This document shows positions 1 to 41,371 of a stretch of 41,371 bases of DNA, in pieces. This DNA comes from Minisyncoccota bacterium (GTDB lineage Bacteria; Patescibacteriota; Minisyncoccia; JAHIHE01; JAGLIN01), in the NCBI GenBank assembly GCA_023143145.1, contig JAGLID010000067.1, positions 1-41,371 on the forward strand. The letters are read 5' to 3'. The notes under the pieces are model-generated. The model was not told the DNA's origin and did no database searches. It was given only the letters and a program-made list of their open reading frames with translations. Numbering within the stretch: the first letter of the stretch is position 1; the number at the start of each line of letters is the position of its first letter. The position numbers and the translations under genes were made by a program.

Positions 1-1281
1 GAGGCTTCGGGGTTTGAATTCACCGATCCAGATAGTCGATTGACTAATTCTGAGGTTATGATGTTAACTTTCATAATGGATAAAGATGGCACGTCAAGAG
101 ATATAGTAGAAGGGTTAAATCTTAAAGTAACGGTTATTCGGAAATCCGTTAAAATGCTGAAAGATTCTAACCTAATCTATATTGGCAGTGATGAACTCCT
201 AAGAGCAAATTTTGAGAAGGTCTTATCGTTATATCCGTGGCTCGGAAGCAAGGTGATTCAAGACATAATTTTACAAAAACTTGAATCTGGGGATCATCTG
301 AATTTTGCACCGTCTGTGCAGAGAATATTATGTCTTCTTAGTAGTCATCCTGAGGGTTTGCACAGTCGTGAATTCCTTAAGATTTTGGGCTTAGTATCTG
401 CTGGATTTGTTTATCCAAAAAAGATATTGACTGAATTGGATATAATTGAAGTTACAATTATAGGAGGGCAGAGAGACGGGTATCGTATTTTGCCAAAATT
501 TGAAATAAATCAGGTGAGAAGCAATGACCCAGTCTTAGAGAGAAAATCAATAGAATCTACTACAACAGAAATACAAAAAACTCCGCTAGGACCAATTATT
601 CCAGCGCTAAAAGAAGCGTTGGACGAAGTTAAAGCCCCGGTTGATACACCTGAAGGATTTAATATAAAAGATCTGACAAGTGTAGTGAATAGGATTAAAC
701 ATTTTTCAGAAATACAAGTACCGCATATTTCGAGTAAGTTTAGTACTGGTAAGGATAAACTTTTTGTTTTGTTGGATGTGATTAATAAGATAGTCAAGAT
801 TGAGGTTGCATTTGAAGGTAAAACAGTGATGACATCGTGGAAGTCAGATACTTTTATGAAAATCGATCTGGATGGTTTAGTTATTCGCAAAAAATCCATA
901 TTAACGGATGAGCAAGTAGCAGAAGCAGAACTTCCAGTTGTTCCTGTCGAGGTGAGCTTTTCAATTGATGAGAGAGATGAAGAACAGCTAGCAGAAGGAA
1001 AAAGACTGCGGGAGATAGACAGAATCAAGAAAGGAATGAACAGTTTAGATTTACCTATGCCTTATCGGATAGTTATGGAAATCCTATTGGAGGCAGAGGA
1101 ATTCCAAGTGGAAAGGAAGGCATTAATTAGTGCTGCAATAGAGAAAGGGTTAAGATATGCACAGATTAAAGCCAACTTTGGAGGTTTGGCTAACTTAAAA
1201 TATGTGCTTAAGAGAAGTGGTACTTCTCCTACTGCTATGTATTTAAATGTTGAGGTAATAATGAAAAACGTAAAATATTAA
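1..1281 (+). CDS. hypothetical protein with three winged-helix-like repeats; 5' end probably outside the window
   Basis: The ORF track starts at TTG 40, but the same frame is open back to base 1 (gag gct tcg ggg ttt gaa ttc acc gat cca gat agt cga ttg...). The gene is therefore probably truncated by the window edge. Three segments look like wHTH/MarR-type modules (LTFIMDKDGTSRDIVEGLNLKVTVIRKSVKMLKDSNLI; VQRILCLLSSHPEGLHSREFLKILGL; PYRIVMEILLEAEEFQVERKALISAAIEKGL). No family recognised. Confidence 0.55.
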   Translation, partial: EASGFEFTDPDSRLTNSEVMMLTFIMDKDGTSRDIVEGLNLKVTVIRKSVKMLKDSNLIYIGSDELLRANFEKVLSLYPWLGSKVIQDIILQKLESGDHLNFAPSVQRILCLLSSHPEGLHSREFLKILGLVSAGFVYPKKILTELDIIEVTIIGGQRDGYRILPKFEINQVRSNDPVLERKSIESTTTEIQKTPLGPIIPALKEALDEVKAPVDTPEGFNIKDLTSVVNRIKHFSEIQVPHISSKFSTGKDKLFVLLDVINKIVKIEVAFEGKTVMTSWKSDTFMKIDLDGLVIRKKSILTDEQVAEAELPVVPVEVSFSIDERDEEQLAEGKRLREIDRIKKGMNSLDLPMPYRIVMEILLEAEEFQVERKALISAAIEKGLRYAQIKANFGGLANLKYVLKRSGTSPTAMYLNVEVIMKNVKY

Positions 1282-1303
1282 GAGGTTCACTCCTCTTTTT
1301 TTT
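1281..1303 (+). terminator. putative intrinsic terminator
   Basis: AGAGG-ttcact-CCTCT followed by a T8 run, overlapping the stop codon of the first ORF. The stem is short (5 bp). Confidence 0.45.
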
Positions 1304-1347
1304 CCGATAAATTTGATTTTTAGTTATTTTCAAGTATAATAGAAAGT

Positions 1348-2484
1348 ATGATAAATGAAATATTGATAAATATCGTTGCGATTGTTGCAGTTTTAACTGT
1401 CTTGTTTTTTTTGTTAAAAAAGCCGATTAATAAGTATTTGTCGAAGTTGGGAGAGGTATTGAGTGAAAAGAATTTAAAAATGATTGAAGAGAGAAACAGA
1501 GAAATTCTCAAAGAAGAAAGGGAAAGAATCGGTGAAATGAATGATGAGAAAATGAAACGAAATGAGCAGTATATGGAAGGCAAAAAAGATGCTATCAAGG
1601 AAATGGTAGACAAGATTGATTTGGAATTGAGAGAATCACAAAAGAAAATCGAAAATACTGAAAAAGAAAGAATTGGGGAGTTTTCAAAAATGAAGACGAT
1701 TCTTGAGGAGCATAAAATTATTACTGGAGAGTTGAGGAACTCAACGGATAATTTGAAAAAGATTCTTTCTAATAATCAACAAAGAGGAAAATATGGAGAA
1801 GAAGTGGCAGAAAATATTTTGAAAATGTTGGGGTTTGTAAAAGATTTAGATTATACAGTGAACCTCAGGCAAGACACCAATGCCAATCGACCAGATATTA
1901 CAATCAAGTTGCCAGACAAGACAAAAATTAATATCGATGTGAAATTTCCCTATTCAGCTTTGCAAAAACTTCAAGAAGTTGATGACGAGCTGGAAAAGAA
2001 GAAATATCTTGATCGGTTCAAAATTGATGTTAAGCAGAAAATCAAACAAGTGACGAGTCGTGATTATATTAATTCAGAGGAGCGGACGCTTGATTTTGTT
2101 ATTATGTTTGTTCCTAACGAGAGCATTTTTAGTTTTATCTGTGACAAGTTAAACGATGTTACAAGCGAAGCTCTTGAAAAAAAAGTAATTATTACTGGTC
2201 CATTCTCTTTTGCAGCAATTGCCAGAATGATAAAGCAGTCTTATAATAATTTCAAAATTCAAGAAGATCTGCATCGCGTCGTAAATCTCATTGGAAAGTT
2301 TAAGCAGGAATTTTCAAAATATAGCGATGAATTTGATAGACTGGGTGACAGGATAAATTCAATGTCTAAACAATATGATAGTTTGGCAACTACAAGAACA
2401 AGACAGTTGACCAAAGTTATTGATCAGATTAGCGAAGAGAATAAAATTGTCGGTGATGATGAGAAAAAGAAATTAACAGGGTAA
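1348..2484 (+). CDS. rmuC: DNA recombination protein RmuC
   Basis: 378 aa with an N-terminal TM helix and a long charged coiled coil. The C-terminal core carries DFVIMFVPNESIF and ITGPFSFAAIARMIKQ, typical of the RmuC family. Confidence 0.85.
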   Translation: MINEILINIVAIVAVLTVLFFLLKKPINKYLSKLGEVLSEKNLKMIEERNREILKEERERIGEMNDEKMKRNEQYMEGKKDAIKEMVDKIDLELRESQKKIENTEKERIGEFSKMKTILEEHKIITGELRNSTDNLKKILSNNQQRGKYGEEVAENILKMLGFVKDLDYTVNLRQDTNANRPDITIKLPDKTKINIDVKFPYSALQKLQEVDDELEKKKYLDRFKIDVKQKIKQVTSRDYINSEERTLDFVIMFVPNESIFSFICDKLNDVTSEALEKKVIITGPFSFAAIARMIKQSYNNFKIQEDLHRVVNLIGKFKQEFSKYSDEFDRLGDRINSMSKQYDSLATTRTRQLTKVIDQISEENKIVGDDEKKKLTG

Positions 2485-2493
2485 AAACCTTTT

Positions 2494-3036
2494 ATGAAAT
2501 ATTGGAAAACGATAAAATCAAAGATTGCCTATGACTGCAAATATTTTAAAATCATAGAAGAAGATTTTGTCGTGCCTTGTGGGAAAAAACATAAATGGCA
2601 TGTCCTTGATACAAATGATTATGTTGTTGTGATAGCAAGAGAAAATAATTATTTTTATTTAATTGAACAATACCGATATACAACACGGTCAAGATTACTA
2701 CAGGTTGTTGCAGGTGCTATTGAAAAAAATGATACTCCTTTACAATCTGCGAAGAAAGAATTAAAAGAAGAGGCAGGGATAAAGGCAAAAAAATTTAAAA
2801 AACTCGGGTGGTACTATGCTTTTTATGGATGTTCAAATCAAAAAGCATATGTTTATTTGGCAGAAGAGTTGGAAATTGGAGAACAGGCTCCAGATTATTT
2901 TGAAAAAGAATGTGGAATAAAAAGAAGAAAATTAAAAATTTCAGAAATAGAAAAAATGATAAAATTTGGAAAAATTCAAGATCACGACACGCTTTCAGCT
3001 CTTTGTTTTTTTATGTTAAAATGTAATAATAAGTAA
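2494..3036 (+). CDS. Nudix hydrolase (ADP-ribose pyrophosphatase-like)
   Basis: Nudix box GAIEKNDTPLQSAKKELKEEAGI (Gx5[D/E]x7[K/R]ELxEEAGI). 180 aa. Confidence 0.85.
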   Translation: MKYWKTIKSKIAYDCKYFKIIEEDFVVPCGKKHKWHVLDTNDYVVVIARENNYFYLIEQYRYTTRSRLLQVVAGAIEKNDTPLQSAKKELKEEAGIKAKKFKKLGWYYAFYGCSNQKAYVYLAEELEIGEQAPDYFEKECGIKRRKLKISEIEKMIKFGKIQDHDTLSALCFFMLKCNNK

Positions 3037-3060
3037 TAATTAATAAACTAAATTAAAAAA

Positions 3061-3390
3061 ATGGGAATTAAAAATTCATTCAGAAAAGTTGTTGCCAAAG
3101 GTGCTATGAAAGTTGCCAAAACCAAGATTGGTAAAAAGGTGATGGACAAGGCAATGAAAAAGGAACTTGAAAAAATGCCAGAAGGACAAAGGGAAATGGC
3201 TAGAAAGGCAATGGAAGCAATGCAAGATATGAGCGTTGCGGAGCAAGAGCAAATTACAGAAAAAATGAAAAAACTTTTAGGTGGAAAAGAAAATCCAAGT
3301 GCAGGAGAGATGATGGGTATTATGAGAAAGATGACTCCAGATCAAAGAAAGGAATACGAAACAATGGCCAGAAAATTAATGGGAATGTAA
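3061..3390 (+). CDS. small Met/Lys-rich soluble protein, unknown function
   Basis: 109-aa ORF in a tight + strand gene string. It has no TM segment, and I count 17 Met in 109 residues. No family recognised. Confidence 0.5.
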   Translation: MGIKNSFRKVVAKGAMKVAKTKIGKKVMDKAMKKELEKMPEGQREMARKAMEAMQDMSVAEQEQITEKMKKLLGGKENPSAGEMMGIMRKMTPDQRKEYETMARKLMGM

Positions 3391-3429
3391 GACTAGCTTA
3401 TAATTGAAGACTGATAATTTATAACTTGT

Positions 3430-3912
3430 ATGAATAAAACGAAAGACTTTGTTGTTATATGTGATGGCCTTCGGAGTTTACATAATGTAGGCTCTGTTTT
3501 TCGAACTTCAGATGGTGTGGGAATGAGCAAAATTTATCTATGTGGCATCACGGGAATGCCGGATACTCAAAAACATGAAAGGCAAATTTCAAAAGTTGCC
3601 CTTGGAGCACAGAATTATATTCCTTGGGAATATGCAAAGCAGTCTTGGAGAGTTGTTGAAAAACTGAAAAAGGAAGGATATCAAATTGTTTCGCTTGAGC
3701 AAACCGAGAACAGTATTTTGTATACAAAATTCAAACCGAAATTTCCTCTGGCTTTTGTCATTGGCAACGAAAACAAAGGAGTAAAAAAATCAGTTTTAAG
3801 CAGGTCAGACGTGGTGATTGAAATTCCAATGACTGGCACAAAAAAATCTCTCAACGTTTCTGTTGCTTTCGGAATTGCTGCTTATTGGATTAGTGGGTTT
3901 AATCGAAAATGA
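3430..3912 (+). CDS. SpoU/TrmH-family RNA 2'-O-methyltransferase
   Basis: SPOUT motifs LHNVGSVFRTSDGVG, FVIGNENKGV and IPMTGTKKSLNVSVAFGIA. 160 aa, ends at TGA. Confidence 0.85.
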   Translation: MNKTKDFVVICDGLRSLHNVGSVFRTSDGVGMSKIYLCGITGMPDTQKHERQISKVALGAQNYIPWEYAKQSWRVVEKLKKEGYQIVSLEQTENSILYTKFKPKFPLAFVIGNENKGVKKSVLSRSDVVIEIPMTGTKKSLNVSVAFGIAAYWISGFNRK

Positions 3913-3941
3913 AATATTCTTTTATAAATTAATTTATTTTT

Positions 3942-4532
3942 ATGAAAATTAAAAATGTCGTAAATTTTATTTTTGAAATTAATCATCTTAAAAAACAAGC
4001 TCGTAGTGGTTTTCAATTCGCTGGCATCAAATATCCTGATACTGTAGCTGAACACATGTTGAGATCAGCTCAAATTGGTTATATTCTGGCCGTGATGGAA
4101 GGAAACAAGAACCCCGAAAAAATAGCTTGTATGTTGATGATTCATGATAATGCGGAGACAAGAATTGGTGATCAGCATAAAATTACTGCAAGATATATTT
4201 CCAAAAAAGAAGCTGAAGGAGAAGTTTTCGAAGATCAGATTCGTTTATTAGACGAAAAAATACAAAATAAATGGAAAATATATTTTGACGAATATGAAAG
4301 CAGGAACACTCAAGAAGGAGTTATCGCGAAAGATGCTGATTGGCTAGAGATGGCTTTTCAGGCAAAAGAATATTTTGATATGGGAATTACTGCGGCGACA
4401 GATTGGATAGATAATGTTGAAAAAGCAGTTGAAACAAAATCAGCAAAAAAGATAATGAAGGAAATGAGGGAAACACAGTTCACTGATTGGTGGAAGGATT
4501 TGAAAAAAATGACTTACGAGAAATTACAATAA
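3942..4532 (+). CDS. HD-domain phosphohydrolase (YfbR-like 5'-nucleotidase type)
   Basis: VAEHMLRSAQIGY ... MLMIHDNAETRIGD ... AKDADWLEMAFQAKEY. This is the H...HD...D metal-ligand pattern of the HD superfamily. Confidence 0.8.
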   Translation: MKIKNVVNFIFEINHLKKQARSGFQFAGIKYPDTVAEHMLRSAQIGYILAVMEGNKNPEKIACMLMIHDNAETRIGDQHKITARYISKKEAEGEVFEDQIRLLDEKIQNKWKIYFDEYESRNTQEGVIAKDADWLEMAFQAKEYFDMGITAATDWIDNVEKAVETKSAKKIMKEMRETQFTDWWKDLKKMTYEKLQ

Positions 4533-4537
4533 TAGAT

Positions 4538-5251
4538 ATGAATAAAAATGATTCACAAAAAATTATCGAGAAAGTCAAAGATGATTATGACTTGATTGCC
4601 AAAGAGTGGGATTTGAGTCGGAATCGAGTTTCGGGGTTGAAAAAAACTTTAATGGTGGATATTAAAGATGGCGACAAGGTCCTTGATCTTGGTTGTGGAA
4701 ATGCTTTGATGCTTTCATCTGTTTTAGAAAAAAGCGTTTTTTATGTTGGTTTGGATATCTCAGGGAAAATGATTGAAATTGTCAAAGAAAAATATAAAAA
4801 AGAGATTGAACAAGGGAACGTAAGTTTTTTTGTCGGACAAGTCACAGAGCTTTCATTTCAAGATGAAGAATTTGATTTTGTGATGAGCTTCGCGGTCCTT
4901 CATCATATTCCGTCGAAAGAACTTCAAGGGAAATATTTTCAAGAAGTAAAAAGAATTTGTAAAAGAAATGCGAAAGTGAAGATTTCAGTTTGGAATCTTT
5001 TGAGTGAGTGGCCTAATAATCGTTTTCATATTGAAGATCAATTGGCTGGAGAAAAAAGTGGCGCGACAATCGTACCTTGGAAAGCGACCTCTGGCAAAAT
5101 TGTTGATCGATACATCTATCAATTTTCAGAAGAAGATCTTTTTTTTCTGGCAGAAAAGGCAGGTTTTAGGAATATTAAAATATATTATTCTAACCGGGGC
5201 GGGGAAAGAAAAGAAAATGCAGAAGAGCTGGTTTTGGAGATGGAGAAATAA
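4538..5251 (+). CDS. class I SAM-dependent methyltransferase
   Basis: Motif I VLDLGCGNA, with later FDFVMSFAVLHHIP. The ORF-track start (4487) overlaps the upstream gene. The in-frame ATG at 4538, 6 nt after the upstream stop, is the more likely start. Confidence 0.8.
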   Translation: MNKNDSQKIIEKVKDDYDLIAKEWDLSRNRVSGLKKTLMVDIKDGDKVLDLGCGNALMLSSVLEKSVFYVGLDISGKMIEIVKEKYKKEIEQGNVSFFVGQVTELSFQDEEFDFVMSFAVLHHIPSKELQGKYFQEVKRICKRNAKVKISVWNLLSEWPNNRFHIEDQLAGEKSGATIVPWKATSGKIVDRYIYQFSEEDLFFLAEKAGFRNIKIYYSNRGGERKENAEELVLEMEK

Positions 5252-5269
5252 AAAATATAATATAAGATT

Positions 5270-6022
5270 ATGAAAGAAATTGTAAATAATTTCGAAGAAG
5301 ATATCAGGATAAACGGTCCAGTTGAGATTAGGAATGAGGCTTTGCAAAAATTTCGAGAAGTAGTTGAGGAATATTATGTAAATAATAATGTTGATGCAGA
5401 TTTGATTGAGCAGCTTGCAAAGCATAACCAACAAGTAGAAGATTTTGTAAGAGATTATTCTGGTGAAGATAAGGAAAGCTTTGATGTAAAGGAAAGAGAA
5501 ATCGCAATTTTAGCAGCAATATTCCATGATATCACAAAAGTCTCAGGAGATTTTCTGGATCATGGTAAAGATGGTGGGAGAATTGCAGAGAAAATTTTGC
5601 AAGAGAATGGTGTTAGTTTTGAATTGGCTCATAGCGTAAGTTTGGCAATTGAGAGACATATGGGAGGGGAGGAAGGGTATCCAGGAAGAATGGCAAAGAA
5701 AGAATTTGGGAAGAAGTTTAAATATCCGATTTATAAAACTCGGGTTGCGCAGATGGTTTATGAATGTGATATTCTGACTCAGCTTACTCCAGAGGGGTTT
5801 GAGAAGATTTTGCTTTTGAGGGAGAACGATGAAGAAAACAGAATAGAAGATGAAAAGGTTGCCGAGGAAAAGAGAATCACAAGAAAGGAAGCCTCTATTC
5901 TTTCGGCTCTTCAAAGCGCAAAGGAATCATTAAGTTTTATTAAAATGAAATTTATTGAAGAAGATGCGAATAAATTTTGGGATGAAATGCAAAAAAAATA
6001 TCGAGATTTGATAGAGAAATAA
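5270..6022 (+). CDS. HD-domain protein
   Basis: LAAIFHDITK ... DHGKDGGRIAEKIL ... AIERHMGG. This is an HD/HDIG-like metal-binding pattern. 250 aa. Confidence 0.7.
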   Translation: MKEIVNNFEEDIRINGPVEIRNEALQKFREVVEEYYVNNNVDADLIEQLAKHNQQVEDFVRDYSGEDKESFDVKEREIAILAAIFHDITKVSGDFLDHGKDGGRIAEKILQENGVSFELAHSVSLAIERHMGGEEGYPGRMAKKEFGKKFKYPIYKTRVAQMVYECDILTQLTPEGFEKILLLRENDEENRIEDEKVAEEKRITRKEASILSALQSAKESLSFIKMKFIEEDANKFWDEMQKKYRDLIEK

Positions 6023-6157
6023 AAACTAAGGATAGAAATTTGATTTCTATATATTGCTAGATGTAAATTTTTGCCAAGAACAATATTTACTGTTAAGCTA
6101 AAGAAAAATGTTATTTGACAATTGAATAGTTTATTTTTAGAAAAAGGAGGATAAATA

Positions 6158-7618
6158 ATGTTATTTATAAAAGGAAGCACGATTAATGAAGAACTTGGTC
6201 TTAACATGAGAGGAATAATGAATGAAGAATGTGCTCTTGCAGCAGCAGTTGGTGTTTATAATCCCTCATTTATAGTTCATAAATGTCTTCTCGCTATGGA
6301 AAATAGGGGAGAAGCAGGTGTTGGTATAGTGAGTAGAAATGGAGATGAATTTTTCCAGGTAAAGAAAATTGGTTCTGTAAGCACGCAGTTTAATGATTTA
6401 AGGGAAGATGATTTTGCAAGAAAACTTCCTGGAAGAATTGCAATAGGTCATAATAGATATGCGACAAAGGGAAATGAGTCTCTTGATAATATTCAGCCAT
6501 TGGTAATAGAAAAATCAAAATATGGTCCATTCGCAATTACTCATAATGGAACATTCGTAAATACAAAAGAAATAGAAGGAGAACTAATAAATAATGGCGC
6601 AATATTCCAATCGACTACTGATACAGAATTATTTGCTCATCTCATTACGCATTCAGGTGAAGCAACAATGGAAAAAGCAATTGAATATGCTTTGAAAAGA
6701 ATAGAAACAACCTATGCGTTGCTTATAATGACGCAAGATAAATTATTTGCGATCAAAGACAGATATGGGGTTCGTCCTTTGAGTATTGCAAGATTCAAGA
6801 AGGGCTATTTGATCTGCTCAGAAGATCACGTTTTTAATAGCATACCTGGCGCAGAATTAATGTATGAAATCGAGCCTGGAGAAATGGTTATATTTTCAAA
6901 AGGGAAAAAGGGAATTAAGAGAAAGCAATATTCTAAATCAGACGAGCATTTTTGTATATTTGAGGCAATATATTTTTCCAATCCTCGTTCAAGATACGAA
7001 GGACATTATCACGAGGATTTTAGAATTGAGACAGGAATACAAATTGCTATTGAGATGAGAAAAAAAGGACTAGATATTCAAGGAGATTATGTCATACCTA
7101 TTCTTGACTCAGGAAAACATGCTGCAATTGGTCTTGCTGAAGAATTGGATATTAAATATAGGGAGTTTTTTCAAAGAACACATAGTTATGGAATTCTGCA
7201 ACAGAGATCTTTTACTGCTACAACTCTTCAAGAAAGAGAAAAAATAGTAAATTTAAAATTGAATCTAAGAGGAGATAAAATTAATGACAGAGATGTTATT
7301 ATCTTAGACGATTCAATTGTAAGATCCACAACGATGAAAATTTTAGTTAGAAAATTGAAAGAAGCGGGAGCGAAAAAGGTTACCGTTTGTATCGCCTCTC
7401 CTCCTATAATCAATATTTGTCCAAGTGGTATGGATTTTCAGGATACAAAGCAGTTGATTGCATATGAAAAAACAATCAAAGGAATAAGAAAAATAATTGG
7501 AGCTGACGAACTGGTATATCTTAGTCTGGATGGACTAAACCAAGTTATAGAAAGAACTTATAATTGCGGAATTTGCTCAGGATGTTTTGGAGGAAAATAT
7601 CCAATAGAGCCACAATAA
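6158..7618 (+). CDS. purF: amidophosphoribosyltransferase-like (class II glutamine amidotransferase + PRTase, Fe-S type)
   Basis: GGAGG lies 8 nt upstream of the ATG. Ntn-amidotransferase motifs are present: nucleophile Cys25 after a propeptide, IGHNRYATKG, NIQPL, ITHNGTFVN, STTDTELFAHLI. The PRPP loop is VIILDDSIVRSTTMK. Cysteines sit at the Fe-S positions of B. subtilis-type PurF (CIFEAIYF, CPSGMDF, CGICSGCFGGKYP). Confidence 0.8.
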   Translation: MLFIKGSTINEELGLNMRGIMNEECALAAAVGVYNPSFIVHKCLLAMENRGEAGVGIVSRNGDEFFQVKKIGSVSTQFNDLREDDFARKLPGRIAIGHNRYATKGNESLDNIQPLVIEKSKYGPFAITHNGTFVNTKEIEGELINNGAIFQSTTDTELFAHLITHSGEATMEKAIEYALKRIETTYALLIMTQDKLFAIKDRYGVRPLSIARFKKGYLICSEDHVFNSIPGAELMYEIEPGEMVIFSKGKKGIKRKQYSKSDEHFCIFEAIYFSNPRSRYEGHYHEDFRIETGIQIAIEMRKKGLDIQGDYVIPILDSGKHAAIGLAEELDIKYREFFQRTHSYGILQQRSFTATTLQEREKIVNLKLNLRGDKINDRDVIILDDSIVRSTTMKILVRKLKEAGAKKVTVCIASPPIINICPSGMDFQDTKQLIAYEKTIKGIRKIIGADELVYLSLDGLNQVIERTYNCGICSGCFGGKYPIEPQ

Positions 7619-7633
7619 ATTTATATAATATAT

Positions 7634-7667
7634 GCTCTTGATAAATTTTATCAAAGAGCTTTTTTTT
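7634..7667. terminator. intrinsic terminator between convergent purF and elp3
   Basis: GCTCTTGATAAA / TTTATCAaAGAGC stem (about 11 bp, one bulge) followed by T8 on the + strand. The - strand side is only A/T-rich, so bidirectional use is tentative. Confidence 0.6.
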
Positions 7668-7688
7668 GAAATTTAAATGTTTGTCTAT

Positions 7689-9341
7689 TTATAATTTTAA
7701 GTGTTTTGTCATATATTCATCCTCAAGTTTATATCCTAATTTTCGATAATAGCCACGTACGCCAACACCGCTGATGACGGCGATTTTTTTTAGGCTAAAT
7801 TCTTTATGGGTTATTTTTTCTGCTTCTTGAATTAATCTTTTACCGAGGCCAGTGTGTTGGGTATGTTTTTCGCCGATTGACTTGATAGGGGCTAAAGTTC
7901 CATAAGTGTGAATTTCACGGATAATACTGGCATTTTGGAGGGCGGGGATGATTGAATTTTTGCATTCTGAAGAGTGAACTCCAGTTCTGTTAATCCTTAA
8001 CCTTAATAAAGAACAGAGATGCTGTCTTTTTTTATCTTCAAAACTCAGAAAGATTTCTTTGCCGTTCGATGCTTCGTAGTCTTGTCGAAATAGTTGTAAA
8101 TTATTATTACTTGAGTTTTCAATCCCCCAATCTTTCTTATCAGGGAGGAAGATTCGATTTCTAATCTCACGACATCTGATACATTTGCATTTCCAATTTT
8201 CTTCTTTAGATTTTTTTTCAAGAGTTTGTCTGAGATTGGAAATTTTGTTTCCAGCTACAATGCTAGTTGAAGGGATGTCGCGAATTAGGCGAGTGATGCG
8301 AACATAATAGGGAATATCTTTTTTGATTTCACAAAGTAGCTGAATCAGTTTTTTATCAGAATATGGTTTATATTTTCCACTTTTCCACCACTTGAAAATT
8401 TTTGCATCTTTGACAACAACACACGGATAAATTTTAAGCATATCAGGTTGATAGTTCAAATTGGAAAAAAGTTCCTGAAACATTTTCAAATCTCGTTTAT
8501 AATTTGACCCTGGAAGATTTGGCATCATATGATAGTTGATTTTGAAACCCGCTTCTTTCAGTAATCTTGTTGCCGTGATAACCTCTTTACTGCTATGTCC
8601 TCGAGCATTCAGTTTGAATACATCATCGTAAATTGTTTGTACTCCAATCTCAACTCTTGTGGCTCCCAGTTTTCTCATGCGTAATATTTCTTTCTCATCA
8701 ATATAATCAGGACGAGTTTCCAGTGTGAGCCCAACAATTCTGTGATCTGAGGTTTCATTTTCTTTTTGTAGACTTTCAAGTGATAAATTTTTTGATTTAT
8801 TTTTTTTGTTAAACTCATTACAGACCTTGAAACATTCCTTGATAAACCAGTTTTGATAGTTTTTCGGTAAATAGGAAAAAGTTCCTCCCATCACAATCAA
8901 TTCAATTTTATCTGTTTTATGGCCGGTCGCCATCAGAGATTTAATTCTCGCTTCCACTTGTTTGCGGGGATGAAAATCAGTAAGCACAGCGCGCATTACA
9001 GCTGGTTCGTTGGAAAGATAACTTTTAGGCATATTTTTTTCACTTGGACAAAATTTACATTTCCCAGGACATGGATATGGTTTGGTTAAAACTGCAATTA
9101 CAGCAACGCCTGATGAGGTACGAATATTTTTGGTCATTAAAACATTTTCAATTTCTTTTAGCGAATCATCTTTTGTCATTTTTCGATAAAATTGAAGTAG
9201 CTCGATATTCGTTGGACATGGCATTTTGAATTCTTTTGAGGCCCTTCTTTTGAGCTTGGAAAGATATTCCGAAGAAAGCTGTCTTTTTCTGACAGAAACT
9301 TTTTTAATTAGTTCGTTGATAATATATTGGTTGATGTTCAT
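7689..9341 (-). CDS. elp3: Elp3-type radical SAM / GNAT acetyltransferase (tRNA U34 cm5 modification enzyme homologue)
   Basis: 550 aa with radical-SAM CxxxCxxC (CPGKCKFCP) and TIM-barrel motifs IVMGGTFS and ATRVEIGVQTIYDDV. The C-terminal GNAT acetyl-CoA loop is HTGLGKRLIQEAE. Confidence 0.85.
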   Translation of the reverse strand: MNINQYIINELIKKVSVRKRQLSSEYLSKLKRRASKEFKMPCPTNIELLQFYRKMTKDDSLKEIENVLMTKNIRTSSGVAVIAVLTKPYPCPGKCKFCPSEKNMPKSYLSNEPAVMRAVLTDFHPRKQVEARIKSLMATGHKTDKIELIVMGGTFSYLPKNYQNWFIKECFKVCNEFNKKNKSKNLSLESLQKENETSDHRIVGLTLETRPDYIDEKEILRMRKLGATRVEIGVQTIYDDVFKLNARGHSSKEVITATRLLKEAGFKINYHMMPNLPGSNYKRDLKMFQELFSNLNYQPDMLKIYPCVVVKDAKIFKWWKSGKYKPYSDKKLIQLLCEIKKDIPYYVRITRLIRDIPSTSIVAGNKISNLRQTLEKKSKEENWKCKCIRCREIRNRIFLPDKKDWGIENSSNNNLQLFRQDYEASNGKEIFLSFEDKKRQHLCSLLRLRINRTGVHSSECKNSIIPALQNASIIREIHTYGTLAPIKSIGEKHTQHTGLGKRLIQEAEKITHKEFSLKKIAVISGVGVRGYYRKLGYKLEDEYMTKHLKL

Positions 9342-9488
9342 TGTATTTCAATGTGTTTAGCTTATTAATTATAATGTGATAAAGTGATTTTATCAAGCTG
9401 AATTATCATTAGTTTGGAAGAGTATATAATGTCCTGTATAATAATAGTAGCATAAAACAGATATATTAATTATTAGATTCTATAAATT

Positions 9489-10511
9489 ATGGAACCAGAT
9501 CTTGATTGGAAAAATTTGTCGTTTGAGTATATCAAAACTAATTGCAATATTAGATATCAATTTGCAAATGGAGCTTGGGGGGAAATGCAGAAATCAGTTT
9601 CAGATCATATTGATATGCATATGGCGGCAACTTGCTTGCATTATGGACAAGAGTGTTTTGAAGGGCTGAAAGCTTTTAGGGGTAAAGATGAGAAAGTCAG
9701 AATATTTCGTTGGCAGAAAAATGCCAAGAGAATTAATGATTCTGCCAAAGAAATATTTATGCCAGAAATACCTGAGGAGATTTTTCAAGAAGCGGTTTTG
9801 AATGCTGTGAAGTTAAACCATGAATTTGTTCCGCCTTATGAGTCGGGTGCCTCATTATATATTCGTCCTCTGTTAATCGGAACGGGTCCGAGAGTGGGAC
9901 TGAATCCAGCTGATGAATATATATTTATTGTCTTTGTAAATCCTGTTGGACCATATTTCAAAAATGGTTTCAAACCGATTAGTCTTTTGATTGACAGAGG
10001 GCATGATCGTGCCGCACCACTTGGAGTGGGTCATGTGAAAGTTGGTGGAAACTATGCGGCGAGTTTACAATCTATGGAAAAAGCACATAAGGGTGGCTGT
10101 GACTCAGTTTTGTTTTTGGATCCAGGGGAGAAAAAATATATTGATGAATGCGGTCCAGCAAACTTTTTTGCGATTAAAGGAAAGATTTATGTTACTCCGA
10201 AATCAAAATCTATCTTGCCTTCAATCACAAATAAAAGCTTGATGACACTTGCCGAAGATATGGGTTTGAAAGTGGAAAGAAGAAAAATTGAGCTCGGGGA
10301 GTTAGATGAATTCGATGAAGTTGGTGCTTGTGGTACGGCGGCTGTGATTGGGCCTGTTGGAAAAATTGTCGATGAGAAAACGGGCAAAACATATCGATAT
10401 TGCCAAGATGGAAATCCAGGGCCAATTTCGACACAATTGTACAATCGATTTCGTGCAATTCAACTTGGGGACGAGGAAGATAATTTTGAGTGGGTGACTG
10501 TGGTCGATTGA
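9489..10511 (+). CDS. ilvE: branched-chain amino acid aminotransferase (fold type IV PLP)
   Basis: ECFEGLKAFR, LYIRPLLIGTG, the catalytic Lys region VKVGGNYAAS, and GACGTAAVIGPV. 340 aa. Confidence 0.85.
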   Translation: MEPDLDWKNLSFEYIKTNCNIRYQFANGAWGEMQKSVSDHIDMHMAATCLHYGQECFEGLKAFRGKDEKVRIFRWQKNAKRINDSAKEIFMPEIPEEIFQEAVLNAVKLNHEFVPPYESGASLYIRPLLIGTGPRVGLNPADEYIFIVFVNPVGPYFKNGFKPISLLIDRGHDRAAPLGVGHVKVGGNYAASLQSMEKAHKGGCDSVLFLDPGEKKYIDECGPANFFAIKGKIYVTPKSKSILPSITNKSLMTLAEDMGLKVERRKIELGELDEFDEVGACGTAAVIGPVGKIVDEKTGKTYRYCQDGNPGPISTQLYNRFRAIQLGDEEDNFEWVTVVD

Positions 10512-10551
10512 TTTATGTTTGATTTGCAAGCTTTATCGTTCATAAAAAAAT

Positions 10552-10579
10552 AACTGTAAAAATTATTTTTTCTACAGTT
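10552..10579. terminator. hairpin between convergent ilvE and a small membrane-protein gene
   Basis: AACTGTA-(14 nt)-TACAGTT. The loop is A/T-rich and includes a T-run. It overlaps the stop of the - strand ORF. Confidence 0.35.
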
Positions 10580-10769
10580 AGTTGTGTTTTATGATTTCCT
10601 TTATTCCAAATAATATAGGTAGACAATAGAATATTGTTATAACAAGGAATATTATAATATTTATTCTAGCAGATCTGTTTAACAGTGCTTTTTCTTTCTT
10701 AAAAGAAATCCCAGATATAATGATTCCAATTATTAAATAACATAGCGAACCTAGTATTAAAACATGCAT
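10578..10769 (-). CDS. small membrane protein (2 TM), unknown function
   Basis: 63-aa ORF with two clear hydrophobic helices, sitting in an otherwise unexplained spacer. No family recognised. Confidence 0.4.
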   Translation of the reverse strand: MHVLILGSLCYLIIGIIISGISFKKEKALLNRSARINIIIFLVITIFYCLPILFGIKEIIKHN

Positions 10770-10917
10770 ATAGTTCCTCCAATATTATATTAGATAAAAA
10801 ATAAGTATTAGTCAATTTGGTATATTTTCCAATCTTTCTGATGGATGTGCAACTGTTGTTAATTGTGATAAAATTGTATTAGGAGTGTTTGAGGAGAATA
10901 ATCATTAAGTTAAATAT

Positions 10918-11295
10918 ATGAAAAAGATAATTTTGACAAAAAATGTTCACAAGCCAGTTGGTCAATATTCACAAGCAGTTGAAGCTGGTGGTTTAATTTT
11001 TCTATCGGGTCAAATTCCACTGAAACTAGGAGGAGCCATAGTTGACGGAGATATTAAAGATCAAACAAAGCAGGTACTTGAAAATGTCGGGGAAATTTTG
11101 AAATCAGTTGGTTTAGGTTTTGAGAATGTCGTAAAAACCACAATCTACCTTTCTGATTTAATTGACTATCAAGATATGAATGAAGTTTATGGAAAATATT
11201 TTCAAAAAGATTTTCCTGCTCGGTCAACAATTCAAGTATTTGGACTTCCTAAAGACGTTGGTATTGAAATTGATGTCATTGCAGCGAGGGAATAA
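10918..11295 (+). CDS. ridA: RidA/YjgF-family reactive intermediate deaminase
   Basis: PVGQYSQAVEAGGLIFLSGQIP ... YLSDLIDYQDMNEVY ... PARSTIQVFGLPKDVGIEID. 125 aa. Confidence 0.85.
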   Translation: MKKIILTKNVHKPVGQYSQAVEAGGLIFLSGQIPLKLGGAIVDGDIKDQTKQVLENVGEILKSVGLGFENVVKTTIYLSDLIDYQDMNEVYGKYFQKDFPARSTIQVFGLPKDVGIEIDVIAARE

Positions 11296-11411
11296 GTCGA
11301 TTTTGAGGAATTTATCTGATTGACTTTTTGTGTAAAATATGCTAAACTGTAATTAAGTTTGAAGATATTATAAGGAGTTTATTTATAAATTAAAAAGAAA
11401 GGAATAAAATT

Positions 11412-11720
11412 ATGCCAAATTATGACCAACCAGAAGAAATGTCGATATCACCAGAGACTGGGAATAATAATGAGGATATGGAATTAATATTTACAAAATT
11501 AAAGGAATTAGACGAAAAGGGAGCTTTGACGGAGGATGATGTGAAATGGTTTAATGATACTGATATTAGTAGTGAATTCTGTTCTCTTGAAAAATTGCTT
11601 TACACGGGAAAAGAAGAAGAAGAAGAAGATGATGGTTCTGAAAGGCTTAATACATCAAAACTTCTTCGTAGGAGCGTTACTGAAAAAGTTAGAGGGTGGG
11701 AAAAAGATAATTTAGAATAA
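11412..11720 (+). CDS. acidic hypothetical protein
   Basis: 102-aa ORF preceded by AAAGGA 8 nt upstream, with a plausible TTGACT-17-TAAACT promoter at 11320-11348. It contains a (GAA)5 run encoding EEEEE and is followed by a strong hairpin terminator. Confidence 0.5.
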   Translation: MPNYDQPEEMSISPETGNNNEDMELIFTKLKELDEKGALTEDDVKWFNDTDISSEFCSLEKLLYTGKEEEEEDDGSERLNTSKLLRRSVTEKVRGWEKDNLE

Positions 11721-11760
11721 ATGGCAAATGTTTGTTTAAAAACCTGTGAATTTTTATTAT

Positions 11761-11799
11761 AAAAGCTACTGAAAAATTATTTTTTTTAGTAGTTTTTTT
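11761..11799 (+). terminator. intrinsic terminator
   Basis: Long hairpin AAAAGCTACTGAAAAA-ttat-TTTTTTTAGTAGTTTT followed by a T-run. Confidence 0.6.
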
Positions 11800-11842
11800 A
11801 TGTCTTAAAATATGATATAATAAACCAAAGTTAAGCAACATC

Positions 11843-12205
11843 ATGATAGCAGAATATTTTGTGAATTTGCCGTTGAATTTTGTGAAAGGGATTATAAATT
11901 TCCTTTATATTTGGTATGTTTCAAGTTCACGAGATTTTTGGCATAAGGAGATTGGTTTTGCGAAGGGGATTGAAAATGAAATGGGTGCTTTTATAAACTT
12001 AAAATTATTATTTCAACCAATATACGGAGACTATTCATATATAGGCAGAGTCATTGGACCTATTTTTCGGTTTGGACGAGTTTTGGTTGGTTTTTTTATG
12101 ATGCTAATTTCAATTGTAGTCGTGGTAGTTATATATTTGATATGGATAATTTTACCACCACTTACTTTTTTGATGATTTATTCAAACTTGACTTATATAT
12201 TTTAA
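11843..12205 (+). CDS. membrane protein, unknown function
   Basis: 120 aa with a hydrophobic N-terminus and a C-terminal TM pair (VLVGFFMMLISIVVVVVIYLIWIILPPLTFLMIY). It ends 9 nt before the Clp-like gene and is probably co-transcribed with it. Confidence 0.5.
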   Translation: MIAEYFVNLPLNFVKGIINFLYIWYVSSSRDFWHKEIGFAKGIENEMGAFINLKLLFQPIYGDYSYIGRVIGPIFRFGRVLVGFFMMLISIVVVVVIYLIWIILPPLTFLMIYSNLTYIF

Positions 12206-12214
12206 ATTTTTTCA

Positions 12215-15058
12215 ATGCCTCCTAAAGAAAAAAAGAAAAAAGAAAAAAAACTTAGAACAGAAATTGTTCAGTGTCCTGCTTGCAGTGGGAATAAAGTTAT
12301 TGAAAAGGGCGTTGACTGTCAGTCCTGTCAGGGAAGGGGAGTTTTTTTGCGAGTTGGAACTGATATGGTGTACTATTGGGATAAGAAGGTTCTAGGAATT
12401 TCTCCTTCTGTGCACTCCATTTTCAAAATGTTTTCTAAGGGCATTCGTTTGCTCATTTATTTTTTAGTTCTTGTGACTTCTTTGTACGGTATTTATTTTA
12501 TTGTTGTTAGTAATCCTAAATTTGTTATTAATTTCGAAAAAGGATTAAGATTAATAACAGGATCTGACAGTGAATACGTAGTACAATTATTTCTTGCAAT
12601 ATCTTTGTTTTTTCAACATTTCGTAAAGGCTTTTTTTGTCATATTTGAGGAGAGAGGTTTTGGACCATTGGTGTTCTGGATTGGAGTTTTAGGGTCAATG
12701 TATTGCTATTATTATCTAAAAATCAAAGATGCATCTCGAAAAGTAATAGATTTTTCATCTTCTGATTTCGAAGTGTTTACTAGTAAATATGCAGATAAAA
12801 TAAAAGGTAATGTTGATATTAGTAACTATATCTCTGCCTCTGCTATGGAAATTTTGAAAGAAGCTCTTTGCTTAGCTCACAGTCTTAAGCAAGTTCCATC
12901 TATTTTTCATTTAGCAAAAATAGTTTCACAGAATTCACAAATAGAAGTATTGTTTAAAAGATTGGAAATTGATTCAAAGGAATTTTCAAGATATATTAAC
13001 ATTTTAATTAAAGATGTACCAAAAAATGATTATTATAACCAAGAAGGAATTTTCAATAGTACTGTTATGAGTCCTCAGCTTGAAAAAGTAATTCTTGTGG
13101 CTTTTTATGAAACTGTAATTATGGGGATGGAGAAAATCCATACGGAAAGTTTTTTTCTGACATTTTTTGGCGACGACAGTTTGAGCAAATATTTTAAAGA
13201 TTTGAATATAGAAGTTGAAGATGCTAGAAAAACTGTTCTTTGGGTTAATAGTTGGGCGAATACAAGAGTGAGGCTTGACCGTCCGCGAAAAATTAGCCAT
13301 TCAGTGATGAATAAGGCTTGGACAGCAAGAGTTACGCCAGAGCTTGATAGTTTTACGTATGATCTTACAGATCAGGCAAGATCTGGTATGATGGGCAATA
13401 TAGTGGATAGAGAAAAAGAACTTGACAACTTGATGAGAATTCTTGAAAGAACAAGTAAAAACAATGCCCTGTTAATTGGGGAAGAAGGTAGTGGAAGATC
13501 AACTATAGTGAAAAAGCTGGCAAATAGAATGGTGAAAGACCAAGTTTTGCCAACATTACGAGACAAGCGTTTGGTTGTTTTGGATGTGGGCTCTTTGGTT
13601 TCTGGAGCGGGCGTCGGAGGCAATTTTGAAGGGAGAATCAGGGCAATGATTGACGATATGGGAAAGAGTGGTAATATAATATTGTTCATTCCAAATATAC
13701 ATGACATTTCTGCGGCTGGAAGTGGGGGAGGTTTTGATGCTTCAAAGGTTTTGTCTCCAATTTTTTCTCAAGGAATTTTTCAGGTAATTGGTTCAACTGA
13801 TTATCGGAATTATCATCGATATATTGAACCTCGAGCTGATTTTGCAAATAGTTTTGATTTTGTAAAAGTGGAGGAAATGGACGAAAATCAAGCAATTGAA
13901 GTTTTGGCAGTGCGGGCAAAAATTATTGAAGCTAGGGAAGGAATTGTTATGACTTATGGGGCAATTAAATCAGCAGTTGAACTCTCTAAGAGATATATAA
14001 CTAACAGAATTTTACCAGGAAAGGCAATCGATCTTCTGAGTGAAACAGCTGTAGAAGTGCGAAGAAGAGGATCAGGTTCTGTTCTGCGAGATCAAGATAT
14101 TATGGAAGTTATTACTGAAAAAACTGGAATACCACTAACAAATATAAATTCTAATGAAGCGGAAAAACTCATGGATTTGGAGGAAAATTTGCATCAAAGA
14201 GTTATTGGTCAAAAAGATGCCGTAAAGGCAATTGCATCATCAATCCGGAGGGTTCGAGTTGGTATGAAAAACGAAAATCGTCCCATAGGAACATTTTTAT
14301 TTTTGGGTCCTACAGGAGTCGGTAAGACGGAGCTTGCTAAGGCATTAGCAGAAGCATATTTTGGCGATGAGGATGCAATGATAAGAGTTGACATGAGCGA
14401 ATATCAAACACTTGACAGTGTCGAAAAACTGATTGGATCATCAAGTGACTTGTCAGATTCTTCTATGGGTGGGGTTTTGACTGAGGCCGTGAAAAGAAAA
14501 CCTTTTTCTTTGGTTCTTTTGGATGAATTAGAAAAAGCAGATAAGAATGTGTTTAATATCTTTTTGCAAGTTTTTGATGATGGAAGATTGACTGATAATC
14601 TCGGTAGAACTGTTGATTTCACAAATACAATTATCATTGCAACTTCAAATGCAGGTTCAAAAGTTATTAGCAAGATTGTTGTTGATGAAGATAATAGTAA
14701 TGAAAGAATACTCCAGATGCTTGAACCATATCTTTTGCAAAGCTTTGCCCCTGAATTTTTAAATCGTTTCACAGCTCGAATTGTTTTTAGGTCATTGAGT
14801 CAAAAGGATGTGATGGCAATTACCAAGCTTCAAATTAAGAATTTAGCAAAAAGAATGGACAAGGCTCAGGGAATTAAGATTAAAATCTCTGGTGGAGCAT
14901 TGAAAATTATAGCGGAGCTTGGATATAGTGCTGAATATGGAGCAAGATTTTTGCAAAGAACAATTCAAGAAAAAGTAGAAAATTTGATTGCTACAAAATT
15001 TTTGAAAGGGGAGATAAAAAGGGGAGATGTCTTTGAGATTAAAAAAGAAGACTTATAG
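12215..15058 (+). CDS. atypical membrane-anchored Clp/Hsp100-family AAA+ protein with an N-terminal DnaJ-type zinc finger
   Basis: 947 aa. The N-terminus has CPACSGNK ... CQSCQGRG (CxxCxGxG x2), followed by hydrophobic helices and two AAA+ modules. D1 is degenerate (GEEGSGRS and ILFIPNIH, versus the canonical GEPGVGKT and ILFIDELH). D2 is canonical (GPTGVGKT, LVLLDELEKA, ATSNAG, GARFLQR). Confidence 0.8.
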   Translation: MPPKEKKKKEKKLRTEIVQCPACSGNKVIEKGVDCQSCQGRGVFLRVGTDMVYYWDKKVLGISPSVHSIFKMFSKGIRLLIYFLVLVTSLYGIYFIVVSNPKFVINFEKGLRLITGSDSEYVVQLFLAISLFFQHFVKAFFVIFEERGFGPLVFWIGVLGSMYCYYYLKIKDASRKVIDFSSSDFEVFTSKYADKIKGNVDISNYISASAMEILKEALCLAHSLKQVPSIFHLAKIVSQNSQIEVLFKRLEIDSKEFSRYINILIKDVPKNDYYNQEGIFNSTVMSPQLEKVILVAFYETVIMGMEKIHTESFFLTFFGDDSLSKYFKDLNIEVEDARKTVLWVNSWANTRVRLDRPRKISHSVMNKAWTARVTPELDSFTYDLTDQARSGMMGNIVDREKELDNLMRILERTSKNNALLIGEEGSGRSTIVKKLANRMVKDQVLPTLRDKRLVVLDVGSLVSGAGVGGNFEGRIRAMIDDMGKSGNIILFIPNIHDISAAGSGGGFDASKVLSPIFSQGIFQVIGSTDYRNYHRYIEPRADFANSFDFVKVEEMDENQAIEVLAVRAKIIEAREGIVMTYGAIKSAVELSKRYITNRILPGKAIDLLSETAVEVRRRGSGSVLRDQDIMEVITEKTGIPLTNINSNEAEKLMDLEENLHQRVIGQKDAVKAIASSIRRVRVGMKNENRPIGTFLFLGPTGVGKTELAKALAEAYFGDEDAMIRVDMSEYQTLDSVEKLIGSSSDLSDSSMGGVLTEAVKRKPFSLVLLDELEKADKNVFNIFLQVFDDGRLTDNLGRTVDFTNTIIIATSNAGSKVISKIVVDEDNSNERILQMLEPYLLQSFAPEFLNRFTARIVFRSLSQKDVMAITKLQIKNLAKRMDKAQGIKIKISGGALKIIAELGYSAEYGARFLQRTIQEKVENLIATKFLKGEIKRGDVFEIKKEDL

Positions 15059-15421
15059 ATTAAATTAAACCTGTTAAGTGAAATATATGAGATTAAAAAA
15101 AGAAGGTGAGGGAGTATTTGAAATATTTTTAAATATTTTTATGCCAATTTGGCTACCAATTCGTGCTATTCAAATGATGTTAAAGGAGATTAAAGATGAG
15201 AAAAGAAAGAGAGAAGAGATGGAGAAATAAAATTTTAGTAGTATTAATGTTTCTGATTAAAACTATGAGCAAAGTGTTGATTTATAAAAAATAACTTTTT
15301 TTAAAAAAGAATACTGTTAATAATGTTTTGAGAAATGAAAGATTATAAGTAATTTATATTTCCTAAATGAAATTATTAAAATATATTGTAATGTCTTGAA
15401 TAATTCTGAATTAATTTCAGA

Positions 15422-16090
15422 ATGGCAATTTTATCAATTAACAAAAAAACTATGGGAAGAAAGCAAAAGCTTAAACTTCAACGAAGAATTGAAGAAAAAA
15501 ATGAATTTGTAACGAAGAAGGAAAATAATAAAAAATTAATAATAAGTGTTGTTTTTTTAGTTTTATTTGTTTTAGTCATTTGGCAAATCGGTATTGCTGT
15601 AAAAAAAGATCAGAACATAGAGCAGCTTAATAGTTCTATTGAAAATAAAATTGCGGTGATTGAAACTAATAAAGGCAATATAAAAATAGAATTGTTTACA
15701 AACGATGCACCAAAAACTGTGGAAAATTTTGTAAAACTGGCAAGCGAAAATTTTTATGATGGAATTAAATTTCATCGGGTGATTTCAGATTTTATGATTC
15801 AAACAGGAGATCCACTGAGCAAGGATGACAATCCAGCAAATGACGGAACTGGTGGTCCTGGATATTCTTTTGAAGACGAAATAAACTCTCACAAAGTTGA
15901 AGTTGGATCTTTGGCGATGGCAAATTCAGGTCCAGACACGAATGGAAGTCAGTTTTTTATTGTTACGGAAAAAGCCCAACCACATCTTGATGGAAAACAT
16001 ACTGTTTTTGGAAAAATACTTGAAGGCATGGATGTTGTAACAAGTATTGAACAGGGAGATGTGATGAATAAGGTTTATTTTGTAAAGTAA
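15422..16090 (+). CDS. cyclophilin-type peptidyl-prolyl cis-trans isomerase with an N-terminal membrane anchor
   Basis: [35 protein letters not shown] and [14 protein letters not shown]. The N-terminal TM is [22 protein letters not shown]. The start could instead be the in-frame Met 11. Confidence 0.85.
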
Positions 16091-16131
16091 ATGAATTATT
16101 TTGTTCCTGTTTGATAAATTATTGCTAAATT

Positions 16132-16163
16132 GTCATTCATCCATAATTTTAGAATGACTTTTT
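16132..16163 (+). terminator. intrinsic terminator
   Basis: GTCATTC-(13 nt)-GAATGAC followed by TTTTT, 42 nt after the PPIase stop. Confidence 0.6.
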
Positions 16164-16205
16164 GAAGCAACGGATTTAAATATTAAAAAATAATAAATTA
16201 AAAAA

Positions 16206-16742
16206 ATGATAGATTTCGCGTTGATATTTTTAAGTAGTTTTCTTTTAGTTGGTGTGGTAATATTTATTCACGGTTTTCCCGCAATGATTGCCGTGGGACC
16301 AATTCCGACATCGAAAAAGGGAATAGATCGTGCCGTGGCTCTTGCTGACATTCAGTCTGGTGAAAAATTCTATGAGCTTGGTTGCTCTGAAGGTCGCGTT
16401 TTAGTTAGAACTGTCGAAAAATATGATTGTTTTGGAGTTGGATATGAACTTGTTTTCCCTTATTTTCTTTTGGCAAAATTACGAGCCAAGTTATCAAAAA
16501 AATCAAAGAATATTGATGTAAGGTGTCAAAATTTTTTTAAGGCAGATTTCAGTGAGGCAGATGTTATTTTTTGTTTTTTAACTCCTGGGTTAATGCAAAA
16601 GTTAGGAAAATATTTTCAAGAGCAGAAATTAAAGAAGGACGTTAGAATAATTTCTTACGCATTTAAAATTAGGAACCTAGAACCTGAGAAAGTAATCAAA
16701 CACAGTAAAGGAAATTGGAATATTTATTTGTATCGTTTATAA
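16206..16742 (+). CDS. membrane-anchored class I SAM-dependent methyltransferase
   Basis: N-terminal TM, then motif I-like FYELGCSEGRVLV and ADVIFCFLTPG. 178 aa. Confidence 0.6.
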   Translation: MIDFALIFLSSFLLVGVVIFIHGFPAMIAVGPIPTSKKGIDRAVALADIQSGEKFYELGCSEGRVLVRTVEKYDCFGVGYELVFPYFLLAKLRAKLSKKSKNIDVRCQNFFKADFSEADVIFCFLTPGLMQKLGKYFQEQKLKKDVRIISYAFKIRNLEPEKVIKHSKGNWNIYLYRL

Positions 16743-16759
16743 ATTCAGTTTAATAAAGT

Positions 16760-17902
16760 ATGCTAAACAAGAATTATATATTTGCAGTATCTTCAATGGT
16801 TGGTACTTCGGTTGGTGTTGGAATTTTTTCGTTGCCATATGTTGCTTCAAAATCGGGATTCTTACCATTTGTAATTCTTATTGTTATATTGGGAGTTATC
16901 ACAACGATTTTAGGTCTAATGTATGGAGAAATAACTTTGAGGACAACAAACAAAGGAAGGCTTGTTGGTTATTGCGAAAAATATCTTGGTAAAAAAGGAA
17001 AGATAATTGCAACGATTGTTGTTCTTTTTACTTTATATTCAAGCCTGCTTGTTTATATTATCATCGGGGGCATTTTTGGTAGTGCTGTATTTTCTAGTTC
17101 TTTAGGAGGAAACGAATTAACATATAGTCTGATAATGTTTGCCGTGATTTCAGTGGGTATCTATATAAGTCTAAAAGTTGTTAGCGTGATTGAATTTTTG
17201 ATGGTTATTTTTCTTTTTATCACAATTCTGGGAATTGTCCTCAAGGGAATACCAATCGTTGATGTTGGCAATCTTGTCACTCATAATTCTTCTCAGTTCT
17301 TCTTTCCGTTTGGAGCAATTCTTTTTTCTTTGGGAGCTTTGTCTGCAATTCCAGTACTTGAGCACATAATGAAGAAAAAACAAAAGAAAATTAAGGATGT
17401 TATAATCATTGGTAATATTATTCCAATTATTATTTACATTCTATTTGTAGTCGTGGTTCTCGGTATAACGGGAGCTGAGACCTCAGTAGAGGCTCTTTAT
17501 GGTCTTAATGTTAGTATTGGGAATGGAATCGTGACTCTTGGTTTGATTTTTGGAATATTTGCTATCTCAACTTCATTTCTAATGTTAGGTATTAATTTAA
17601 AAGAAATGTTTTGGTATGATTATCATCTTAGTGAAAAAAAAGCCTGGGCTCTAACTTGTTTCGTGCCATTGATTGTTTTTGTTTTAGGTCTTCGTGATTT
17701 CATAACAGTTGTAAATATCGCTGGTGGTATCGCTGGTGGATTTATCGGAATCCTAATCATTATTATATTCTATAGGGCAAAAAAGATGGGAGATATTAAA
17801 CCAGCATATAGCATAAAAGTTCCAGTTGTGATTTCACTTGTTATGGTTGTGATATATTCTATCGGAATTGCTTATCAGTTGATTGAAAATTTTAAGATTT
17901 AA
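16760..17902 (+). CDS. amino acid permease (aromatic/hydroxy amino acid or Aa_trans-like)
   Basis: 380 aa with about 10-11 TM helices. The N-terminal signature is VGTSVGVGIFSLPYVASKSGFL. Confidence 0.7.
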   Translation: MLNKNYIFAVSSMVGTSVGVGIFSLPYVASKSGFLPFVILIVILGVITTILGLMYGEITLRTTNKGRLVGYCEKYLGKKGKIIATIVVLFTLYSSLLVYIIIGGIFGSAVFSSSLGGNELTYSLIMFAVISVGIYISLKVVSVIEFLMVIFLFITILGIVLKGIPIVDVGNLVTHNSSQFFFPFGAILFSLGALSAIPVLEHIMKKKQKKIKDVIIIGNIIPIIIYILFVVVVLGITGAETSVEALYGLNVSIGNGIVTLGLIFGIFAISTSFLMLGINLKEMFWYDYHLSEKKAWALTCFVPLIVFVLGLRDFITVVNIAGGIAGGFIGILIIIIFYRAKKMGDIKPAYSIKVPVVISLVMVVIYSIGIAYQLIENFKI

Positions 17903-17909
17903 TAAATAT

Positions 17910-18296
17910 ATGCATAATAAAAATATCAAAAATGTAATTGGATTATGGTTAGCAGTTTTTTTATGGTGTGCCTTTATTTATTTCCTATCCTCAATCCCAA
18001 GTCTGAAATCTGATTTTTCAAGTGAAATTGATTTTGTTTTGCGAAAAATTGCCCATATGAGCGAATATGGGATTTTGACTTTTTTATTCTTCCGAGCCTA
18101 TTCAGGTAGTAAAAATAATCTTTCTAAAAGAAAATCTATTTCTTTGGCGATAATGTTTGCTTTCACTTATGCCCTCACTGATGAATATCATCAGTTGTTT
18201 GTCTCTGGAAGAGAAGGAAGCTTGAGAGATGTGTTTGTTGATAGTCTAGGAATATTTTTCGTGGCATTTTTAATTTACAAAAAAGCGAAAAAATGA
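17910..18296 (+). CDS. VanZ-family membrane protein
   Basis: LRKIAHMSEYGILTFLFFRA ... TDEYHQLFVSGREGSLRDVFVDSLG. The ORF-track TTG start at 17883 overlaps the permease gene. The in-frame ATG at 17910 is preferred. Confidence 0.75.
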   Translation: MHNKNIKNVIGLWLAVFLWCAFIYFLSSIPSLKSDFSSEIDFVLRKIAHMSEYGILTFLFFRAYSGSKNNLSKRKSISLAIMFAFTYALTDEYHQLFVSGREGSLRDVFVDSLGIFFVAFLIYKKAKK

Positions 18297-18331
18297 TAGC
18301 ATAAAGTCATAGTATAAGTATTAAAAAATAA

Positions 18332-19402
18332 ATGATAAACTATATGGAAAACCCTTTGATTGTTATAGAAGTAATCAGAGTATTTGCAATTTTGGCAATT
18401 ACTTTTTCAGTAGCGATGATTTTAACGCCAGTACTTACTCATTTTCTTTATAAATATAAAATTGGAAAACAGATTCGAGCGGATGGTGATACACCGATTT
18501 TCACCGCACTTCATAAGAAAAAATCTGGCACGCCAACAATGGGAGGTCTTCTGATTTGGATTGTTGTTCCTCTTCTTGCAATTTTATTTTGGCTTTTGTC
18601 AATAATTTTCGAAGGATCTCCGTTTGAGTATATAAATTTTCTTGATCGATCTCACACTTATCTGCCTTTGGGAATTTTAGTTCTTGCTGGCATGGTGGGA
18701 GCGGTAGATGATATTATGGGAGTATTTCGTATTGGTCCAAAAGGAGGAGGACTTGGCATCAAAGAAAGAATTTTACTTTATACTTTCGTAGCCGTAATCG
18801 GAGCTTATTGGTTTTATTTTAAGCTCGGCTGGGACATGATTCACATTCCTGGTGTTGGTGATTTTCCAATTGGCTTGTGGTATGTTCCTCTCTTTATTTT
18901 CATTATTGTAGTAACTTCATTTTCTCTTAATGAAACTGATGGTCTTGATGGTCTTGCTGGTGGAACAGTTTTACCTGCTTTTGGAGTTTTTGGAACAATA
19001 GCTTTTGCACAAGGAAATACAGAACTTGCCATGTTTTGTGCTGCTATAATTGGAGCTTTACTTGCATTTCTGTGGTTTAATGTTCATCCAGCAAGGTTTT
19101 ATATGGGGGACACTGGCTCAATGGCTTTGGGTGTGACATTGGGGGTTGTGGCAATGCTGACAAATTCGTTTTTGATTTTGCCAATTGTTTGTTTTATTCT
19201 TGTTATTGAATCAATGTCGGTTATCATTCAATTGACATCAAAAAAATTTAGAGGAAAAAAAGTTTTCCGGAGTGCACCAATCCATCATCATTTCGAAGCT
19301 ATTGGCTGGCCGGAATGTAAAATTACAATGAGGTTTTGGATTATTGCATGGGTAATGTCTACAATTGGATTGGTAATTGGATTACTTGGCATGGGTAACT
19401 AA
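18332..19402 (+). CDS. mraY: phospho-N-acetylmuramoyl-pentapeptide transferase
   Basis: KSGTPTMGG, VDDIMG, NETDGLDGLAGG, MGDTGSMALG and APIHHHFE motifs in a polytopic membrane protein. Confidence 0.9.
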   Translation: MINYMENPLIVIEVIRVFAILAITFSVAMILTPVLTHFLYKYKIGKQIRADGDTPIFTALHKKKSGTPTMGGLLIWIVVPLLAILFWLLSIIFEGSPFEYINFLDRSHTYLPLGILVLAGMVGAVDDIMGVFRIGPKGGGLGIKERILLYTFVAVIGAYWFYFKLGWDMIHIPGVGDFPIGLWYVPLFIFIIVVTSFSLNETDGLDGLAGGTVLPAFGVFGTIAFAQGNTELAMFCAAIIGALLAFLWFNVHPARFYMGDTGSMALGVTLGVVAMLTNSFLILPIVCFILVIESMSVIIQLTSKKFRGKKVFRSAPIHHHFEAIGWPECKITMRFWIIAWVMSTIGLVIGLLGMGN

Positions 19403-19458
19403 TTAATATTGAATATATAATTTTGAATCTGAAATAAATAATTTATAATTCAAAAATT

Positions 19459-21036
19459 ATGCTAGATATAATTATTAAAAATGGAACTGTAATTGACGGT
19501 ACGGGAAAAAAAGGGATTGTTGCTGACGTTGGCATTGAGAAAGGAAAAATAGCAGAGATTGGAAAAATAGGAGTTAGCAATTTAGTGAAAACAATAGATG
19601 CAACAGGAAAAACTGTTTGTCCTGGTTTTATTGATATACTCGATCATTCTGATAATTTTTGGACAATTTTTACCATTCCAAGACTAGATAGTAAAGTTTT
19701 TGATGGAGTTACTACAATAATTGGTGGGAATTGTGGCACTTCGCTCGCTCCAGTGTCAAATCAAGGTTCAATAGAAGCGATGAGAAAATGGGTCGATATT
19801 GATAATGTTAATATAAACTGGCAAGGTACAAAAGATTTTTTCTTGGAGTTGAATAAGAAAAAAATTGGTTTAAATTTTGGAACATTAATTGGACATGAAA
19901 CTTTAAGAAGGGGTTTACTTGGAGATGAGGTTAGAAAAATTACAGAAGAAGAAGTCGAAATAATAGGGAGAATGCTTTCTGATGGTTTGCAAGCAGGGGC
20001 TTTTGGGTTGTCGACTGGATTGGTTTTTTCTCATGCCAAAATGACGACACTTAATGAACTAAAATTTCTAGCTGATATTCTAAAATCTTCTAACTCTTAT
20101 TATGCAAGTCATATTCGAGGAGAAGCGGAGGAGTTACTGCCGAGTATAAACGAAACAATACATATCGGAAGAGAGATGAAAGTGTCAATTGAAATTTCTC
20201 ATTTAAAGGCAGTCGGAAAAAAATATTGGCCAGATATGCAAAGGGCAATTGATATGATTGATGTTGCGAATGAAGATGGTGTTAATATTAATTTTGACAT
20301 CTATCCATACGACACAACCGGATCTGTTCTTTATATACTTTTACCAGATTGGGTTTCGAATGGAGGAAGGAAAATAATGATAGCGAGACTAAAAGATTTG
20401 AGTTTGAGAGAAAAAATTATTAACGAGATGAAAAGTATGAATTATGATTATAATAATATTGTGATATCAATTTGTCCAAGATTAAAAGAAGCAGTAGGAA
20501 GAAAAATTACTGATATTGCAGTAAGTCAGGAAGTCAGTATTGAAGAAGCAATAATTGAATTATTAATAAGTGCTAATGGTCATGTTATTGTTTTTGATGA
20601 GGGAATTTTAAGTGAAGAAAATATAAAAATTTCACTAAGAAGTCCATATTCAATTATAGCTTCTGGAGATGCTGCATATAATATCGAGTATGTTCGAATG
20701 GGTGAGCTTGTTCATCCGAGATGTTTTGGAACATTTTCTAGAGTTTTGGGAAAATACGTAAGAGAAGAAAAAATTCTTAGTCTGGAAGAAGCAATCAAGA
20801 AAATGACATCTTTGCCTGCTCAGAAAATTGGAATCAAAGACCGAGGAATTTTGCAAAGTGGTAATTGTGCTGACGTTGTAATTTTTGATCAAAAAACAAT
20901 AATTGATAAAGCTACCTATAGCAATCCTTATCAATATTCAAAAGGCATAGAGCATGTTATTATAAATGGTAAAATTGTCATAGATAATTTTGAGCACACT
21001 GGAGAATTAGCAGGAAAAGTTTTGAAGAAACGGTAA
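19459..21036 (+). CDS. D-aminoacylase-family amidohydrolase (N-acyl-D-amino-acid deacylase-like)
   Basis: N-terminal beta-sandwich IIIKNGTVIDGTG...ADVGIEKGKIAEIG, then PGFIDILDHSD. GGNCGTSLAP places a Cys at the metal-ligand position of D-aminoacylases. The C-terminus has ADVVIFD...ATYSNP...GIEHVIINGK. No signal peptide. Confidence 0.75.
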   Translation: MLDIIIKNGTVIDGTGKKGIVADVGIEKGKIAEIGKIGVSNLVKTIDATGKTVCPGFIDILDHSDNFWTIFTIPRLDSKVFDGVTTIIGGNCGTSLAPVSNQGSIEAMRKWVDIDNVNINWQGTKDFFLELNKKKIGLNFGTLIGHETLRRGLLGDEVRKITEEEVEIIGRMLSDGLQAGAFGLSTGLVFSHAKMTTLNELKFLADILKSSNSYYASHIRGEAEELLPSINETIHIGREMKVSIEISHLKAVGKKYWPDMQRAIDMIDVANEDGVNINFDIYPYDTTGSVLYILLPDWVSNGGRKIMIARLKDLSLREKIINEMKSMNYDYNNIVISICPRLKEAVGRKITDIAVSQEVSIEEAIIELLISANGHVIVFDEGILSEENIKISLRSPYSIIASGDAAYNIEYVRMGELVHPRCFGTFSRVLGKYVREEKILSLEEAIKKMTSLPAQKIGIKDRGILQSGNCADVVIFDQKTIIDKATYSNPYQYSKGIEHVIINGKIVIDNFEHTGELAGKVLKKR

Positions 21037-21081
21037 AATTAAATTATAGAAATCTTATAATTTATTATAATAAATTACTAG

Positions 21082-22038
21082 ATGCTAAGAATAAAGAATA
21101 TTTTAGACAAATTAAAAAAACAAGATCAGCAAGATTATGGTGTTGCTGTTTTTGATATTGATTTAGAAGTAACTAAGAAAGGAGTATTTATTTTTGGAGA
21201 AGTTTTGATTGAAAATCAAAAAGATAAAGTTTTAGAATTGTTGAAAAAAGAAAACATAGAAATTGCAAATGAGAAAATAAAAGTTTTGAGTGATGTAAGT
21301 AAGAGATATGAGATTGGTTGGGTTGTGGTGAAAGCTAAAATTGCAGATTTAAAATCGAGATTTGTTTCAGAAAAAAATATAAATGAAAACATTTTAAAAA
21401 GAATAAGATGCTCGCAAGCCTTTAAGGGAGAAATTTTGCGAGTTTTGTATAAAAATGAGGATCAATTATTGGTTCAGCAAAACGATTTGACGTTGGGTTG
21501 GATAAACAAAAATGAGGTTATTGTAAAGAAAGAAAGTTTTTATAAAGAATGGAAAAAGGGAAATTATGCAATCAAGGACAAGTTGATAAAAAGTAAGGTT
21601 TCAATTGATGTGACTATAAAAGAAGCAGAAAAATATCTTGGCTCAAAATATCTCCTTGGCGGAAAAACCAAAAACGGAATTGATTGTTCAGCGTTAATTC
21701 AGATTGTCTACAAAAATTCTTTAGGCATTGTTCTGCCAAAGCATTCATGGGATCAAAAAAAGATTGGAAAAAAAGTAGATTTAAAAGATATAGAAACAGG
21801 GGATTTGATTTTCTTGATAAAAAAAAACAACAAGCATAAACATGTTGGAATTGTTGAAGTGTTATTAGAGGGAATTGCGAAAAGGAATTACAGCTCAAAA
21901 GGTACTATGGAACTATCAGATAGGTCTAATATAAATTTAATTCACGCCTCGCTGGATCAGAAAAAAGTAATCAGACAGGATTTGAAAAAAGTTTTTGAGG
22001 ATTATGACTTTGTAGAAGCGAAGAGAGTTATTCTTTGA
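21082..22038 (+). CDS. NlpC/P60 (C40) cysteine peptidase with N-terminal SH3b-like region; no signal peptide
   Basis: Catalytic Cys in GGKTKNGIDCSALIQIVY, His in HKHVGIV, then NLIHAS. The N-terminal half has SH3b-like strands (GWVVVKAKIADLKS; LLVQQNDLTLGWINKNEV). Confidence 0.8.
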   Translation: MLRIKNILDKLKKQDQQDYGVAVFDIDLEVTKKGVFIFGEVLIENQKDKVLELLKKENIEIANEKIKVLSDVSKRYEIGWVVVKAKIADLKSRFVSEKNINENILKRIRCSQAFKGEILRVLYKNEDQLLVQQNDLTLGWINKNEVIVKKESFYKEWKKGNYAIKDKLIKSKVSIDVTIKEAEKYLGSKYLLGGKTKNGIDCSALIQIVYKNSLGIVLPKHSWDQKKIGKKVDLKDIETGDLIFLIKKNNKHKHVGIVEVLLEGIAKRNYSSKGTMELSDRSNINLIHASLDQKKVIRQDLKKVFEDYDFVEAKRVIL

Positions 22039-22050
22039 AATAAAAAAATA

Positions 22051-22085
22051 GAGAATCTAATAGTTTTTGTTTACTATTAGCTCTC
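22051..22085. terminator. hairpin terminator between convergent genes
   Basis: GAGA-at-CTAATAGT-(8 nt)-ACTATTAG-c-TCTC. The T-run follows it on the - strand, so it mainly serves the 22077..22553 gene. Confidence 0.5.
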
Positions 22086-22553
22086 TATGGTAGAGCTAAG
22101 TTCTATTTGTACCTCACATTCATATCTTCTTATTATGACATTTCCTCCAGCAGATTTAAATGCTAAGACTGAATCGGAAAATCCCATTAATCTCTTCATT
22201 GTATTTGCTTTTCCTAACTGTTTTTCGAGGAATTCTTCTGTTTGCTTTTCCCTTTCTAATATTATTTCGATGAATTCATCTTCAAGTAAGACGTCTTGTT
22301 CAATGAATCTCGATATTCCTTCATTAATTTCTAACTGTATTCCATTGATTTCGCATGTCGGATTGATATAATCAATAGTATCAATTCTTAGTTTCCATTT
22401 TTTATTGCGTAATGTTAAACTAATCTTTGCTTGTTTTTGTGGAAAATATACAGTTCCTTCGTTGCATAAGATTTCTCTAAAAGCTCTTTCTGCATTCGTT
22501 CTTCCATTTCCTTGACTAGTCTTAAAGTATAATGTCAATTTTTCCTCTGCCAT
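22077..22553 (-). CDS. hypothetical protein (orphan, opposite strand inside the dcw region)
   Basis: The ORF track gives 22077..22583. The internal Met (MAEEKLTLYF...) has GGAGG 7 nt upstream and is the likelier start. No motif recognised. Confidence 0.55.
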   Translation of the reverse strand: MAEEKLTLYFKTSQGNGRTNAERAFREILCNEGTVYFPQKQAKISLTLRNKKWKLRIDTIDYINPTCEINGIQLEINEGISRFIEQDVLLEDEFIEIILEREKQTEEFLEKQLGKANTMKRLMGFSDSVLAFKSAGGNVIIRRYECEVQIELSSTIES

Positions 22554-22595
22554 TTTATGACCTCCTATAACAATTAATAACAATAATCTAAATAA

Positions 22596-24140
22596 ATGTC
22601 AATAGAAAATCAATTGAAACAATATAAAAATAAAAACATTCACATCGTTGGAATTGGCGGGGCGGAGGGGAGTGCGATTGCGGAGTTTTTGGTGGCCAAT
22701 GGAATTTCTTCGATTACTGGGCATGATTTTTCTTCGAAGGGGGATTTCAAAAAAGCCTTTAATAATACTCATTTGAGTTTGAAACCAGAAGAAAGAGAGG
22801 AGGCTCTGGATCATCTTTTGAATTTGCCAATCAAAATAAATTTCAGAGATCATTATCTGGAAGATGTCAAAGAAGCAGATATAGTTTTTGTTTCGCAGGT
22901 CTGGTTTAAGTATCCTCAAAATATGCCGATTTTAGAAAATATTAAAGATGATGGCGTTCCGTTTAAGACAATTACAAATTTATATTTTGAACTTATGCCG
23001 GGCAAGATTATTTCTGTAACAGGAACGAATGGTAAAACAACAACTTCAAGGTTAATAAACAATATTTTTGAGGATTGGAAAGAAACTTGTCTCGAATATA
23101 CTTCACTAGGAGATGAAAATGACGTTTCTTGTATTGCCTTTCAGGTGGATAAGAAGGATGATATTTTAAATGTTTATTTTGCTGGAAACGATAGACAAAA
23201 TCTGCAAGTTTTGGATCAACTTGAGAAAATGAAAAAAGAAGATATTTTGATTCTAGAGACTAGCAGCACTCAGCTTCTTTTGAATTCTTGTATAAGCCCA
23301 TCTATTGGAGTAATCACGAATATTTCTCCGAACCATCTTGATGATCACGGGAGTATTGAAAATTACATAGAAGCTAAGAAAAATTTAATTCGATATCAAA
23401 AGAAAGGAGACTGGGCAGTTTTGAATTATGACAATGAGCAGACTAGAAAAATCGCGAAGGAATTTTCAGATAATGCATTTTTGTTTAGCGCTAAAGAGGA
23501 ATTGACACAAGGTTGTTTTGTGAAGGGTGGCGAGGTAGTGATTAGAATAAACGAGGAAGAATTTGTCTTGTTTTTAGTAGACGATATAAAAATTCCAGGA
23601 AATCATAATTTGGAAAATGTTTTAGCGGCAGCTAGTTGTGCATATTTATATGGAATTAATCTAGAAATAATTAAGAAGATGATTTCAAAATATACAGGAA
23701 CAAAGCACCGGCTGAAACTTCTTTATAATATTGATGGAATAAAATATTATGATGATACGCAAGCTACAAATCCAGAATCGACAATTGCTGGAATTAACTC
23801 TTTTGATAATGATATAATTTTGCTTTCTGGTGGAGACGACAAGAGAATGAATTATGAAGAACTTGGACAGAGTATTAACAGTCGAGTTAAGTTTCTGATA
23901 TTATTTCCAGGAGGTGCGTCTGAGAAAATTGAAAGTTTGGTTAATAAGAAGAAGATTGATTTTGTGAAAGTGAAAAATTTTCAAGAGGCGATTGATGAAT
24001 TAAAAAAATATTATCAAAAAACTGATCTTAAAAAAGACGGTACGGTTTTGATTTCTCCCGGAGCGGCACATTTCTATTCAAGATTTGTTGAAAATTCTGG
24101 AAAGGACTTGAAGGAATGGATTAGATCTATTAATATTTAA
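22596..24140 (+). CDS. murD: UDP-N-acetylmuramoylalanine--D-glutamate ligase
   Basis: IHIVGIGGAEGSAIAEFL, P-loop VTGTNGKTTT, ILETSSTQL, GNHNLENVLAA, GTKHRLK and DDTQATNPEST. An extra segment of about 35 aa follows the P-loop helix. Confidence 0.85.
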   Translation: MSIENQLKQYKNKNIHIVGIGGAEGSAIAEFLVANGISSITGHDFSSKGDFKKAFNNTHLSLKPEEREEALDHLLNLPIKINFRDHYLEDVKEADIVFVSQVWFKYPQNMPILENIKDDGVPFKTITNLYFELMPGKIISVTGTNGKTTTSRLINNIFEDWKETCLEYTSLGDENDVSCIAFQVDKKDDILNVYFAGNDRQNLQVLDQLEKMKKEDILILETSSTQLLLNSCISPSIGVITNISPNHLDDHGSIENYIEAKKNLIRYQKKGDWAVLNYDNEQTRKIAKEFSDNAFLFSAKEELTQGCFVKGGEVVIRINEEEFVLFLVDDIKIPGNHNLENVLAAASCAYLYGINLEIIKKMISKYTGTKHRLKLLYNIDGIKYYDDTQATNPESTIAGINSFDNDIILLSGGDDKRMNYEELGQSINSRVKFLILFPGGASEKIESLVNKKKIDFVKVKNFQEAIDELKKYYQKTDLKKDGTVLISPGAAHFYSRFVENSGKDLKEWIRSINI

Positions 24141-24164
24141 GACGACTTACTATTCAGTGTTAAT

Positions 24165-24317
24165 CTATTTTTCCTCCTCAATTAATTCCAGTTCAATCGG
24201 TTCTGTTGAGATTATTTCATGTTCAGCACCACAGGCAGGGCACGCAATGATATCTCCAATTTTAATTGTTTTTTCATCAACTGGAATCTCGCAACCGCAC
24301 TCTTGGCAATTTGTCAT
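24165..24317 (-). CDS. LysW-like zinc-ribbon protein (amino-group carrier protein fold), 50 aa; not in the ORF track
   Basis: My own translation of the - strand gives MTNCQECGCEIPVDEKTIKIGDIIACPACGAEHEIISTEPIELELIEEEK. CxxC...CxxCGAExE(I/V)(I/V)...P(I/L)xLE matches the LysW pattern as I remember it from Thermus and Sulfolobus. A near-consensus promoter lies upstream. There is no obvious SD. Confidence 0.55.
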   Translation of the reverse strand: MTNCQECGCEIPVDEKTIKIGDIIACPACGAEHEIISTEPIELELIEEEK

Positions 24318-24343
24318 ATATTTGATTTAATGATTATGTACTA

Positions 24344-24371
24344 ATTATAGTAAGATAAATTAAAAAGTCAA
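24344..24371 (-). promoter_or_regulatory. sigma70-like promoter for the LysW-like ORF
   Basis: On the - strand: TTGACT (24371..24366), a 16-nt spacer, then TATAAT (24349..24344). This lies about 26 nt upstream of the ATG at 24317. Confidence 0.45.
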
Positions 24372-24396
24372 AAAAAGAAAGGCATCAGTTGCCTTT
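24370..24396 (-). terminator. intrinsic terminator of the 107-aa membrane-protein gene
   Basis: On the - strand: AAAGGCA-actga-TGCCTTT followed by CTTTTTTT, 5 nt after the stop at 24401. Confidence 0.55.
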
Positions 24397-24400
24397 AATA

Positions 24401-24724
24401 TCAATATTTAAGCTTGATTGAAATTGTTTTCATTTTTATTTCTGGATGTTTCTTTAGGAAAACAATTCCTGTGACAAGCATAATTGAAACAAATATCATT
24501 CCTGCATACGACAATATCTCATTGTGAAATATCATCATATTGCTTATAAATAATATTGCTAACAATTCTGATACAATTATTGATATAAATTTCCAATTTT
24601 GTTTTGCTTCCTCGTGATTTGCTGTAATTCTCTTAATAATTATATACCCAAGAGCAATAATTATAAACATTAGAATTAAAAAATGAGAGAAAATGAGCAC
24701 TCTTTGAATTATTTCTGAATACAT
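24401..24724 (-). CDS. small 3-TM membrane protein, unknown function
   Basis: 107 aa with three hydrophobic helices. GGAG lies 11 nt upstream of the ATG, and a terminator follows immediately downstream. Confidence 0.5.
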   Translation of the reverse strand: MYSEIIQRVLIFSHFLILMFIIIALGYIIIKRITANHEEAKQNWKFISIIVSELLAILFISNMMIFHNEILSYAGMIFVSIMLVTGIVFLKKHPEIKMKTISIKLKY

Positions 24725-24767
24725 TAGTATTTAATCTCCGTCAAAAGTTTAGTCGATATATAATTTA

Positions 24768-25832
24768 ATGTCAATCTTTCAAGAAAAAATCAATAAACAA
24801 GAAATAGGCATTTGGAGGTATGTTGGTTTTTATAATGATTTTGTGAAATCAGAAAATAGATTATATCTTGAAGATGGGAATTTGGAAAAATTAGAAAATG
24901 AGGATTTGAATAAAATAAGCAAGATAAAGCATTTATATTTTCAGCGAGAGGATGAAAATGAAACGGGATCGCTAAAAGGCAGGAGCCTTGCCTATCAGGT
25001 TTCGCTTGCGAAGCAAAATGGGATAAAAGAACTTGTAATTTCAACTTCTGGAAATGCGGGAATTGCGGCGGCTGCATATTGTCAGGAAGCGGAAATAAAA
25101 TTATATATTTTTATTTCTCCTGAAACAGAAAAAGCCAAAATTGCGAAAATGCAGAAATATAATCCAATAATAATAGAATCAAAAAAAGCGATTCGGTTGG
25201 CTAATTATCTTTCTGCTAGGTATAAAATTGAAAATTTAAGACCTTCTTTAAATGACTCTTCTATTGAGGGTTTTAAGTCGATCGCTTTTGAAATATTTGA
25301 GAAATTAGGAGAGATTGATGCTCTGTTCACTTTTGTGACTAGCGGAAGTTCGTTTGTGGGAATTGGTAGGGCATATCAACATTTATTGGATTGCGATAAG
25401 ATAAAAAAGATGCCAAAATTATTTGCAGTGCAAAGCGGAGAGATTTCATCTATTGCGGGAGATTTCGAAAAAATAACCAAGCAAAAAGATTCAGTAGCCG
25501 GAAGATTGGGAGTAAAAAATACGAGAAGAAAAAAAGAGATTTTGGAATTTATAAAGTTAAGCGGAGGAAGTGGAATTTATATAAATAATCAAGAGCTTCA
25601 AGAAGCGACACAGATATTGGAAGGAAATAAAATAATTACATCGCAAGAAGGTTGTGCAAGTTTTGCAGCAAGTCTGAGAGAAGGAAAAAAATATAATTTA
25701 AATAAAGTGGTTTGTGTACTTTCTGGAAAATCAAGAGATAGGAATAATCAGGTTACAAAAGATAAAATCAAAATAGCAGAAAGTTTTAATGATGTGGATA
25801 ATATTATTATTGGGAAATTTAATTATTGTTAG
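24768..25832 (+). CDS. threonine-synthase-like fold-type II PLP-dependent enzyme
   Basis: N-terminal GIWRY (ThrC-like). PLP-lysine motif ENETGSLKGRS (compare NPTGSFKDRG), then ISTSGNAGIAAAAYC and FVTSGSSFVGIG. 354 aa. Confidence 0.7.
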   Translation: MSIFQEKINKQEIGIWRYVGFYNDFVKSENRLYLEDGNLEKLENEDLNKISKIKHLYFQREDENETGSLKGRSLAYQVSLAKQNGIKELVISTSGNAGIAAAAYCQEAEIKLYIFISPETEKAKIAKMQKYNPIIIESKKAIRLANYLSARYKIENLRPSLNDSSIEGFKSIAFEIFEKLGEIDALFTFVTSGSSFVGIGRAYQHLLDCDKIKKMPKLFAVQSGEISSIAGDFEKITKQKDSVAGRLGVKNTRRKKEILEFIKLSGGSGIYINNQELQEATQILEGNKIITSQEGCASFAASLREGKKYNLNKVVCVLSGKSRDRNNQVTKDKIKIAESFNDVDNIIIGKFNYC

Positions 25833-25859
25833 AGTGACAGATTCTAAATATGAAAATTT

Positions 25860-27230
25860 ATGACAAACGAAATTACAAAAATTAAAAGATTACTGAATAA
25901 GAAAGAAATTGGTCCTGTTTTTTTTGTGACTCCAAATCCGAATCGTGGGATTGGACTTGAAAAAGAGATTGAGAATTATCATATAATTTGCTCACAGAAA
26001 ACAGATCTGGTGGAATCTTTGAAAGAAGAAAAAATAGCTATTTTATGTATAGAGGATGAAAAAATAAAAAACTCAGGTAAGCTCTTGGAGAACAAAGAAG
26101 TTCTAAATTATATAAAAAAAGAAGCAAAAGGAAGACAAATAAATATTATAACTTTTAAACCAAGTCCCAAAATTTCAAAAATATGTACTGATAATAATTT
26201 TCGATATCTAGGAAATGATTGGAAGCTAAATAGAAAATTTGAAAATAAGATTGAGTTTGCGAATATAACCAATCATTTAAAAATTCCGAATGCGAAAAGT
26301 AAGGTTGTTAAACTTCAAAAAAATAATGAAAAGATTTTAAATATGTTAGAAAAAAATCAGCTTATTTTTCAACTTCCAAGAGGTTTTTCGGGTAATTCAA
26401 CTTTTTTAATAGAAAATAAAAAAGATTTAAAAAATATAATCGTGAAATATGCAGGCAGAGAATTTAAAGTTTCAAAATTTCTGAAAGGCAATACATATAC
26501 AACCAATGCTTGTGTGACAAAATTTGATATAGCTGTAAGTCAGCCGATATTTCAAATCACGGGACTAACCGACTATAACAGAAATAAACTTGGAACGTCT
26601 GGGAATGATTATGTTTGTGGCGAAAAGTTAAGCGCCTTTGAAAAGAAAAAGATTTTTGATTATACAAAAAAAATCGGTGAGTATATGTCACAATCGGGGT
26701 ATCAAGGAATTTTTGGCCTTGATTTTATAGTTAATAAAAATGCTGTTGATTTGATTGAAATTAACCCGCGATTTATTGGTTCAATTCCAGTGTTTACAAA
26801 ACTTCAAATTCAAAAAGGAGAAATTCCTTTTTTACTTTTGCATTTGTTCGAATTTTTGAAAATTAATTACGATTTTGAAATATTAAAAAATTATTTTTCT
26901 TATGATTTTTGGCGAAAGCAAGATAATTTTAATTTTTCACAATTGATTTTAAGAAATACGAAAGAGAATGATATAAAAATTAAAAAAACAATGATCTCTG
27001 GTATTTATGAAACTAAAGAAGATAAATTAGTTCTCAGGAATAAAAATTATTTTTCCAAAGAGTTGGAAGAAGATAAATTATTGATTCAATGTTCAAAAAA
27101 GAATAGTGTTATAAGTCCCGATGCTGAATGTGCTAATTTGCAGTTTGGATGTAGTATAATGAAAGGAAACAAATTAGATAGAAATTTCGCTAAGACGATT
27201 GATTTAGTTGTTGGTAAATTAGGGTTATAA
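25860..27230 (+). CDS. ATP-grasp family ligase, substrate unknown
   Basis: 456 aa. C-terminal ATP-grasp core YQGIFGLDFIVNKNAVDLIEINPRFIGS, with central FQLPRGFSGNSTFLIENKKDL (nucleotide-binding strand/loop). The size and INPR motif do not look like Ddl or RimK/LysX. Confidence 0.65.
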   Translation: MTNEITKIKRLLNKKEIGPVFFVTPNPNRGIGLEKEIENYHIICSQKTDLVESLKEEKIAILCIEDEKIKNSGKLLENKEVLNYIKKEAKGRQINIITFKPSPKISKICTDNNFRYLGNDWKLNRKFENKIEFANITNHLKIPNAKSKVVKLQKNNEKILNMLEKNQLIFQLPRGFSGNSTFLIENKKDLKNIIVKYAGREFKVSKFLKGNTYTTNACVTKFDIAVSQPIFQITGLTDYNRNKLGTSGNDYVCGEKLSAFEKKKIFDYTKKIGEYMSQSGYQGIFGLDFIVNKNAVDLIEINPRFIGSIPVFTKLQIQKGEIPFLLLHLFEFLKINYDFEILKNYFSYDFWRKQDNFNFSQLILRNTKENDIKIKKTMISGIYETKEDKLVLRNKNYFSKELEEDKLLIQCSKKNSVISPDAECANLQFGCSIMKGNKLDRNFAKTIDLVVGKLGL

Positions 27231-27249
27231 TTTTATAAGGTATTTTGTT

Positions 27250-28338
27250 ATGAAATCACACGAGATTGATAAAACTTTAATGTTAACGGTTTGCTTACTA
27301 TCTTTTTTGGGCTTAATCGCAATATCTAGTGCCAGTGTAGTTATGAGTTATCATAAGTTTGGTAATAACTATTATTATCTATTTCATCAATTTGTGTATG
27401 GTTTTATACCGGGTTTTATAGCTTTGTTAATATTGCAAAAAATTGATTATAGAATTTTCAAGAAAAATATGTTGTTATTCCTGATTGTAACAATTATTCT
27501 TCTTTTTGTCGTTTTTGTTCCAGGATTAGGATTAGGATTGAAAGGAGCTAATAGGTGGATAAGTATCGCTGGGATTAGCTTTCAGCCCTCGGAATTTATA
27601 AAGCTTACTTTTATTTTGTATATTGCAGTTTGGTTTGAAAAAAATAAAAAAGACTTCTCTAATTTATTGATTCCATTCATCGTCTTGATCGTTATTATTG
27701 GCATTCCTTTAATAAAACAACCTGATATAGGAACTCTTAGTATTATCATTTTGACTGCTGTAATTATGTATTTTTCATATGGGGCAAAAATCAAACATAT
27801 TCTCTTGCTTGGTGTTGGTGGTTTGGCGGGATTGTTATTTTTAATAAAAATTGCTCCATATCGTATGGACAGGTTTATGGTTTTTTTACATCCGGAGATT
27901 GATCCTTTGGGAATTGGATATCAGATTAATCAAGCTTTATTAGCTTTTGGCTCCGGGGGATTTTTTGGTCTTGGATTTGGGCAAAGTAGACAGAAATTTA
28001 ATTATCTACCAGAACCGATTGGAGATTCAATCTTTGCAATTATTGGAGAAGAATTTGGCCTTTTTGGAATAAGTGTCATTGTTATCTTGTTTTTAATTTT
28101 TGCCATGCGAGGATACAAAATTGCCTGCAATGCCCCCGATGATTTTGGTAAATTAGTTGCCGTTGGAATTACATCGTTGATTACTTTTCAGGCCATTATG
28201 AATATGGCGGCAATTACTTCACTACTTCCCCTGACTGGAATTCCTCTTCCTTTTATAAGTTATGGCGGATCTAATTTGATAGTTTCACTGGCAGCTGTTG
28301 GCATATTACTGAATATTTCAAGACATTTAAAAGCATAA
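27250..28338 (+). CDS. ftsW: SEDS-family peptidoglycan glycosyltransferase FtsW/RodA
   Basis: FQPSEFIKL, GYQINQALLAFGSGGFFGLGFGQS, LPEPIGDSIFAIIGEEFG and PLPFISYGGSN. Confidence 0.9.
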   Translation: MKSHEIDKTLMLTVCLLSFLGLIAISSASVVMSYHKFGNNYYYLFHQFVYGFIPGFIALLILQKIDYRIFKKNMLLFLIVTIILLFVVFVPGLGLGLKGANRWISIAGISFQPSEFIKLTFILYIAVWFEKNKKDFSNLLIPFIVLIVIIGIPLIKQPDIGTLSIIILTAVIMYFSYGAKIKHILLLGVGGLAGLLFLIKIAPYRMDRFMVFLHPEIDPLGIGYQINQALLAFGSGGFFGLGFGQSRQKFNYLPEPIGDSIFAIIGEEFGLFGISVIVILFLIFAMRGYKIACNAPDDFGKLVAVGITSLITFQAIMNMAAITSLLPLTGIPLPFISYGGSNLIVSLAAVGILLNISRHLKA

Positions 28339-28534
28339 TGTTCATTTTGCACTATGAAATATGAAAGATGAAATAAAAATGATTAATTAATTTGTTATGT
28401 TCTGATCTATAGTATATAATTTCAAGATTGAGATTTTATAGTTAGTTAATTAAAGCTTATTATCATTCCCTTGTTAAATATTGTTATTTATTTTATTATG
28501 AGATAAATAGTAAATAATAAATAAAATAAATATT

Positions 28535-29647
28535 ATGAGAATTCTTTTTGTAGGAGAGTCTGCTGCTGGACATCTGGCACCAATTGTTGCGGTTTTTGAA
28601 GAAATAAATCAAAAAAAGAAAGAGCTGAAGCTTAATTCTTTGGAATTTATGCTGATTAGCTCTAAAAGTCATTTTTTACAGGAAATGCTAGAGGGAGTAG
28701 ACCTTCCATTTAAAACAATAAGGGCAGCAAAGAGTGGAGTTGCTTCTCCATTACAACCAATTCTTAATTTTCTTAATATGATTATCGGATTTTTTCAATC
28801 CTTGTTATTCATATTTGATTATATGCCCGATGTCGTTTTTTCAAAAGGAGGAAAAGTGTCTTTACCCATTGTTATGGTTAGCTGGATATTTCGTATACCC
28901 ATTATAATTCATGAGTCTGATTCAGTGGCTAGCCCAGTAGACAAGTTTATGTTTAAATTTGCAAAAAAAGTTGCAGTATCTTTTAAGGATAGCGAAGAAA
29001 TATATCAATCCCCAAAAGTATTTTTTACTGGAAATCCTGTAAGAAGTTTCATTATGAAAGCGGATCGAGAAAAAGCAATGGCAGAATTTATTCTTAATCG
29101 TGAAAAACCAATTATTTTGATTATGGGAGGAAGTGAGGGAGCAAGGGAAATTAATAATCTTGTAATTGAAATTCTACCAGAACTATTGGAAAATTATCAA
29201 ATTATTCATCAATGTGGAGTTGGAAATTATAACGATGTAAAGTCTATTATTGAAAAGATGAATATTCCAAATTTAAATAATTATCATTTATTTCCGTTTT
29301 TTAAGAAGAAAATAGCAGATGCTTATGTTGTTTGTGATCTTGTAATTAGCAGGGCTGGAGCGAATACAGTTTCGGAGATTCTTTCAGTTGATAAACCGAG
29401 TATTCTCATTCCTCTTGCTTCGGCAGTAAGTGACAAACAACAAAAGAATGCTTTCCATTATTCTCAATCAGGTGCAGCAGTTTTGTTAAGTGAGAAAAAT
29501 TTGAAACCACATCTTATTTTAAATGTCGTTAACGAGATTTTTCAAAGTAATCTAAAAGTTATGGAAATGAAAAGAGCTGCTAGACAATTAGCTCAACCAG
29601 AAGCTGCCAGAAAGATAGCAGAGCAAGTAATTAATATTGCTAAATAA
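28535..29647 (+). CDS. murG: UDP-GlcNAc--MurNAc-(pentapeptide)-PP-undecaprenol GlcNAc transferase
   Basis: GT28 architecture: N-terminal G-loop variant GESAAGHLAP, HESDSVAS, TGNPVR, GGSEGAREIN, ISRAGANTVSEI, QQKNA. Confidence 0.85.
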   Translation: MRILFVGESAAGHLAPIVAVFEEINQKKKELKLNSLEFMLISSKSHFLQEMLEGVDLPFKTIRAAKSGVASPLQPILNFLNMIIGFFQSLLFIFDYMPDVVFSKGGKVSLPIVMVSWIFRIPIIIHESDSVASPVDKFMFKFAKKVAVSFKDSEEIYQSPKVFFTGNPVRSFIMKADREKAMAEFILNREKPIILIMGGSEGAREINNLVIEILPELLENYQIIHQCGVGNYNDVKSIIEKMNIPNLNNYHLFPFFKKKIADAYVVCDLVISRAGANTVSEILSVDKPSILIPLASAVSDKQQKNAFHYSQSGAAVLLSEKNLKPHLILNVVNEIFQSNLKVMEMKRAARQLAQPEAARKIAEQVINIAK

Positions 29648-29710
29648 AACTTATTTATTACTCTATCTGACGGTTGGTAAATAGAGTAGTATTGTTTAAA
29701 TATACTTTTT

Positions 29711-31099
29711 ATGAAAATGGATTTTGAGAAAATAAATAAAATACATTTTATAGGAATTGGTGGAATTGGTTTAAGCGCGATTGCAAAATTTATGAAACTG
29801 AAAGGAAAGCAAATTAGTGGTTCAGACTTGAGTCGCTCTTTGGTTATTGATAATTTGGAAGAAGATGGAATAAAGATATTTATTGGTCAGAATGAAGAAA
29901 ATATAAGTTCAGATATTGATTTAGTGATTCACACAATGGCAATTCCTAAAGACAATTCAGAGTTGAACAGAGCAAAAGAACTTAATATAAAAACTATCAC
30001 TTATCCAGAGTCGTTGGGAGTTTTGTTTAATGACAAGTTTGGAATTGGTGTTTGTGGCACTCATGGAAAATCTTCTACAACGGCCATGATAGGGTTAATG
30101 TTAGATGATGCAGGACTTGATCCTTCAATTGTTGTGGGCAGTATCGTGCCAAGATATAAAAGTAATTTACGTATTGGAAAAAGTAAATATTTTTTGATTG
30201 AGGCATGTGAATATGAAAGAGCATTCCTGAATTATTATCCGAAAATAATTATCTTGAATAATATTGAACTTGATCATACTGATTACTATAAGGGCCTAGA
30301 CGATTTCAAAAGTGCATTTGTAGAATTTTTAACTCATTTACCAGATGACGGACTCTTAATTTGTAATGGAGATGATGAAAATGTATTGAGTATAAAGGGT
30401 CAGATAGCAAGTTCTTTAAATTTTGGTTTGAAAGAAAATAATGGAGTGAGAGCTATAAATGTAATATTTACAGAGGGACAGACAAAATTTGAAGTCATTT
30501 ATCAGAATGAAAATTTAGGAGAATTCGCATTGATGGTTCCGGGATTTTTTAATGTTTATAATGCTTTGGGAGCAATTTCTTTGGGATTAGCTTTAAAAAT
30601 TCCAATTGAGAAAATAAAAAAATCTCTGGAAAATTATTCAGGAACTTGGAGAAGGTTTGAAATTAAAGGGAAATATAAAAATGCTTTGGTGATTTCTGAT
30701 TATGCTCATCATCCTACAGCGGTCAAAGTTATAATTGAAGCAACAAAGAATTTCTATCCTGGAAAACGAGTTTTTGCAGTTTTTCAACCTCATCAACATA
30801 ATCGAACAAAAGAACTTTACCAAGATTTTTTGAAAAGTTTTGATGATGCTGACATTTTGATTCTAGTGGAGATTTTTGATGTTGCTGGTAGAGAAGAAGA
30901 AAATGCTCAGATTGTGAGTTCTTTAAATTTGGTAGATGATATCAAGAAACAAGGAAAGAAGATATCAAAAAATATTTTTTATACTAAAGACTTACGAGAG
31001 ACGCGGAAATTAATTGATGGAAAGATGAAATCAGATGATATATTGTTAATTATCGGTGCGGGGGATATTTATAAAATAGCGGACGATTTGGTTGCATAA
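29711..31099 (+). CDS. murC: UDP-N-acetylmuramate--L-alanine ligase
   Basis: IHFIGIGGIGLSAIAKFM, P-loop GVCGTHGKSSTTAM, IEACEYERAF, LNNIELDHTDYY, DYAHHPTAV, FQPHQHNRT. Confidence 0.9.
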   Translation: MKMDFEKINKIHFIGIGGIGLSAIAKFMKLKGKQISGSDLSRSLVIDNLEEDGIKIFIGQNEENISSDIDLVIHTMAIPKDNSELNRAKELNIKTITYPESLGVLFNDKFGIGVCGTHGKSSTTAMIGLMLDDAGLDPSIVVGSIVPRYKSNLRIGKSKYFLIEACEYERAFLNYYPKIIILNNIELDHTDYYKGLDDFKSAFVEFLTHLPDDGLLICNGDDENVLSIKGQIASSLNFGLKENNGVRAINVIFTEGQTKFEVIYQNENLGEFALMVPGFFNVYNALGAISLGLALKIPIEKIKKSLENYSGTWRRFEIKGKYKNALVISDYAHHPTAVKVIIEATKNFYPGKRVFAVFQPHQHNRTKELYQDFLKSFDDADILILVEIFDVAGREEENAQIVSSLNLVDDIKKQGKKISKNIFYTKDLRETRKLIDGKMKSDDILLIIGAGDIYKIADDLVA

Positions 31100-31101
31100 A
31101 A

Positions 31102-31127
31102 AAACATCACTTTATTTAGTGATGTTT
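31102..31127. terminator. hairpin after murC
   Basis: AAACATCACT-ttattt-AGTGATGTTT (10-bp stem). The T-run (TTTTT) follows it on the - strand only. On the + strand it is preceded by an A-run. Confidence 0.45.
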
Positions 31128-31280
31128 AGCCTAGTAATTAAGATTTTGAATAATCTTTTTATTACGACAGCTATTTCTTCTTTGCTTGGACCTAACCATT
31201 TTCTTTCTATTATGTCATAAATCTTTTTTTTATTTAATTCACCCCATTTTTTTATATTGAGTATAGGTTAATCATAAATC

Positions 31281-32237
31281 ATGTCAATTGAAATTCAAAA
31301 AAACATACCACTTTCAAAACATACCACTTTTAAGATTGGTGGTCAGGCAAAGTTTTTTTGTGTTATCGGAAATATTAATGAAATCCAAGGGGCTTTGGAA
31401 TATGCAAAAGAAAATAAATTAGCAGTTTTTGTTTTGGGAGGTGGAAGTAATATTCTTGTTTTAGATAAAGGTTTTGATGGACTGGTTATCAAAATACAAG
31501 ATACAAGATGTGAGATACAAACTAGCGATAAAATATTTGTCGGTACTGGACTATCTTTGGCAAAAGTAGTTAGTGAATCTGTGAAAAATAATTTGACTGG
31601 ACTTGAATGGGTAGCGGGAATTCCTGGAACTGTTGGTGGAGCAATTTGTAATAATACTGGAGCTCATGGAAAATCGATGGAAGATATTGTGGAAGAAATG
31701 GAAGTCATAGAATTATTCAATTATGATAAAGGGATTTGGGTGGTTAAAAAATTAATCAATCAAGAATGTAATTTTTCATATCGAAGTAGTGTTTTTAAAA
31801 AAGAAAAAAAGTATATTGTTCTGAGTGCGATATTAAAATTGAAAAAAGGGGATGAAGCTGAAAGCAGAAAAATAGTTGCAGAATATCTGAAAATAAGAAG
31901 AGAAAAGCAACCACTTGAATATCCGAGTGCTGGAAGTGTTTTTAAGAATCCAAAAATAGAAGATCTAGTTCTGAAAAAAATATTCATTGAATATCCAGAG
32001 CTTGAAAAAATCGTAAAAGACAATATAGTTCCAGTTGGATGGTTTATCGAAATGCTCGGATTGAAAGGGAAAAAAATCGGCGGAGCAATGATTTCTGAAA
32101 AGCATGGAAATTTCATTGTAAATACGGGAGATGCAAAGGCTGAGGATGTCATTATTTTAATTAGTTTAATCAAGCAAAAAGTCCGAGATCGTTTTGGGGT
32201 TCAATTGCATGAAGAGATTGAGTATGTTGGTTTTTAG
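31281..32237 (+). CDS. murB: UDP-N-acetylenolpyruvoylglucosamine reductase
   Basis: HTTFKIGGQAKFF, VLGGGSNILV, GIPGTVGGAICNNTGAHG, YRSSVFK, PSAGSVFKNP and GGAMISEKHGNFIVN. Confidence 0.9.
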   Translation: MSIEIQKNIPLSKHTTFKIGGQAKFFCVIGNINEIQGALEYAKENKLAVFVLGGGSNILVLDKGFDGLVIKIQDTRCEIQTSDKIFVGTGLSLAKVVSESVKNNLTGLEWVAGIPGTVGGAICNNTGAHGKSMEDIVEEMEVIELFNYDKGIWVVKKLINQECNFSYRSSVFKKEKKYIVLSAILKLKKGDEAESRKIVAEYLKIRREKQPLEYPSAGSVFKNPKIEDLVLKKIFIEYPELEKIVKDNIVPVGWFIEMLGLKGKKIGGAMISEKHGNFIVNTGDAKAEDVIILISLIKQKVRDRFGVQLHEEIEYVGF

Positions 32238-32264
32238 CTAGTTTAATATTTATGCCTCATGTTG

Positions 32265-32300
32265 GCTCCATGTCTCCCGACTGGAGCTTTTTGTGATTTT
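32265..32300 (+). terminator. putative intrinsic terminator after murB
   Basis: GCTCCA-(11 nt)-TGGAGC followed by TTTTTGTGATTTTTT. Confidence 0.45.
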
Positions 32301-32308
32301 TTCTTGTA

Positions 32309-32336
32309 TTGACATTATTTCCATTTCAGGTATACT
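32309..32336 (+). promoter_or_regulatory. sigma70-like promoter
   Basis: TTGACA (32309-32314), a 16-nt spacer, then TATACT (32331-32336). It lies about 200 nt upstream of the next start codon. Confidence 0.5.
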
Positions 32337-32542
32337 GTACAGTTGAAAGTGTTCTTTGACAAAACAAAAGAAATTCACTGGTTATGAAAGCTTGATATTG
32401 CTTTTGGAGAGCAGGCTTTGTTTTACGTGTCATTCTGAGCTTGTTGAAGAATTACACACTAAAGCATGAACTTTAAAATATAATAGTAGGTCTTCATAGC
32501 CGGTGAATAGCTGGTGAATAAAAGTAGAGGTGATTATTAATT

Positions 32543-33247
32543 ATGACAGAAGAATTTACAACGGCCTTGAAAGAGGCAAATAAAGCATATAGTGATGGGA
32601 ATCATAAAGAAGCATTAGAACTTGCAACAGATGCTGAGAGAATCGCGCTTGAGATGACGATTCAGGCTACACGAAAAAAGTCTTGGTCTGCAAGACAAGT
32701 AGGGTATAAAGAAAATGATGAGTCTATAAGAGTCAAAATGTACTGCATTGCAAGAACAGGTGCTCAGTTCATTCTTGATTATTCTAGGGATTTTGAAATG
32801 AGAAACTCGGCCATCAAGCTTTTGATGCTGTTACCAGGATCAGATATTGAGTCTCTTTGTAAAATAGGGGTTCGAGAAGTCAAATTTGCTGAATTAATTA
32901 ATGAAGGAGAAAAAGAAAGTTGGATTGGCGAATTGAGAAATTCTCTCGGAATTGAAGTTCGAAAAACTGACCCACGACAAGCGATGGATATATTTTTATC
33001 TACACACGAAACAGTAAAAAGCAAAACTGTTATTGCAGGACATTTAATGCAAAATGCAGGAACTTGTTTATTAATGCAAATGAATGAAACAAAATACATC
33101 AATATGAAGCATTATTATGCTCATAAAGCAATTCAGCTTTTGCAGAAAGCTATTGATGAGTATCCTGAAGATCAAAAAGGTCACAGAGAATCGGTAAAGA
33201 ATAAAATTAATAATACTAAGGAGGAAATAAAAAACAACTTCCAATAA
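32543..33247 (+). CDS. hypothetical helical protein (TPR-like N-terminus)
   Basis: 234-aa ORF with GAGGTGA 9 nt upstream. It has its own promoter and a hairpin/T-run downstream. No motif recognised. Confidence 0.55.
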   Translation: MTEEFTTALKEANKAYSDGNHKEALELATDAERIALEMTIQATRKKSWSARQVGYKENDESIRVKMYCIARTGAQFILDYSRDFEMRNSAIKLLMLLPGSDIESLCKIGVREVKFAELINEGEKESWIGELRNSLGIEVRKTDPRQAMDIFLSTHETVKSKTVIAGHLMQNAGTCLLMQMNETKYINMKHYYAHKAIQLLQKAIDEYPEDQKGHRESVKNKINNTKEEIKNNFQ

Positions 33248-33259
33248 AAATAGGTATAG

Positions 33260-33311
33260 GAGACAATAATGATTTTGCAAGAATTGTAAATGAATTGTCT
33301 CTTCTTTTTTT
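33260..33311 (+). terminator. putative terminator (large loop)
   Basis: GAGACAAT-(26 nt)-ATTGTCTC followed by TTCTTTTTTT. Confidence 0.4.
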
Positions 33312-33406
33312 GCCTAAAAAATGTTAGGATGGGGTGGAGGGGGATTTTAAATAAATTAATACACCTCAACTCCTCTCAAAAAAAAGGGGGGGGAATGTAA
33401 AACAAT

Positions 33407-34630
33407 ATGTTTGGAATTTTTGAAAGTCATCTTAATATATATTCGTGGTTTCCGAAAATGGAAAAAACCACCTTTGATGTTTCATTGGTGCATTTTTTGT
33501 TGATGTTTGGATATAAACTTTTTTCTTTGTATTATCCTTTATATCTAATTTCAATCGGATTTTCAGTTATGAATATTGGAAGTATCTACTTGCTGACATA
33601 TTCTGTAATTGCAATTTCTTCTCTCGCGATAAATCATTATATTCGCAAATTTAATCCCTCAAAGGTTGCGGCTTTCGGGATTGCGGGTTATGGCGTATTC
33701 GCACTGATGATGCTTTTGAGTCGCAATATTTATGTTTTTTATCTCGCCCAAATCGTACTTGGTTTTTCGGCGGCTGCTTGGCTTGTTTCTCTTAAATTGA
33801 TTTTAATGAAGTCAAAATCAAAAAGCAAGAGTAAAAGCTTTGGTTGGTTCTATTCAATGCCTCATTATGCTTCAGTAGTTGCTCCTCTGATTGGTGGAGC
33901 TGTTATTCTCAAGTTTGGTTTTACAGGAGTTTTTATTTTAAGTTTAGTTATTCAATTTGCCAATGCATTTTATGCTTATAGTAGATTAAGCGGAAATGAA
34001 AATATATCACACAATAATAAAGAATGCAGGAAGGAAGGTCCAAAAAATAATTACAAAAAAATCTATCATGAAACAAAAAAAGATGGTGTGCTGATTTTTT
34101 TGTTAATATCGGTATTTTCAGCATTGATTCTTGGAGGAATCTATCGAGCATTTTTTGTTATATTTTTAGAAAATTTATCTTTTTCACAAAACGATGTTAT
34201 CAAGTTTATTGCTCTTGCTTCAGTTGCTTACCTTCCTCTTTCGGTGATTGTTATCAAGATAATTGAAAAGCTCAAGAATAGGAAAATAATTAGTGGTGGA
34301 ATTATTGCAGAAGGTTTTTTCACAATTATCCTTGGAGCGTTTTCAAGTGTGATGAATTTGTTTGGATTTTTTGTCGTAATGACTGTAGGTTCTCTTGGAG
34401 CCTTGGCGACAGGAAGTGGGAAGAGTGCTTTTCTATCCAGAAGGTTCCAAAAGTGTAAAGAAGAAGCGTCGGTGATTGATACGATTCTAGCAACTCTAGG
34501 TCCTGCTCTTGGTGGTCTTATCGGAGGTGTGGCAATTTCTAGTCTTGGTTTTGAAAAAACATTCCTATTCGCAGGTATAATAGTTTTTATATTGGGAACG
34601 ATTTCATGGTTTATCAAAGTGAAAACTTAA
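33407..34630 (+). CDS. MFS transporter
   Basis: 407 aa with about 12 TM helices in a 6+6 arrangement and a central cytoplasmic loop. There is a KSKSKSKSKS loop after TM4. Confidence 0.7.
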   Translation: MFGIFESHLNIYSWFPKMEKTTFDVSLVHFLLMFGYKLFSLYYPLYLISIGFSVMNIGSIYLLTYSVIAISSLAINHYIRKFNPSKVAAFGIAGYGVFALMMLLSRNIYVFYLAQIVLGFSAAAWLVSLKLILMKSKSKSKSKSFGWFYSMPHYASVVAPLIGGAVILKFGFTGVFILSLVIQFANAFYAYSRLSGNENISHNNKECRKEGPKNNYKKIYHETKKDGVLIFLLISVFSALILGGIYRAFFVIFLENLSFSQNDVIKFIALASVAYLPLSVIVIKIIEKLKNRKIISGGIIAEGFFTIILGAFSSVMNLFGFFVVMTVGSLGALATGSGKSAFLSRRFQKCKEEASVIDTILATLGPALGGLIGGVAISSLGFEKTFLFAGIIVFILGTISWFIKVKT

Positions 34631-34703
34631 TTTTATTTTGCAAATTACGGGAATGTGACATATAATACAATAGCTTTTAGTATTTAATAATTATTGAATT
34701 TTT

Positions 34704-35714
34704 ATGAGTTATATTTTCGTTGTTTTGTTGTTGTCGCTCTCGGCAATATTTTCTGGTTTAACGCTAGGATTTTTTAGTTTAAATAAGGAAGATCTCGAAA
34801 GAAAAGCAGAACTTGGAAATAAAGATGCTCAAAAAGTTTACAGTTTGAGGAAAAGAGGCAATTTACTTCTTTGTACTTTGCTCATTGGGAATGTCGCGGT
34901 GAATTCGGCTTTGGCAATATTTTTGGGAAATATCGCACCTGGGATTGTCGCTGGTATTATTGCGACGGGACTAATTGTGATTTTCGGTGAGATAATTCCT
35001 CAAGCCGTTTTTTCTCGATATGCTTTGACTTTGGGAGCAAGATTGACTTGGCTTGTAAAAATTTTTACATTTATATTATATCCAATTTCATGGCCAATCG
35101 CTTGGGTTTTAGACAAGGGCCTTGGAGAGGAAATAGCTACAATTTATTCAAGGCATGAACTTATCAAGATTATTGAAGACCATGAAGATTCAAATGAAAG
35201 TGATATTGATGTCGATGAAGAATTAATTATAAAGGGGGCTTTGTCATATTCAAATAAAGTGGTTGATGATATTCTCACACCGAGAACAGAAGTATTTTCC
35301 CTTGCTTACGACCAAAAGCTTACTGGAAATATTGTAAAAAATATATTCGAAACTGGACACTCTCGAGTTCCGGTTTACAAGGAAAATCTTGATAATATCG
35401 TCGGAATTTTATATATCAAGGACCTTCTTGCAAAAAATTATAAAGGCAAAAAAGTTGGCAGTATTGCTCGAAAAAATGTAATATTTGTTGATTCTCAGAA
35501 GCCTCTTGATGATTTACTTAATGCGTTTAAGACTTCTCGAAATCATTTATTTGTCGTTGCAGATAAACACGGAGTTATGTCTGGGATTGTAACTATTGAA
35601 GATGTTCTTGAGGAAATCATCGGTTCGGAGATTATTGATGAATATGATCAATTTGAAAATTTGCAAGAAGAGGCAGAAAACAAAATCAAGAAAAAGAAGA
35701 GAAAGAAGCTGTGA
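34704..35714 (+). CDS. CNNM/DUF21 + CBS-pair membrane protein (CorC/TlyC-like) lacking the C-terminal CorC_HlyC domain
   Basis: DUF21 TM region with LLCTLLIGNVAVNS and FGEIIPQA. The CBS pair carries TPRTEVFSL, HSRVPVY, VGILYIKDLL and GIVTIEDVLEEIIGSEIIDEYD. It ends in a short Lys-rich tail. Confidence 0.85.
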   Translation: MSYIFVVLLLSLSAIFSGLTLGFFSLNKEDLERKAELGNKDAQKVYSLRKRGNLLLCTLLIGNVAVNSALAIFLGNIAPGIVAGIIATGLIVIFGEIIPQAVFSRYALTLGARLTWLVKIFTFILYPISWPIAWVLDKGLGEEIATIYSRHELIKIIEDHEDSNESDIDVDEELIIKGALSYSNKVVDDILTPRTEVFSLAYDQKLTGNIVKNIFETGHSRVPVYKENLDNIVGILYIKDLLAKNYKGKKVGSIARKNVIFVDSQKPLDDLLNAFKTSRNHLFVVADKHGVMSGIVTIEDVLEEIIGSEIIDEYDQFENLQEEAENKIKKKKRKKL

Positions 35715-35824
35715 CTTGATTGATTATTGACATATTTAATATTTCGTGTAAGACTGTCGTTAGTTAAGATTTGGAATTAGAATCTTTTATATGAAGATTT
35801 TGTTCTAAAAAAATAGAGGAGGAT

Positions 35825-36274
35825 ATGCCTATGGTCAAAGTAATTAAAGATACAGATGCAGGCCCACTATCAGAAGTGGCTCGAACGATAATGGAGAAAA
35901 GAGCAAGTATGGTTGGGCAGTTAATGGTTGGAGGCTTAACTGCAAGATATTGGATAGGTGTTCATAAAAACTTAGGTCCCATAATTAGAGAAGGGGATCT
36001 CACCGACGCACAGTTCCTTCAAGTTCATTGTATTTTTTCAGTAGGAAACTGGAAAACAGGAAATTTAGATGGAGCTAAAAGGTCAGTGAGAAAAATTCTT
36101 TTGTTTCATCAAAATGAATTAAAAGATTTACATAAGTTCCGGACCTTAGAGGACTTACCTGGGTATATATCATTAAAACAACTGCCCGAATTTCAATCAT
36201 TGAAACTTTATTTTGGGGAGTTGAATGAAAAGTCACGCGTAAGATTAATTGCATGTGGCCGGGTTGACGAATAG
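35825..36274 (+). CDS. hypothetical protein (orphan)
   Basis: 149-aa ORF with a strong GGAGG. The second ATG at 35831 has better SD spacing. A clean terminator follows. No motif recognised. Confidence 0.55.
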   Translation: MPMVKVIKDTDAGPLSEVARTIMEKRASMVGQLMVGGLTARYWIGVHKNLGPIIREGDLTDAQFLQVHCIFSVGNWKTGNLDGAKRSVRKILLFHQNELKDLHKFRTLEDLPGYISLKQLPEFQSLKLYFGELNEKSRVRLIACGRVDE

Positions 36275-36300
36275 AGGGAAATTTTTTCACCCTCTTTTTT
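36273..36300 (+). terminator. intrinsic terminator
   Basis: AGAGGG-(11 nt)-CCCTCT followed by a T-run, overlapping the stop codon. Confidence 0.6.
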
Positions 36301-36461
36301 ATTTTTTCTATTTAGGGTTCGGTTTGGAATTAAGTAGTCCTAAAATTAAACTTTTTGAATTTGTTTTTTGAATAATATTTGAGATTTGCATTTTCATGGG
36401 AATGACAAAAAACGAGTAAGCTCTATAAATATTAATATGTTAAAATATTTTTCCTTTATCC

Positions 36462-36489
36462 TTGATAAATTCTATATCTATGCTATGAT
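36462..36489 (+). promoter_or_regulatory. candidate promoter of hpf-secA
   Basis: TTGATA, a 16-nt spacer, then TATGAT, 30 nt upstream of the hpf ATG. Confidence 0.4.
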
Positions 36490-36518
36490 TATTTTGTAAT
36501 CAATTAAAATAAAAAAAC

Positions 36519-36941
36519 ATGAATATCATCATAAAAGGGACAAATTTAGAGCTTCATGAGGATTTGAAGGCTTATGTTAATGAAAAGATTGGTAGTTTGA
36601 AGAAATTTATTGAAAATGAAAATACGGATGAAGGCACTGTTGTAGCTCGAGTTGAACTTGCTAAAACTACACAACATCATCAGCAGGGTGAGATTTATAT
36701 GGCTGAAGTGAATTTGCAAATGACAAAAAAAATGTTGCGTGTGGTTGTTGAAAGTGATGGTATTTATAAGGCGATTGATGAAGTAAAAGATAAATTGAAA
36801 GTGGCTATCACGGATTATAAGGATGAAAAGAATACTAAAATCAGAAAAGGAGCAAGAATTATCAAGAAGTTAAAAAATATTTCACCGCTTGCTTGGGCGA
36901 AAGGTGAATTCAAAAAGTATAGATCAAGAAAAGAAGAATAA
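36519..36941 (+). CDS. hpf: ribosome hibernation promoting factor / RaiA family (short form with a basic tail)
   Basis: MNIIIKGTNLELHEDLKAYVNEKIGSLKKF ... VELAKTTQHHQQGEIYMAEVNL ... YKAIDEVKDKLKVAI. It sits upstream of secA, as in many bacteria. Confidence 0.8.
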   Translation: MNIIIKGTNLELHEDLKAYVNEKIGSLKKFIENENTDEGTVVARVELAKTTQHHQQGEIYMAEVNLQMTKKMLRVVVESDGIYKAIDEVKDKLKVAITDYKDEKNTKIRKGARIIKKLKNISPLAWAKGEFKKYRSRKEE

Positions 36942-36943
36942 AA

Positions 36944-36972
36944 AAAGCAAAAGAAGTTTTTTTGTTTGCTTT
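36944..36972 (+). terminator. weak hairpin after hpf (possible attenuator or terminator)
   Basis: AAAGCAAA-(13 nt)-TTTGCTTT followed by T-rich sequence. Confidence 0.35.
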
Positions 36973-37011
36973 TAGTTTGAAAATTTACTTAATAACTTAC
37001 TATTAATTTTT

Positions 37012-39663
37012 ATGTCAATTATAAACAAGATATTCGGTGATCCGAACGAAAAGGTTTTGAAGAAAATTTATCCGATTGTTGATGAAATTAACAAGTTAGA
37101 AGGTAAGTTTCAAGAACTGTCTGATGAGCAGCTGAAAAATCAAACGGAAATATTTCGGCAGAGAATGGAAAAGGGAGAAATGGTTGATCAAATTCTGCCA
37201 GAGGCTTTCGCAGTTGTTAGAGAAGCTTCGAAAAGAATACTCAAACAGAGACATTATGATGTGCAGTTGATTGGTGGAATTGTTTTGCATCAAGGAAATA
37301 TATCTGAAATGAAAACAGGAGAAGGAAAAACTTTGGTTTCAACTTTGGCTATTTATCTTAATGCAATTGGCAAAAAGGGTTCACACCTTGTGACTGTGAA
37401 TGATTATCTTTCAAAAAGAGATGCAACTTGGATGGGGCCGATTTATCATTTTTTGGGACTTAGTGTTGGTATTTTGCAACATGATAAGTCTTTTCTTTTT
37501 GACCCAAAAGCTGCACCTGATGAAAATGAAGTAACTGTTGAAATGGAAAATCTGCGTGATATTAGTCGAAAAGAGGCTTATGCTTGTGATATTACTTATG
37601 GAACAAATAATGAGTTTGGATTTGATTATTTGCGGGATAATATGGCAGTGAGCAAAAGTCAGATTGTACAAAGAGAATTAAATTTTGCGGTTGTAGATGA
37701 GGTTGATAGCATCTTGATTGATGAAGCTAGAACTCCGCTTATCATTTCTGCTCCTGACACAGAATCAAATGTCATGTATCAAACCTTTTCTCGTATCGTT
37801 CCACAGTTGAAAGGAGAAAAAGATTATACAGTTGATGAGAAAATGAAAGCAGTCAGTCTAACGGACGAGGGTATCGAAAAAATTGAAAAAATATTAGGTA
37901 TGGATAATATTTATAACGAAGGAGGGATTATGATGGTTCATCATCTCGAGCAAGCCCTGAAGGCTCAAATTTTGTTTAAAAATGACAAGGATTATGTTGT
38001 TAAGGGAGGAGAAGTTGTTATTATTGATGAATTTACAGGAAGACCGATGCCAGGAAGAAGATTTAGTGAGGGACTTCATCAAGCGATTGAGGCTAAGGAA
38101 AATGTTAAAGTTCAAAAAGAAAGCAGAACGCTGGCGACTATAACTTTTCAAAATTATTTTAGATTATATAACAAGCTTTCTGGAATGACTGGAACTGCGG
38201 TCACAAACGCGGAAGAATTTTCTCGAGTCTATGAACTCGATGTTGCATCTGTTCCTCCTAATAAAGTATTCACAAGAATTGATAGAAATGATTTTATTTT
38301 CAAGACGGAGTATGGAAAATTTACGGCTTTGATTCGAGAAATAAAAAAATGTCACGAAATAGGACAGCCTGTTTTAGTCGGAACAATTTCAATTGAAAAA
38401 TCAGAAACTCTAAGTCAAATGCTTGTCAAAGAAGGAATAGAGCATCAGGTTCTTAACGCTAAGTTTCACGAAAAGGAAGCATTGATTATTTCAGGCGCTG
38501 GGCAAAGAGGAGCCGTGACAATTGCAACCAATATGGCAGGAAGAGGGACTGACATTAAGCTTGGTGAAGAAGTCGAAGAGCTGGGAGGACTTTGTGTTTT
38601 GGGAACAGAAAGGCACGAAGCAAGAAGAATTGATAATCAGCTTCGAGGAAGATCTGGAAGACAAGGAGAGCCGGGAAAAACTCAATTTTTTGTGTCAATG
38701 GAGGATCATCTGATGCGTGTTTTTGGATCTGATAAAATGAAAATGGTGATGGATAAATTGGGGATTGAAGAAGATATGCCTATTGAGAATTCTTTTATTT
38801 CCAAGTCTATCGAAAATGCACAAGGCAAGATTGAAGGATATAATTTTGATATCAGAAAGCATGTGCTTGATTATGATGATGTTATGAATCGACAAAGAGA
38901 AGTAATATATAAAAGACGAAGAGAAATTCTTGGTATAATGGAAAATCTTGAAAAGGGTGAAAAGGAAATTAACAAAGATAATTATCCAGAACTTTTGAAA
39001 TTAAAGGAAAAGATTTTAGAGATGTTCGAAAATCAATCGCAATATGTTGTTTCAATTCACAGTGTTGACAATCGAAGTGCTTGGGATGTGAAAGGAATAA
39101 TGGAAGCGGTTCATAAAGCCGTTGCGGTCAATGGAGATTTTGAGAAAAAAATTAAGGACATTATTTTTTCTGATAAACCAGATGAAGAAGCTAGAAGCTT
39201 GCTGACGGATTTAGTTTTTTCAATTTTATCTGATGCTTATAACAAGCGAGAAGAAGAAGTTGGCTTTGAGGCTGCTAGGCAAATCGAAAAAATGGTTTTA
39301 CTTAGAAGTATTGATGTTCTCTGGATGGAGCATCTTGATTCGATGGACAGCCTCAGAGACAGTATTGGTCTTCAAGGTTATGGGCAAAAAGATCCTCTCG
39401 TGGAATATAAGAAAGAAAGTTATCGAATGTTCCAGTCTTTGATTGGTGCAATCGAGGAAAATGTAATTTCTTCGATATTCAAAATCCAAGTTGTCAAAAA
39501 AGTGAAATCTCCGATGGAAAATCAGAATATCAAAACAAGTGGCGGAGGAGAAGAAGAACCTTCTGTTTCTACTCCTGAAATTGTGAAGAAAATAGGTCGC
39601 AATGATCCATGTTCTTGTGGAAGTGGAAAAAAGCATAAAAAGTGTTGTGGTAAAGAAGTGTAG
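37012..39663 (+). CDS. secA: preprotein translocase ATPase SecA
   Basis: MKTGEGKTLV, DEVDSILIDEARTPLIIS, GMTGTA, TNMAGRGTDIKLG, RIDNQLRGRSGRQGEPG and the C-terminal zinc motif CSCGSGKKHKKCCG. Confidence 0.95.
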   Translation: MSIINKIFGDPNEKVLKKIYPIVDEINKLEGKFQELSDEQLKNQTEIFRQRMEKGEMVDQILPEAFAVVREASKRILKQRHYDVQLIGGIVLHQGNISEMKTGEGKTLVSTLAIYLNAIGKKGSHLVTVNDYLSKRDATWMGPIYHFLGLSVGILQHDKSFLFDPKAAPDENEVTVEMENLRDISRKEAYACDITYGTNNEFGFDYLRDNMAVSKSQIVQRELNFAVVDEVDSILIDEARTPLIISAPDTESNVMYQTFSRIVPQLKGEKDYTVDEKMKAVSLTDEGIEKIEKILGMDNIYNEGGIMMVHHLEQALKAQILFKNDKDYVVKGGEVVIIDEFTGRPMPGRRFSEGLHQAIEAKENVKVQKESRTLATITFQNYFRLYNKLSGMTGTAVTNAEEFSRVYELDVASVPPNKVFTRIDRNDFIFKTEYGKFTALIREIKKCHEIGQPVLVGTISIEKSETLSQMLVKEGIEHQVLNAKFHEKEALIISGAGQRGAVTIATNMAGRGTDIKLGEEVEELGGLCVLGTERHEARRIDNQLRGRSGRQGEPGKTQFFVSMEDHLMRVFGSDKMKMVMDKLGIEEDMPIENSFISKSIENAQGKIEGYNFDIRKHVLDYDDVMNRQREVIYKRRREILGIMENLEKGEKEINKDNYPELLKLKEKILEMFENQSQYVVSIHSVDNRSAWDVKGIMEAVHKAVAVNGDFEKKIKDIIFSDKPDEEARSLLTDLVFSILSDAYNKREEEVGFEAARQIEKMVLLRSIDVLWMEHLDSMDSLRDSIGLQGYGQKDPLVEYKKESYRMFQSLIGAIEENVISSIFKIQVVKKVKSPMENQNIKTSGGGEEEPSVSTPEIVKKIGRNDPCSCGSGKKHKKCCGKEV

Positions 39664-39702
39664 TCTTTATTTGTAGAAAGTTTTTATTTTAAATAAAAAA
39701 AT

Positions 39703-40107
39703 ATGGATATAAATAATATCGAATTTATTTGGATTTTGATTACAATAATTACTTCTTTATCATCTGGTATTATCGGTGTAGTAATTTCAATTGTTTATCA
39801 TAAAAAAGCTGAGAAACAGAGATCTAAAAATGAAACTTTAAAAAATCTAGTTGGGTATAGGTTTCATATACAAGGTGAAAAATTTTCAAAAACACTTAAT
39901 GAAATTTTTATTGTATTTCAAGACTCTAAGATTGTAATTGAAAAGCTTAATAAACTTCACGCAGTAATAAATATTAAATCAGACAATAAAGATTTGGTAA
40001 ATGAAGCACTGTTAAATCTTTTTAAAACAATGTGTGAAGATATAGATATTGATTTCAGTAAAAATAATGACTCATTGTTTCTTAAAGCATTTAATATAAA
40101 AGAATAA
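39703..40107 (+). CDS. small N-terminally anchored hypothetical protein
   Basis: 134-aa ORF with one N-terminal TM (FIWILITIITSLSSGIIGVVISIV). No motif recognised. Confidence 0.45.
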   Translation: MDINNIEFIWILITIITSLSSGIIGVVISIVYHKKAEKQRSKNETLKNLVGYRFHIQGEKFSKTLNEIFIVFQDSKIVIEKLNKLHAVINIKSDNKDLVNEALLNLFKTMCEDIDIDFSKNNDSLFLKAFNIKE

Positions 40108-40249
40108 AAATTTTTGCCTTTTAAGTAAGAACAAGGTAGTTGTTTGACATTTGCGGTTTTTTGTTTTAAATTTACTAAGTATAGTTTTAGCGAATGTTTC
40201 TTTGCTCTGTATTTTTAATAACCAGTAAAACTATTTATATTTAAAGCTT

Positions 40250-40271
40250 CCTCAATTTTTCTTAATTGAGG
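40250..40271 (+). promoter_or_regulatory. hairpin in the secD 5' region
   Basis: Perfect 8-bp stem CCTCAATT-tttctt-AATTGAGG, 41 nt upstream of the secD ATG. No clean T-run follows, so its function is unknown. Confidence 0.3.
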
Positions 40272-40311
40272 GGAAATATCTTGTTTTAATTTAATTTTTT
40301 AATATTTCAGT

Positions 40312-41371
40312 ATGTCTAGTAAAAGAAAAACGTTATTGAATATTTTGTTAATCATTGTTCTTGCGGTAGTTACAAGTTATGTAGTTTATCCTGGAAATCA
40401 AGGAATTAATATTCAAAAGTACGGGATTAACTATCAAAATGATTTGAAATTTCATTTGGGCCTTGATTTGCAGGGTGGAACTCATCTTGTTTATCAGTCC
40501 GATCTTTCTCAAATTAAAGAAGAAGACAAGGAAACAGCACTAGAAGGAGTTCGAGATGTGATTGAAAGAAGAGTAAATACTTTTGGAGTCGCAGAGCCAA
40601 TTGTACAAACTTCTCAAAAAGATCGTTTGATTGTTGAATTGGCAGGGATTAGTGATGTGAATCAAGCTATCAAAATGATTGGAGAGACTCCACTTTTAGA
40701 GTTTAAAGAGGAGATGACAGAAGAAGAGAAGACTGCGATGCGAGAACAATTTAAGGATATTGAAATTTCAGAATCAGTTTTGGCACAGTTTTTCTATAAG
40801 AATACAGAACTTGGCGGAAAACAGCTCGAAAGGGCAGACGTTATTTTTGATCAAAACACTAATGAAGCTGAGGTTCAACTTCAATTCAATAGTGAAGGAA
40901 AAGATCTTTTTGGTGAAATTACAAAAAGAAGCGTTGGAAAAAAAGTTGCCATATACTTAGACGATATGCCAATTAGTATTCCAGTAGTCAACGAACCTAT
41001 CACGGATGGAAAGGCTGTTATTTCTGGAAATTTTTCCATAGAAGAGGCCAAGATGCTTGTTCAACGACTTAATGCAGGTGCCCTTCCAGTTCCAATTAGT
41101 TTAATCTCTCAACAGACAGTTGGTGCAAGTTTAGGAAAAGATTCAATTGAAAAAAGTTTAATTGCTGGACTCACTGGTCTTATTCTGTTGATTTTATTTA
41201 TGATAATTTATTATAGGTTGCAAGGAGTTGTTTCTGTTTTTGCCTTGATTTTATATTCTTTGATTGTATTGTCCATCTTCAAGTTTATTCCAATCACTCT
41301 TACTCTTTCAGGTGTTGCTGGTTTTATATTATCAATTGGGATGGCGGTTGATGCTAATGTTTTGATTTTTG
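40312..41371 (+). CDS. secD: protein translocase subunit SecD (3' end beyond the window)
   Basis: Not in the ORF track because no stop codon is reached. My translation from ATG 40312 gives MSSKRKTLLNILLIIVLAVV...GLDLQGGTHLVYQ...RVNTFGVAEPIVQ...ELAGISDVNQAIKMIGETPLLEF...VAIYLDDMPISIPVV...LPVPISLISQQTVGASLGKDSI...SIGMAVDANVLIF. Confidence 0.9.
   Translation, partial: MSSKRKTLLNILLIIVLAVVTSYVVYPGNQGINIQKYGINYQNDLKFHLGLDLQGGTHLVYQSDLSQIKEEDKETALEGVRDVIERRVNTFGVAEPIVQTSQKDRLIVELAGISDVNQAIKMIGETPLLEFKEEMTEEEKTAMREQFKDIEISESVLAQFFYKNTELGGKQLERADVIFDQNTNEAEVQLQFNSEGKDLFGEITKRSVGKKVAIYLDDMPISIPVVNEPITDGKAVISGNFSIEEAKMLVQRLNAGALPVPISLISQQTVGASLGKDSIEKSLIAGLTGLILLILFMIIYYRLQGVVSVFALILYSLIVLSIFKFIPITLTLSGVAGFILSIGMAVDANVLIF

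Follow-up and report, generated by a model that had tools for sequence, protein, structure and literature searches.

Clp/Hsp100 machines are textbook examples of tyrosine-paddle polypeptide threading. The window analyzed here, a 41,371-nucleotide stretch of a Minisyncoccota genome, encodes a 947-amino acid (aa) Clp/Hsp100 protein that carries a predicted membrane anchor and has no tyrosine at the expected position of either pore loop. What would such a protein do with ATP, and with which partners would it act? An earlier, sequence-only reading of this DNA had proposed a membrane-tethered protein with one active ATPase ring. A full-text literature search found no paper on the family of this protein.

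A divergent class-I Clp/Hsp100 protein

The open frame encodes, in this order, a C4 zinc finger, a membrane anchor, a Clp_N-like domain, a dead first AAA+ module (D1), and an intact second one (D2) (Table 1). Every coordinate given for it in the sequence-only reading was correct. Class I was defined as an AAA large domain with AAA_lid_9, followed by AAA_2 with ClpB_D2-small. Pfam matches were PF07724 (1e-53), PF10431 (5e-20), and PF17871 (2e-12), and the best sequence match found with phmmer was ClpC from the PDB (8.6e-140). The AF2 model (pLDDT 79) has its best Foldseek matches to ClpC and ClpB (E 1e-57 to 1e-44; ClpC at 2e-57). With two AAA+ modules and a ClpA/ClpB/ClpC-like fold, the protein has the class-I Hsp100 fold.

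Table 1. Positions of the three genes and of the domains of the Clp/Hsp100 protein in the window
Feature	Position	Strand	Details
Partner gene, 120-aa small membrane protein	11843..12205	+	Ends 9 nt upstream of the Clp ORF
Class-I Clp/Hsp100 paralogue, predicted membrane-anchored	12215..15058	+	947 aa; open frame
C4 zinc finger (CPACSGNK-x7-CQSCQGRG)	12266..12349	+	aa 18-45; Lys-rich tail at aa 1-17 before it
Predicted TM helix 1	12440..12511	+	About aa 76-99; present in all relatives
Inserted hydrophobic helix	12575..12649	+	About aa 121-145; AF2 helix
Predicted TM helix 2	12659..12733	+	About aa 149-173; conserved GPLxFW motif, invariant W155
Diverged Clp_N-like domain	12770..13258	+	aa 186-348; eight helices; AF2 helices 208-266 and 287-348
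D1 pseudo-ATPase module	13337..14134	+	Walker A at nt 13478-13501; Walker B ILFIPNIH
D2 AAA+ module (predicted active) and D2-small domain	14150..15055	+	Walker A GPTGVGKT; Walker B LLDELEKA
Conserved 47-aa ORF (MRLKKEGEGVFEIFLNIFMPIWLPIRAIQMMLKEIKDEKRKREEMEK)	15087..15230	+	Alternative GTG start at 15078

Assignment to a known class-I family was less straightforward. The best NCBIfam match was ClpB (TIGR03346), at 588 bits against a cut-off of 1232, and the coiled-coil M-domain that ClpB carries in its D1 small domain is absent. As the earlier reading had held, no M-domain is seen in the ClpC alignment, and in the AF2 model D1 is not separated from D2 by any long coiled coil. ClpA, ClpC, and ClpE are recognized by an (I/L/V)G(F/L) loop in D2 and by equivalog scores, and the protein has neither. 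ClpA (TIGR02639) scored 510 bits against a cut-off of 993, and HMMER alignment to Bacillus subtilis ClpC places a 6-residue deletion exactly at the ClpP-docking loop, NKYVGF, in agreement with the reported lack of a docking tripeptide. The N-domain is diverged as well. From residue 286 on, phmmer aligned the protein to the second repeat of the ClpC N-domain, and PF02861 matches are present in its homologues, but the protein itself has no PF02861 match at E ≤1.

A degenerate D1 and an intact D2

Motifs were placed using the HMMER alignment to B. subtilis ClpC as the reference, and every Walker and pore-loop motif lay where the sequence-only reading had put it, with no shift. The D1 substitutions it had listed were all found. 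Walker A is GEEGSGRS where ClpC has GEPGVGKT (R428, nt 13496-13498), Walker B is ILFIPNIH in place of ILFIDELH (P493-N494, nt 13691-13696), and the pore loop is GAGVGGNFEGR in place of GTKYRGEFEDR, with loss of the tyrosine. Two changes can be added to that list: NS (N545-S546) replaces RR at the D1 arginine fingers, and the residue following the conserved sensor-1 Thr is Asp instead of Thr. None of the AAA+ hallmarks (Walker A Lys, Walker B Asp-Glu, and arginine fingers) is present in D1. Among 68 homologues, the Walker B Asp and both arginine fingers are missing from all (Pro replaces the Asp in 67), Arg occupies the Walker A Lys position in 60, and the pore loop has Ala or Val. Sequence conservation is nevertheless 0.84 in both D1 and D2. 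Judged by the residues lost, D1 is catalytically dead, yet its conservation shows purifying selection equal to that on D2.

D2 has all of the AAA+ hallmarks (Walker A Lys, Walker B Asp-Glu, sensor-1 Asn, arginine finger, and sensor-2 Arg), and K704, D770, E771, N812, R851, and R911 are invariant in 68 of 68 homologues. By its catalytic residues, D2 is fully competent. The ClpC alignment bears out the intact Walker motifs described before, and invariant catalytic residues in D2 together with their loss from D1 across the homologues argue for the single active ring that had been proposed.

The pore loops depart from the aromatic motifs KYR (D1) and GYVG (D2), with GVG and DLSD in their place. 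The D2 loop reads GSSSDLSDSSMGG (nt 14435-14473), compared with GSPPGYVGYDEGG in ClpC, and has Leu (L746) at the Tyr position. The tyrosine had been reported as lost; it is absent, but by substitution with Leu and not by simple deletion. The protein and its closest clade conserve an aliphatic side chain (L, M, or I) here, inside the motif S-D-L-S-E. Four relatives with 57%–59% identity keep Tyr at the pore-loop position, and in 15 relatives a Tyr lies four positions earlier. Superfamily-wide, the D2 loop either is shorter or carries Gly, Ser, Asp, or Thr, and nothing hydrophobic occupies the Tyr position. Both pore loops lack aromatics in the split, fused, and TM-only relatives, even in those with a canonical D1. 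The earlier statement that the protein probably cannot thread substrates holds for the missing tyrosines, but the aliphatic residue conserved in the closest clade leaves the loss of threading suggested rather than established. Because of this residue and the Tyr of some relatives, weak or specialized substrate gripping may be retained.

Zinc finger and predicted membrane anchor

All 53 homologues in the alignment keep the four cysteines and one glycine of the zinc finger (C20, C23, C35, C38, and G40), and the AF2 model has beta-hairpins at residues 15-54. Zinc binding by this C4 motif is predicted. The finger had been called DnaJ-type, and the motif pattern is indeed shared, but membership in the DnaJ domain is not supported. 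The DnaJ Cys-rich domain has four CxxCxGxG repeats and two zinc centers. Against it (PF00684), the region scored 16.8 bits with a gathering cut-off of 32.7, and its Pfam matches were sub-threshold only (Anti-TRAP, E 0.0014; DnaJ_CXXCXGXG, E 0.008). With two CxxC motifs and a sub-threshold score, a true DnaJ Cys-rich domain was ruled out. Related lineages do without the finger and have the partner domain in its place.

AF2 predicts four helices in residues 64-173, of which only those at about 76-99 and 149-173 are conserved in all relatives. The earlier reading had counted two to four hydrophobic helices. The middle hydrophobic helix (121-145) is an insertion of close relatives, missing from homologues at 33%–47% identity and hydrophilic in relative P0058, and is probably extracytoplasmic or interfacial instead of a conserved TM helix. 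It is modeled as a long hydrophobic helix next to TM helix 2, and the topology would change if it spans the membrane in its clade. For TM helix 1, family-mean Kyte-Doolittle hydropathy reaches 2.3. The flanks on the N- and C-terminal sides of the hydrophobic helices are rich in Lys and Arg. These flanks, together with two hydrophobic helices found superfamily-wide, support the proposed membrane tether, and the helices would insert into the membrane.

The number of TM helices matters because an odd count would put the ATPase outside the cell. This was judged improbable, as distant relatives have two hydrophobic helices only and the middle one is clade-specific; the conserved count is even. An N-in/C-in topology with two TM helices, predicted from sequence, fits the hydropathy and conservation pattern, the Lys/Arg flanks, and the architecture of fused forms (below), which retain the partner TM and the last Clp TM.

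A three-gene cassette

The 120-aa protein encoded upstream had been suggested as a partner, and synteny and natural gene fusions strongly support this. It is predicted to form a two-helix hairpin (AF2 pLDDT 88, helices 2-47 and 66-119) with a C-terminal TM segment at about residues 81-117 and a predicted cytoplasmic N-terminal part, in which W24, Y25, P59, G68, and R76 are invariant. It had no match in Pfam or NCBIfam, and its AF2 model matched nothing in the PDB at E <3 (Foldseek), ruling out the known families searched. A profile search returned 1148 homologues, and among the 120 matches listed, all were Patescibacteria/CPR "hypothetical proteins."

Of 28 genomes of the order, 26 have the partner gene directly 5' of the Clp gene; in distant lineages the two overlap by 13 nt. 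Across the phylum, the partner domain occurs in 107 of 401 sampled genomes (27%). In about a third of these (33 genomes) it is part of open frames of 575-920 aa, and all eight long frames inspected were partner::Clp fusions, the partner domain being N-terminal to a Clp-like ATPase. P0075 matched the partner profile with 99% probability (E 3e-18). BLAST homology of the fused forms to the 947-aa protein starts at residues 73-365, and in L025 and L024 it starts at the last TM (147 and 151). These patterns suggest that the partner is in physical contact with the Clp protein. BLAST with the Clp N-terminal region across the phylum found it in only 3 of 401 genomes because this region diverges too fast; the partner profile is the better phylum-wide marker.

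A third gene, absent from the sequence-only reading, completes the cassette in the source family. The 47-aa ORF is present in 22 of 24 genomes of the family, directly 3' of the Clp gene in 19, and an uncalled homologue was found in L010. No known family matched it.

Conservation and paralogues

Conserved in the ultra-small Patescibacteria, the Clp gene occurs as one intact copy in 28 of the 32 genomes of the order, and within the family in 23 of 24 species genomes. Decay in relatives had been named as a reason to discard the earlier interpretation; the gene is intact there and D1 is as well conserved as D2. The same genome also encodes ClpP, a canonical ClpB, a ClpC-like protein, and FtsH, which the earlier reading did not include. 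The ClpB has an M-domain, and both of its rings carry pore-loop aromatics (KFR and GYIGY); the ClpC-like protein is a fragment with an LGF loop. Since these proteins coexist in one genome, the 947-aa protein is an extra, specialized paralogue, and a role as stand-in for missing FtsH, ClpB, or ClpC was ruled out.

Membrane-anchored forms fall outside the ClpB+ClpC clade with support of 100. Loss of the pore-loop aromatics is common to all membrane-anchored relatives compared, and inactivation of D1 came later, in some lineages only.

Proposed mechanism

The 947-aa protein probably works differently from the Clp machines studied so far. On balance, we favor an interpretation in which the cassette at 11843-15230 encodes a Patescibacteria-specific, ATP-driven membrane machine, built on a Clp/Hsp100 chassis, that is independent of ClpP and does not thread by tyrosine paddles. 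Six protomers would form a ring, a hexamer being expected from the sequence, with the D1/N-domain face against the inner face of the membrane. The ring would be held by 12 TM helices and by the TM helices of six partner subunits. In each protomer, the two conserved hydrophobic helices would flank an external loop, leaving the zinc finger and the AAA+ part in the cytoplasm. D1 would act as a static assembly or scaffold ring, and ATP turnover in D2 would drive conformational work on a client that is embedded in the membrane, lies close to it, or is the partner itself. Since aromatics are missing in all membrane-anchored relatives compared and the D2 pore loop evolves fast, this work would most likely be a non-processive grip, switch, or remodeling, as proposed for torsins. 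Hand-over-hand threading of the ClpB/ClpC/ClpA kind is probably not used, and the machine would neither feed ClpP nor cooperate with DnaK through an M-domain.

A broader version of this mechanism, which we think rather doubtful, is a lineage-wide Hsp100-derived machine of the Patescibacteria with six Clp and six 120-aa subunits, joined in the source family by the 47-aa protein. Threading would have been given up early, with the pore-loop aromatics lost from every membrane-anchored form, and D1 would have become a pseudo-ATPase scaffold later in some lineages. The D2 cycle, acting through the TM ring, would gate, assemble, or regulate a membrane target, a candidate being the WecA/MraY-type transferases that carry out the first lipid-linked step in making envelope glycans.

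Alternative explanations

A genuine threading unfoldase is the foremost alternative, though we consider it unlikely. It would be a membrane-protein dislocase, like the FtsH AAA ring or Msp1, that pulls membrane or secretory proteins from the bilayer via its channel, with the aliphatic D2 residue as the grip and D1 as a passive collar. The N-terminal TM anchor suggests that the D1/N-domain entry face must face the membrane as in FtsH, and D2 appears fully competent. Some AAA+ pore-loop tyrosines tolerate hydrophobic replacement with partial activity left, which counts in its favor, as do the L, M, or I of the closest clade and the Tyr of four relatives. However, across the superfamily the shortened or Gly/Ser/Asp/Thr-filled D2 loops offer no hydrophobic residue at this position, and the D1 loop has Ala or Val. 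Furthermore, FtsH is already in the genome, and no attached or docked protease would receive extracted proteins.

A special case of the favored membrane machine would be a regulator or assembly factor of envelope precursor synthesis, acting on neighboring envelope proteins or on a polyprenyl-phosphate sugar-phosphate transferase of the WecA/TagO or MraY type. A PF00953 gene lies directly 3' of the partner-Clp pair in 12 of 57 genomes from six families, with roughly 2% expected by chance, but the other 45 have no such neighbor, and inherited gene order could account for the linkage. The paralogue involved also varies by lineage. Four inspected PF00953 neighbors match WecA better than MraY, whereas the window has dcw genes and a true MraY (its 217 bits exceed the cut-off) starting 3.3 kb downstream, an arrangement shared with L007, L008, L012, L014, and L015; other lineages have pilin-like and tRNA-synthetase neighbors instead. 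A universal MraY/WecA linkage was ruled out on these grounds (presence in only 12 of 57 sampled genomes and a varying adjacent paralogue), and the regulator itself is improbable as a specific role.

Very little speaks for the public annotation, "ATP-dependent Clp protease ATP-binding subunit," under which the protein would be a ClpC or ClpA bound to the membrane and working with ClpP in proteolysis. The genome does encode ClpP, and ClpC is the best sequence and structure match, but the docking loop is deleted, scores lie far under the ClpA and ClpB equivalog cut-offs, and the genome has a separate ClpC-like protein with the LGF loop. A decaying or functionless paralogue, to which the many degenerate catalytic motifs might point, is refuted as pseudogene or relic by intact frames in most genomes of the order, equal conservation of D1 and D2, invariant D2 catalytic residues and zinc-finger Cys, and conserved operon partners, and is hardly credible.

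Significance

These proteins form a deep and widespread bacterial branch of Hsp100, membrane-integral by prediction and either next to or fused with a small orphan membrane protein. Working out their function would define a new Hsp100 mode of action and would give a role to one of the commoner unannotated gene pairs of the Candidate Phyla Radiation, a group in which the biology of membranes and envelope is little understood. The public annotation is probably misleading. The lineage-wide machine, if true, would give the torsin principle a counterpart in bacteria and add a new mode of action to those of Clp/Hsp100 proteins.

Comparison with known systems

The 947-aa protein shares two AAA+ modules, a Clp_N-like N-domain, and a D2-small domain with ClpC and ClpA, and like ClpA it has no long M-domain. 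It differs from both in its predicted two-TM anchor, N-terminal zinc finger, dead D1, missing pore-loop Tyr, deleted ClpP loop, small membrane partner, and position outside the ClpB+ClpC clade. ClpB and Hsp104 are likewise ClpP-independent class-I Hsp100 proteins, and TIGR03346 is the best NCBIfam match. In contrast to them, the protein scores below the cut-off, has a dead D1 and no pore-loop Tyr, and occurs alongside a canonical ClpB encoded elsewhere in the genome; since it has no coiled-coil M-domain, coupling to Hsp70 is not expected.

FtsH resembles it in having an N-terminal membrane anchor, an AAA+ hexamer (predicted here), and an entry face toward the membrane. The single AAA module of FtsH bears an aromatic pore loop and is fused to an M41 protease, whereas the 947-aa protein has neither an aromatic pore loop nor an M41 protease. 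The zinc domains of ClpE and ClpX also place an N-terminal C4 zinc site on a Clp ATPase, and DnaJ and anti-TRAP share the CxxCxGxG motif pattern. The 947-aa protein has two CxxC only (one zinc site), 11 residues apart, and a membrane anchor between finger and ATPase.

Torsins are Clp/Hsp100-related, membrane-associated, cofactor-dependent, and without aromatic pore loops (PMC5425593). Found at the eukaryotic ER and nuclear envelope with their cofactors LAP1 and LULL1, they offer a functional analogy: an Hsp100-derived, membrane-bound ATPase with no aromatic pore loop and a dedicated membrane cofactor. Hsp100 ancestry, missing pore-loop aromatics, and a membrane anchor (predicted) are all seen in the 947-aa protein. 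Torsins have a single AAA+ module without an arginine finger of its own and act in the ER lumen, whereas the 947-aa protein would have two rings, a D2 arginine finger, and a cytoplasmic location. Torsin cofactors have an AAA-like fold, whereas the partner is predicted to be a helical hairpin. By this functional analogy, the Clp ATPase may depend on its partner in the manner of torsins.

Domain architecture and motif states

Pfam searches of the Clp protein returned AAA_2 (1e-53), ClpB_D2-small (5e-20), AAA, and AAA_lid_9. NCBIfam models for ClpB, ClpV, ClpA, and ClpG/K also matched, but every score was far under its cut-off (588 bits vs. 1232 for ClpB, 510 vs. 993 for ClpA). A structure predicted with AF2 from a 53-sequence alignment (mean pLDDT 79) has beta-hairpins in the zinc finger region (residues 15–54), four helices within residues 64–173, an eight-helix Clp_N-like domain (186–348) followed by a disordered linker, and then D1 and D2 without a coiled coil between them. 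Foldseek matches to this protein were ClpC and ClpB structures (E 1e-57 to 1e-44).

Motifs were assigned from a phmmer alignment to B. subtilis ClpC (8.6e-140). Substitutions in these motifs had been described in the sequence-only reading, and the alignment upheld them, with each motif unshifted and the nucleotide coordinates of R428 and P493–N494 correct. In D1, the ClpC Walker A motif GEPGVGKT is replaced by GEEGSGRS, the Walker B motif ILFIDELH by ILFIPNIH, and the pore loop GTKYRGEFEDR by GAGVGGNFEGR. Both Walker motifs are intact in D2, where the pore loop reads GSSSDLSDSSMGG vs. GSPPGYVGYDEGG in B. subtilis ClpC. The ClpP-docking loop of ClpC, NKYVGF, falls exactly on a six-residue gap in the Clp protein, and the same alignment revealed no M-domain.

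Features discussed in the text, with positions in the window unless another contig is named
Feature	Position	Strand	Description
Elp3-like radical-SAM gene	7689-9341	-	upstream of the cassette
102-aa ORF	11412-11720	+	very acidic; between a RidA-like gene and the partner gene; no family match
Partner gene	11843-12205	+	120-aa membrane protein; 9 nt between its end and the Clp gene
Clp gene	12215-15058	+	open frame, 947 aa
47-aa ORF	15087-15230	+	MRLKKEGEGVFEIFLNIFMPIWLPIRAIQMMLKEIKDEKRKREEMEK; directly downstream of the Clp gene
Cyclophilin-type PPIase	15422-16090	+	PF00160, 8e-51; N-terminal TM anchor
ClpC-like fragment (third Clp ATPase)	contig C14 of the host genome, 11866-12297	-	canonical GYVGY pore loop and LGF tripeptide

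Conservation and distribution of the Clp family

A word-index search identified about 70 full-length homologues with 41–91% identity, all from Patescibacteria (Paceibacteria/'Pacebacteria') and, where named, annotated as 'ATP-dependent Clp protease ATP-binding subunit'. Among species representatives, 28 of 32 genomes in the order, and 23 of 24 in the family, matched the N-terminal 380 aa; each had one copy of the gene, an intact frame, and a product of about 945–960 aa. An all-against-all search with residues 1–380 yielded 49 clusters at 50% identity, and most of the full-length clusters (880–930 aa) share a layout of two CxxC motifs, TM, Clp_N, D1, and D2.

Conservation was scored in 65 sequences as the average frequency of the most common residue. 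Values were 0.84 for the D1 large domain, 0.82 for the D1 small domain, and 0.84 for the D2 large domain, indicating that the 'dead' ring is under strong purifying selection; the zinc finger (0.59) and the TM region (0.45) had lower values. The Walker A lysine position of D1 is Arg in 60 and Lys in eight of 68 homologues, the Walker B Asp position is Pro in 67, and the D1 arginine fingers are missing in all 68. In D2 of the same 68 sequences, the Walker A Lys, Walker B Asp-Glu, sensor-1 Asn, arginine finger, and sensor-2 Arg are invariant, as are the zinc finger residues C20, C23, C35, C38, and G40 in 53 aligned sequences.

Predicted membrane topology

Family-averaged hydropathy has a strong TM segment at residues 79–98 and a second peak at 125–144. 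The segment from about 99 to 145 is wholly absent from the alignment in homologues of 33–47% identity, which keep TM1 and the helix at 149–173 (GPLxFW motif, invariant W155); the conserved architecture is therefore predicted to have two TM helices. In one homologue, P0058, the inserted segment is hydrophilic. The inserted helix of the Clp protein (about 121–145), which may dip into or cross the membrane, is specific to its clade, with two TM helices as the likely ancestral topology. On this topology the cytoplasm would contain both the Lys-rich, zinc finger-bearing N-terminus and the KIKDASRK stretch that follows the last helix, a placement that agrees with the requirement for ATP.

A partner protein and its natural fusions

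Neither Pfam nor NCBIfam returned a match for the protein encoded upstream of the Clp gene. Its AF2 model (pLDDT 88) consists of two long helices (2–47 and 66–119), for which Foldseek found no structural relative at E < 3. In all contigs examined but one, the gene immediately 5' of Clp encodes a homologue of this protein; in Komeilibacteria-like contigs, where Clp identity is only 33%, the two genes overlap by 13 nt. The partner occurs in 30 of 32 genomes of the order. The earlier suggestion that this protein is a partner is borne out both by synteny, as it is immediately upstream and on the same strand in 26 of 28 Clp-bearing genomes of the order, and by natural fusions.

A partner profile produced 1148 protein matches; the source names in the list of 120 all belong to Patescibacteria/CPR 'hypothetical protein' records. 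In an even sampling of the phylum, 107 of 401 genomes had a match to the profile, always a single one, and these represent 86 of 320 genera. For 33 of the 107, the matching segment is part of an open frame of 575–920 aa. All eight long frames fetched (loci L021–L028) encode a two-ring Clp-like ATPase that lacks the zinc finger and carries the partner domain fused at its N-terminus, and P0075 (775 aa) has the same arrangement (hhalign 99%, E 3e-18). BLAST homology to the Clp protein begins at residues 147 and 151, the last TM helix, in the L025 and L024 fusions, respectively, and reported alignments of the other fused proteins have start points ranging from residue 73 to residue 365. In the fused proteins, the partner motif is followed at once by one or two long hydrophobic stretches. 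We read the fused forms as putative combinations of partner, last TM, Clp_N, D1, and D2. Such a 'Rosetta-stone' pattern strongly supports the view that the partner and the Clp protein act as one unit, and it implies a cytoplasmic N-terminal helical part of the partner and a single membrane span. Separately, in a close relative on a JGI contig (P0070, 618 aa), the partner runs in frame into Clp just past the zinc finger, a configuration that could reflect either a genuine deletion or an artefact of assembly or frame.

Gene neighborhood

The 47-aa ORF, which was absent from the list of the sequence-only reading, forms a three-gene cassette with the partner and Clp genes. Its core (FMPIWLP) is amphipathic or hydrophobic, and its tail is rich in Lys, Arg, and Glu. 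It has no family match. Homologues with 43–68% identity occur at three related loci (L007, L008, and L012), and an uncalled homologue is present in a fourth (L010). Within the family, 22 of 24 genomes matched its profile; in 19 of them the ORF immediately follows the Clp gene, and in one (G424) it is tandemly duplicated. The signal fades outside the family.

Downstream of the cassette are a TM-anchored cyclophilin, a methyltransferase-like gene, an amino-acid permease, VanZ, MraY (a true MraY at 217 bits, over the cut-off), and dcw genes, in an order that is the same in relatives. The cyclophilin, probably extracytoplasmic, follows the cassette in the window and in L007–L009, whereas L010 and L012 do not have it at this place. 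Upstream, the Elp3-like gene and a UbiE-type methyltransferase are also found in L007, L008, L010, and L012, evidence of long-range synteny in the order. No gene was called in L007 at the place of the 102-aa ORF, so this ORF may be lineage-specific or not a gene.

Of 57 sampled genomes, 12, which come from six other families, have a PF00953 gene directly 3' of partner–Clp. The four such neighbors inspected matched WecA better than MraY, yet below the cut-off. This frequency clearly exceeds chance, yet most of the sampled genomes do not have such a neighbor, and lineages differ in the paralogue; a connection of partner–Clp to envelope synthesis is a lead only. Six loci in six other families (L029–L034, from genomes G253, G018, G360, G308, G095, and G046) have the partner, Clp, and then a WecA/TagO-like PF00953 transferase, with rplU (L21) a few genes beyond; at L029–L032 and L034 a membrane protein of about 155 aa follows the transferase. 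The Clp proteins of L032 and L034 have lost the zinc-finger cysteines and retain the FxxW motif after the finger. The Komeilibacteria-like loci (L013, L019, and L020) have a conserved neighborhood that differs from that of the window: one or two prepilin-type N_methyl proteins, partner–Clp, and then a class-II tRNA synthetase.

Paralogues and order of degeneration

The host assembly (1.28 Mb, 92% complete) also encodes ClpP, FtsH, a canonical ClpB (M-domain, GEAGTGKT, KFRGEFEER, ILFIDELH, RRFQ, and GYIGY), and a ClpC-like fragment, a likely ClpP partner, truncated by the contig end. With all of these present, the Clp protein is an extra, specialized AAA+ protein rather than a stand-in for one that the genome lacks. 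Canonical ClpB and ClpC form one clade (support 100) in a maximum-likelihood tree, and the membrane-anchored forms all fall outside it.

The D2 pore loop is fast-evolving. It reads S-D-(L/M/I)-S-E in the closest clade, so that the Tyr position is aliphatic, with Leu in the Clp protein; variants rich in Gly, Ser, Asp, or Glu occur in relatives of about 57–60% identity, and the loop is four to six residues shorter in more distant ones. Four relatives keep Tyr at this position, and fifteen have a Tyr four residues earlier. No aromatic residue was found in either pore loop of the fused and TM-only forms compared, so loss of the paddle is a trait of the whole membrane-anchored group. D1 is variable in TM-only forms, several of them degenerate, and canonical in most fused forms (GKT, DE, one Arg), which places D1 inactivation later and in particular lineages, including that of the Clp protein. 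The order suggested by these sequences is loss of the pore-loop aromatic before the death of D1.

Proposed mechanism and comparison with known systems

For a protein whose fold, motif states, conservation, gene order, fusion partner, and paralogue status are established, we propose a hexamer with its D1/N-domain face against the membrane. D1 would be a static scaffold, and D2 would be the sole motor. ClpA D1 and NSF D2 are precedents for rings that mainly hold an assembly together. The target could be a membrane-embedded or membrane-proximal client, or the partner itself, handled by a non-processive grip or switch rather than by tyrosine-paddle threading. The principal alternative is a genuine, if weak, threading dislocase, which would grip its substrate through the aliphatic pore residue.

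Full-text literature searches returned no description of this membrane-anchored Clp family. For the non-processive mode, the closest functional precedent may be the torsins, which are Hsp100-related, membrane-associated, cofactor-dependent, and without aromatic pore loops (PMC5425593).

Follow-up and report, generated by a model that had tools for sequence, protein, structure and literature searches.

The stretch of DNA analysed here (the window; 41,371 nucleotides from a Minisyncoccota bacterium) carries, between mraY and ftsW, a five-gene module composed of an NlpC/P60 peptidase, a MurD-like ligase, a putative zinc-ribbon carrier, a PLP enzyme and an ATP-grasp ligase. The analysis bears out that the LysW-like, ThrC-like and ATP-grasp genes are conserved together, functionally linked and associated with peptidoglycan genes. 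Their combination appears to be undescribed, as a sequence-only reading of the window had supposed; no description of such a module was found in the literature searched. We tentatively propose that the module supplies D-glutamate (D-Glu) and installs it at position 2 of the peptidoglycan stem peptide, and it may represent a new route of D-Glu into the cell wall.

The slot that holds the module is bounded on the left by mraY (18332..19402, + strand; Glycos_transf_4 and MraY_sig1) and on the right by ftsW (27250..28338, +; TIGR02614, 362 bits, cutoff 337.5), after which come murG, murC and murB (Pfam); a conserved amino-acid permease gene lies upstream of mraY. The module genes encode a cytoplasmic NlpC/P60 cysteine peptidase of 318 aa (21082..22038, +; Pfam NLPC_P60, E 1.8e-17), a 514-aa MurD-like ligase (22596..24140, +), a 50-aa LysW-like zinc-ribbon protein (24165..24317, −), a 354-aa fold-type II PLP enzyme with the ThrC fold (24768..25832, +; PALP, E 3e-42) and a 456-aa ATP-grasp ligase (25860..27230, +; ATP-grasp_3, E 6e-8), the last separated from ftsW (27250) by 19 nt. 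This gap, the four ORFs between the murD-like gene and ftsW, and the PLP and ATP-grasp motifs quoted by the sequence-only reading are all present where it had placed them. Its picture of genes inserted between an ordinary murD and ftsW did not survive: the ‘murD’ and the NlpC/P60 gene upstream belong to the same module, and ftsW is absent from 27 of the 39 loci surveyed.

Related Patescibacteria without the module (L037, L038 and L041) have the gene order mraY-murI-murD-ftsW-murG, with a murI, the gene of glutamate racemase, scoring 190–194 bits against TIGR00067 (cutoff 146.65) and a canonical, full-length murD scoring 398 bits. In the Paceibacteria window, the module fills the murI-murD slot of these three closely related loci, on which the slot argument is based. 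Neither the window nor any module locus yielded a MurI or Ddl homolog, and murE, murF, ddl and murI were all absent from the window and 10 kb past each of its ends (~62 kb of contig), in keeping with the earlier remark that murE, murF and ddl do not occupy their usual dcw positions. The class IV aminotransferase encoded in the window was identified as IlvE and not as Dat. Because the module occupies the murI-murD slot, D-Glu supply and installation is the job that we consider likeliest for it.

Conservation was counted over 39 loci bearing the LysW-EEK gene, i.e. the gene of the zinc-ribbon carrier. A MurD-like ligase is encoded adjacent to it in 36 of these, PALP occurs in 37, NlpC/P60 in 31 and ftsW in 12 (the loci without ftsW represent the module outside Paceibacteria). 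The five-part set is kept across at least three bacterial phyla and is found again in Paceibacteria, Chloroflexota, Dormibacterota and Firestonebacteria, for the most part at a distance from ftsW; the taxa with the module are Paceibacteria, Peribacteria, Anaerolineae, Caldilineae, Ardenticatenales, Dormibacterota and Firestonebacteria. Synteny of the LysW-like, ThrC-like and ATP-grasp genes persists to 35% identity, and together with PALP::ATP-grasp fusions this upholds the linkage of the trio to mur genes in relatives. Pairwise fusions of the module enzymes, differing by lineage, together form a chain: in Anaerolineae, NlpC/P60 is joined to the Mur ligase (L034-36, L044, L046 and L060), PALP to ATP-grasp (L039, P0388 and P0054), and ATP-grasp to NlpC/P60 (P0379, P0421, P0438, P0439 and P0452, and also L093, within a full module context). 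In another locus (L061), a D-glutamate-cyclase-like domain (PF14336, E 1e-51) is fused to NlpC/P60. In free-living Chloroflexota and Dormibacterota whose module lies apart from dcw genes, murI and a canonical murD could well be present too, and the module would then have another function. In one Paceibacteria subclade (L003, L018-L020 and L023), PALP and ATP-grasp precede ftsW with neither ligase nor carrier nearby, an arrangement that speaks against the D-Glu reading.

By sequence, the closest family of the module ligase is MurD, but the gene at 22596-24140 was rejected as an ordinary murD on account of a partial model match and of alterations in the UDP-loop, D182 and S415. The window ligase matches the murD model TIGR01087 in two stretches totalling 252 bits (cutoff 212), and in its module-type relatives the match begins only near profile position 75 (191–246 bits), whereas canonical MurD matches at full length with 398 bits. 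The ATP and catalytic residues K115, N138, E157, H183, K198, T321 and K348 are retained, as are a Rossmann-type Gly-rich loop and the β2 Asp. Serine is never present at position 415 in module ligases; in MurD, S415 presumably contacts the γ-carboxylate of D-Glu. Both this γ-carboxylate site and the UDP-loop region are thus remodelled: D182, a Glu-site residue (PMC8788868), is changed to N, SPG to Q[AV] and GNI to GN[DE]R, the GLGxxG loop is likewise replaced, and the N-domain has gained an extra segment of ~30 aa.

Judged from these motifs, the ligase could fail to bind UDP-MurNAc-L-Ala and act on the carrier tail instead. This would suit a carrier-templated product, in which LysW-EEK is extended, at its C-terminal Lys or tail, by one or more amino acids through the Mur-type ligase and ATP-grasp, the PLP enzyme makes or tailors one residue, and NlpC/P60 cuts off an amino acid or a short γ-glutamyl-type peptide. 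The product would then not be a UDP-MurNAc dipeptide, canonical murD would lie elsewhere, and the dcw location in Paceibacteria would be incidental. In addition to the replaced UDP-binding motifs and the extra segment, this explanation draws on the position of the module in most phyla, where it does not stand beside dcw genes (27/39 loci), and on the carrier's closest genomic partner, which is the Mur-type ligase (L088) and not ATP-grasp (L025). It also has precedents: pseudomurein Mur-type ligases assemble peptides on a non-MurNAc scaffold, and in LysW/LysK and CysO/CysM/Mec, as in MetO/MetM/Mec, synthesis takes place on a carrier C-terminus, with release by a protease. We nevertheless regard it as rather unlikely, given that in Paceibacteria, where small genomes seldom retain paralogs, the ligase takes precisely the place of murD, that it still scores above the murD equivalog cutoff, that it keeps the Gly-rich loop and β2 Asp, and that a candidate product is not evident.

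The 50-aa protein is a LysW-type zinc ribbon, as the sequence-only reading had recognized: it matches Pfam Zn_ribbon_LysW (PF21344) with 41.6 bits (cutoff 27) and the solved LysW proteins 5k2m (E 6e-7) and 3wwl (E 3e-6). Canonical LysW identity was rejected, since the final residue is Lys instead of the Glu of EDWGE and the protein fell short of the curated LysW equivalogs (34 vs 53.2 and 35.4 vs 75 bits). The tail is an invariant acidic ...ELIEEEK, and a C-terminus of the form [ED][ED]EK was seen in all 39 locus copies and in all 120 database relatives listed (relatives at E ≤ 0.01 number 465). The LysX-like loading on a C-terminal Glu that had been suggested therefore cannot apply, the invariant last residue being Lys; we propose that the protein is a carrier with this Lys as its attachment point.

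The PLP enzyme carries GIWRY, ETGSLKGRS and STSGNAGIAAAAY, with PLP lysine K70 and invariant S92, S94, N96 and R158. Its AlphaFold2 model (pLDDT 90.6) returned bacterial ThrC as the top Foldseek match (TM 0.77), followed by Ser/Asp racemases and TdcB (TM 0.66–0.70). The earlier designation as threonine-synthase-like hence stands for the fold; every ThrC equivalog fell far below its cutoff (best 128.6 vs 358). Compared with bacterial ThrC, with which it has the PLP lysine and overall fold in common, the enzyme lacks a hom/thrB context and has replacements (T to A97, R to S165 and GNAGN to TSGSS) at positions that we take to form the ThrC phosphate site. Our working guess is that it acts on a tethered amino acid, by epimerisation. 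Against the D-Glu reading, its fold is closest to threonine synthase, a γ-elimination/replacement enzyme, and not to racemases.

The 456-aa protein (GIFGLDFIV...LIEINPRF) has PRK06524 as its best NCBIfam match (136 bits, cutoff 684) and BesA as its sole PDB sequence match (E 0.027); its relatives form 841 clusters at 50% identity (E ≤ 1e-30). Foldseek with its AF2 model (pLDDT 92.5) gave TM ~0.6 at 9–14% identity to BC, PurD and PurK, and the modelled structure indicates an uncharacterised family with a biotin-carboxylase/PurD-like three-domain architecture. Ddl, Asl-type and LysX/RimK identities were discarded, no specific similarity to them having emerged in profile, PDB sequence and Foldseek searches, which agrees with the earlier description of a non-RimK enzyme that is not an ordinary Ddl. 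We propose that it is the loading enzyme of the module and that NlpC/P60 is the releasing enzyme.

In the scheme that we favour, ATP-grasp would join the γ-carboxyl of L-Glu to the ε-amino group of the carrier's C-terminal Lys. This would reverse the LysW logic, with the amine offered by the carrier, and the α-amine of the substrate would therefore stay free. The PLP enzyme could then epimerise the tethered Glu via this free α-amine; isopenicillin N epimerase, which likewise uses PLP to epimerise an amino acid tethered by its side chain, is a precedent. The MurD-like ligase, whose pocket for a free γ-carboxylate appears altered, would couple UDP-MurNAc-L-Ala to D-Glu, tethered or released, and NlpC/P60 would release the product and regenerate the carrier. 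MurI racemises without a carrier, which counts against a scheme that needs one.

The sequence-only reading had instead suggested that the product of the PLP enzyme is a non-standard amino acid, which ATP-grasp, as an additional ligase or one standing in for MurE or Ddl, ligates into the stem peptide or cross-bridge, possibly with a protein carrier. Its conserved, peptidoglycan-linked trio was retained; the insertion and Glu loading were not, and the non-standard amino acid is now a rival that we judge improbable. PALP::ATP-grasp fusions suit an order of making and then ligating, the ThrC fold suits β- or γ-replacement chemistry leading to a diamino or other unusual amino acid, and both the conserved permease and the lack of murE, murF and ddl within ~62 kb fit as well. 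However, this rival leaves the invariant ...EEK Lys, NlpC/P60 and the special MurD-like ligase, each of which is fused or linked to the pair, without a function, and no specific resemblance of the ATP-grasp protein to ligases of the Ddl, Asl or LysX type was seen. Accessory domains related to D-Glu point to position 2. The D-Glu-type ligase, NlpC/P60, the D-glutamate-cyclase-like fusion, the D-aminoacylase neighbour and the murI-murD slot favour D-Glu there over a non-standard residue at position 3 or in the cross-bridge.

This neighbour is a cytoplasmic D-aminoacylase-family amidohydrolase of 525 aa (19459..21036, +), located between mraY and NlpC/P60, with D-aminoacylase 1m7j (246 bits) and N-acyl-D-glutamate deacylase 3gip (236 bits) as best PDB matches. 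Present in the window, L001, L007, L008, L011 and L014 and absent from non-CPR loci, it is an accessory gene confined to the Paceibacteria version of the module. The NlpC/P60 protein has an N-terminal region of ~185 aa of unknown fold and no predicted signal peptide; its family typically cleaves γ-D-Glu-Lys/DAP bonds. Conceivably, the two hydrolases degrade imported host muropeptides (L-Ala-γ-D-Glu-X) and pass D-Glu to the MurD-like ligase, with the LysW/PALP/ATP-grasp trio in a separate, unrelated role. Both are cytoplasmic, solved relatives of the amidohydrolase deacylate N-acyl-D-amino acids including N-acyl-D-Glu, and Paceibacteria presumably obtain building blocks from hosts. Such salvage is very unlikely, though: the amidohydrolase is missing from non-CPR modules, and NlpC/P60 is fused to ATP-grasp or the ligase, depending on lineage, and co-occurs with the carrier in free-living phyla, and therefore belongs with the trio.

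Among known systems, those of LysW/ArgW (Thermus, Sulfolobus and Thermococcus; AmCP of Streptomyces) resemble the module in their ~50-aa PF21344 zinc ribbon with an acidic tail and in the ATP-dependent ligase, PLP enzyme and releasing hydrolase alongside, a logic of loading, tailoring and release. Their tail, however, ends in ...EDWGE, with the Glu γ-carboxyl carrying the substrate, whereas that of the module ends in ...EEK, with a terminal Lys. They use a RimK-type LysX where the module has a BC-like ATP-grasp and a MurD-like Mur ligase; the module lacks LysZ, LysY and LysJ, has NlpC/P60 in place of the M20 hydrolase LysK, and is linked to peptidoglycan genes instead of lysine/arginine synthesis. 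CysO/CysM/Mec (Mycobacterium) and MetO/MetM/Mec (Streptomyces) likewise combine a fold-type II PLP enzyme, a small carrier used at its C-terminus and a dedicated peptidase, but their carriers are ubiquitin-like, end in GG thiocarboxylates, are activated by adenylation and deliver sulfur, in contrast to a zinc ribbon ending in Lys with activation by ATP-grasp and a Mur-type ligase. MetM, which acts with the carrier MetO and a releasing peptidase, is itself a ThrC homolog (bioRxiv 10.1101/2024.10.14.618325).

In Xanthomonas oryzae, the MurD-like ligase MurD2 and the product of an adjacent novel gene, MurL, replace murI and spend ATP to get D-Glu into the stem peptide, in bacteria without the D-Glu genes murI and dat (PMC8788868). 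The module also has a MurD-like ligase with altered Glu-site residues and adjoining novel genes, and the A414 to P and L416 to F changes of MurD2 occur in some module-type ligases. At the residues decisive in MurD2, E197 and R358, module-type ligases have N (or D) and K; the module has a carrier, PLP enzyme, ATP-grasp and peptidase instead of the MurD2/MurL set, and its taxa differ from the Proteobacteria and rare actinobacteria that have MurD2/MurL. Relative to canonical MurD, its nearest family, whose dcw position it occupies in Paceibacteria, the module ligase differs further in borderline model scores and in having no murI nearby.

Two further ORFs, of 168 aa (22077-22583, −) and 107 aa (24401..24724, −), were ruled out as conserved module parts, since homologs are absent from ~90 related loci (tblastn for the 107-aa ORF). 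The latter matches no Pfam or NCBIfam model, has three hydrophobic segments, consistent with the three-TM protein described earlier, and is lineage-specific; a terminator-like hairpin follows it (24396-24378, −). The promoter reported for the LysW-like gene, TTGACT-16-TATAAT, is present upstream of it (24344..24371, −; 11/12 matches), but matches of this kind are no commoner in this AT-rich stretch than in shuffled sequence (19 vs 18 ± 4), and its action as a promoter is plausible.

The genes lying upstream of ftsW in the window very probably form an established module of five: an NlpC/P60 peptidase (21082-22038, +), a MurD-like Mur ligase (22596-24140, +), a LysW-like zinc ribbon that we call LysW-EEK and regard as a putative carrier (24165-24317, -), a pyridoxal phosphate (PLP) enzyme of the PALP family with a threonine synthase (ThrC) fold (24768-25832, +) and an ATP-grasp ligase (25860-27230, +). 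A sequence-only reading had described an insert of four genes between murD and ftsW; all four open reading frames (ORFs) were found where it had placed them, but the unit is larger and includes the NlpC/P60 gene and the 'murD' itself. From left to right, the window (~31% GC, a low value) carries genes for a permease, VanZ, mraY, a D-aminoacylase-like amidohydrolase, NlpC/P60, a 168-aa ORF (-), 'murD', the four genes of the insert, ftsW, murG, murC and murB. No tRNA genes or Rfam elements were found in it, and close homologs of its proteins are labelled Parcubacteria, Paceibacterota or Patescibacteria; its source is of Paceibacteria type, within the Patescibacteria. The families proposed for the insert were borne out by profile searches: the 50-aa ORF is a LysW-type zinc ribbon (PF21344, 41.6 bits versus a cutoff of 27; solved LysW matches at E ~1e-6), the 354-aa ORF a fold-type II PLP enzyme (PALP, E 3e-42) and the 456-aa ORF an ATP-grasp protein (ATP-grasp_3). 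The 107-aa ORF (24401-24724, -) does have the three hydrophobic segments ascribed to it; both it and the 168-aa ORF (22077-22583, -) were rejected as module members, having no homolog in any related locus. The element TTGACT-16-TATAAT exists, but its description as the carrier gene's own promoter is no more than plausible, since promoter-like matches occur at chance frequency in the window DNA.

The window proteins were mapped onto 80 loci, for which one genome per species was scanned. The distributions of ATP-grasp and PLP-enzyme homologs match, and the LysW-like, PALP and ATP-grasp trio is syntenic with peptidoglycan genes in relatives: the Paceibacteria order MurD-like ligase, LysW (-), PALP, ATP-grasp, ftsW, murG, murC is kept down to 35% ATP-grasp identity. 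The five-part set also occurs without ftsW or murG in Anaerolineae, Caldilineae and Ardenticatenales (Chloroflexota), Dormibacterota, Peribacteria and Firestonebacteria, the last of these found through the LysW-side search. Among 39 loci with a LysW-like gene, the ligase is present in 36, PALP in 37 and NlpC/P60 in 31, with ftsW in only 12, and some modules sit among unrelated genes on contigs of 2.9 Mb and 2.4 Mb. Different lineages fuse the enzymes in different pairs; PALP and ATP-grasp are fused in locus L039 and database protein P0388, and partially in P0054. In one Anaerolineales assembly the module is split between two contigs: L088 carries LysW together with the Mur ligase, and L025 carries PALP together with ATP-grasp, so that the carrier remains linked to the Mur-type ligase. 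Eight loci (L063, L069, L073, L075, L078, L080, L081 and L084) share a Dormibacterota gene order (MoxR-like AAA, VWA, a 292-aa unknown, the module, DnaJ, pyr) and were counted as one lineage because this synteny is common to all of them, even though their labels are mixed and include Verrucomicrobiia, Acidiferrales and a Micrarchaeaceae archaeon (L063, L075, L081 and others); those labels look unreliable. All-against-all clustering of the loci outside the Patescibacteria yielded no further conserved neighbours apart from lineage-specific synteny (MoxR, VWA and the 292-aa protein in Dormibacterota). In a Paceibacteria subclade without nearby ligase or carrier genes, an IS1595-family transposase (L003, 7344-8159) lies directly upstream of PALP and ATP-grasp, and the module there may have been broken up by insertion.

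In three related Patescibacteria loci (L037, L038 and L041), where the module is missing and ATP-grasp is represented by a distant paralog only, the dcw cluster reads mraY, murI, canonical murD, ftsW, murG, with a murI that passes TIGR00067 and a normal ddl nearby. Judged against these three loci, the module occupies precisely the slot of murI and murD in the window's lineage, between mraY (18332-19402) and ftsW (27250-28338). MurI and Ddl homologs were found neither in the window nor in any module locus. The reported absence of murE, murF and ddl from the window is correct and extends to murI, and none of these four genes, nor alr, occurs in the 10-kb extensions on either side. Because the module combines a D-Glu-type ligase and a gamma-D-Glu-type peptidase with a D-glutamate-cyclase-like fusion, a D-aminoacylase neighbour and this slot, we tentatively propose, from gene content and residues, that it may supply D-glutamate for position 2 of the stem peptide.

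The D-aminoacylase-family amidohydrolase (19459-21036, +), a cytoplasmic protein encoded between mraY and NlpC/P60, has D-aminoacylase and N-acyl-D-glutamate deacylase as its best solved relatives and is found at that position in Paceibacteria only; its role may be that of a module accessory specific to this lineage, or else D-Glu salvage. Neither it nor the NlpC/P60 protein has a signal peptide. One could read both hydrolases as salvage enzymes, as the relatives of the amidohydrolase might suggest, and we think this very unlikely. The NlpC/P60 domain is fused to the Mur ligase (~890 aa) in six Anaerolineae-type loci and to ATP-grasp in five representatives; the full context of L093 is Mur ligase, LysW (-), PALP and then an ATP-grasp::NlpC/P60 fusion. 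In L061 it is joined to a D-glutamate-cyclase-like domain (PF14336, E 1e-51).

On the MurD model TIGR01087, the window ligase exceeds the cutoff of 212 bits with a score of 252, but its match is broken into two stretches and covers the N-domain weakly, and its module-type relatives score 191-246 bits from about profile position 75 only; the control, a canonical MurD taken from the dcw cluster of a different Patescibacteria genome, scores 398 bits over positions 5-440. The window ligase is also closer to Chloroflexota module-type ligases (260-320 bits) than to canonical Patescibacteria MurDs (173-191 bits). Residues of 13 module-type sequences were numbered on an E. coli landmark, with which all residues named in PMC8788868 were reproduced. 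The catalytic and ATP-binding residues K115, E157, H183, K198, D317 and K348 are conserved in 13/13, and N138 and T321 are also kept. In the Glu site, D182 is replaced by N in 11 of the 13 and A414 is often P, as in MurD2. Position 415, whose Ser in MurD we take to be the gamma-carboxylate-binding residue for D-Glu, is never Ser. The UDP-loop motifs are replaced as well (GLGxxG by G-x-[SG]-x-EG, and SPG by Q[AV]W), GN[DE]R stands in place of GNI[GR], and the N-domain carries an extra segment of ~30 aa. With catalytic residues kept and substrate-site residues altered, the protein is a predicted-active Mur ligase of the MurD lineage with putatively remodelled substrate sites. It is distinct from MurD2, whose specificity residues are Glu at D182 and Arg at K348 and whose gene is adjacent to MurL (PMC8788868): the module ligase has N or D at 182 and K at 348, and its neighbours are PALP, ATP-grasp, LysW-like and NlpC/P60 genes. 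The N-domain changes could mean that the ligase acts on the carrier instead of a UDP-sugar. A carrier-templated product other than the UDP-MurNAc dipeptide would suit such a ligase, and we regard this alternative as unlikely; the slot and the D-Glu-type partners are among the features that led us to propose D-glutamate supply.

The putative carrier has a four-Cys zinc-ribbon domain in common with LysW/ArgW proteins and can be aligned to 5k2m_E and 3wwl_A. In canonical LysW the C-terminus reads EDWGE, and its last Glu is the attachment point. The window protein, for which a LysW-type C-terminal Glu had been suggested as the loading site, instead ends in ELIEEEK, with Lys as its last residue; every locus copy ends in [E/D][E/D]EK, as do 120/120 of the matches listed from a cross-phylum profile search that returned 465 in total. 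It falls below the curated models (TIGR01206 lysW, 34.0 versus 53.2; NF041070 LysW/ArgW, 35.4 versus 75), and the neighbours annotated by Pfam in the window, L001-L004, L085-L088 and L093 include no LysX/ArgX (RimK-type), LysZ, LysY, LysJ or LysK. Scores, tail and gene context together rule out a true LysW. Public records (P0241-P0360) nevertheless use the names 'lysine biosynthesis protein LysW' or 'alpha-aminoadipate carrier protein' for LysW-fold proteins with an EEK ending. This is probably a misannotation of hundreds of proteins, and Dormibacterota, Chloroflexota and Patescibacteria could thereby be wrongly credited with a lysine pathway.

The PLP enzyme gave a confident structure model (pLDDT 90.6), whose closest folds in Foldseek belong to short threonine synthases of bacteria (TM 0.77), followed by threonine deaminases and serine/aspartate racemases (TM 0.66-0.70). 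A normal threonine synthase would have spoken against the sequence-only reading, and it did not materialize: no ThrC model was passed (best 128.6 versus 358; TIGR00260, 59.7 versus 167.1). The O-phosphohomoserine phosphate site of ThrC is presumably formed, going by T. thermophilus structures, by the Thr after GN, the Arg in NSxNxxR and the GNAGN loop. At these positions, in an alignment to 2zsj, the module enzyme has A97, S165 and TSGSS, conserved across the family, and an invariant Ser precedes the GN of its asparagine loop. A true threonine synthase is thus ruled out by curated scores and site residues, the fold-type II PLP fold being what the two have in common. The modelled fold, ThrC-like and not racemase-like, argues against D-glutamate supply. 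The earlier idea of a non-standard residue, which would suit this fold, strikes us as improbable.

The ATP-grasp protein, also modelled with confidence (pLDDT 92.5), resembles biotin carboxylase (BC), PurD and PurK generically only (TM ~0.6, 9-14% identity), these making up all of its best 50 Foldseek matches. Another adverse outcome that had been named, an ordinary Ddl, did not occur either: no Ddl family was among its NCBIfam matches, and phmmer with the Ddl of L041 (a control, 415 bits on the Ddl model) matched nothing in the window. RimK/LysX families gave no match (only ATP-grasp_3; PRK06524, 136 versus 684), so that profile, sequence and fold searches exclude identity with Ddl, LysX or RimK. 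Clustered at 50% identity, the family falls into 841 groups (E<=1e-30). Distant paralogs (26-30% identity) in other Patescibacteria (L050, 8583-12442; L041, 9992-11482) are of little use for judging the module because they lack PALP and LysW and occur in different contexts. Three ATP-grasp genes cluster in L050, where the paralog is accompanied on its flanks by genes for a RimK-related alpha-L-glutamate-ligase-like protein and for a cyanophycin-synthetase-like ATP-grasp.

For D-glutamate supply we envisage a route in which ATP-grasp would bond the gamma-carboxyl of Glu to the epsilon-amine of the carrier Lys, the PLP enzyme would epimerise the tethered Glu, the ligase would join it with UDP-MurNAc-L-Ala, and NlpC/P60 would release the product. 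Such a route would account for the invariant terminal Lys, a free alpha-amine for PLP chemistry, the lost gamma-carboxylate Ser and the fusion pattern. That MurI racemises glutamate with no carrier weighs against it. Isopenicillin N epimerase is one precedent for its logic. Others are MurD2/MurL (PMC8788868) and MetO/MetM/Mec (bioRxiv 10.1101/2024.10.14.618325). At the far, highly improbable end of our range, LysW-EEK would represent a new carrier class that offers a Lys amine in place of a Glu carboxyl and on which part of the stem peptide is built: the isopeptide bond made by ATP-grasp would store energy and, after epimerisation and coupling to UDP-MurNAc-L-Ala, NlpC/P60 would act not as a hydrolase but as a transpeptidase, from which the diamino acid of position 3 would receive the gamma-D-glutamyl group; the one module would then stand in for MurI, MurD and MurE in these bacteria.

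We have filed the module as a variant of the LysW-type principle of loading, tailoring and release, to which a MurD-lineage ligase has been added. Membership of the LysW, ThrC, Ddl, LysX or MurD2/MurL families is excluded, because the defining features of each were looked for and are absent. As the sequence-only reading had suspected, no description of the combination was found in the literature searched. Peptidoglycan precursor synthesis is among the best-mapped bacterial pathways, and to our knowledge MurD2/MurL is the sole alternative route to the D-Glu residue. Should D-glutamate supply prove true, a carrier-protein-dependent route would be the second, extending from ultra-small Patescibacteria to Chloroflexota and Dormibacterota; the LysW carrier principle would widen to a lysine-ending carrier, four sizeable uncharacterised protein families would gain functions, and hundreds of 'lysine biosynthesis protein LysW' entries, which can mislead metabolic reconstructions of uncultured phyla, would need correction. 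Whatever its chemistry, the module is a clean experimental target: its five proteins are small and soluble, and complementation offers a clear assay.

Further genes in and near the window merit mention. Immediately 5' of mraY, a position normally held by murE and murF, are genes for a Trp/Tyr-permease-family transporter and a VanZ-like protein (16760-18296, +), an arrangement kept in L001, L007, L008, L011 and L014. After murB, in the place expected for ddl or ftsQ, comes a 234-aa protein (32543-33247, +) that matched neither Pfam nor NCBIfam and could be FtsQ-like but divergent; it has a counterpart of 35% identity in L018 and similar-sized ones in L001 and L003. Small as its genome is, this bacterium encodes an Elp3-like radical SAM protein (7689-9341, -), with matches to Radical_SAM, Radical_SAM_C and, weakly, ELP3_N, and with a GNAT-like C-terminus. 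At 9489-10511 lies the class IV aminotransferase, which was considered as a D-amino-acid transaminase (Dat) supplying D-Glu and rejected, as it is the branched-chain aminotransferase IlvE (420 bits); a RidA-family (Ribonuc_L-PSP) gene follows it (the two spanning 9489-11295, +). RidA proteins quench enamines from fold-type II PLP enzymes, and a link to the module PLP enzyme is speculative. About 8 kb past the right end of the window, on the same contig, a second, shorter PALP-family gene (302 aa; L091, 18278-19186) lies beside thioredoxin and ferredoxin genes.

Follow-up and report, generated by a model that had tools for sequence, protein, structure and literature searches.

Between the genes for a MurD-type Mur ligase and a threonine-synthase-like enzyme, the window (the whole stretch of DNA that was analyzed, 41,371 nucleotides) encodes on its reverse strand a 50-residue zinc ribbon of the LysW fold that ends in Glu-Lys and that very probably represents a distinct subfamily and belongs to a conserved gene cassette. 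As predicted from sequence, the cassette combines an NlpC/P60 peptidase that is probably cytoplasmic with a MurD-type ligase, the ribbon itself, a PLP enzyme resembling ThrC, and an ATP-grasp ligase that is not of the LysX type. In the cell-wall (dcw) cluster it stands at the position of murD or takes the place of that gene. A role in the formation of cell-wall precursors is probable. That the ribbon is a covalent carrier or scaffold is an evenly balanced proposition, and covalent loading is inferred. The cassette has apparently not been described before, and no paper was found in the literature that ties LysW to an ATP-grasp enzyme plus a Mur ligase, to peptidoglycan, or to CPR/Chloroflexi.

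Identification of a LysW-fold zinc-ribbon gene

The ribbon ORF runs from an ATG to a stop codon, and its recomputed translation (MTNCQECGCEIPVDEKTIKIGDIIACPACGAEHEIISTEPIELELIEEEK, followed by the stop) is identical to that given in the first-pass annotation, which had proposed a LysW-type fold with four zinc cysteines. The fold was confirmed by Pfam model PF21344 (Zn_ribbon_LysW), which matched residues 3–48 over model positions 2–46 of 46 with 41.6 bits (gathering threshold 27, E 9.4e-11), and by a phmmer search of the PDB with the ribbon as query, which returned Thermococcus LysW (5k2m_E, E 9.3e-07) and Thermus LysW (3wwl_A, E 3.7e-06). The alignment with 3wwl_A reproduces the motifs that had been recognized at first reading, G(D/E)(I/L)(I/V)xC, CGAExE(I/V)(I/V), and (D/E)P(I/L)xLE, and the printed PDB alignment agrees with the Thermus sequence quoted in the first-pass annotation. 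The four cysteines are invariant across 28 ribbon relatives. The protein contains 13 Asp/Glu residues against three basic residues, all Lys, and has a pI of 4.06.

The ORF is almost certainly a real gene. Gene calls for it exist in six public contigs, and 17 orthologous 50-codon ORFs gave a median pS of 0.73 and a pN of 0.21 (ratio 0.28), with the stop position fixed among all 17 and all three stop codons used there. In shuffles of the window, 0 matches to the ribbon signature pattern are expected. No Shine-Dalgarno motif was found before the ribbon ORF or before any of the 13 other window genes checked, so its absence is no evidence against translation. The antisense ORFs 24157..24330 (+) and 24219..24344 (+) lacked meaningful similarity and were treated as shadows.

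The near-consensus promoter that the first-pass annotation had assigned to the gene proved to be the best in the region (Table 1). A terminator-like hairpin (24396..24378, reverse strand) lies just before it, and the -35/-10 pair is conserved in eight loci. The leader (...AATCATTAAATCAAATATATG) recurs upstream of ribbon orthologs, including those in which the promoter differs. Convergence with murD had also been noted correctly, as the MurD-type gene ends 24 bp from the ribbon stop, and the neighboring ATP-grasp gene invoked there is present.

Table 1. Coordinates of the ribbon gene, its sequence elements, and the neighboring genes in the window
Feature	Position	Strand	Remarks
LysW-fold zinc-ribbon gene	24165..24317	-	50 aa plus stop; translation, Pfam PF21344, PDB LysW matches
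Zn cysteines C4, C7, C26, C29 of the ribbon	codons 24308-24306, 24299-24297, 24242-24240, 24233-24231	-	
Conserved tail LELIEEEK plus stop	24165..24191	-	homolog comparison, codon variation
Conserved leader, -10 box to ATG (...AATCATTAAATCAAATAT)	24318..24343	-	
Sigma-70-type promoter TTGACT-16-TATAAT of the ribbon gene	24344..24371	-	11/12 matches, best in the region
MurD-type Mur ligase, 514 aa	22596..24140	+	TIGR01087, 3lk7 similarity; convergent with ribbon gene
Threonine-synthase-like fold-type-II PLP enzyme	24768..25832	+	PF00291; divergent from ribbon gene
ATP-grasp ligase, 456 aa	25860..27230	+	PF02655; Patescibacteria/Chloroflexota family
NlpC/P60 papain-like peptidase	21082..22038	+	PF00877, 63.7 bits; no signal peptide
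D-aminoacylase / N-acyl-D-glutamate-deacylase-like amidohydrolase	19459..21036	+	accessory of the Parcubacteria version

Conservation of the C-terminal tail

The alignment of the ribbon with LysW stops at LysW residue 48 of 54, leaving the four residues DWGE unmatched. The protein instead ends in LIEEEK, in agreement with the earlier observation that EDWGE is missing and that the last residue is Lys. The tail signature of the subfamily can be written hydrophobic-hydrophobic-(E/D)(E/D)E-K-COOH. This tail was invariant in seven close homologs, and among 26 distinct relatives found via the neighboring ATP-grasp gene, 25 end in EEK and one in DEK. In the 17 orthologs, tail codons 48 and 50 varied only synonymously, codon 49 was GAA throughout, and codon 47 encoded Glu in every case except one (Asp). 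In distant lineages the identity of the ribbon body falls to about 31–50 %, while the tail stays invariant. The tail is selected at the protein level and its end point is fixed; both the ORF and its C-terminus, whose conservation the first-pass annotation had left to be checked, are conserved. Forms with the canonical ...EDWGE or ...EDWAE ending were a separate minority (4 of 150 profile matches). By comparison of homologs, the EEK end is a cross-phylum subfamily signature that replaces the ...EDWGE of LysW, and the invariance of the tail strongly suggests that it is still the functional handle of the ribbon.

Distinction from canonical LysW

Amino-group carriers of the LysW type function in the formation of lysine, arginine, and a few antibiotics, and we know of none that holds its substrate anywhere other than on a C-terminal Glu. 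The ribbon shares with LysW/ArgW of Thermus, Sulfolobus, and Thermococcus (3wwl, 5k2m) the globular PF21344 zinc-ribbon domain, a similar size (50 aa vs 53–54 aa), a strongly acidic composition with a flexible acidic C-terminal tail, and a gene located near that of an ATP-grasp ligase. NCBI records name homologs of the ribbon 'lysine biosynthesis protein LysW', and if this automatic annotation were taken at face value, the ribbon would be an ordinary carrier for lysine or arginine biosynthesis, as the matches to PF21344 and to the PDB LysW chains would allow. We consider this almost certainly wrong. The ribbon scored below the cutoffs of both curated models, with 34.0 against 53.2 bits for the equivalog TIGR01206, where the match ends at model position 48 of 54, and 35.4 against 75 for NF041070, and the LysW-family assignment of the first-pass annotation thus stands for PF21344 and fails for these two models. 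In LysW the gamma-carboxyl of the last Glu of ...EDWGE carries the substrate, whereas the ribbon ends in ...EEEK with a terminal Lys. No LysX-, LysZ-, LysY-, LysJ-, or LysK-type genes are annotated in the window or in those sister contigs for which genes had been called, the adjoining ATP-grasp enzyme is not LysX/RimK-like, and the genomic context is one of peptidoglycan precursor formation and not of lysine or arginine production. As judged from these comparisons, the ribbon is not a canonical LysW and the cassette is not one for lysine biosynthesis. The suggestion that the LysW fold had been recruited for another role is upheld by its membership in a conserved, cell-wall-linked cassette. The alternative offered in the first-pass annotation, a carrier that attaches its substrate by a different chemistry, is a matter of inference.

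Neighboring genes

The MurD-type ligase of the window matched TIGR01087 with 252 bits (cutoff 212), although in two separate stretches; its N-domain is matched weakly, and ~50 aa are inserted. Over residues 211–492 it matched the MurD structure 3lk7 (E 7.5e-47), the N-domain giving only 19.8 bits. Other Mur ligases from cassettes scored 247, 224, 197, 192, and 188 with TIGR01087; in the stand-alone cassettes, the ligases diverge in the N-terminal (UDP-binding) domain and score close to the cutoff (192–224).

The PLP enzyme fell under the cutoff of every ThrC model (best score 128.6 against 358). Its profile matched PDB entries for ThrC (6e-33), Ser racemase (1e-17), and Asp racemase (8e-13), and in a Foldseek search its AF2 model (pLDDT 88.5) was closest to ThrC (TM 0.77). 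The Arg of the ThrC motif NPYRIEGQK, which we take to bind the substrate phosphate, is aligned with Ser in this family.

The ATP-grasp ligase had PF02655 and NF005096 as its only model matches, the latter with 136 bits against a cutoff of 684, and no PDB sequence match at E <= 0.01. Foldseek placed its AF2 model (pLDDT 89) closest to PurK, biotin carboxylase, PurD, L-amino-acid ligase, and BesA (TM 0.5–0.62), with no LysX/RimK among the top 50, and two gamma-glutamyl ligases, MfnD and BesA, were matched weakly. Identity as a D-Ala-D-Ala ligase was ruled out because true Ddl genes (305–355 bits, above cutoff) coexist in the same cassette clusters.

The NlpC/P60 peptidase has MepS/Spr, the NlpC/P60 protein 3h41, and dipeptidyl-peptidase VI (3npf/3pvq) as its PDB relatives. 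No hydrophobic leader was found at its N-terminus, and without a predicted signal peptide it is likely cytoplasmic. The amidohydrolase matched D-aminoacylase (1m7j, E 5.9e-72) and N-acyl-D-glutamate deacylase (3gip, E 9.8e-69), and the gene order mraY-amidohydrolase-NlpC/P60-murD is conserved. The class IV aminotransferase of the window was considered as a D-amino-acid transaminase and ruled out (IlvE, 420 bits against a cutoff of 307; Dat models, 43–49 bits). As an IlvE-type enzyme it is uninformative on the supply of D-Glu.

Distribution and layouts of the cassette

Loci were collected with two reciprocal searches, one seeded with the ATP-grasp ligase and one with the ribbon alone, the latter by means of a hand-built degenerate DNA signature that yielded 97 distinct ribbons. 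The same neighbors were recovered from the ribbon seed: the PLP enzyme was next to the ribbon in 50/59 loci, the ATP-grasp gene within 2.8 kb in 30/36, and a MurD-type ligase adjacent in 34/58 or mraY in 15/58. Conversely, of the 33 ATP-grasp-seeded loci with a neighboring PLP enzyme and 2.5 kb or more of upstream sequence, 23 have a ribbon, and a ribbon was never found in ATP-grasp-seeded loci lacking the PLP enzyme. Patescibacteria have the cassette at the murD slot within their cell-wall clusters. In those loci of Caldilineae and Dormibacterota that were examined it is a stand-alone unit, which implies a functional unit and more than dcw synteny. The NlpC/P60 peptidase recurs in the cassette across several phyla. 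In one arrangement, termed layout B, the cassette fills the murD slot and no MurD is detectable; here the ribbon co-occurs with the PLP enzyme and the ATP-grasp ligase, no Mur ligase lies beside it, an extra MurC/Mpl-like ligase is encoded in the cluster, and the NlpC/P60 protein is a divergent form of 235–250 aa.

The direct partner of the ribbon could not be pinned down on account of three kinds of exception. In 10 loci the PLP enzyme and ATP-grasp genes occur with no ribbon within 10 kb, and neither a divergent zinc ribbon nor any other EEK-ending ORF was found in 22 ribbon-less loci of this pair. About 15 % of ribbons are located outside the cassette, where they adjoin unrelated housekeeping genes, those for MiaB-like, GT4, CorA, TsaE, MnmA, XerC, or ABC1 kinase proteins, with no recurrent partner among them. 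In split clusters the ribbon remains in the murD/NlpC-P60 half and not in the PLP enzyme/ATP-grasp half. Upstream unknown ORFs in two of the ribbon-less loci resemble Rossmann-fold, methyltransferase-like proteins. One PALP+ATP-grasp fusion protein and one tandem double ribbon were identified; the fusion search found no fusion of the ribbon to an enzyme, and no Rosetta-stone fusions of the PLP enzyme were seen among the 120 homologs listed.

Possible functions of the ribbon

The gene, its fold, the invariant tail, the cassette with its placement, and the fold classes of the partners are matters of observation, and the chemistry that follows is inferred. We favor, tentatively and with somewhat less than even confidence, the view that the ribbon acts as a carrier or scaffold, with the cassette enzymes operating on its Glu-Lys end to supply the D-glutamate step. 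The flexible acidic tail would enter the active sites of these enzymes, an ATP-dependent ligase would form a covalent link between an amino acid and the Glu-Lys terminus, the PLP enzyme would convert that amino acid, either tethered or incoming, and the papain-like peptidase would cut the link and regenerate the carrier, with the product supplying position 2 (D-glutamate) of the peptidoglycan stem peptide. In the detail that we prefer, which taken by itself is unlikely, the side-chain carboxyl of Glu would be bound to the terminal Lys at its epsilon-amine, leaving the alpha-amino-acid head of the tethered Glu free for PLP chemistry (epimerization), and Glu would be released by hydrolysis of the gamma-glutamyl amide, a bond type usually cut by NlpC/P60 enzymes. 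The identity of the substrate, the atom to which it is attached, and the connection to D-Glu are all inferred, and the murI/dat content of the cassette genomes is undetermined. The polarity of such a tether would be reversed relative to LysW, and the analogy to LysW-LysX is one of logic only because the ATP-grasp enzyme is not LysX/RimK-like.

The complete scheme, a carrier-dependent supply of D-Glu in which the ATP-grasp ligase tethers on the Lys epsilon-amine, the PLP enzyme epimerizes, and the product is handed over to the MurD-type ligase or released by NlpC/P60, with replacement of MurD in layout B, is distinctly unlikely as it stands. The broader carrier reading rests on the LysW-like fold and acidity, the invariant tail, and the recurrent association with the cassette enzymes, and has in MurD2/MurL a precedent for alternative D-Glu routes. 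It may draw further support from the peptidase without a signal peptide and the predicted homolog of D-aminoacylase/N-acyl-D-Glu deacylase beside it, from the Ser and Asp racemases among the putative relatives of the PLP enzyme, and from the weak MfnD/BesA similarity of the ATP-grasp ligase together with the PALP+ATP-grasp fusion. Against the carrier reading, some PLP enzyme and ATP-grasp pairs lack a ribbon and some ribbons lie outside the cassette, the PLP enzyme appears, by sequence and model, nearer to threonine synthase than to racemases, glutamate racemization has no obvious need for a carrier, and layout B offers no MurD for local use of the product.

The ribbon might also be read as a non-covalent subunit or regulator that binds a cassette enzyme such as the MurD-type ligase, or as a pseudo-substrate that restrains the NlpC/P60 peptidase, its ...Glu-Lys-COOH mimicking the ...D-iGlu-L-Lys end of the stem peptide. 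Even with both forms taken together this is somewhat unlikely, since the last two residues and the end point are absolutely conserved, as would be expected of a substrate more than of a binding partner, and since the ribbon of layout B accompanies the PLP enzyme and ATP-grasp ligase without a MurD-type ligase. Nevertheless, its retention in the murD/NlpC-P60 half of split clusters, its own promoter, which has it transcribed apart from the enzymes, and the PLP enzyme and ATP-grasp pairs without a nearby ribbon are all in keeping with binding, and a cytoplasmic peptidase of the gamma-D-Glu-diamino-acid type beside precursor synthesis plausibly requires control. Tail extension, in which the ATP-grasp and Mur-type ligases would build on the ribbon as a primer or scaffold and the peptidase would free a short peptide to be used in the wall precursor, would account for the occurrence of an ATP-grasp ligase together with a Mur-family ligase, a peptidase, and a PLP enzyme that modifies amino acids; the divergent UDP-binding domain and borderline MurD scores of the stand-alone Mur ligases point the same way, and the MurC/Mpl-like ligase of layout B could attach a preformed peptide. 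However, the ligase of the window scores above the equivalog threshold for MurD and is encoded where murD normally lies, the ribbon of layout B is not flanked by a Mur ligase, and there is no evidence for a product, leaving the idea quite improbable. With its small size, the Glu and Lys of its tail, and an ATP-grasp gene nearby, the ribbon also recalls a graspetide-like RiPP precursor, the Lys and Glu side chains of which would be cross-linked by the ATP-grasp enzyme. This we regard as very improbable, as the enzyme falls in the PurK/biotin carboxylase/L-amino-acid-ligase-like fold class, a leader/core layout, an exporter, and a leader protease are all absent, and the peptide, encoded among housekeeping cell-wall genes, folds as a zinc ribbon and hardly varies between phyla, unlike hypervariable RiPP cores.

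Comparison with known systems

The proposed carrier would resemble several known systems in part. In CysO-CysM-Mec+ and related protein-thiocarboxylate systems, a ubiquitin-like carrier with a Gly-Gly end takes part in sulfur chemistry with E1-like adenylation, a PLP enzyme that assembles the amino acid on the end of the carrier, and a dedicated JAMM protease for its release. The cassette likewise combines a small protein with a conserved C-terminus, ATP-dependent activation, a fold-type-II PLP enzyme, and a putative releasing protease, but its carrier would be a zinc ribbon ending in Glu-Lys, and its enzymes include an ATP-grasp ligase and an NlpC/P60 peptidase. In the cross-bridge of Enterococcus and Lactococcus, Asl(fm) and aspartate racemase act together, the ATP-grasp enzyme joining a side-chain carboxyl to the Lys epsilon-amine after D-iGlu. 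This pairing of a racemase with ATP-grasp chemistry is the one proposed here for Lys50, but the acceptor is UDP-MurNAc-pentapeptide and not a protein, the racemase is PLP-independent, and no sequence relationship between Asl(fm) and the ATP-grasp ligase of the cassette was detected. Cyanophycin synthetase (CphA) and RimK with ribosomal protein S6 are cases in which an ATP-grasp enzyme adds amino acids to the carboxyls of an acidic end, and CphA, like the cassette, has an ATP-grasp plus a Mur-ligase domain acting on a primer; these systems differ in being polymer-forming or tail-extending, in having no PLP enzyme or peptidase partner, and in their primers, which are not zinc ribbons. In Xanthomonas and relatives, MurD2/MurL is an alternative D-Glu route encoded next to murD that involves an ATP-dependent conversion, with accessory genes beside a MurD-type ligase that is unlike canonical MurD, in bacteria that require a different means of placing D-Glu at stem-peptide position 2 (PMC8788868). 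MurD2/MurL has no carrier protein, PLP enzyme, ATP-grasp ligase, or peptidase, and the D-Glu role of the cassette is only inferred.

Possible implications for cell-wall synthesis

The label 'lysine biosynthesis protein LysW' carried by ribbon homologs in public records is a systematic misannotation, which is corrected here. As five small soluble proteins that can be expressed in E. coli, the cassette is a compact and testable system. Peptidoglycan synthesis is among the best-studied and most drug-targeted bacterial pathways, and the wall chemistry of Patescibacteria/CPR, Chloroflexota, and Dormibacterota is almost unknown and difficult to study in culture. In these organisms a LysW fold with a different, strictly conserved Glu-Lys end is probably tied to early cytoplasmic peptidoglycan synthesis, and the conserved cassette at the murD step hints at an unknown carrier-protein-dependent step in the building of the wall peptide. 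The clusters without a detectable MurD raise the question of whether the MurD step is carried out differently there. If the tail is a covalent handle, it would represent a new attachment chemistry for the LysW-type class of carriers and a new route to the D-glutamate position, comparable in kind to MurD2/MurL.

A LysW-fold protein with a Glu-Lys end

The minus strand at 24165..24317 encodes, exactly as the first-pass annotation had read it, the 50-codon ORF (ATG to stop) MTNCQECGCEIPVDEKTIKIGDIIACPACGAEHEIISTEPIELELIEEEK, with 13 acidic and 3 basic residues and a pI of 4.06. This protein (the ribbon) matches Pfam PF21344 ('LysW-like globular domain') over the full model length with 41.6 bits (gathering score 27, E 9.4e-11), and its only significant matches among all PDB sequences are LysW 5k2m_E (E 9.3e-07) and Thermus LysW 3wwl_A (E 3.7e-06). 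The first-pass annotation had compared it with a Thermus LysW sequence; the printed alignment with 3wwl_A bears out that sequence and reproduces every motif match claimed for it. The missing EDWGE end was also real: the PDB alignment stops at LysW residue 48/54, so '...DWGE' has no counterpart, and the curated NCBIfam LysW model match stops at model position 48/54. The HMM search proposed in the same annotation succeeded with the Pfam family, whereas both curated LysW cutoffs were missed (TIGR01206, 34.0 vs 53.2; NF041070, 35.4 vs 75).

The ribbon gene is real. Six public contigs have the same protein as a called gene, and LELIEEEK is invariant in six further 50-aa homologs (64–76% identity, BLASTP). 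Across 17 orthologous 50-codon ORFs, median pS is 0.73 and median pN 0.21 (ratio 0.28). Codons 48 and 50 of these orthologs vary only synonymously (GAA/GAG and AAA/AAG), codon 49 is GAA in every one, codon 47 encodes Glu except for Asp in one (L161), and the stop is fixed in position though TAA, TAG, and TGA are all used, so selection acts on the residues of the tail as well as on the precise point where the protein ends. The near-consensus promoter noticed earlier is TTGACT-16-TATAAT (24371..24344), which matches at 11/12 positions and is the best in the region; a terminator-like hairpin closing a 107-aa ORF precedes it, and the same -35/-10 pair with a conserved leader is found 5' of ribbon orthologs. 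No Shine-Dalgarno motif was found before the ribbon ORF or before 13 other window genes checked (starts at 18332, 22596, 24768, and 37012, for example), whose upstream regions are A/T-rich throughout, so the source organism apparently does not rely on Shine-Dalgarno-led initiation.

Genomic context in the window

The ribbon gene is located in a dcw (cell-wall) gene cluster and, as had been noted, is convergent with murD. Nothing resembling LysX, LysZ, LysY, LysJ, or LysK was found in the window.

Features of the cell-wall gene cluster around the ribbon gene
Feature	Position	Strand	Remarks
mraY	18332		dcw cluster
D-aminoacylase/N-acyl-D-glutamate-deacylase-like amidohydrolase	19459		1m7j E 5.9e-72; 3gip E 9.8e-69
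NlpC/P60 peptidase	21082		signal peptide absent
MurD-type ligase	22596		TIGR01087 252 > 212; weak N-domain; ~50-aa insertion
Ribbon	24165..24317	-	convergent with MurD-type ligase gene, 24 bp apart
107-aa ORF	24401-24724	-	no matches; between ribbon and PLP enzyme
Threonine-synthase (ThrC)-like PLP enzyme	24768		
ATP-grasp	25860		456 aa
ftsW, murG, murC, murB			after ATP-grasp

The amidohydrolase and the NlpC/P60 peptidase (19459-22038, +) lie between mraY and murD, an arrangement conserved in sister contigs, with an amino-acid permease and a VanZ gene just upstream (16760-18296). The two resemble a pair for muropeptide salvage in the cytoplasm and could supply MurD with D-Glu. The 107-aa ORF, which is hydrophobic and has its own terminator-like hairpin, and a 168-aa ORF (22077-22583, -) have no Pfam or NCBIfam match. 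Sister contigs have both as called genes; the 107-aa ORF is limited to the closest relatives (107–111 aa) and absent in loci L007 and L008.

The EEK tail as a family signature

All ORFs of 80 genome loci seeded with the ATP-grasp, at identities from 78% to 21%, were scanned with a ribbon HMM. Ribbons were found 1–2 kb from the ATP-grasp in Parcubacteria/Paceibacteria and also near it in MAGs recorded as Moraniibacteriota, Wirthbacteria, Peribacteria, Dormibacterota, Verrucomicrobiia, Anaerolineae/Anaerolineales, Caldilineae, Ardenticatenales, and Candidatus Epilinea. The 26 distinct ribbons end in EEK (25) or DEK (1), even as identity in the body falls to about 31–50%. An exhaustive profile search yielded 594 LysW-like proteins at E <= 1e-3; in the best 150 of these, 18 have a (D/E)(D/E)K end, 4 the canonical W(G/A/S)E end, and many of the remainder long acidic tails. 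Judged from these tail counts, the EEK-ending ribbons form a discrete subfamily.

Many LysW-like ribbons (e.g., P0136, P0145, P0167, P0187) have neither the EDWGE nor the EEK end and carry poly-acidic extensions of 20–40 residues, some long tails finishing in W-containing motifs (DDDWD, EEDWDT); the range of tails found on this fold appears to be mostly uncharted. One 103-aa protein (P0131) is a tandem double ribbon with ...ALIEEEK on the second copy only.

A conserved cassette and its layouts

The ribbon recurs in the order NlpC/P60, MurD-type ligase, ribbon, PLP enzyme, ATP-grasp (the cassette). It is present in 23/33 ATP-grasp-seeded loci with an adjacent PLP enzyme and >= 2.5 kb upstream, and in none of the ~40 loci that have a more distant ATP-grasp subfamily and no PLP enzyme. 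The cassettes of the Dormibacterota (L085) and Caldilineae (L048) loci are flanked by unrelated genes (AAA/VWA, DnaJ, PyrB, an aldolase), and neither ftsW nor murG was matched within 10 kb on either side. Inherited dcw synteny alone therefore does not account for the linkage. Reciprocally, a metagenome collection was searched with only a degenerate DNA signature for CxxCGxE-x7-P-x6-(D/E)(D/E)EK-stop, which had no chance matches in the window, giving at least 120 loci with at least 97 distinct ribbons. Among the loci listed, and controlled for contig edges, 50/59 have the PLP enzyme no more than 1.2 kb away on the ribbon 5' side, always divergent; the ATP-grasp is within 2.8 kb in 30/36; and the 3' side holds a MurD-type ligase (34/58) or mraY (15/58). 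The few ribbons elsewhere in these loci had unrelated housekeeping neighbors and no other recurrent partner. One 676-aa predicted protein (P0061) combines PALP and ATP-grasp_3 domains, possibly a natural fusion of two cassette enzymes; it is a single instance on a 2.9-kb JGI contig, and a lost stop codon is not excluded.

In layout A, that of the window, the cassette is arranged around murD in the interval from mraY to ftsW. Layout B (e.g., L110, L134, L128) runs murE, a MurC/Mpl-like ligase scoring below both curated cutoffs, murF, mraY, a papain-like protein, ribbon, PLP enzyme, ATP-grasp, ftsW, murG, with ddl just before murF in two clusters (L125, L155). Its papain-like protein is divergent (235–250 aa, GIDCSGF motif, sub-threshold NlpC/P60 and CHAP matches), and MurD is not detectable in the fetched stretch. 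Split clusters have a PLP enzyme/ATP-grasp/ftsW half without the ribbon (L025-L032, L212, L213) and keep the ribbon in the murD half (L092, L207; ~3 kb from murD in L144). This distribution over the layouts ties the ribbon to both halves.

L110, L134, L128, L151, L171, and L194 all have murE, the MurC/Mpl-like ligase that misses both curated cutoffs, murF, and mraY; next, the ribbon/PLP/ATP-grasp set directly precedes ftsW-murG, with no detectable MurD-type gene and no murC after murG. A conserved 200–214-aa Rossmann-fold, methyltransferase-like ORF without a Pfam match on record occupies the ribbon's usual place before the PLP enzyme in two split clusters (L212:8256-8858, L213:8128-8772). In a Chloroflexota MAG (L039:8863-11356), an ATP-grasp homolog scoring 134 bits with NF005096 directly follows mraY, and ribbon, PLP enzyme, and MurD are all missing there. 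A further ATP-grasp subfamily (24–31% identity; L050-L054) is found at a distance of ~5 kb from murG-ftsW-murD. An association with cell-wall clusters seems to hold for the entire ATP-grasp family.

Partner enzymes

The AF2 model of the ATP-grasp (pLDDT 89, pTM 0.90) is nearest to PurK, biotin carboxylase, PurD, CPS, an L-amino-acid ligase, and BesA (TM 0.5–0.62), with no LysX or RimK among its top 50 structural matches. The protein has no PDB sequence match, and MfnD and BesA, both gamma-glutamyl ligases, are among its weak NCBIfam matches. Ddl was ruled out because a true Ddl coexists with it. For the PLP enzyme (AF2 pLDDT 88.5), the nearest matches are threonine synthases (profile E 6e-33; TM 0.77), followed by TdcB and Ser/Asp racemases; it falls below all ThrC cutoffs. 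The PLP-lysine motif is retained; the Arg of ThrC NPYRIEGQK, which we take to bind the substrate phosphate, aligns with Ser. Stand-alone cassette Mur ligases have MurD scores of 192, 224, and 197 (cutoff 212), and their alignments begin only around model position 73-93.

Proposed function

These observations establish the ribbon as a genuine, very acidic LysW-fold protein with an invariant Glu-Lys end. The conserved gene set to which it belongs is placed at the murD step and also encodes a PLP enzyme, a cytoplasmic papain-like peptidase, and two ATP-dependent amide ligases. NCBI names its homologs LysW; a canonical LysW is contradicted by four tested features that define LysW/ArgW and are absent here (curated score, EDWGE end, LysX-type partner, LysZYJK context), and the ribbon should not be filed as one. 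In full-text literature searches, no LysW-like protein was found described in connection with Mur ligases, peptidoglycan, or CPR/Chloroflexi. We infer that it works like an amino-group carrier protein, without experimental demonstration of function, and by analogy give a role as covalent carrier or scaffold roughly even odds. Alternatively, the ribbon could be a regulator that binds non-covalently or a pseudo-substrate, it could prime peptide building by cyanophycin-synthetase logic, or it could be a RiPP precursor. From the invariance of the terminal Lys we infer that its epsilon-amine, or Lys as a leaving group, matters, since otherwise any acidic residue would do.

As a carrier, the ribbon would offer its tail as a handle entering the active sites of the cassette enzymes, by analogy with LysW and with RimK-S6, another ATP-grasp/acidic-tail pair. 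PLP enzymes of the ThrC-like fold require a free alpha-amine, so an amino acid tethered via its side-chain carboxyl to Lys50 would stay PLP-competent. D-Asp ligase acylates a stem-peptide Lys, the same chemistry as that proposed for Lys50. The bond formed would be an amide of the gamma-glutamyl type, which NlpC/P60 enzymes hydrolyze. This specific version of the carrier model, with tethering to Lys50 and a link to D-glutamate, is held as unlikely. More broadly, the murD position and the D-aminoacylase/N-acyl-D-Glu deacylase neighbor point by inference to a cassette that concerns D-glutamate, as does a precedent, MurD2/MurL, whose genes lie next to murD in bacteria without D-Glu synthesis (PMC8788868).
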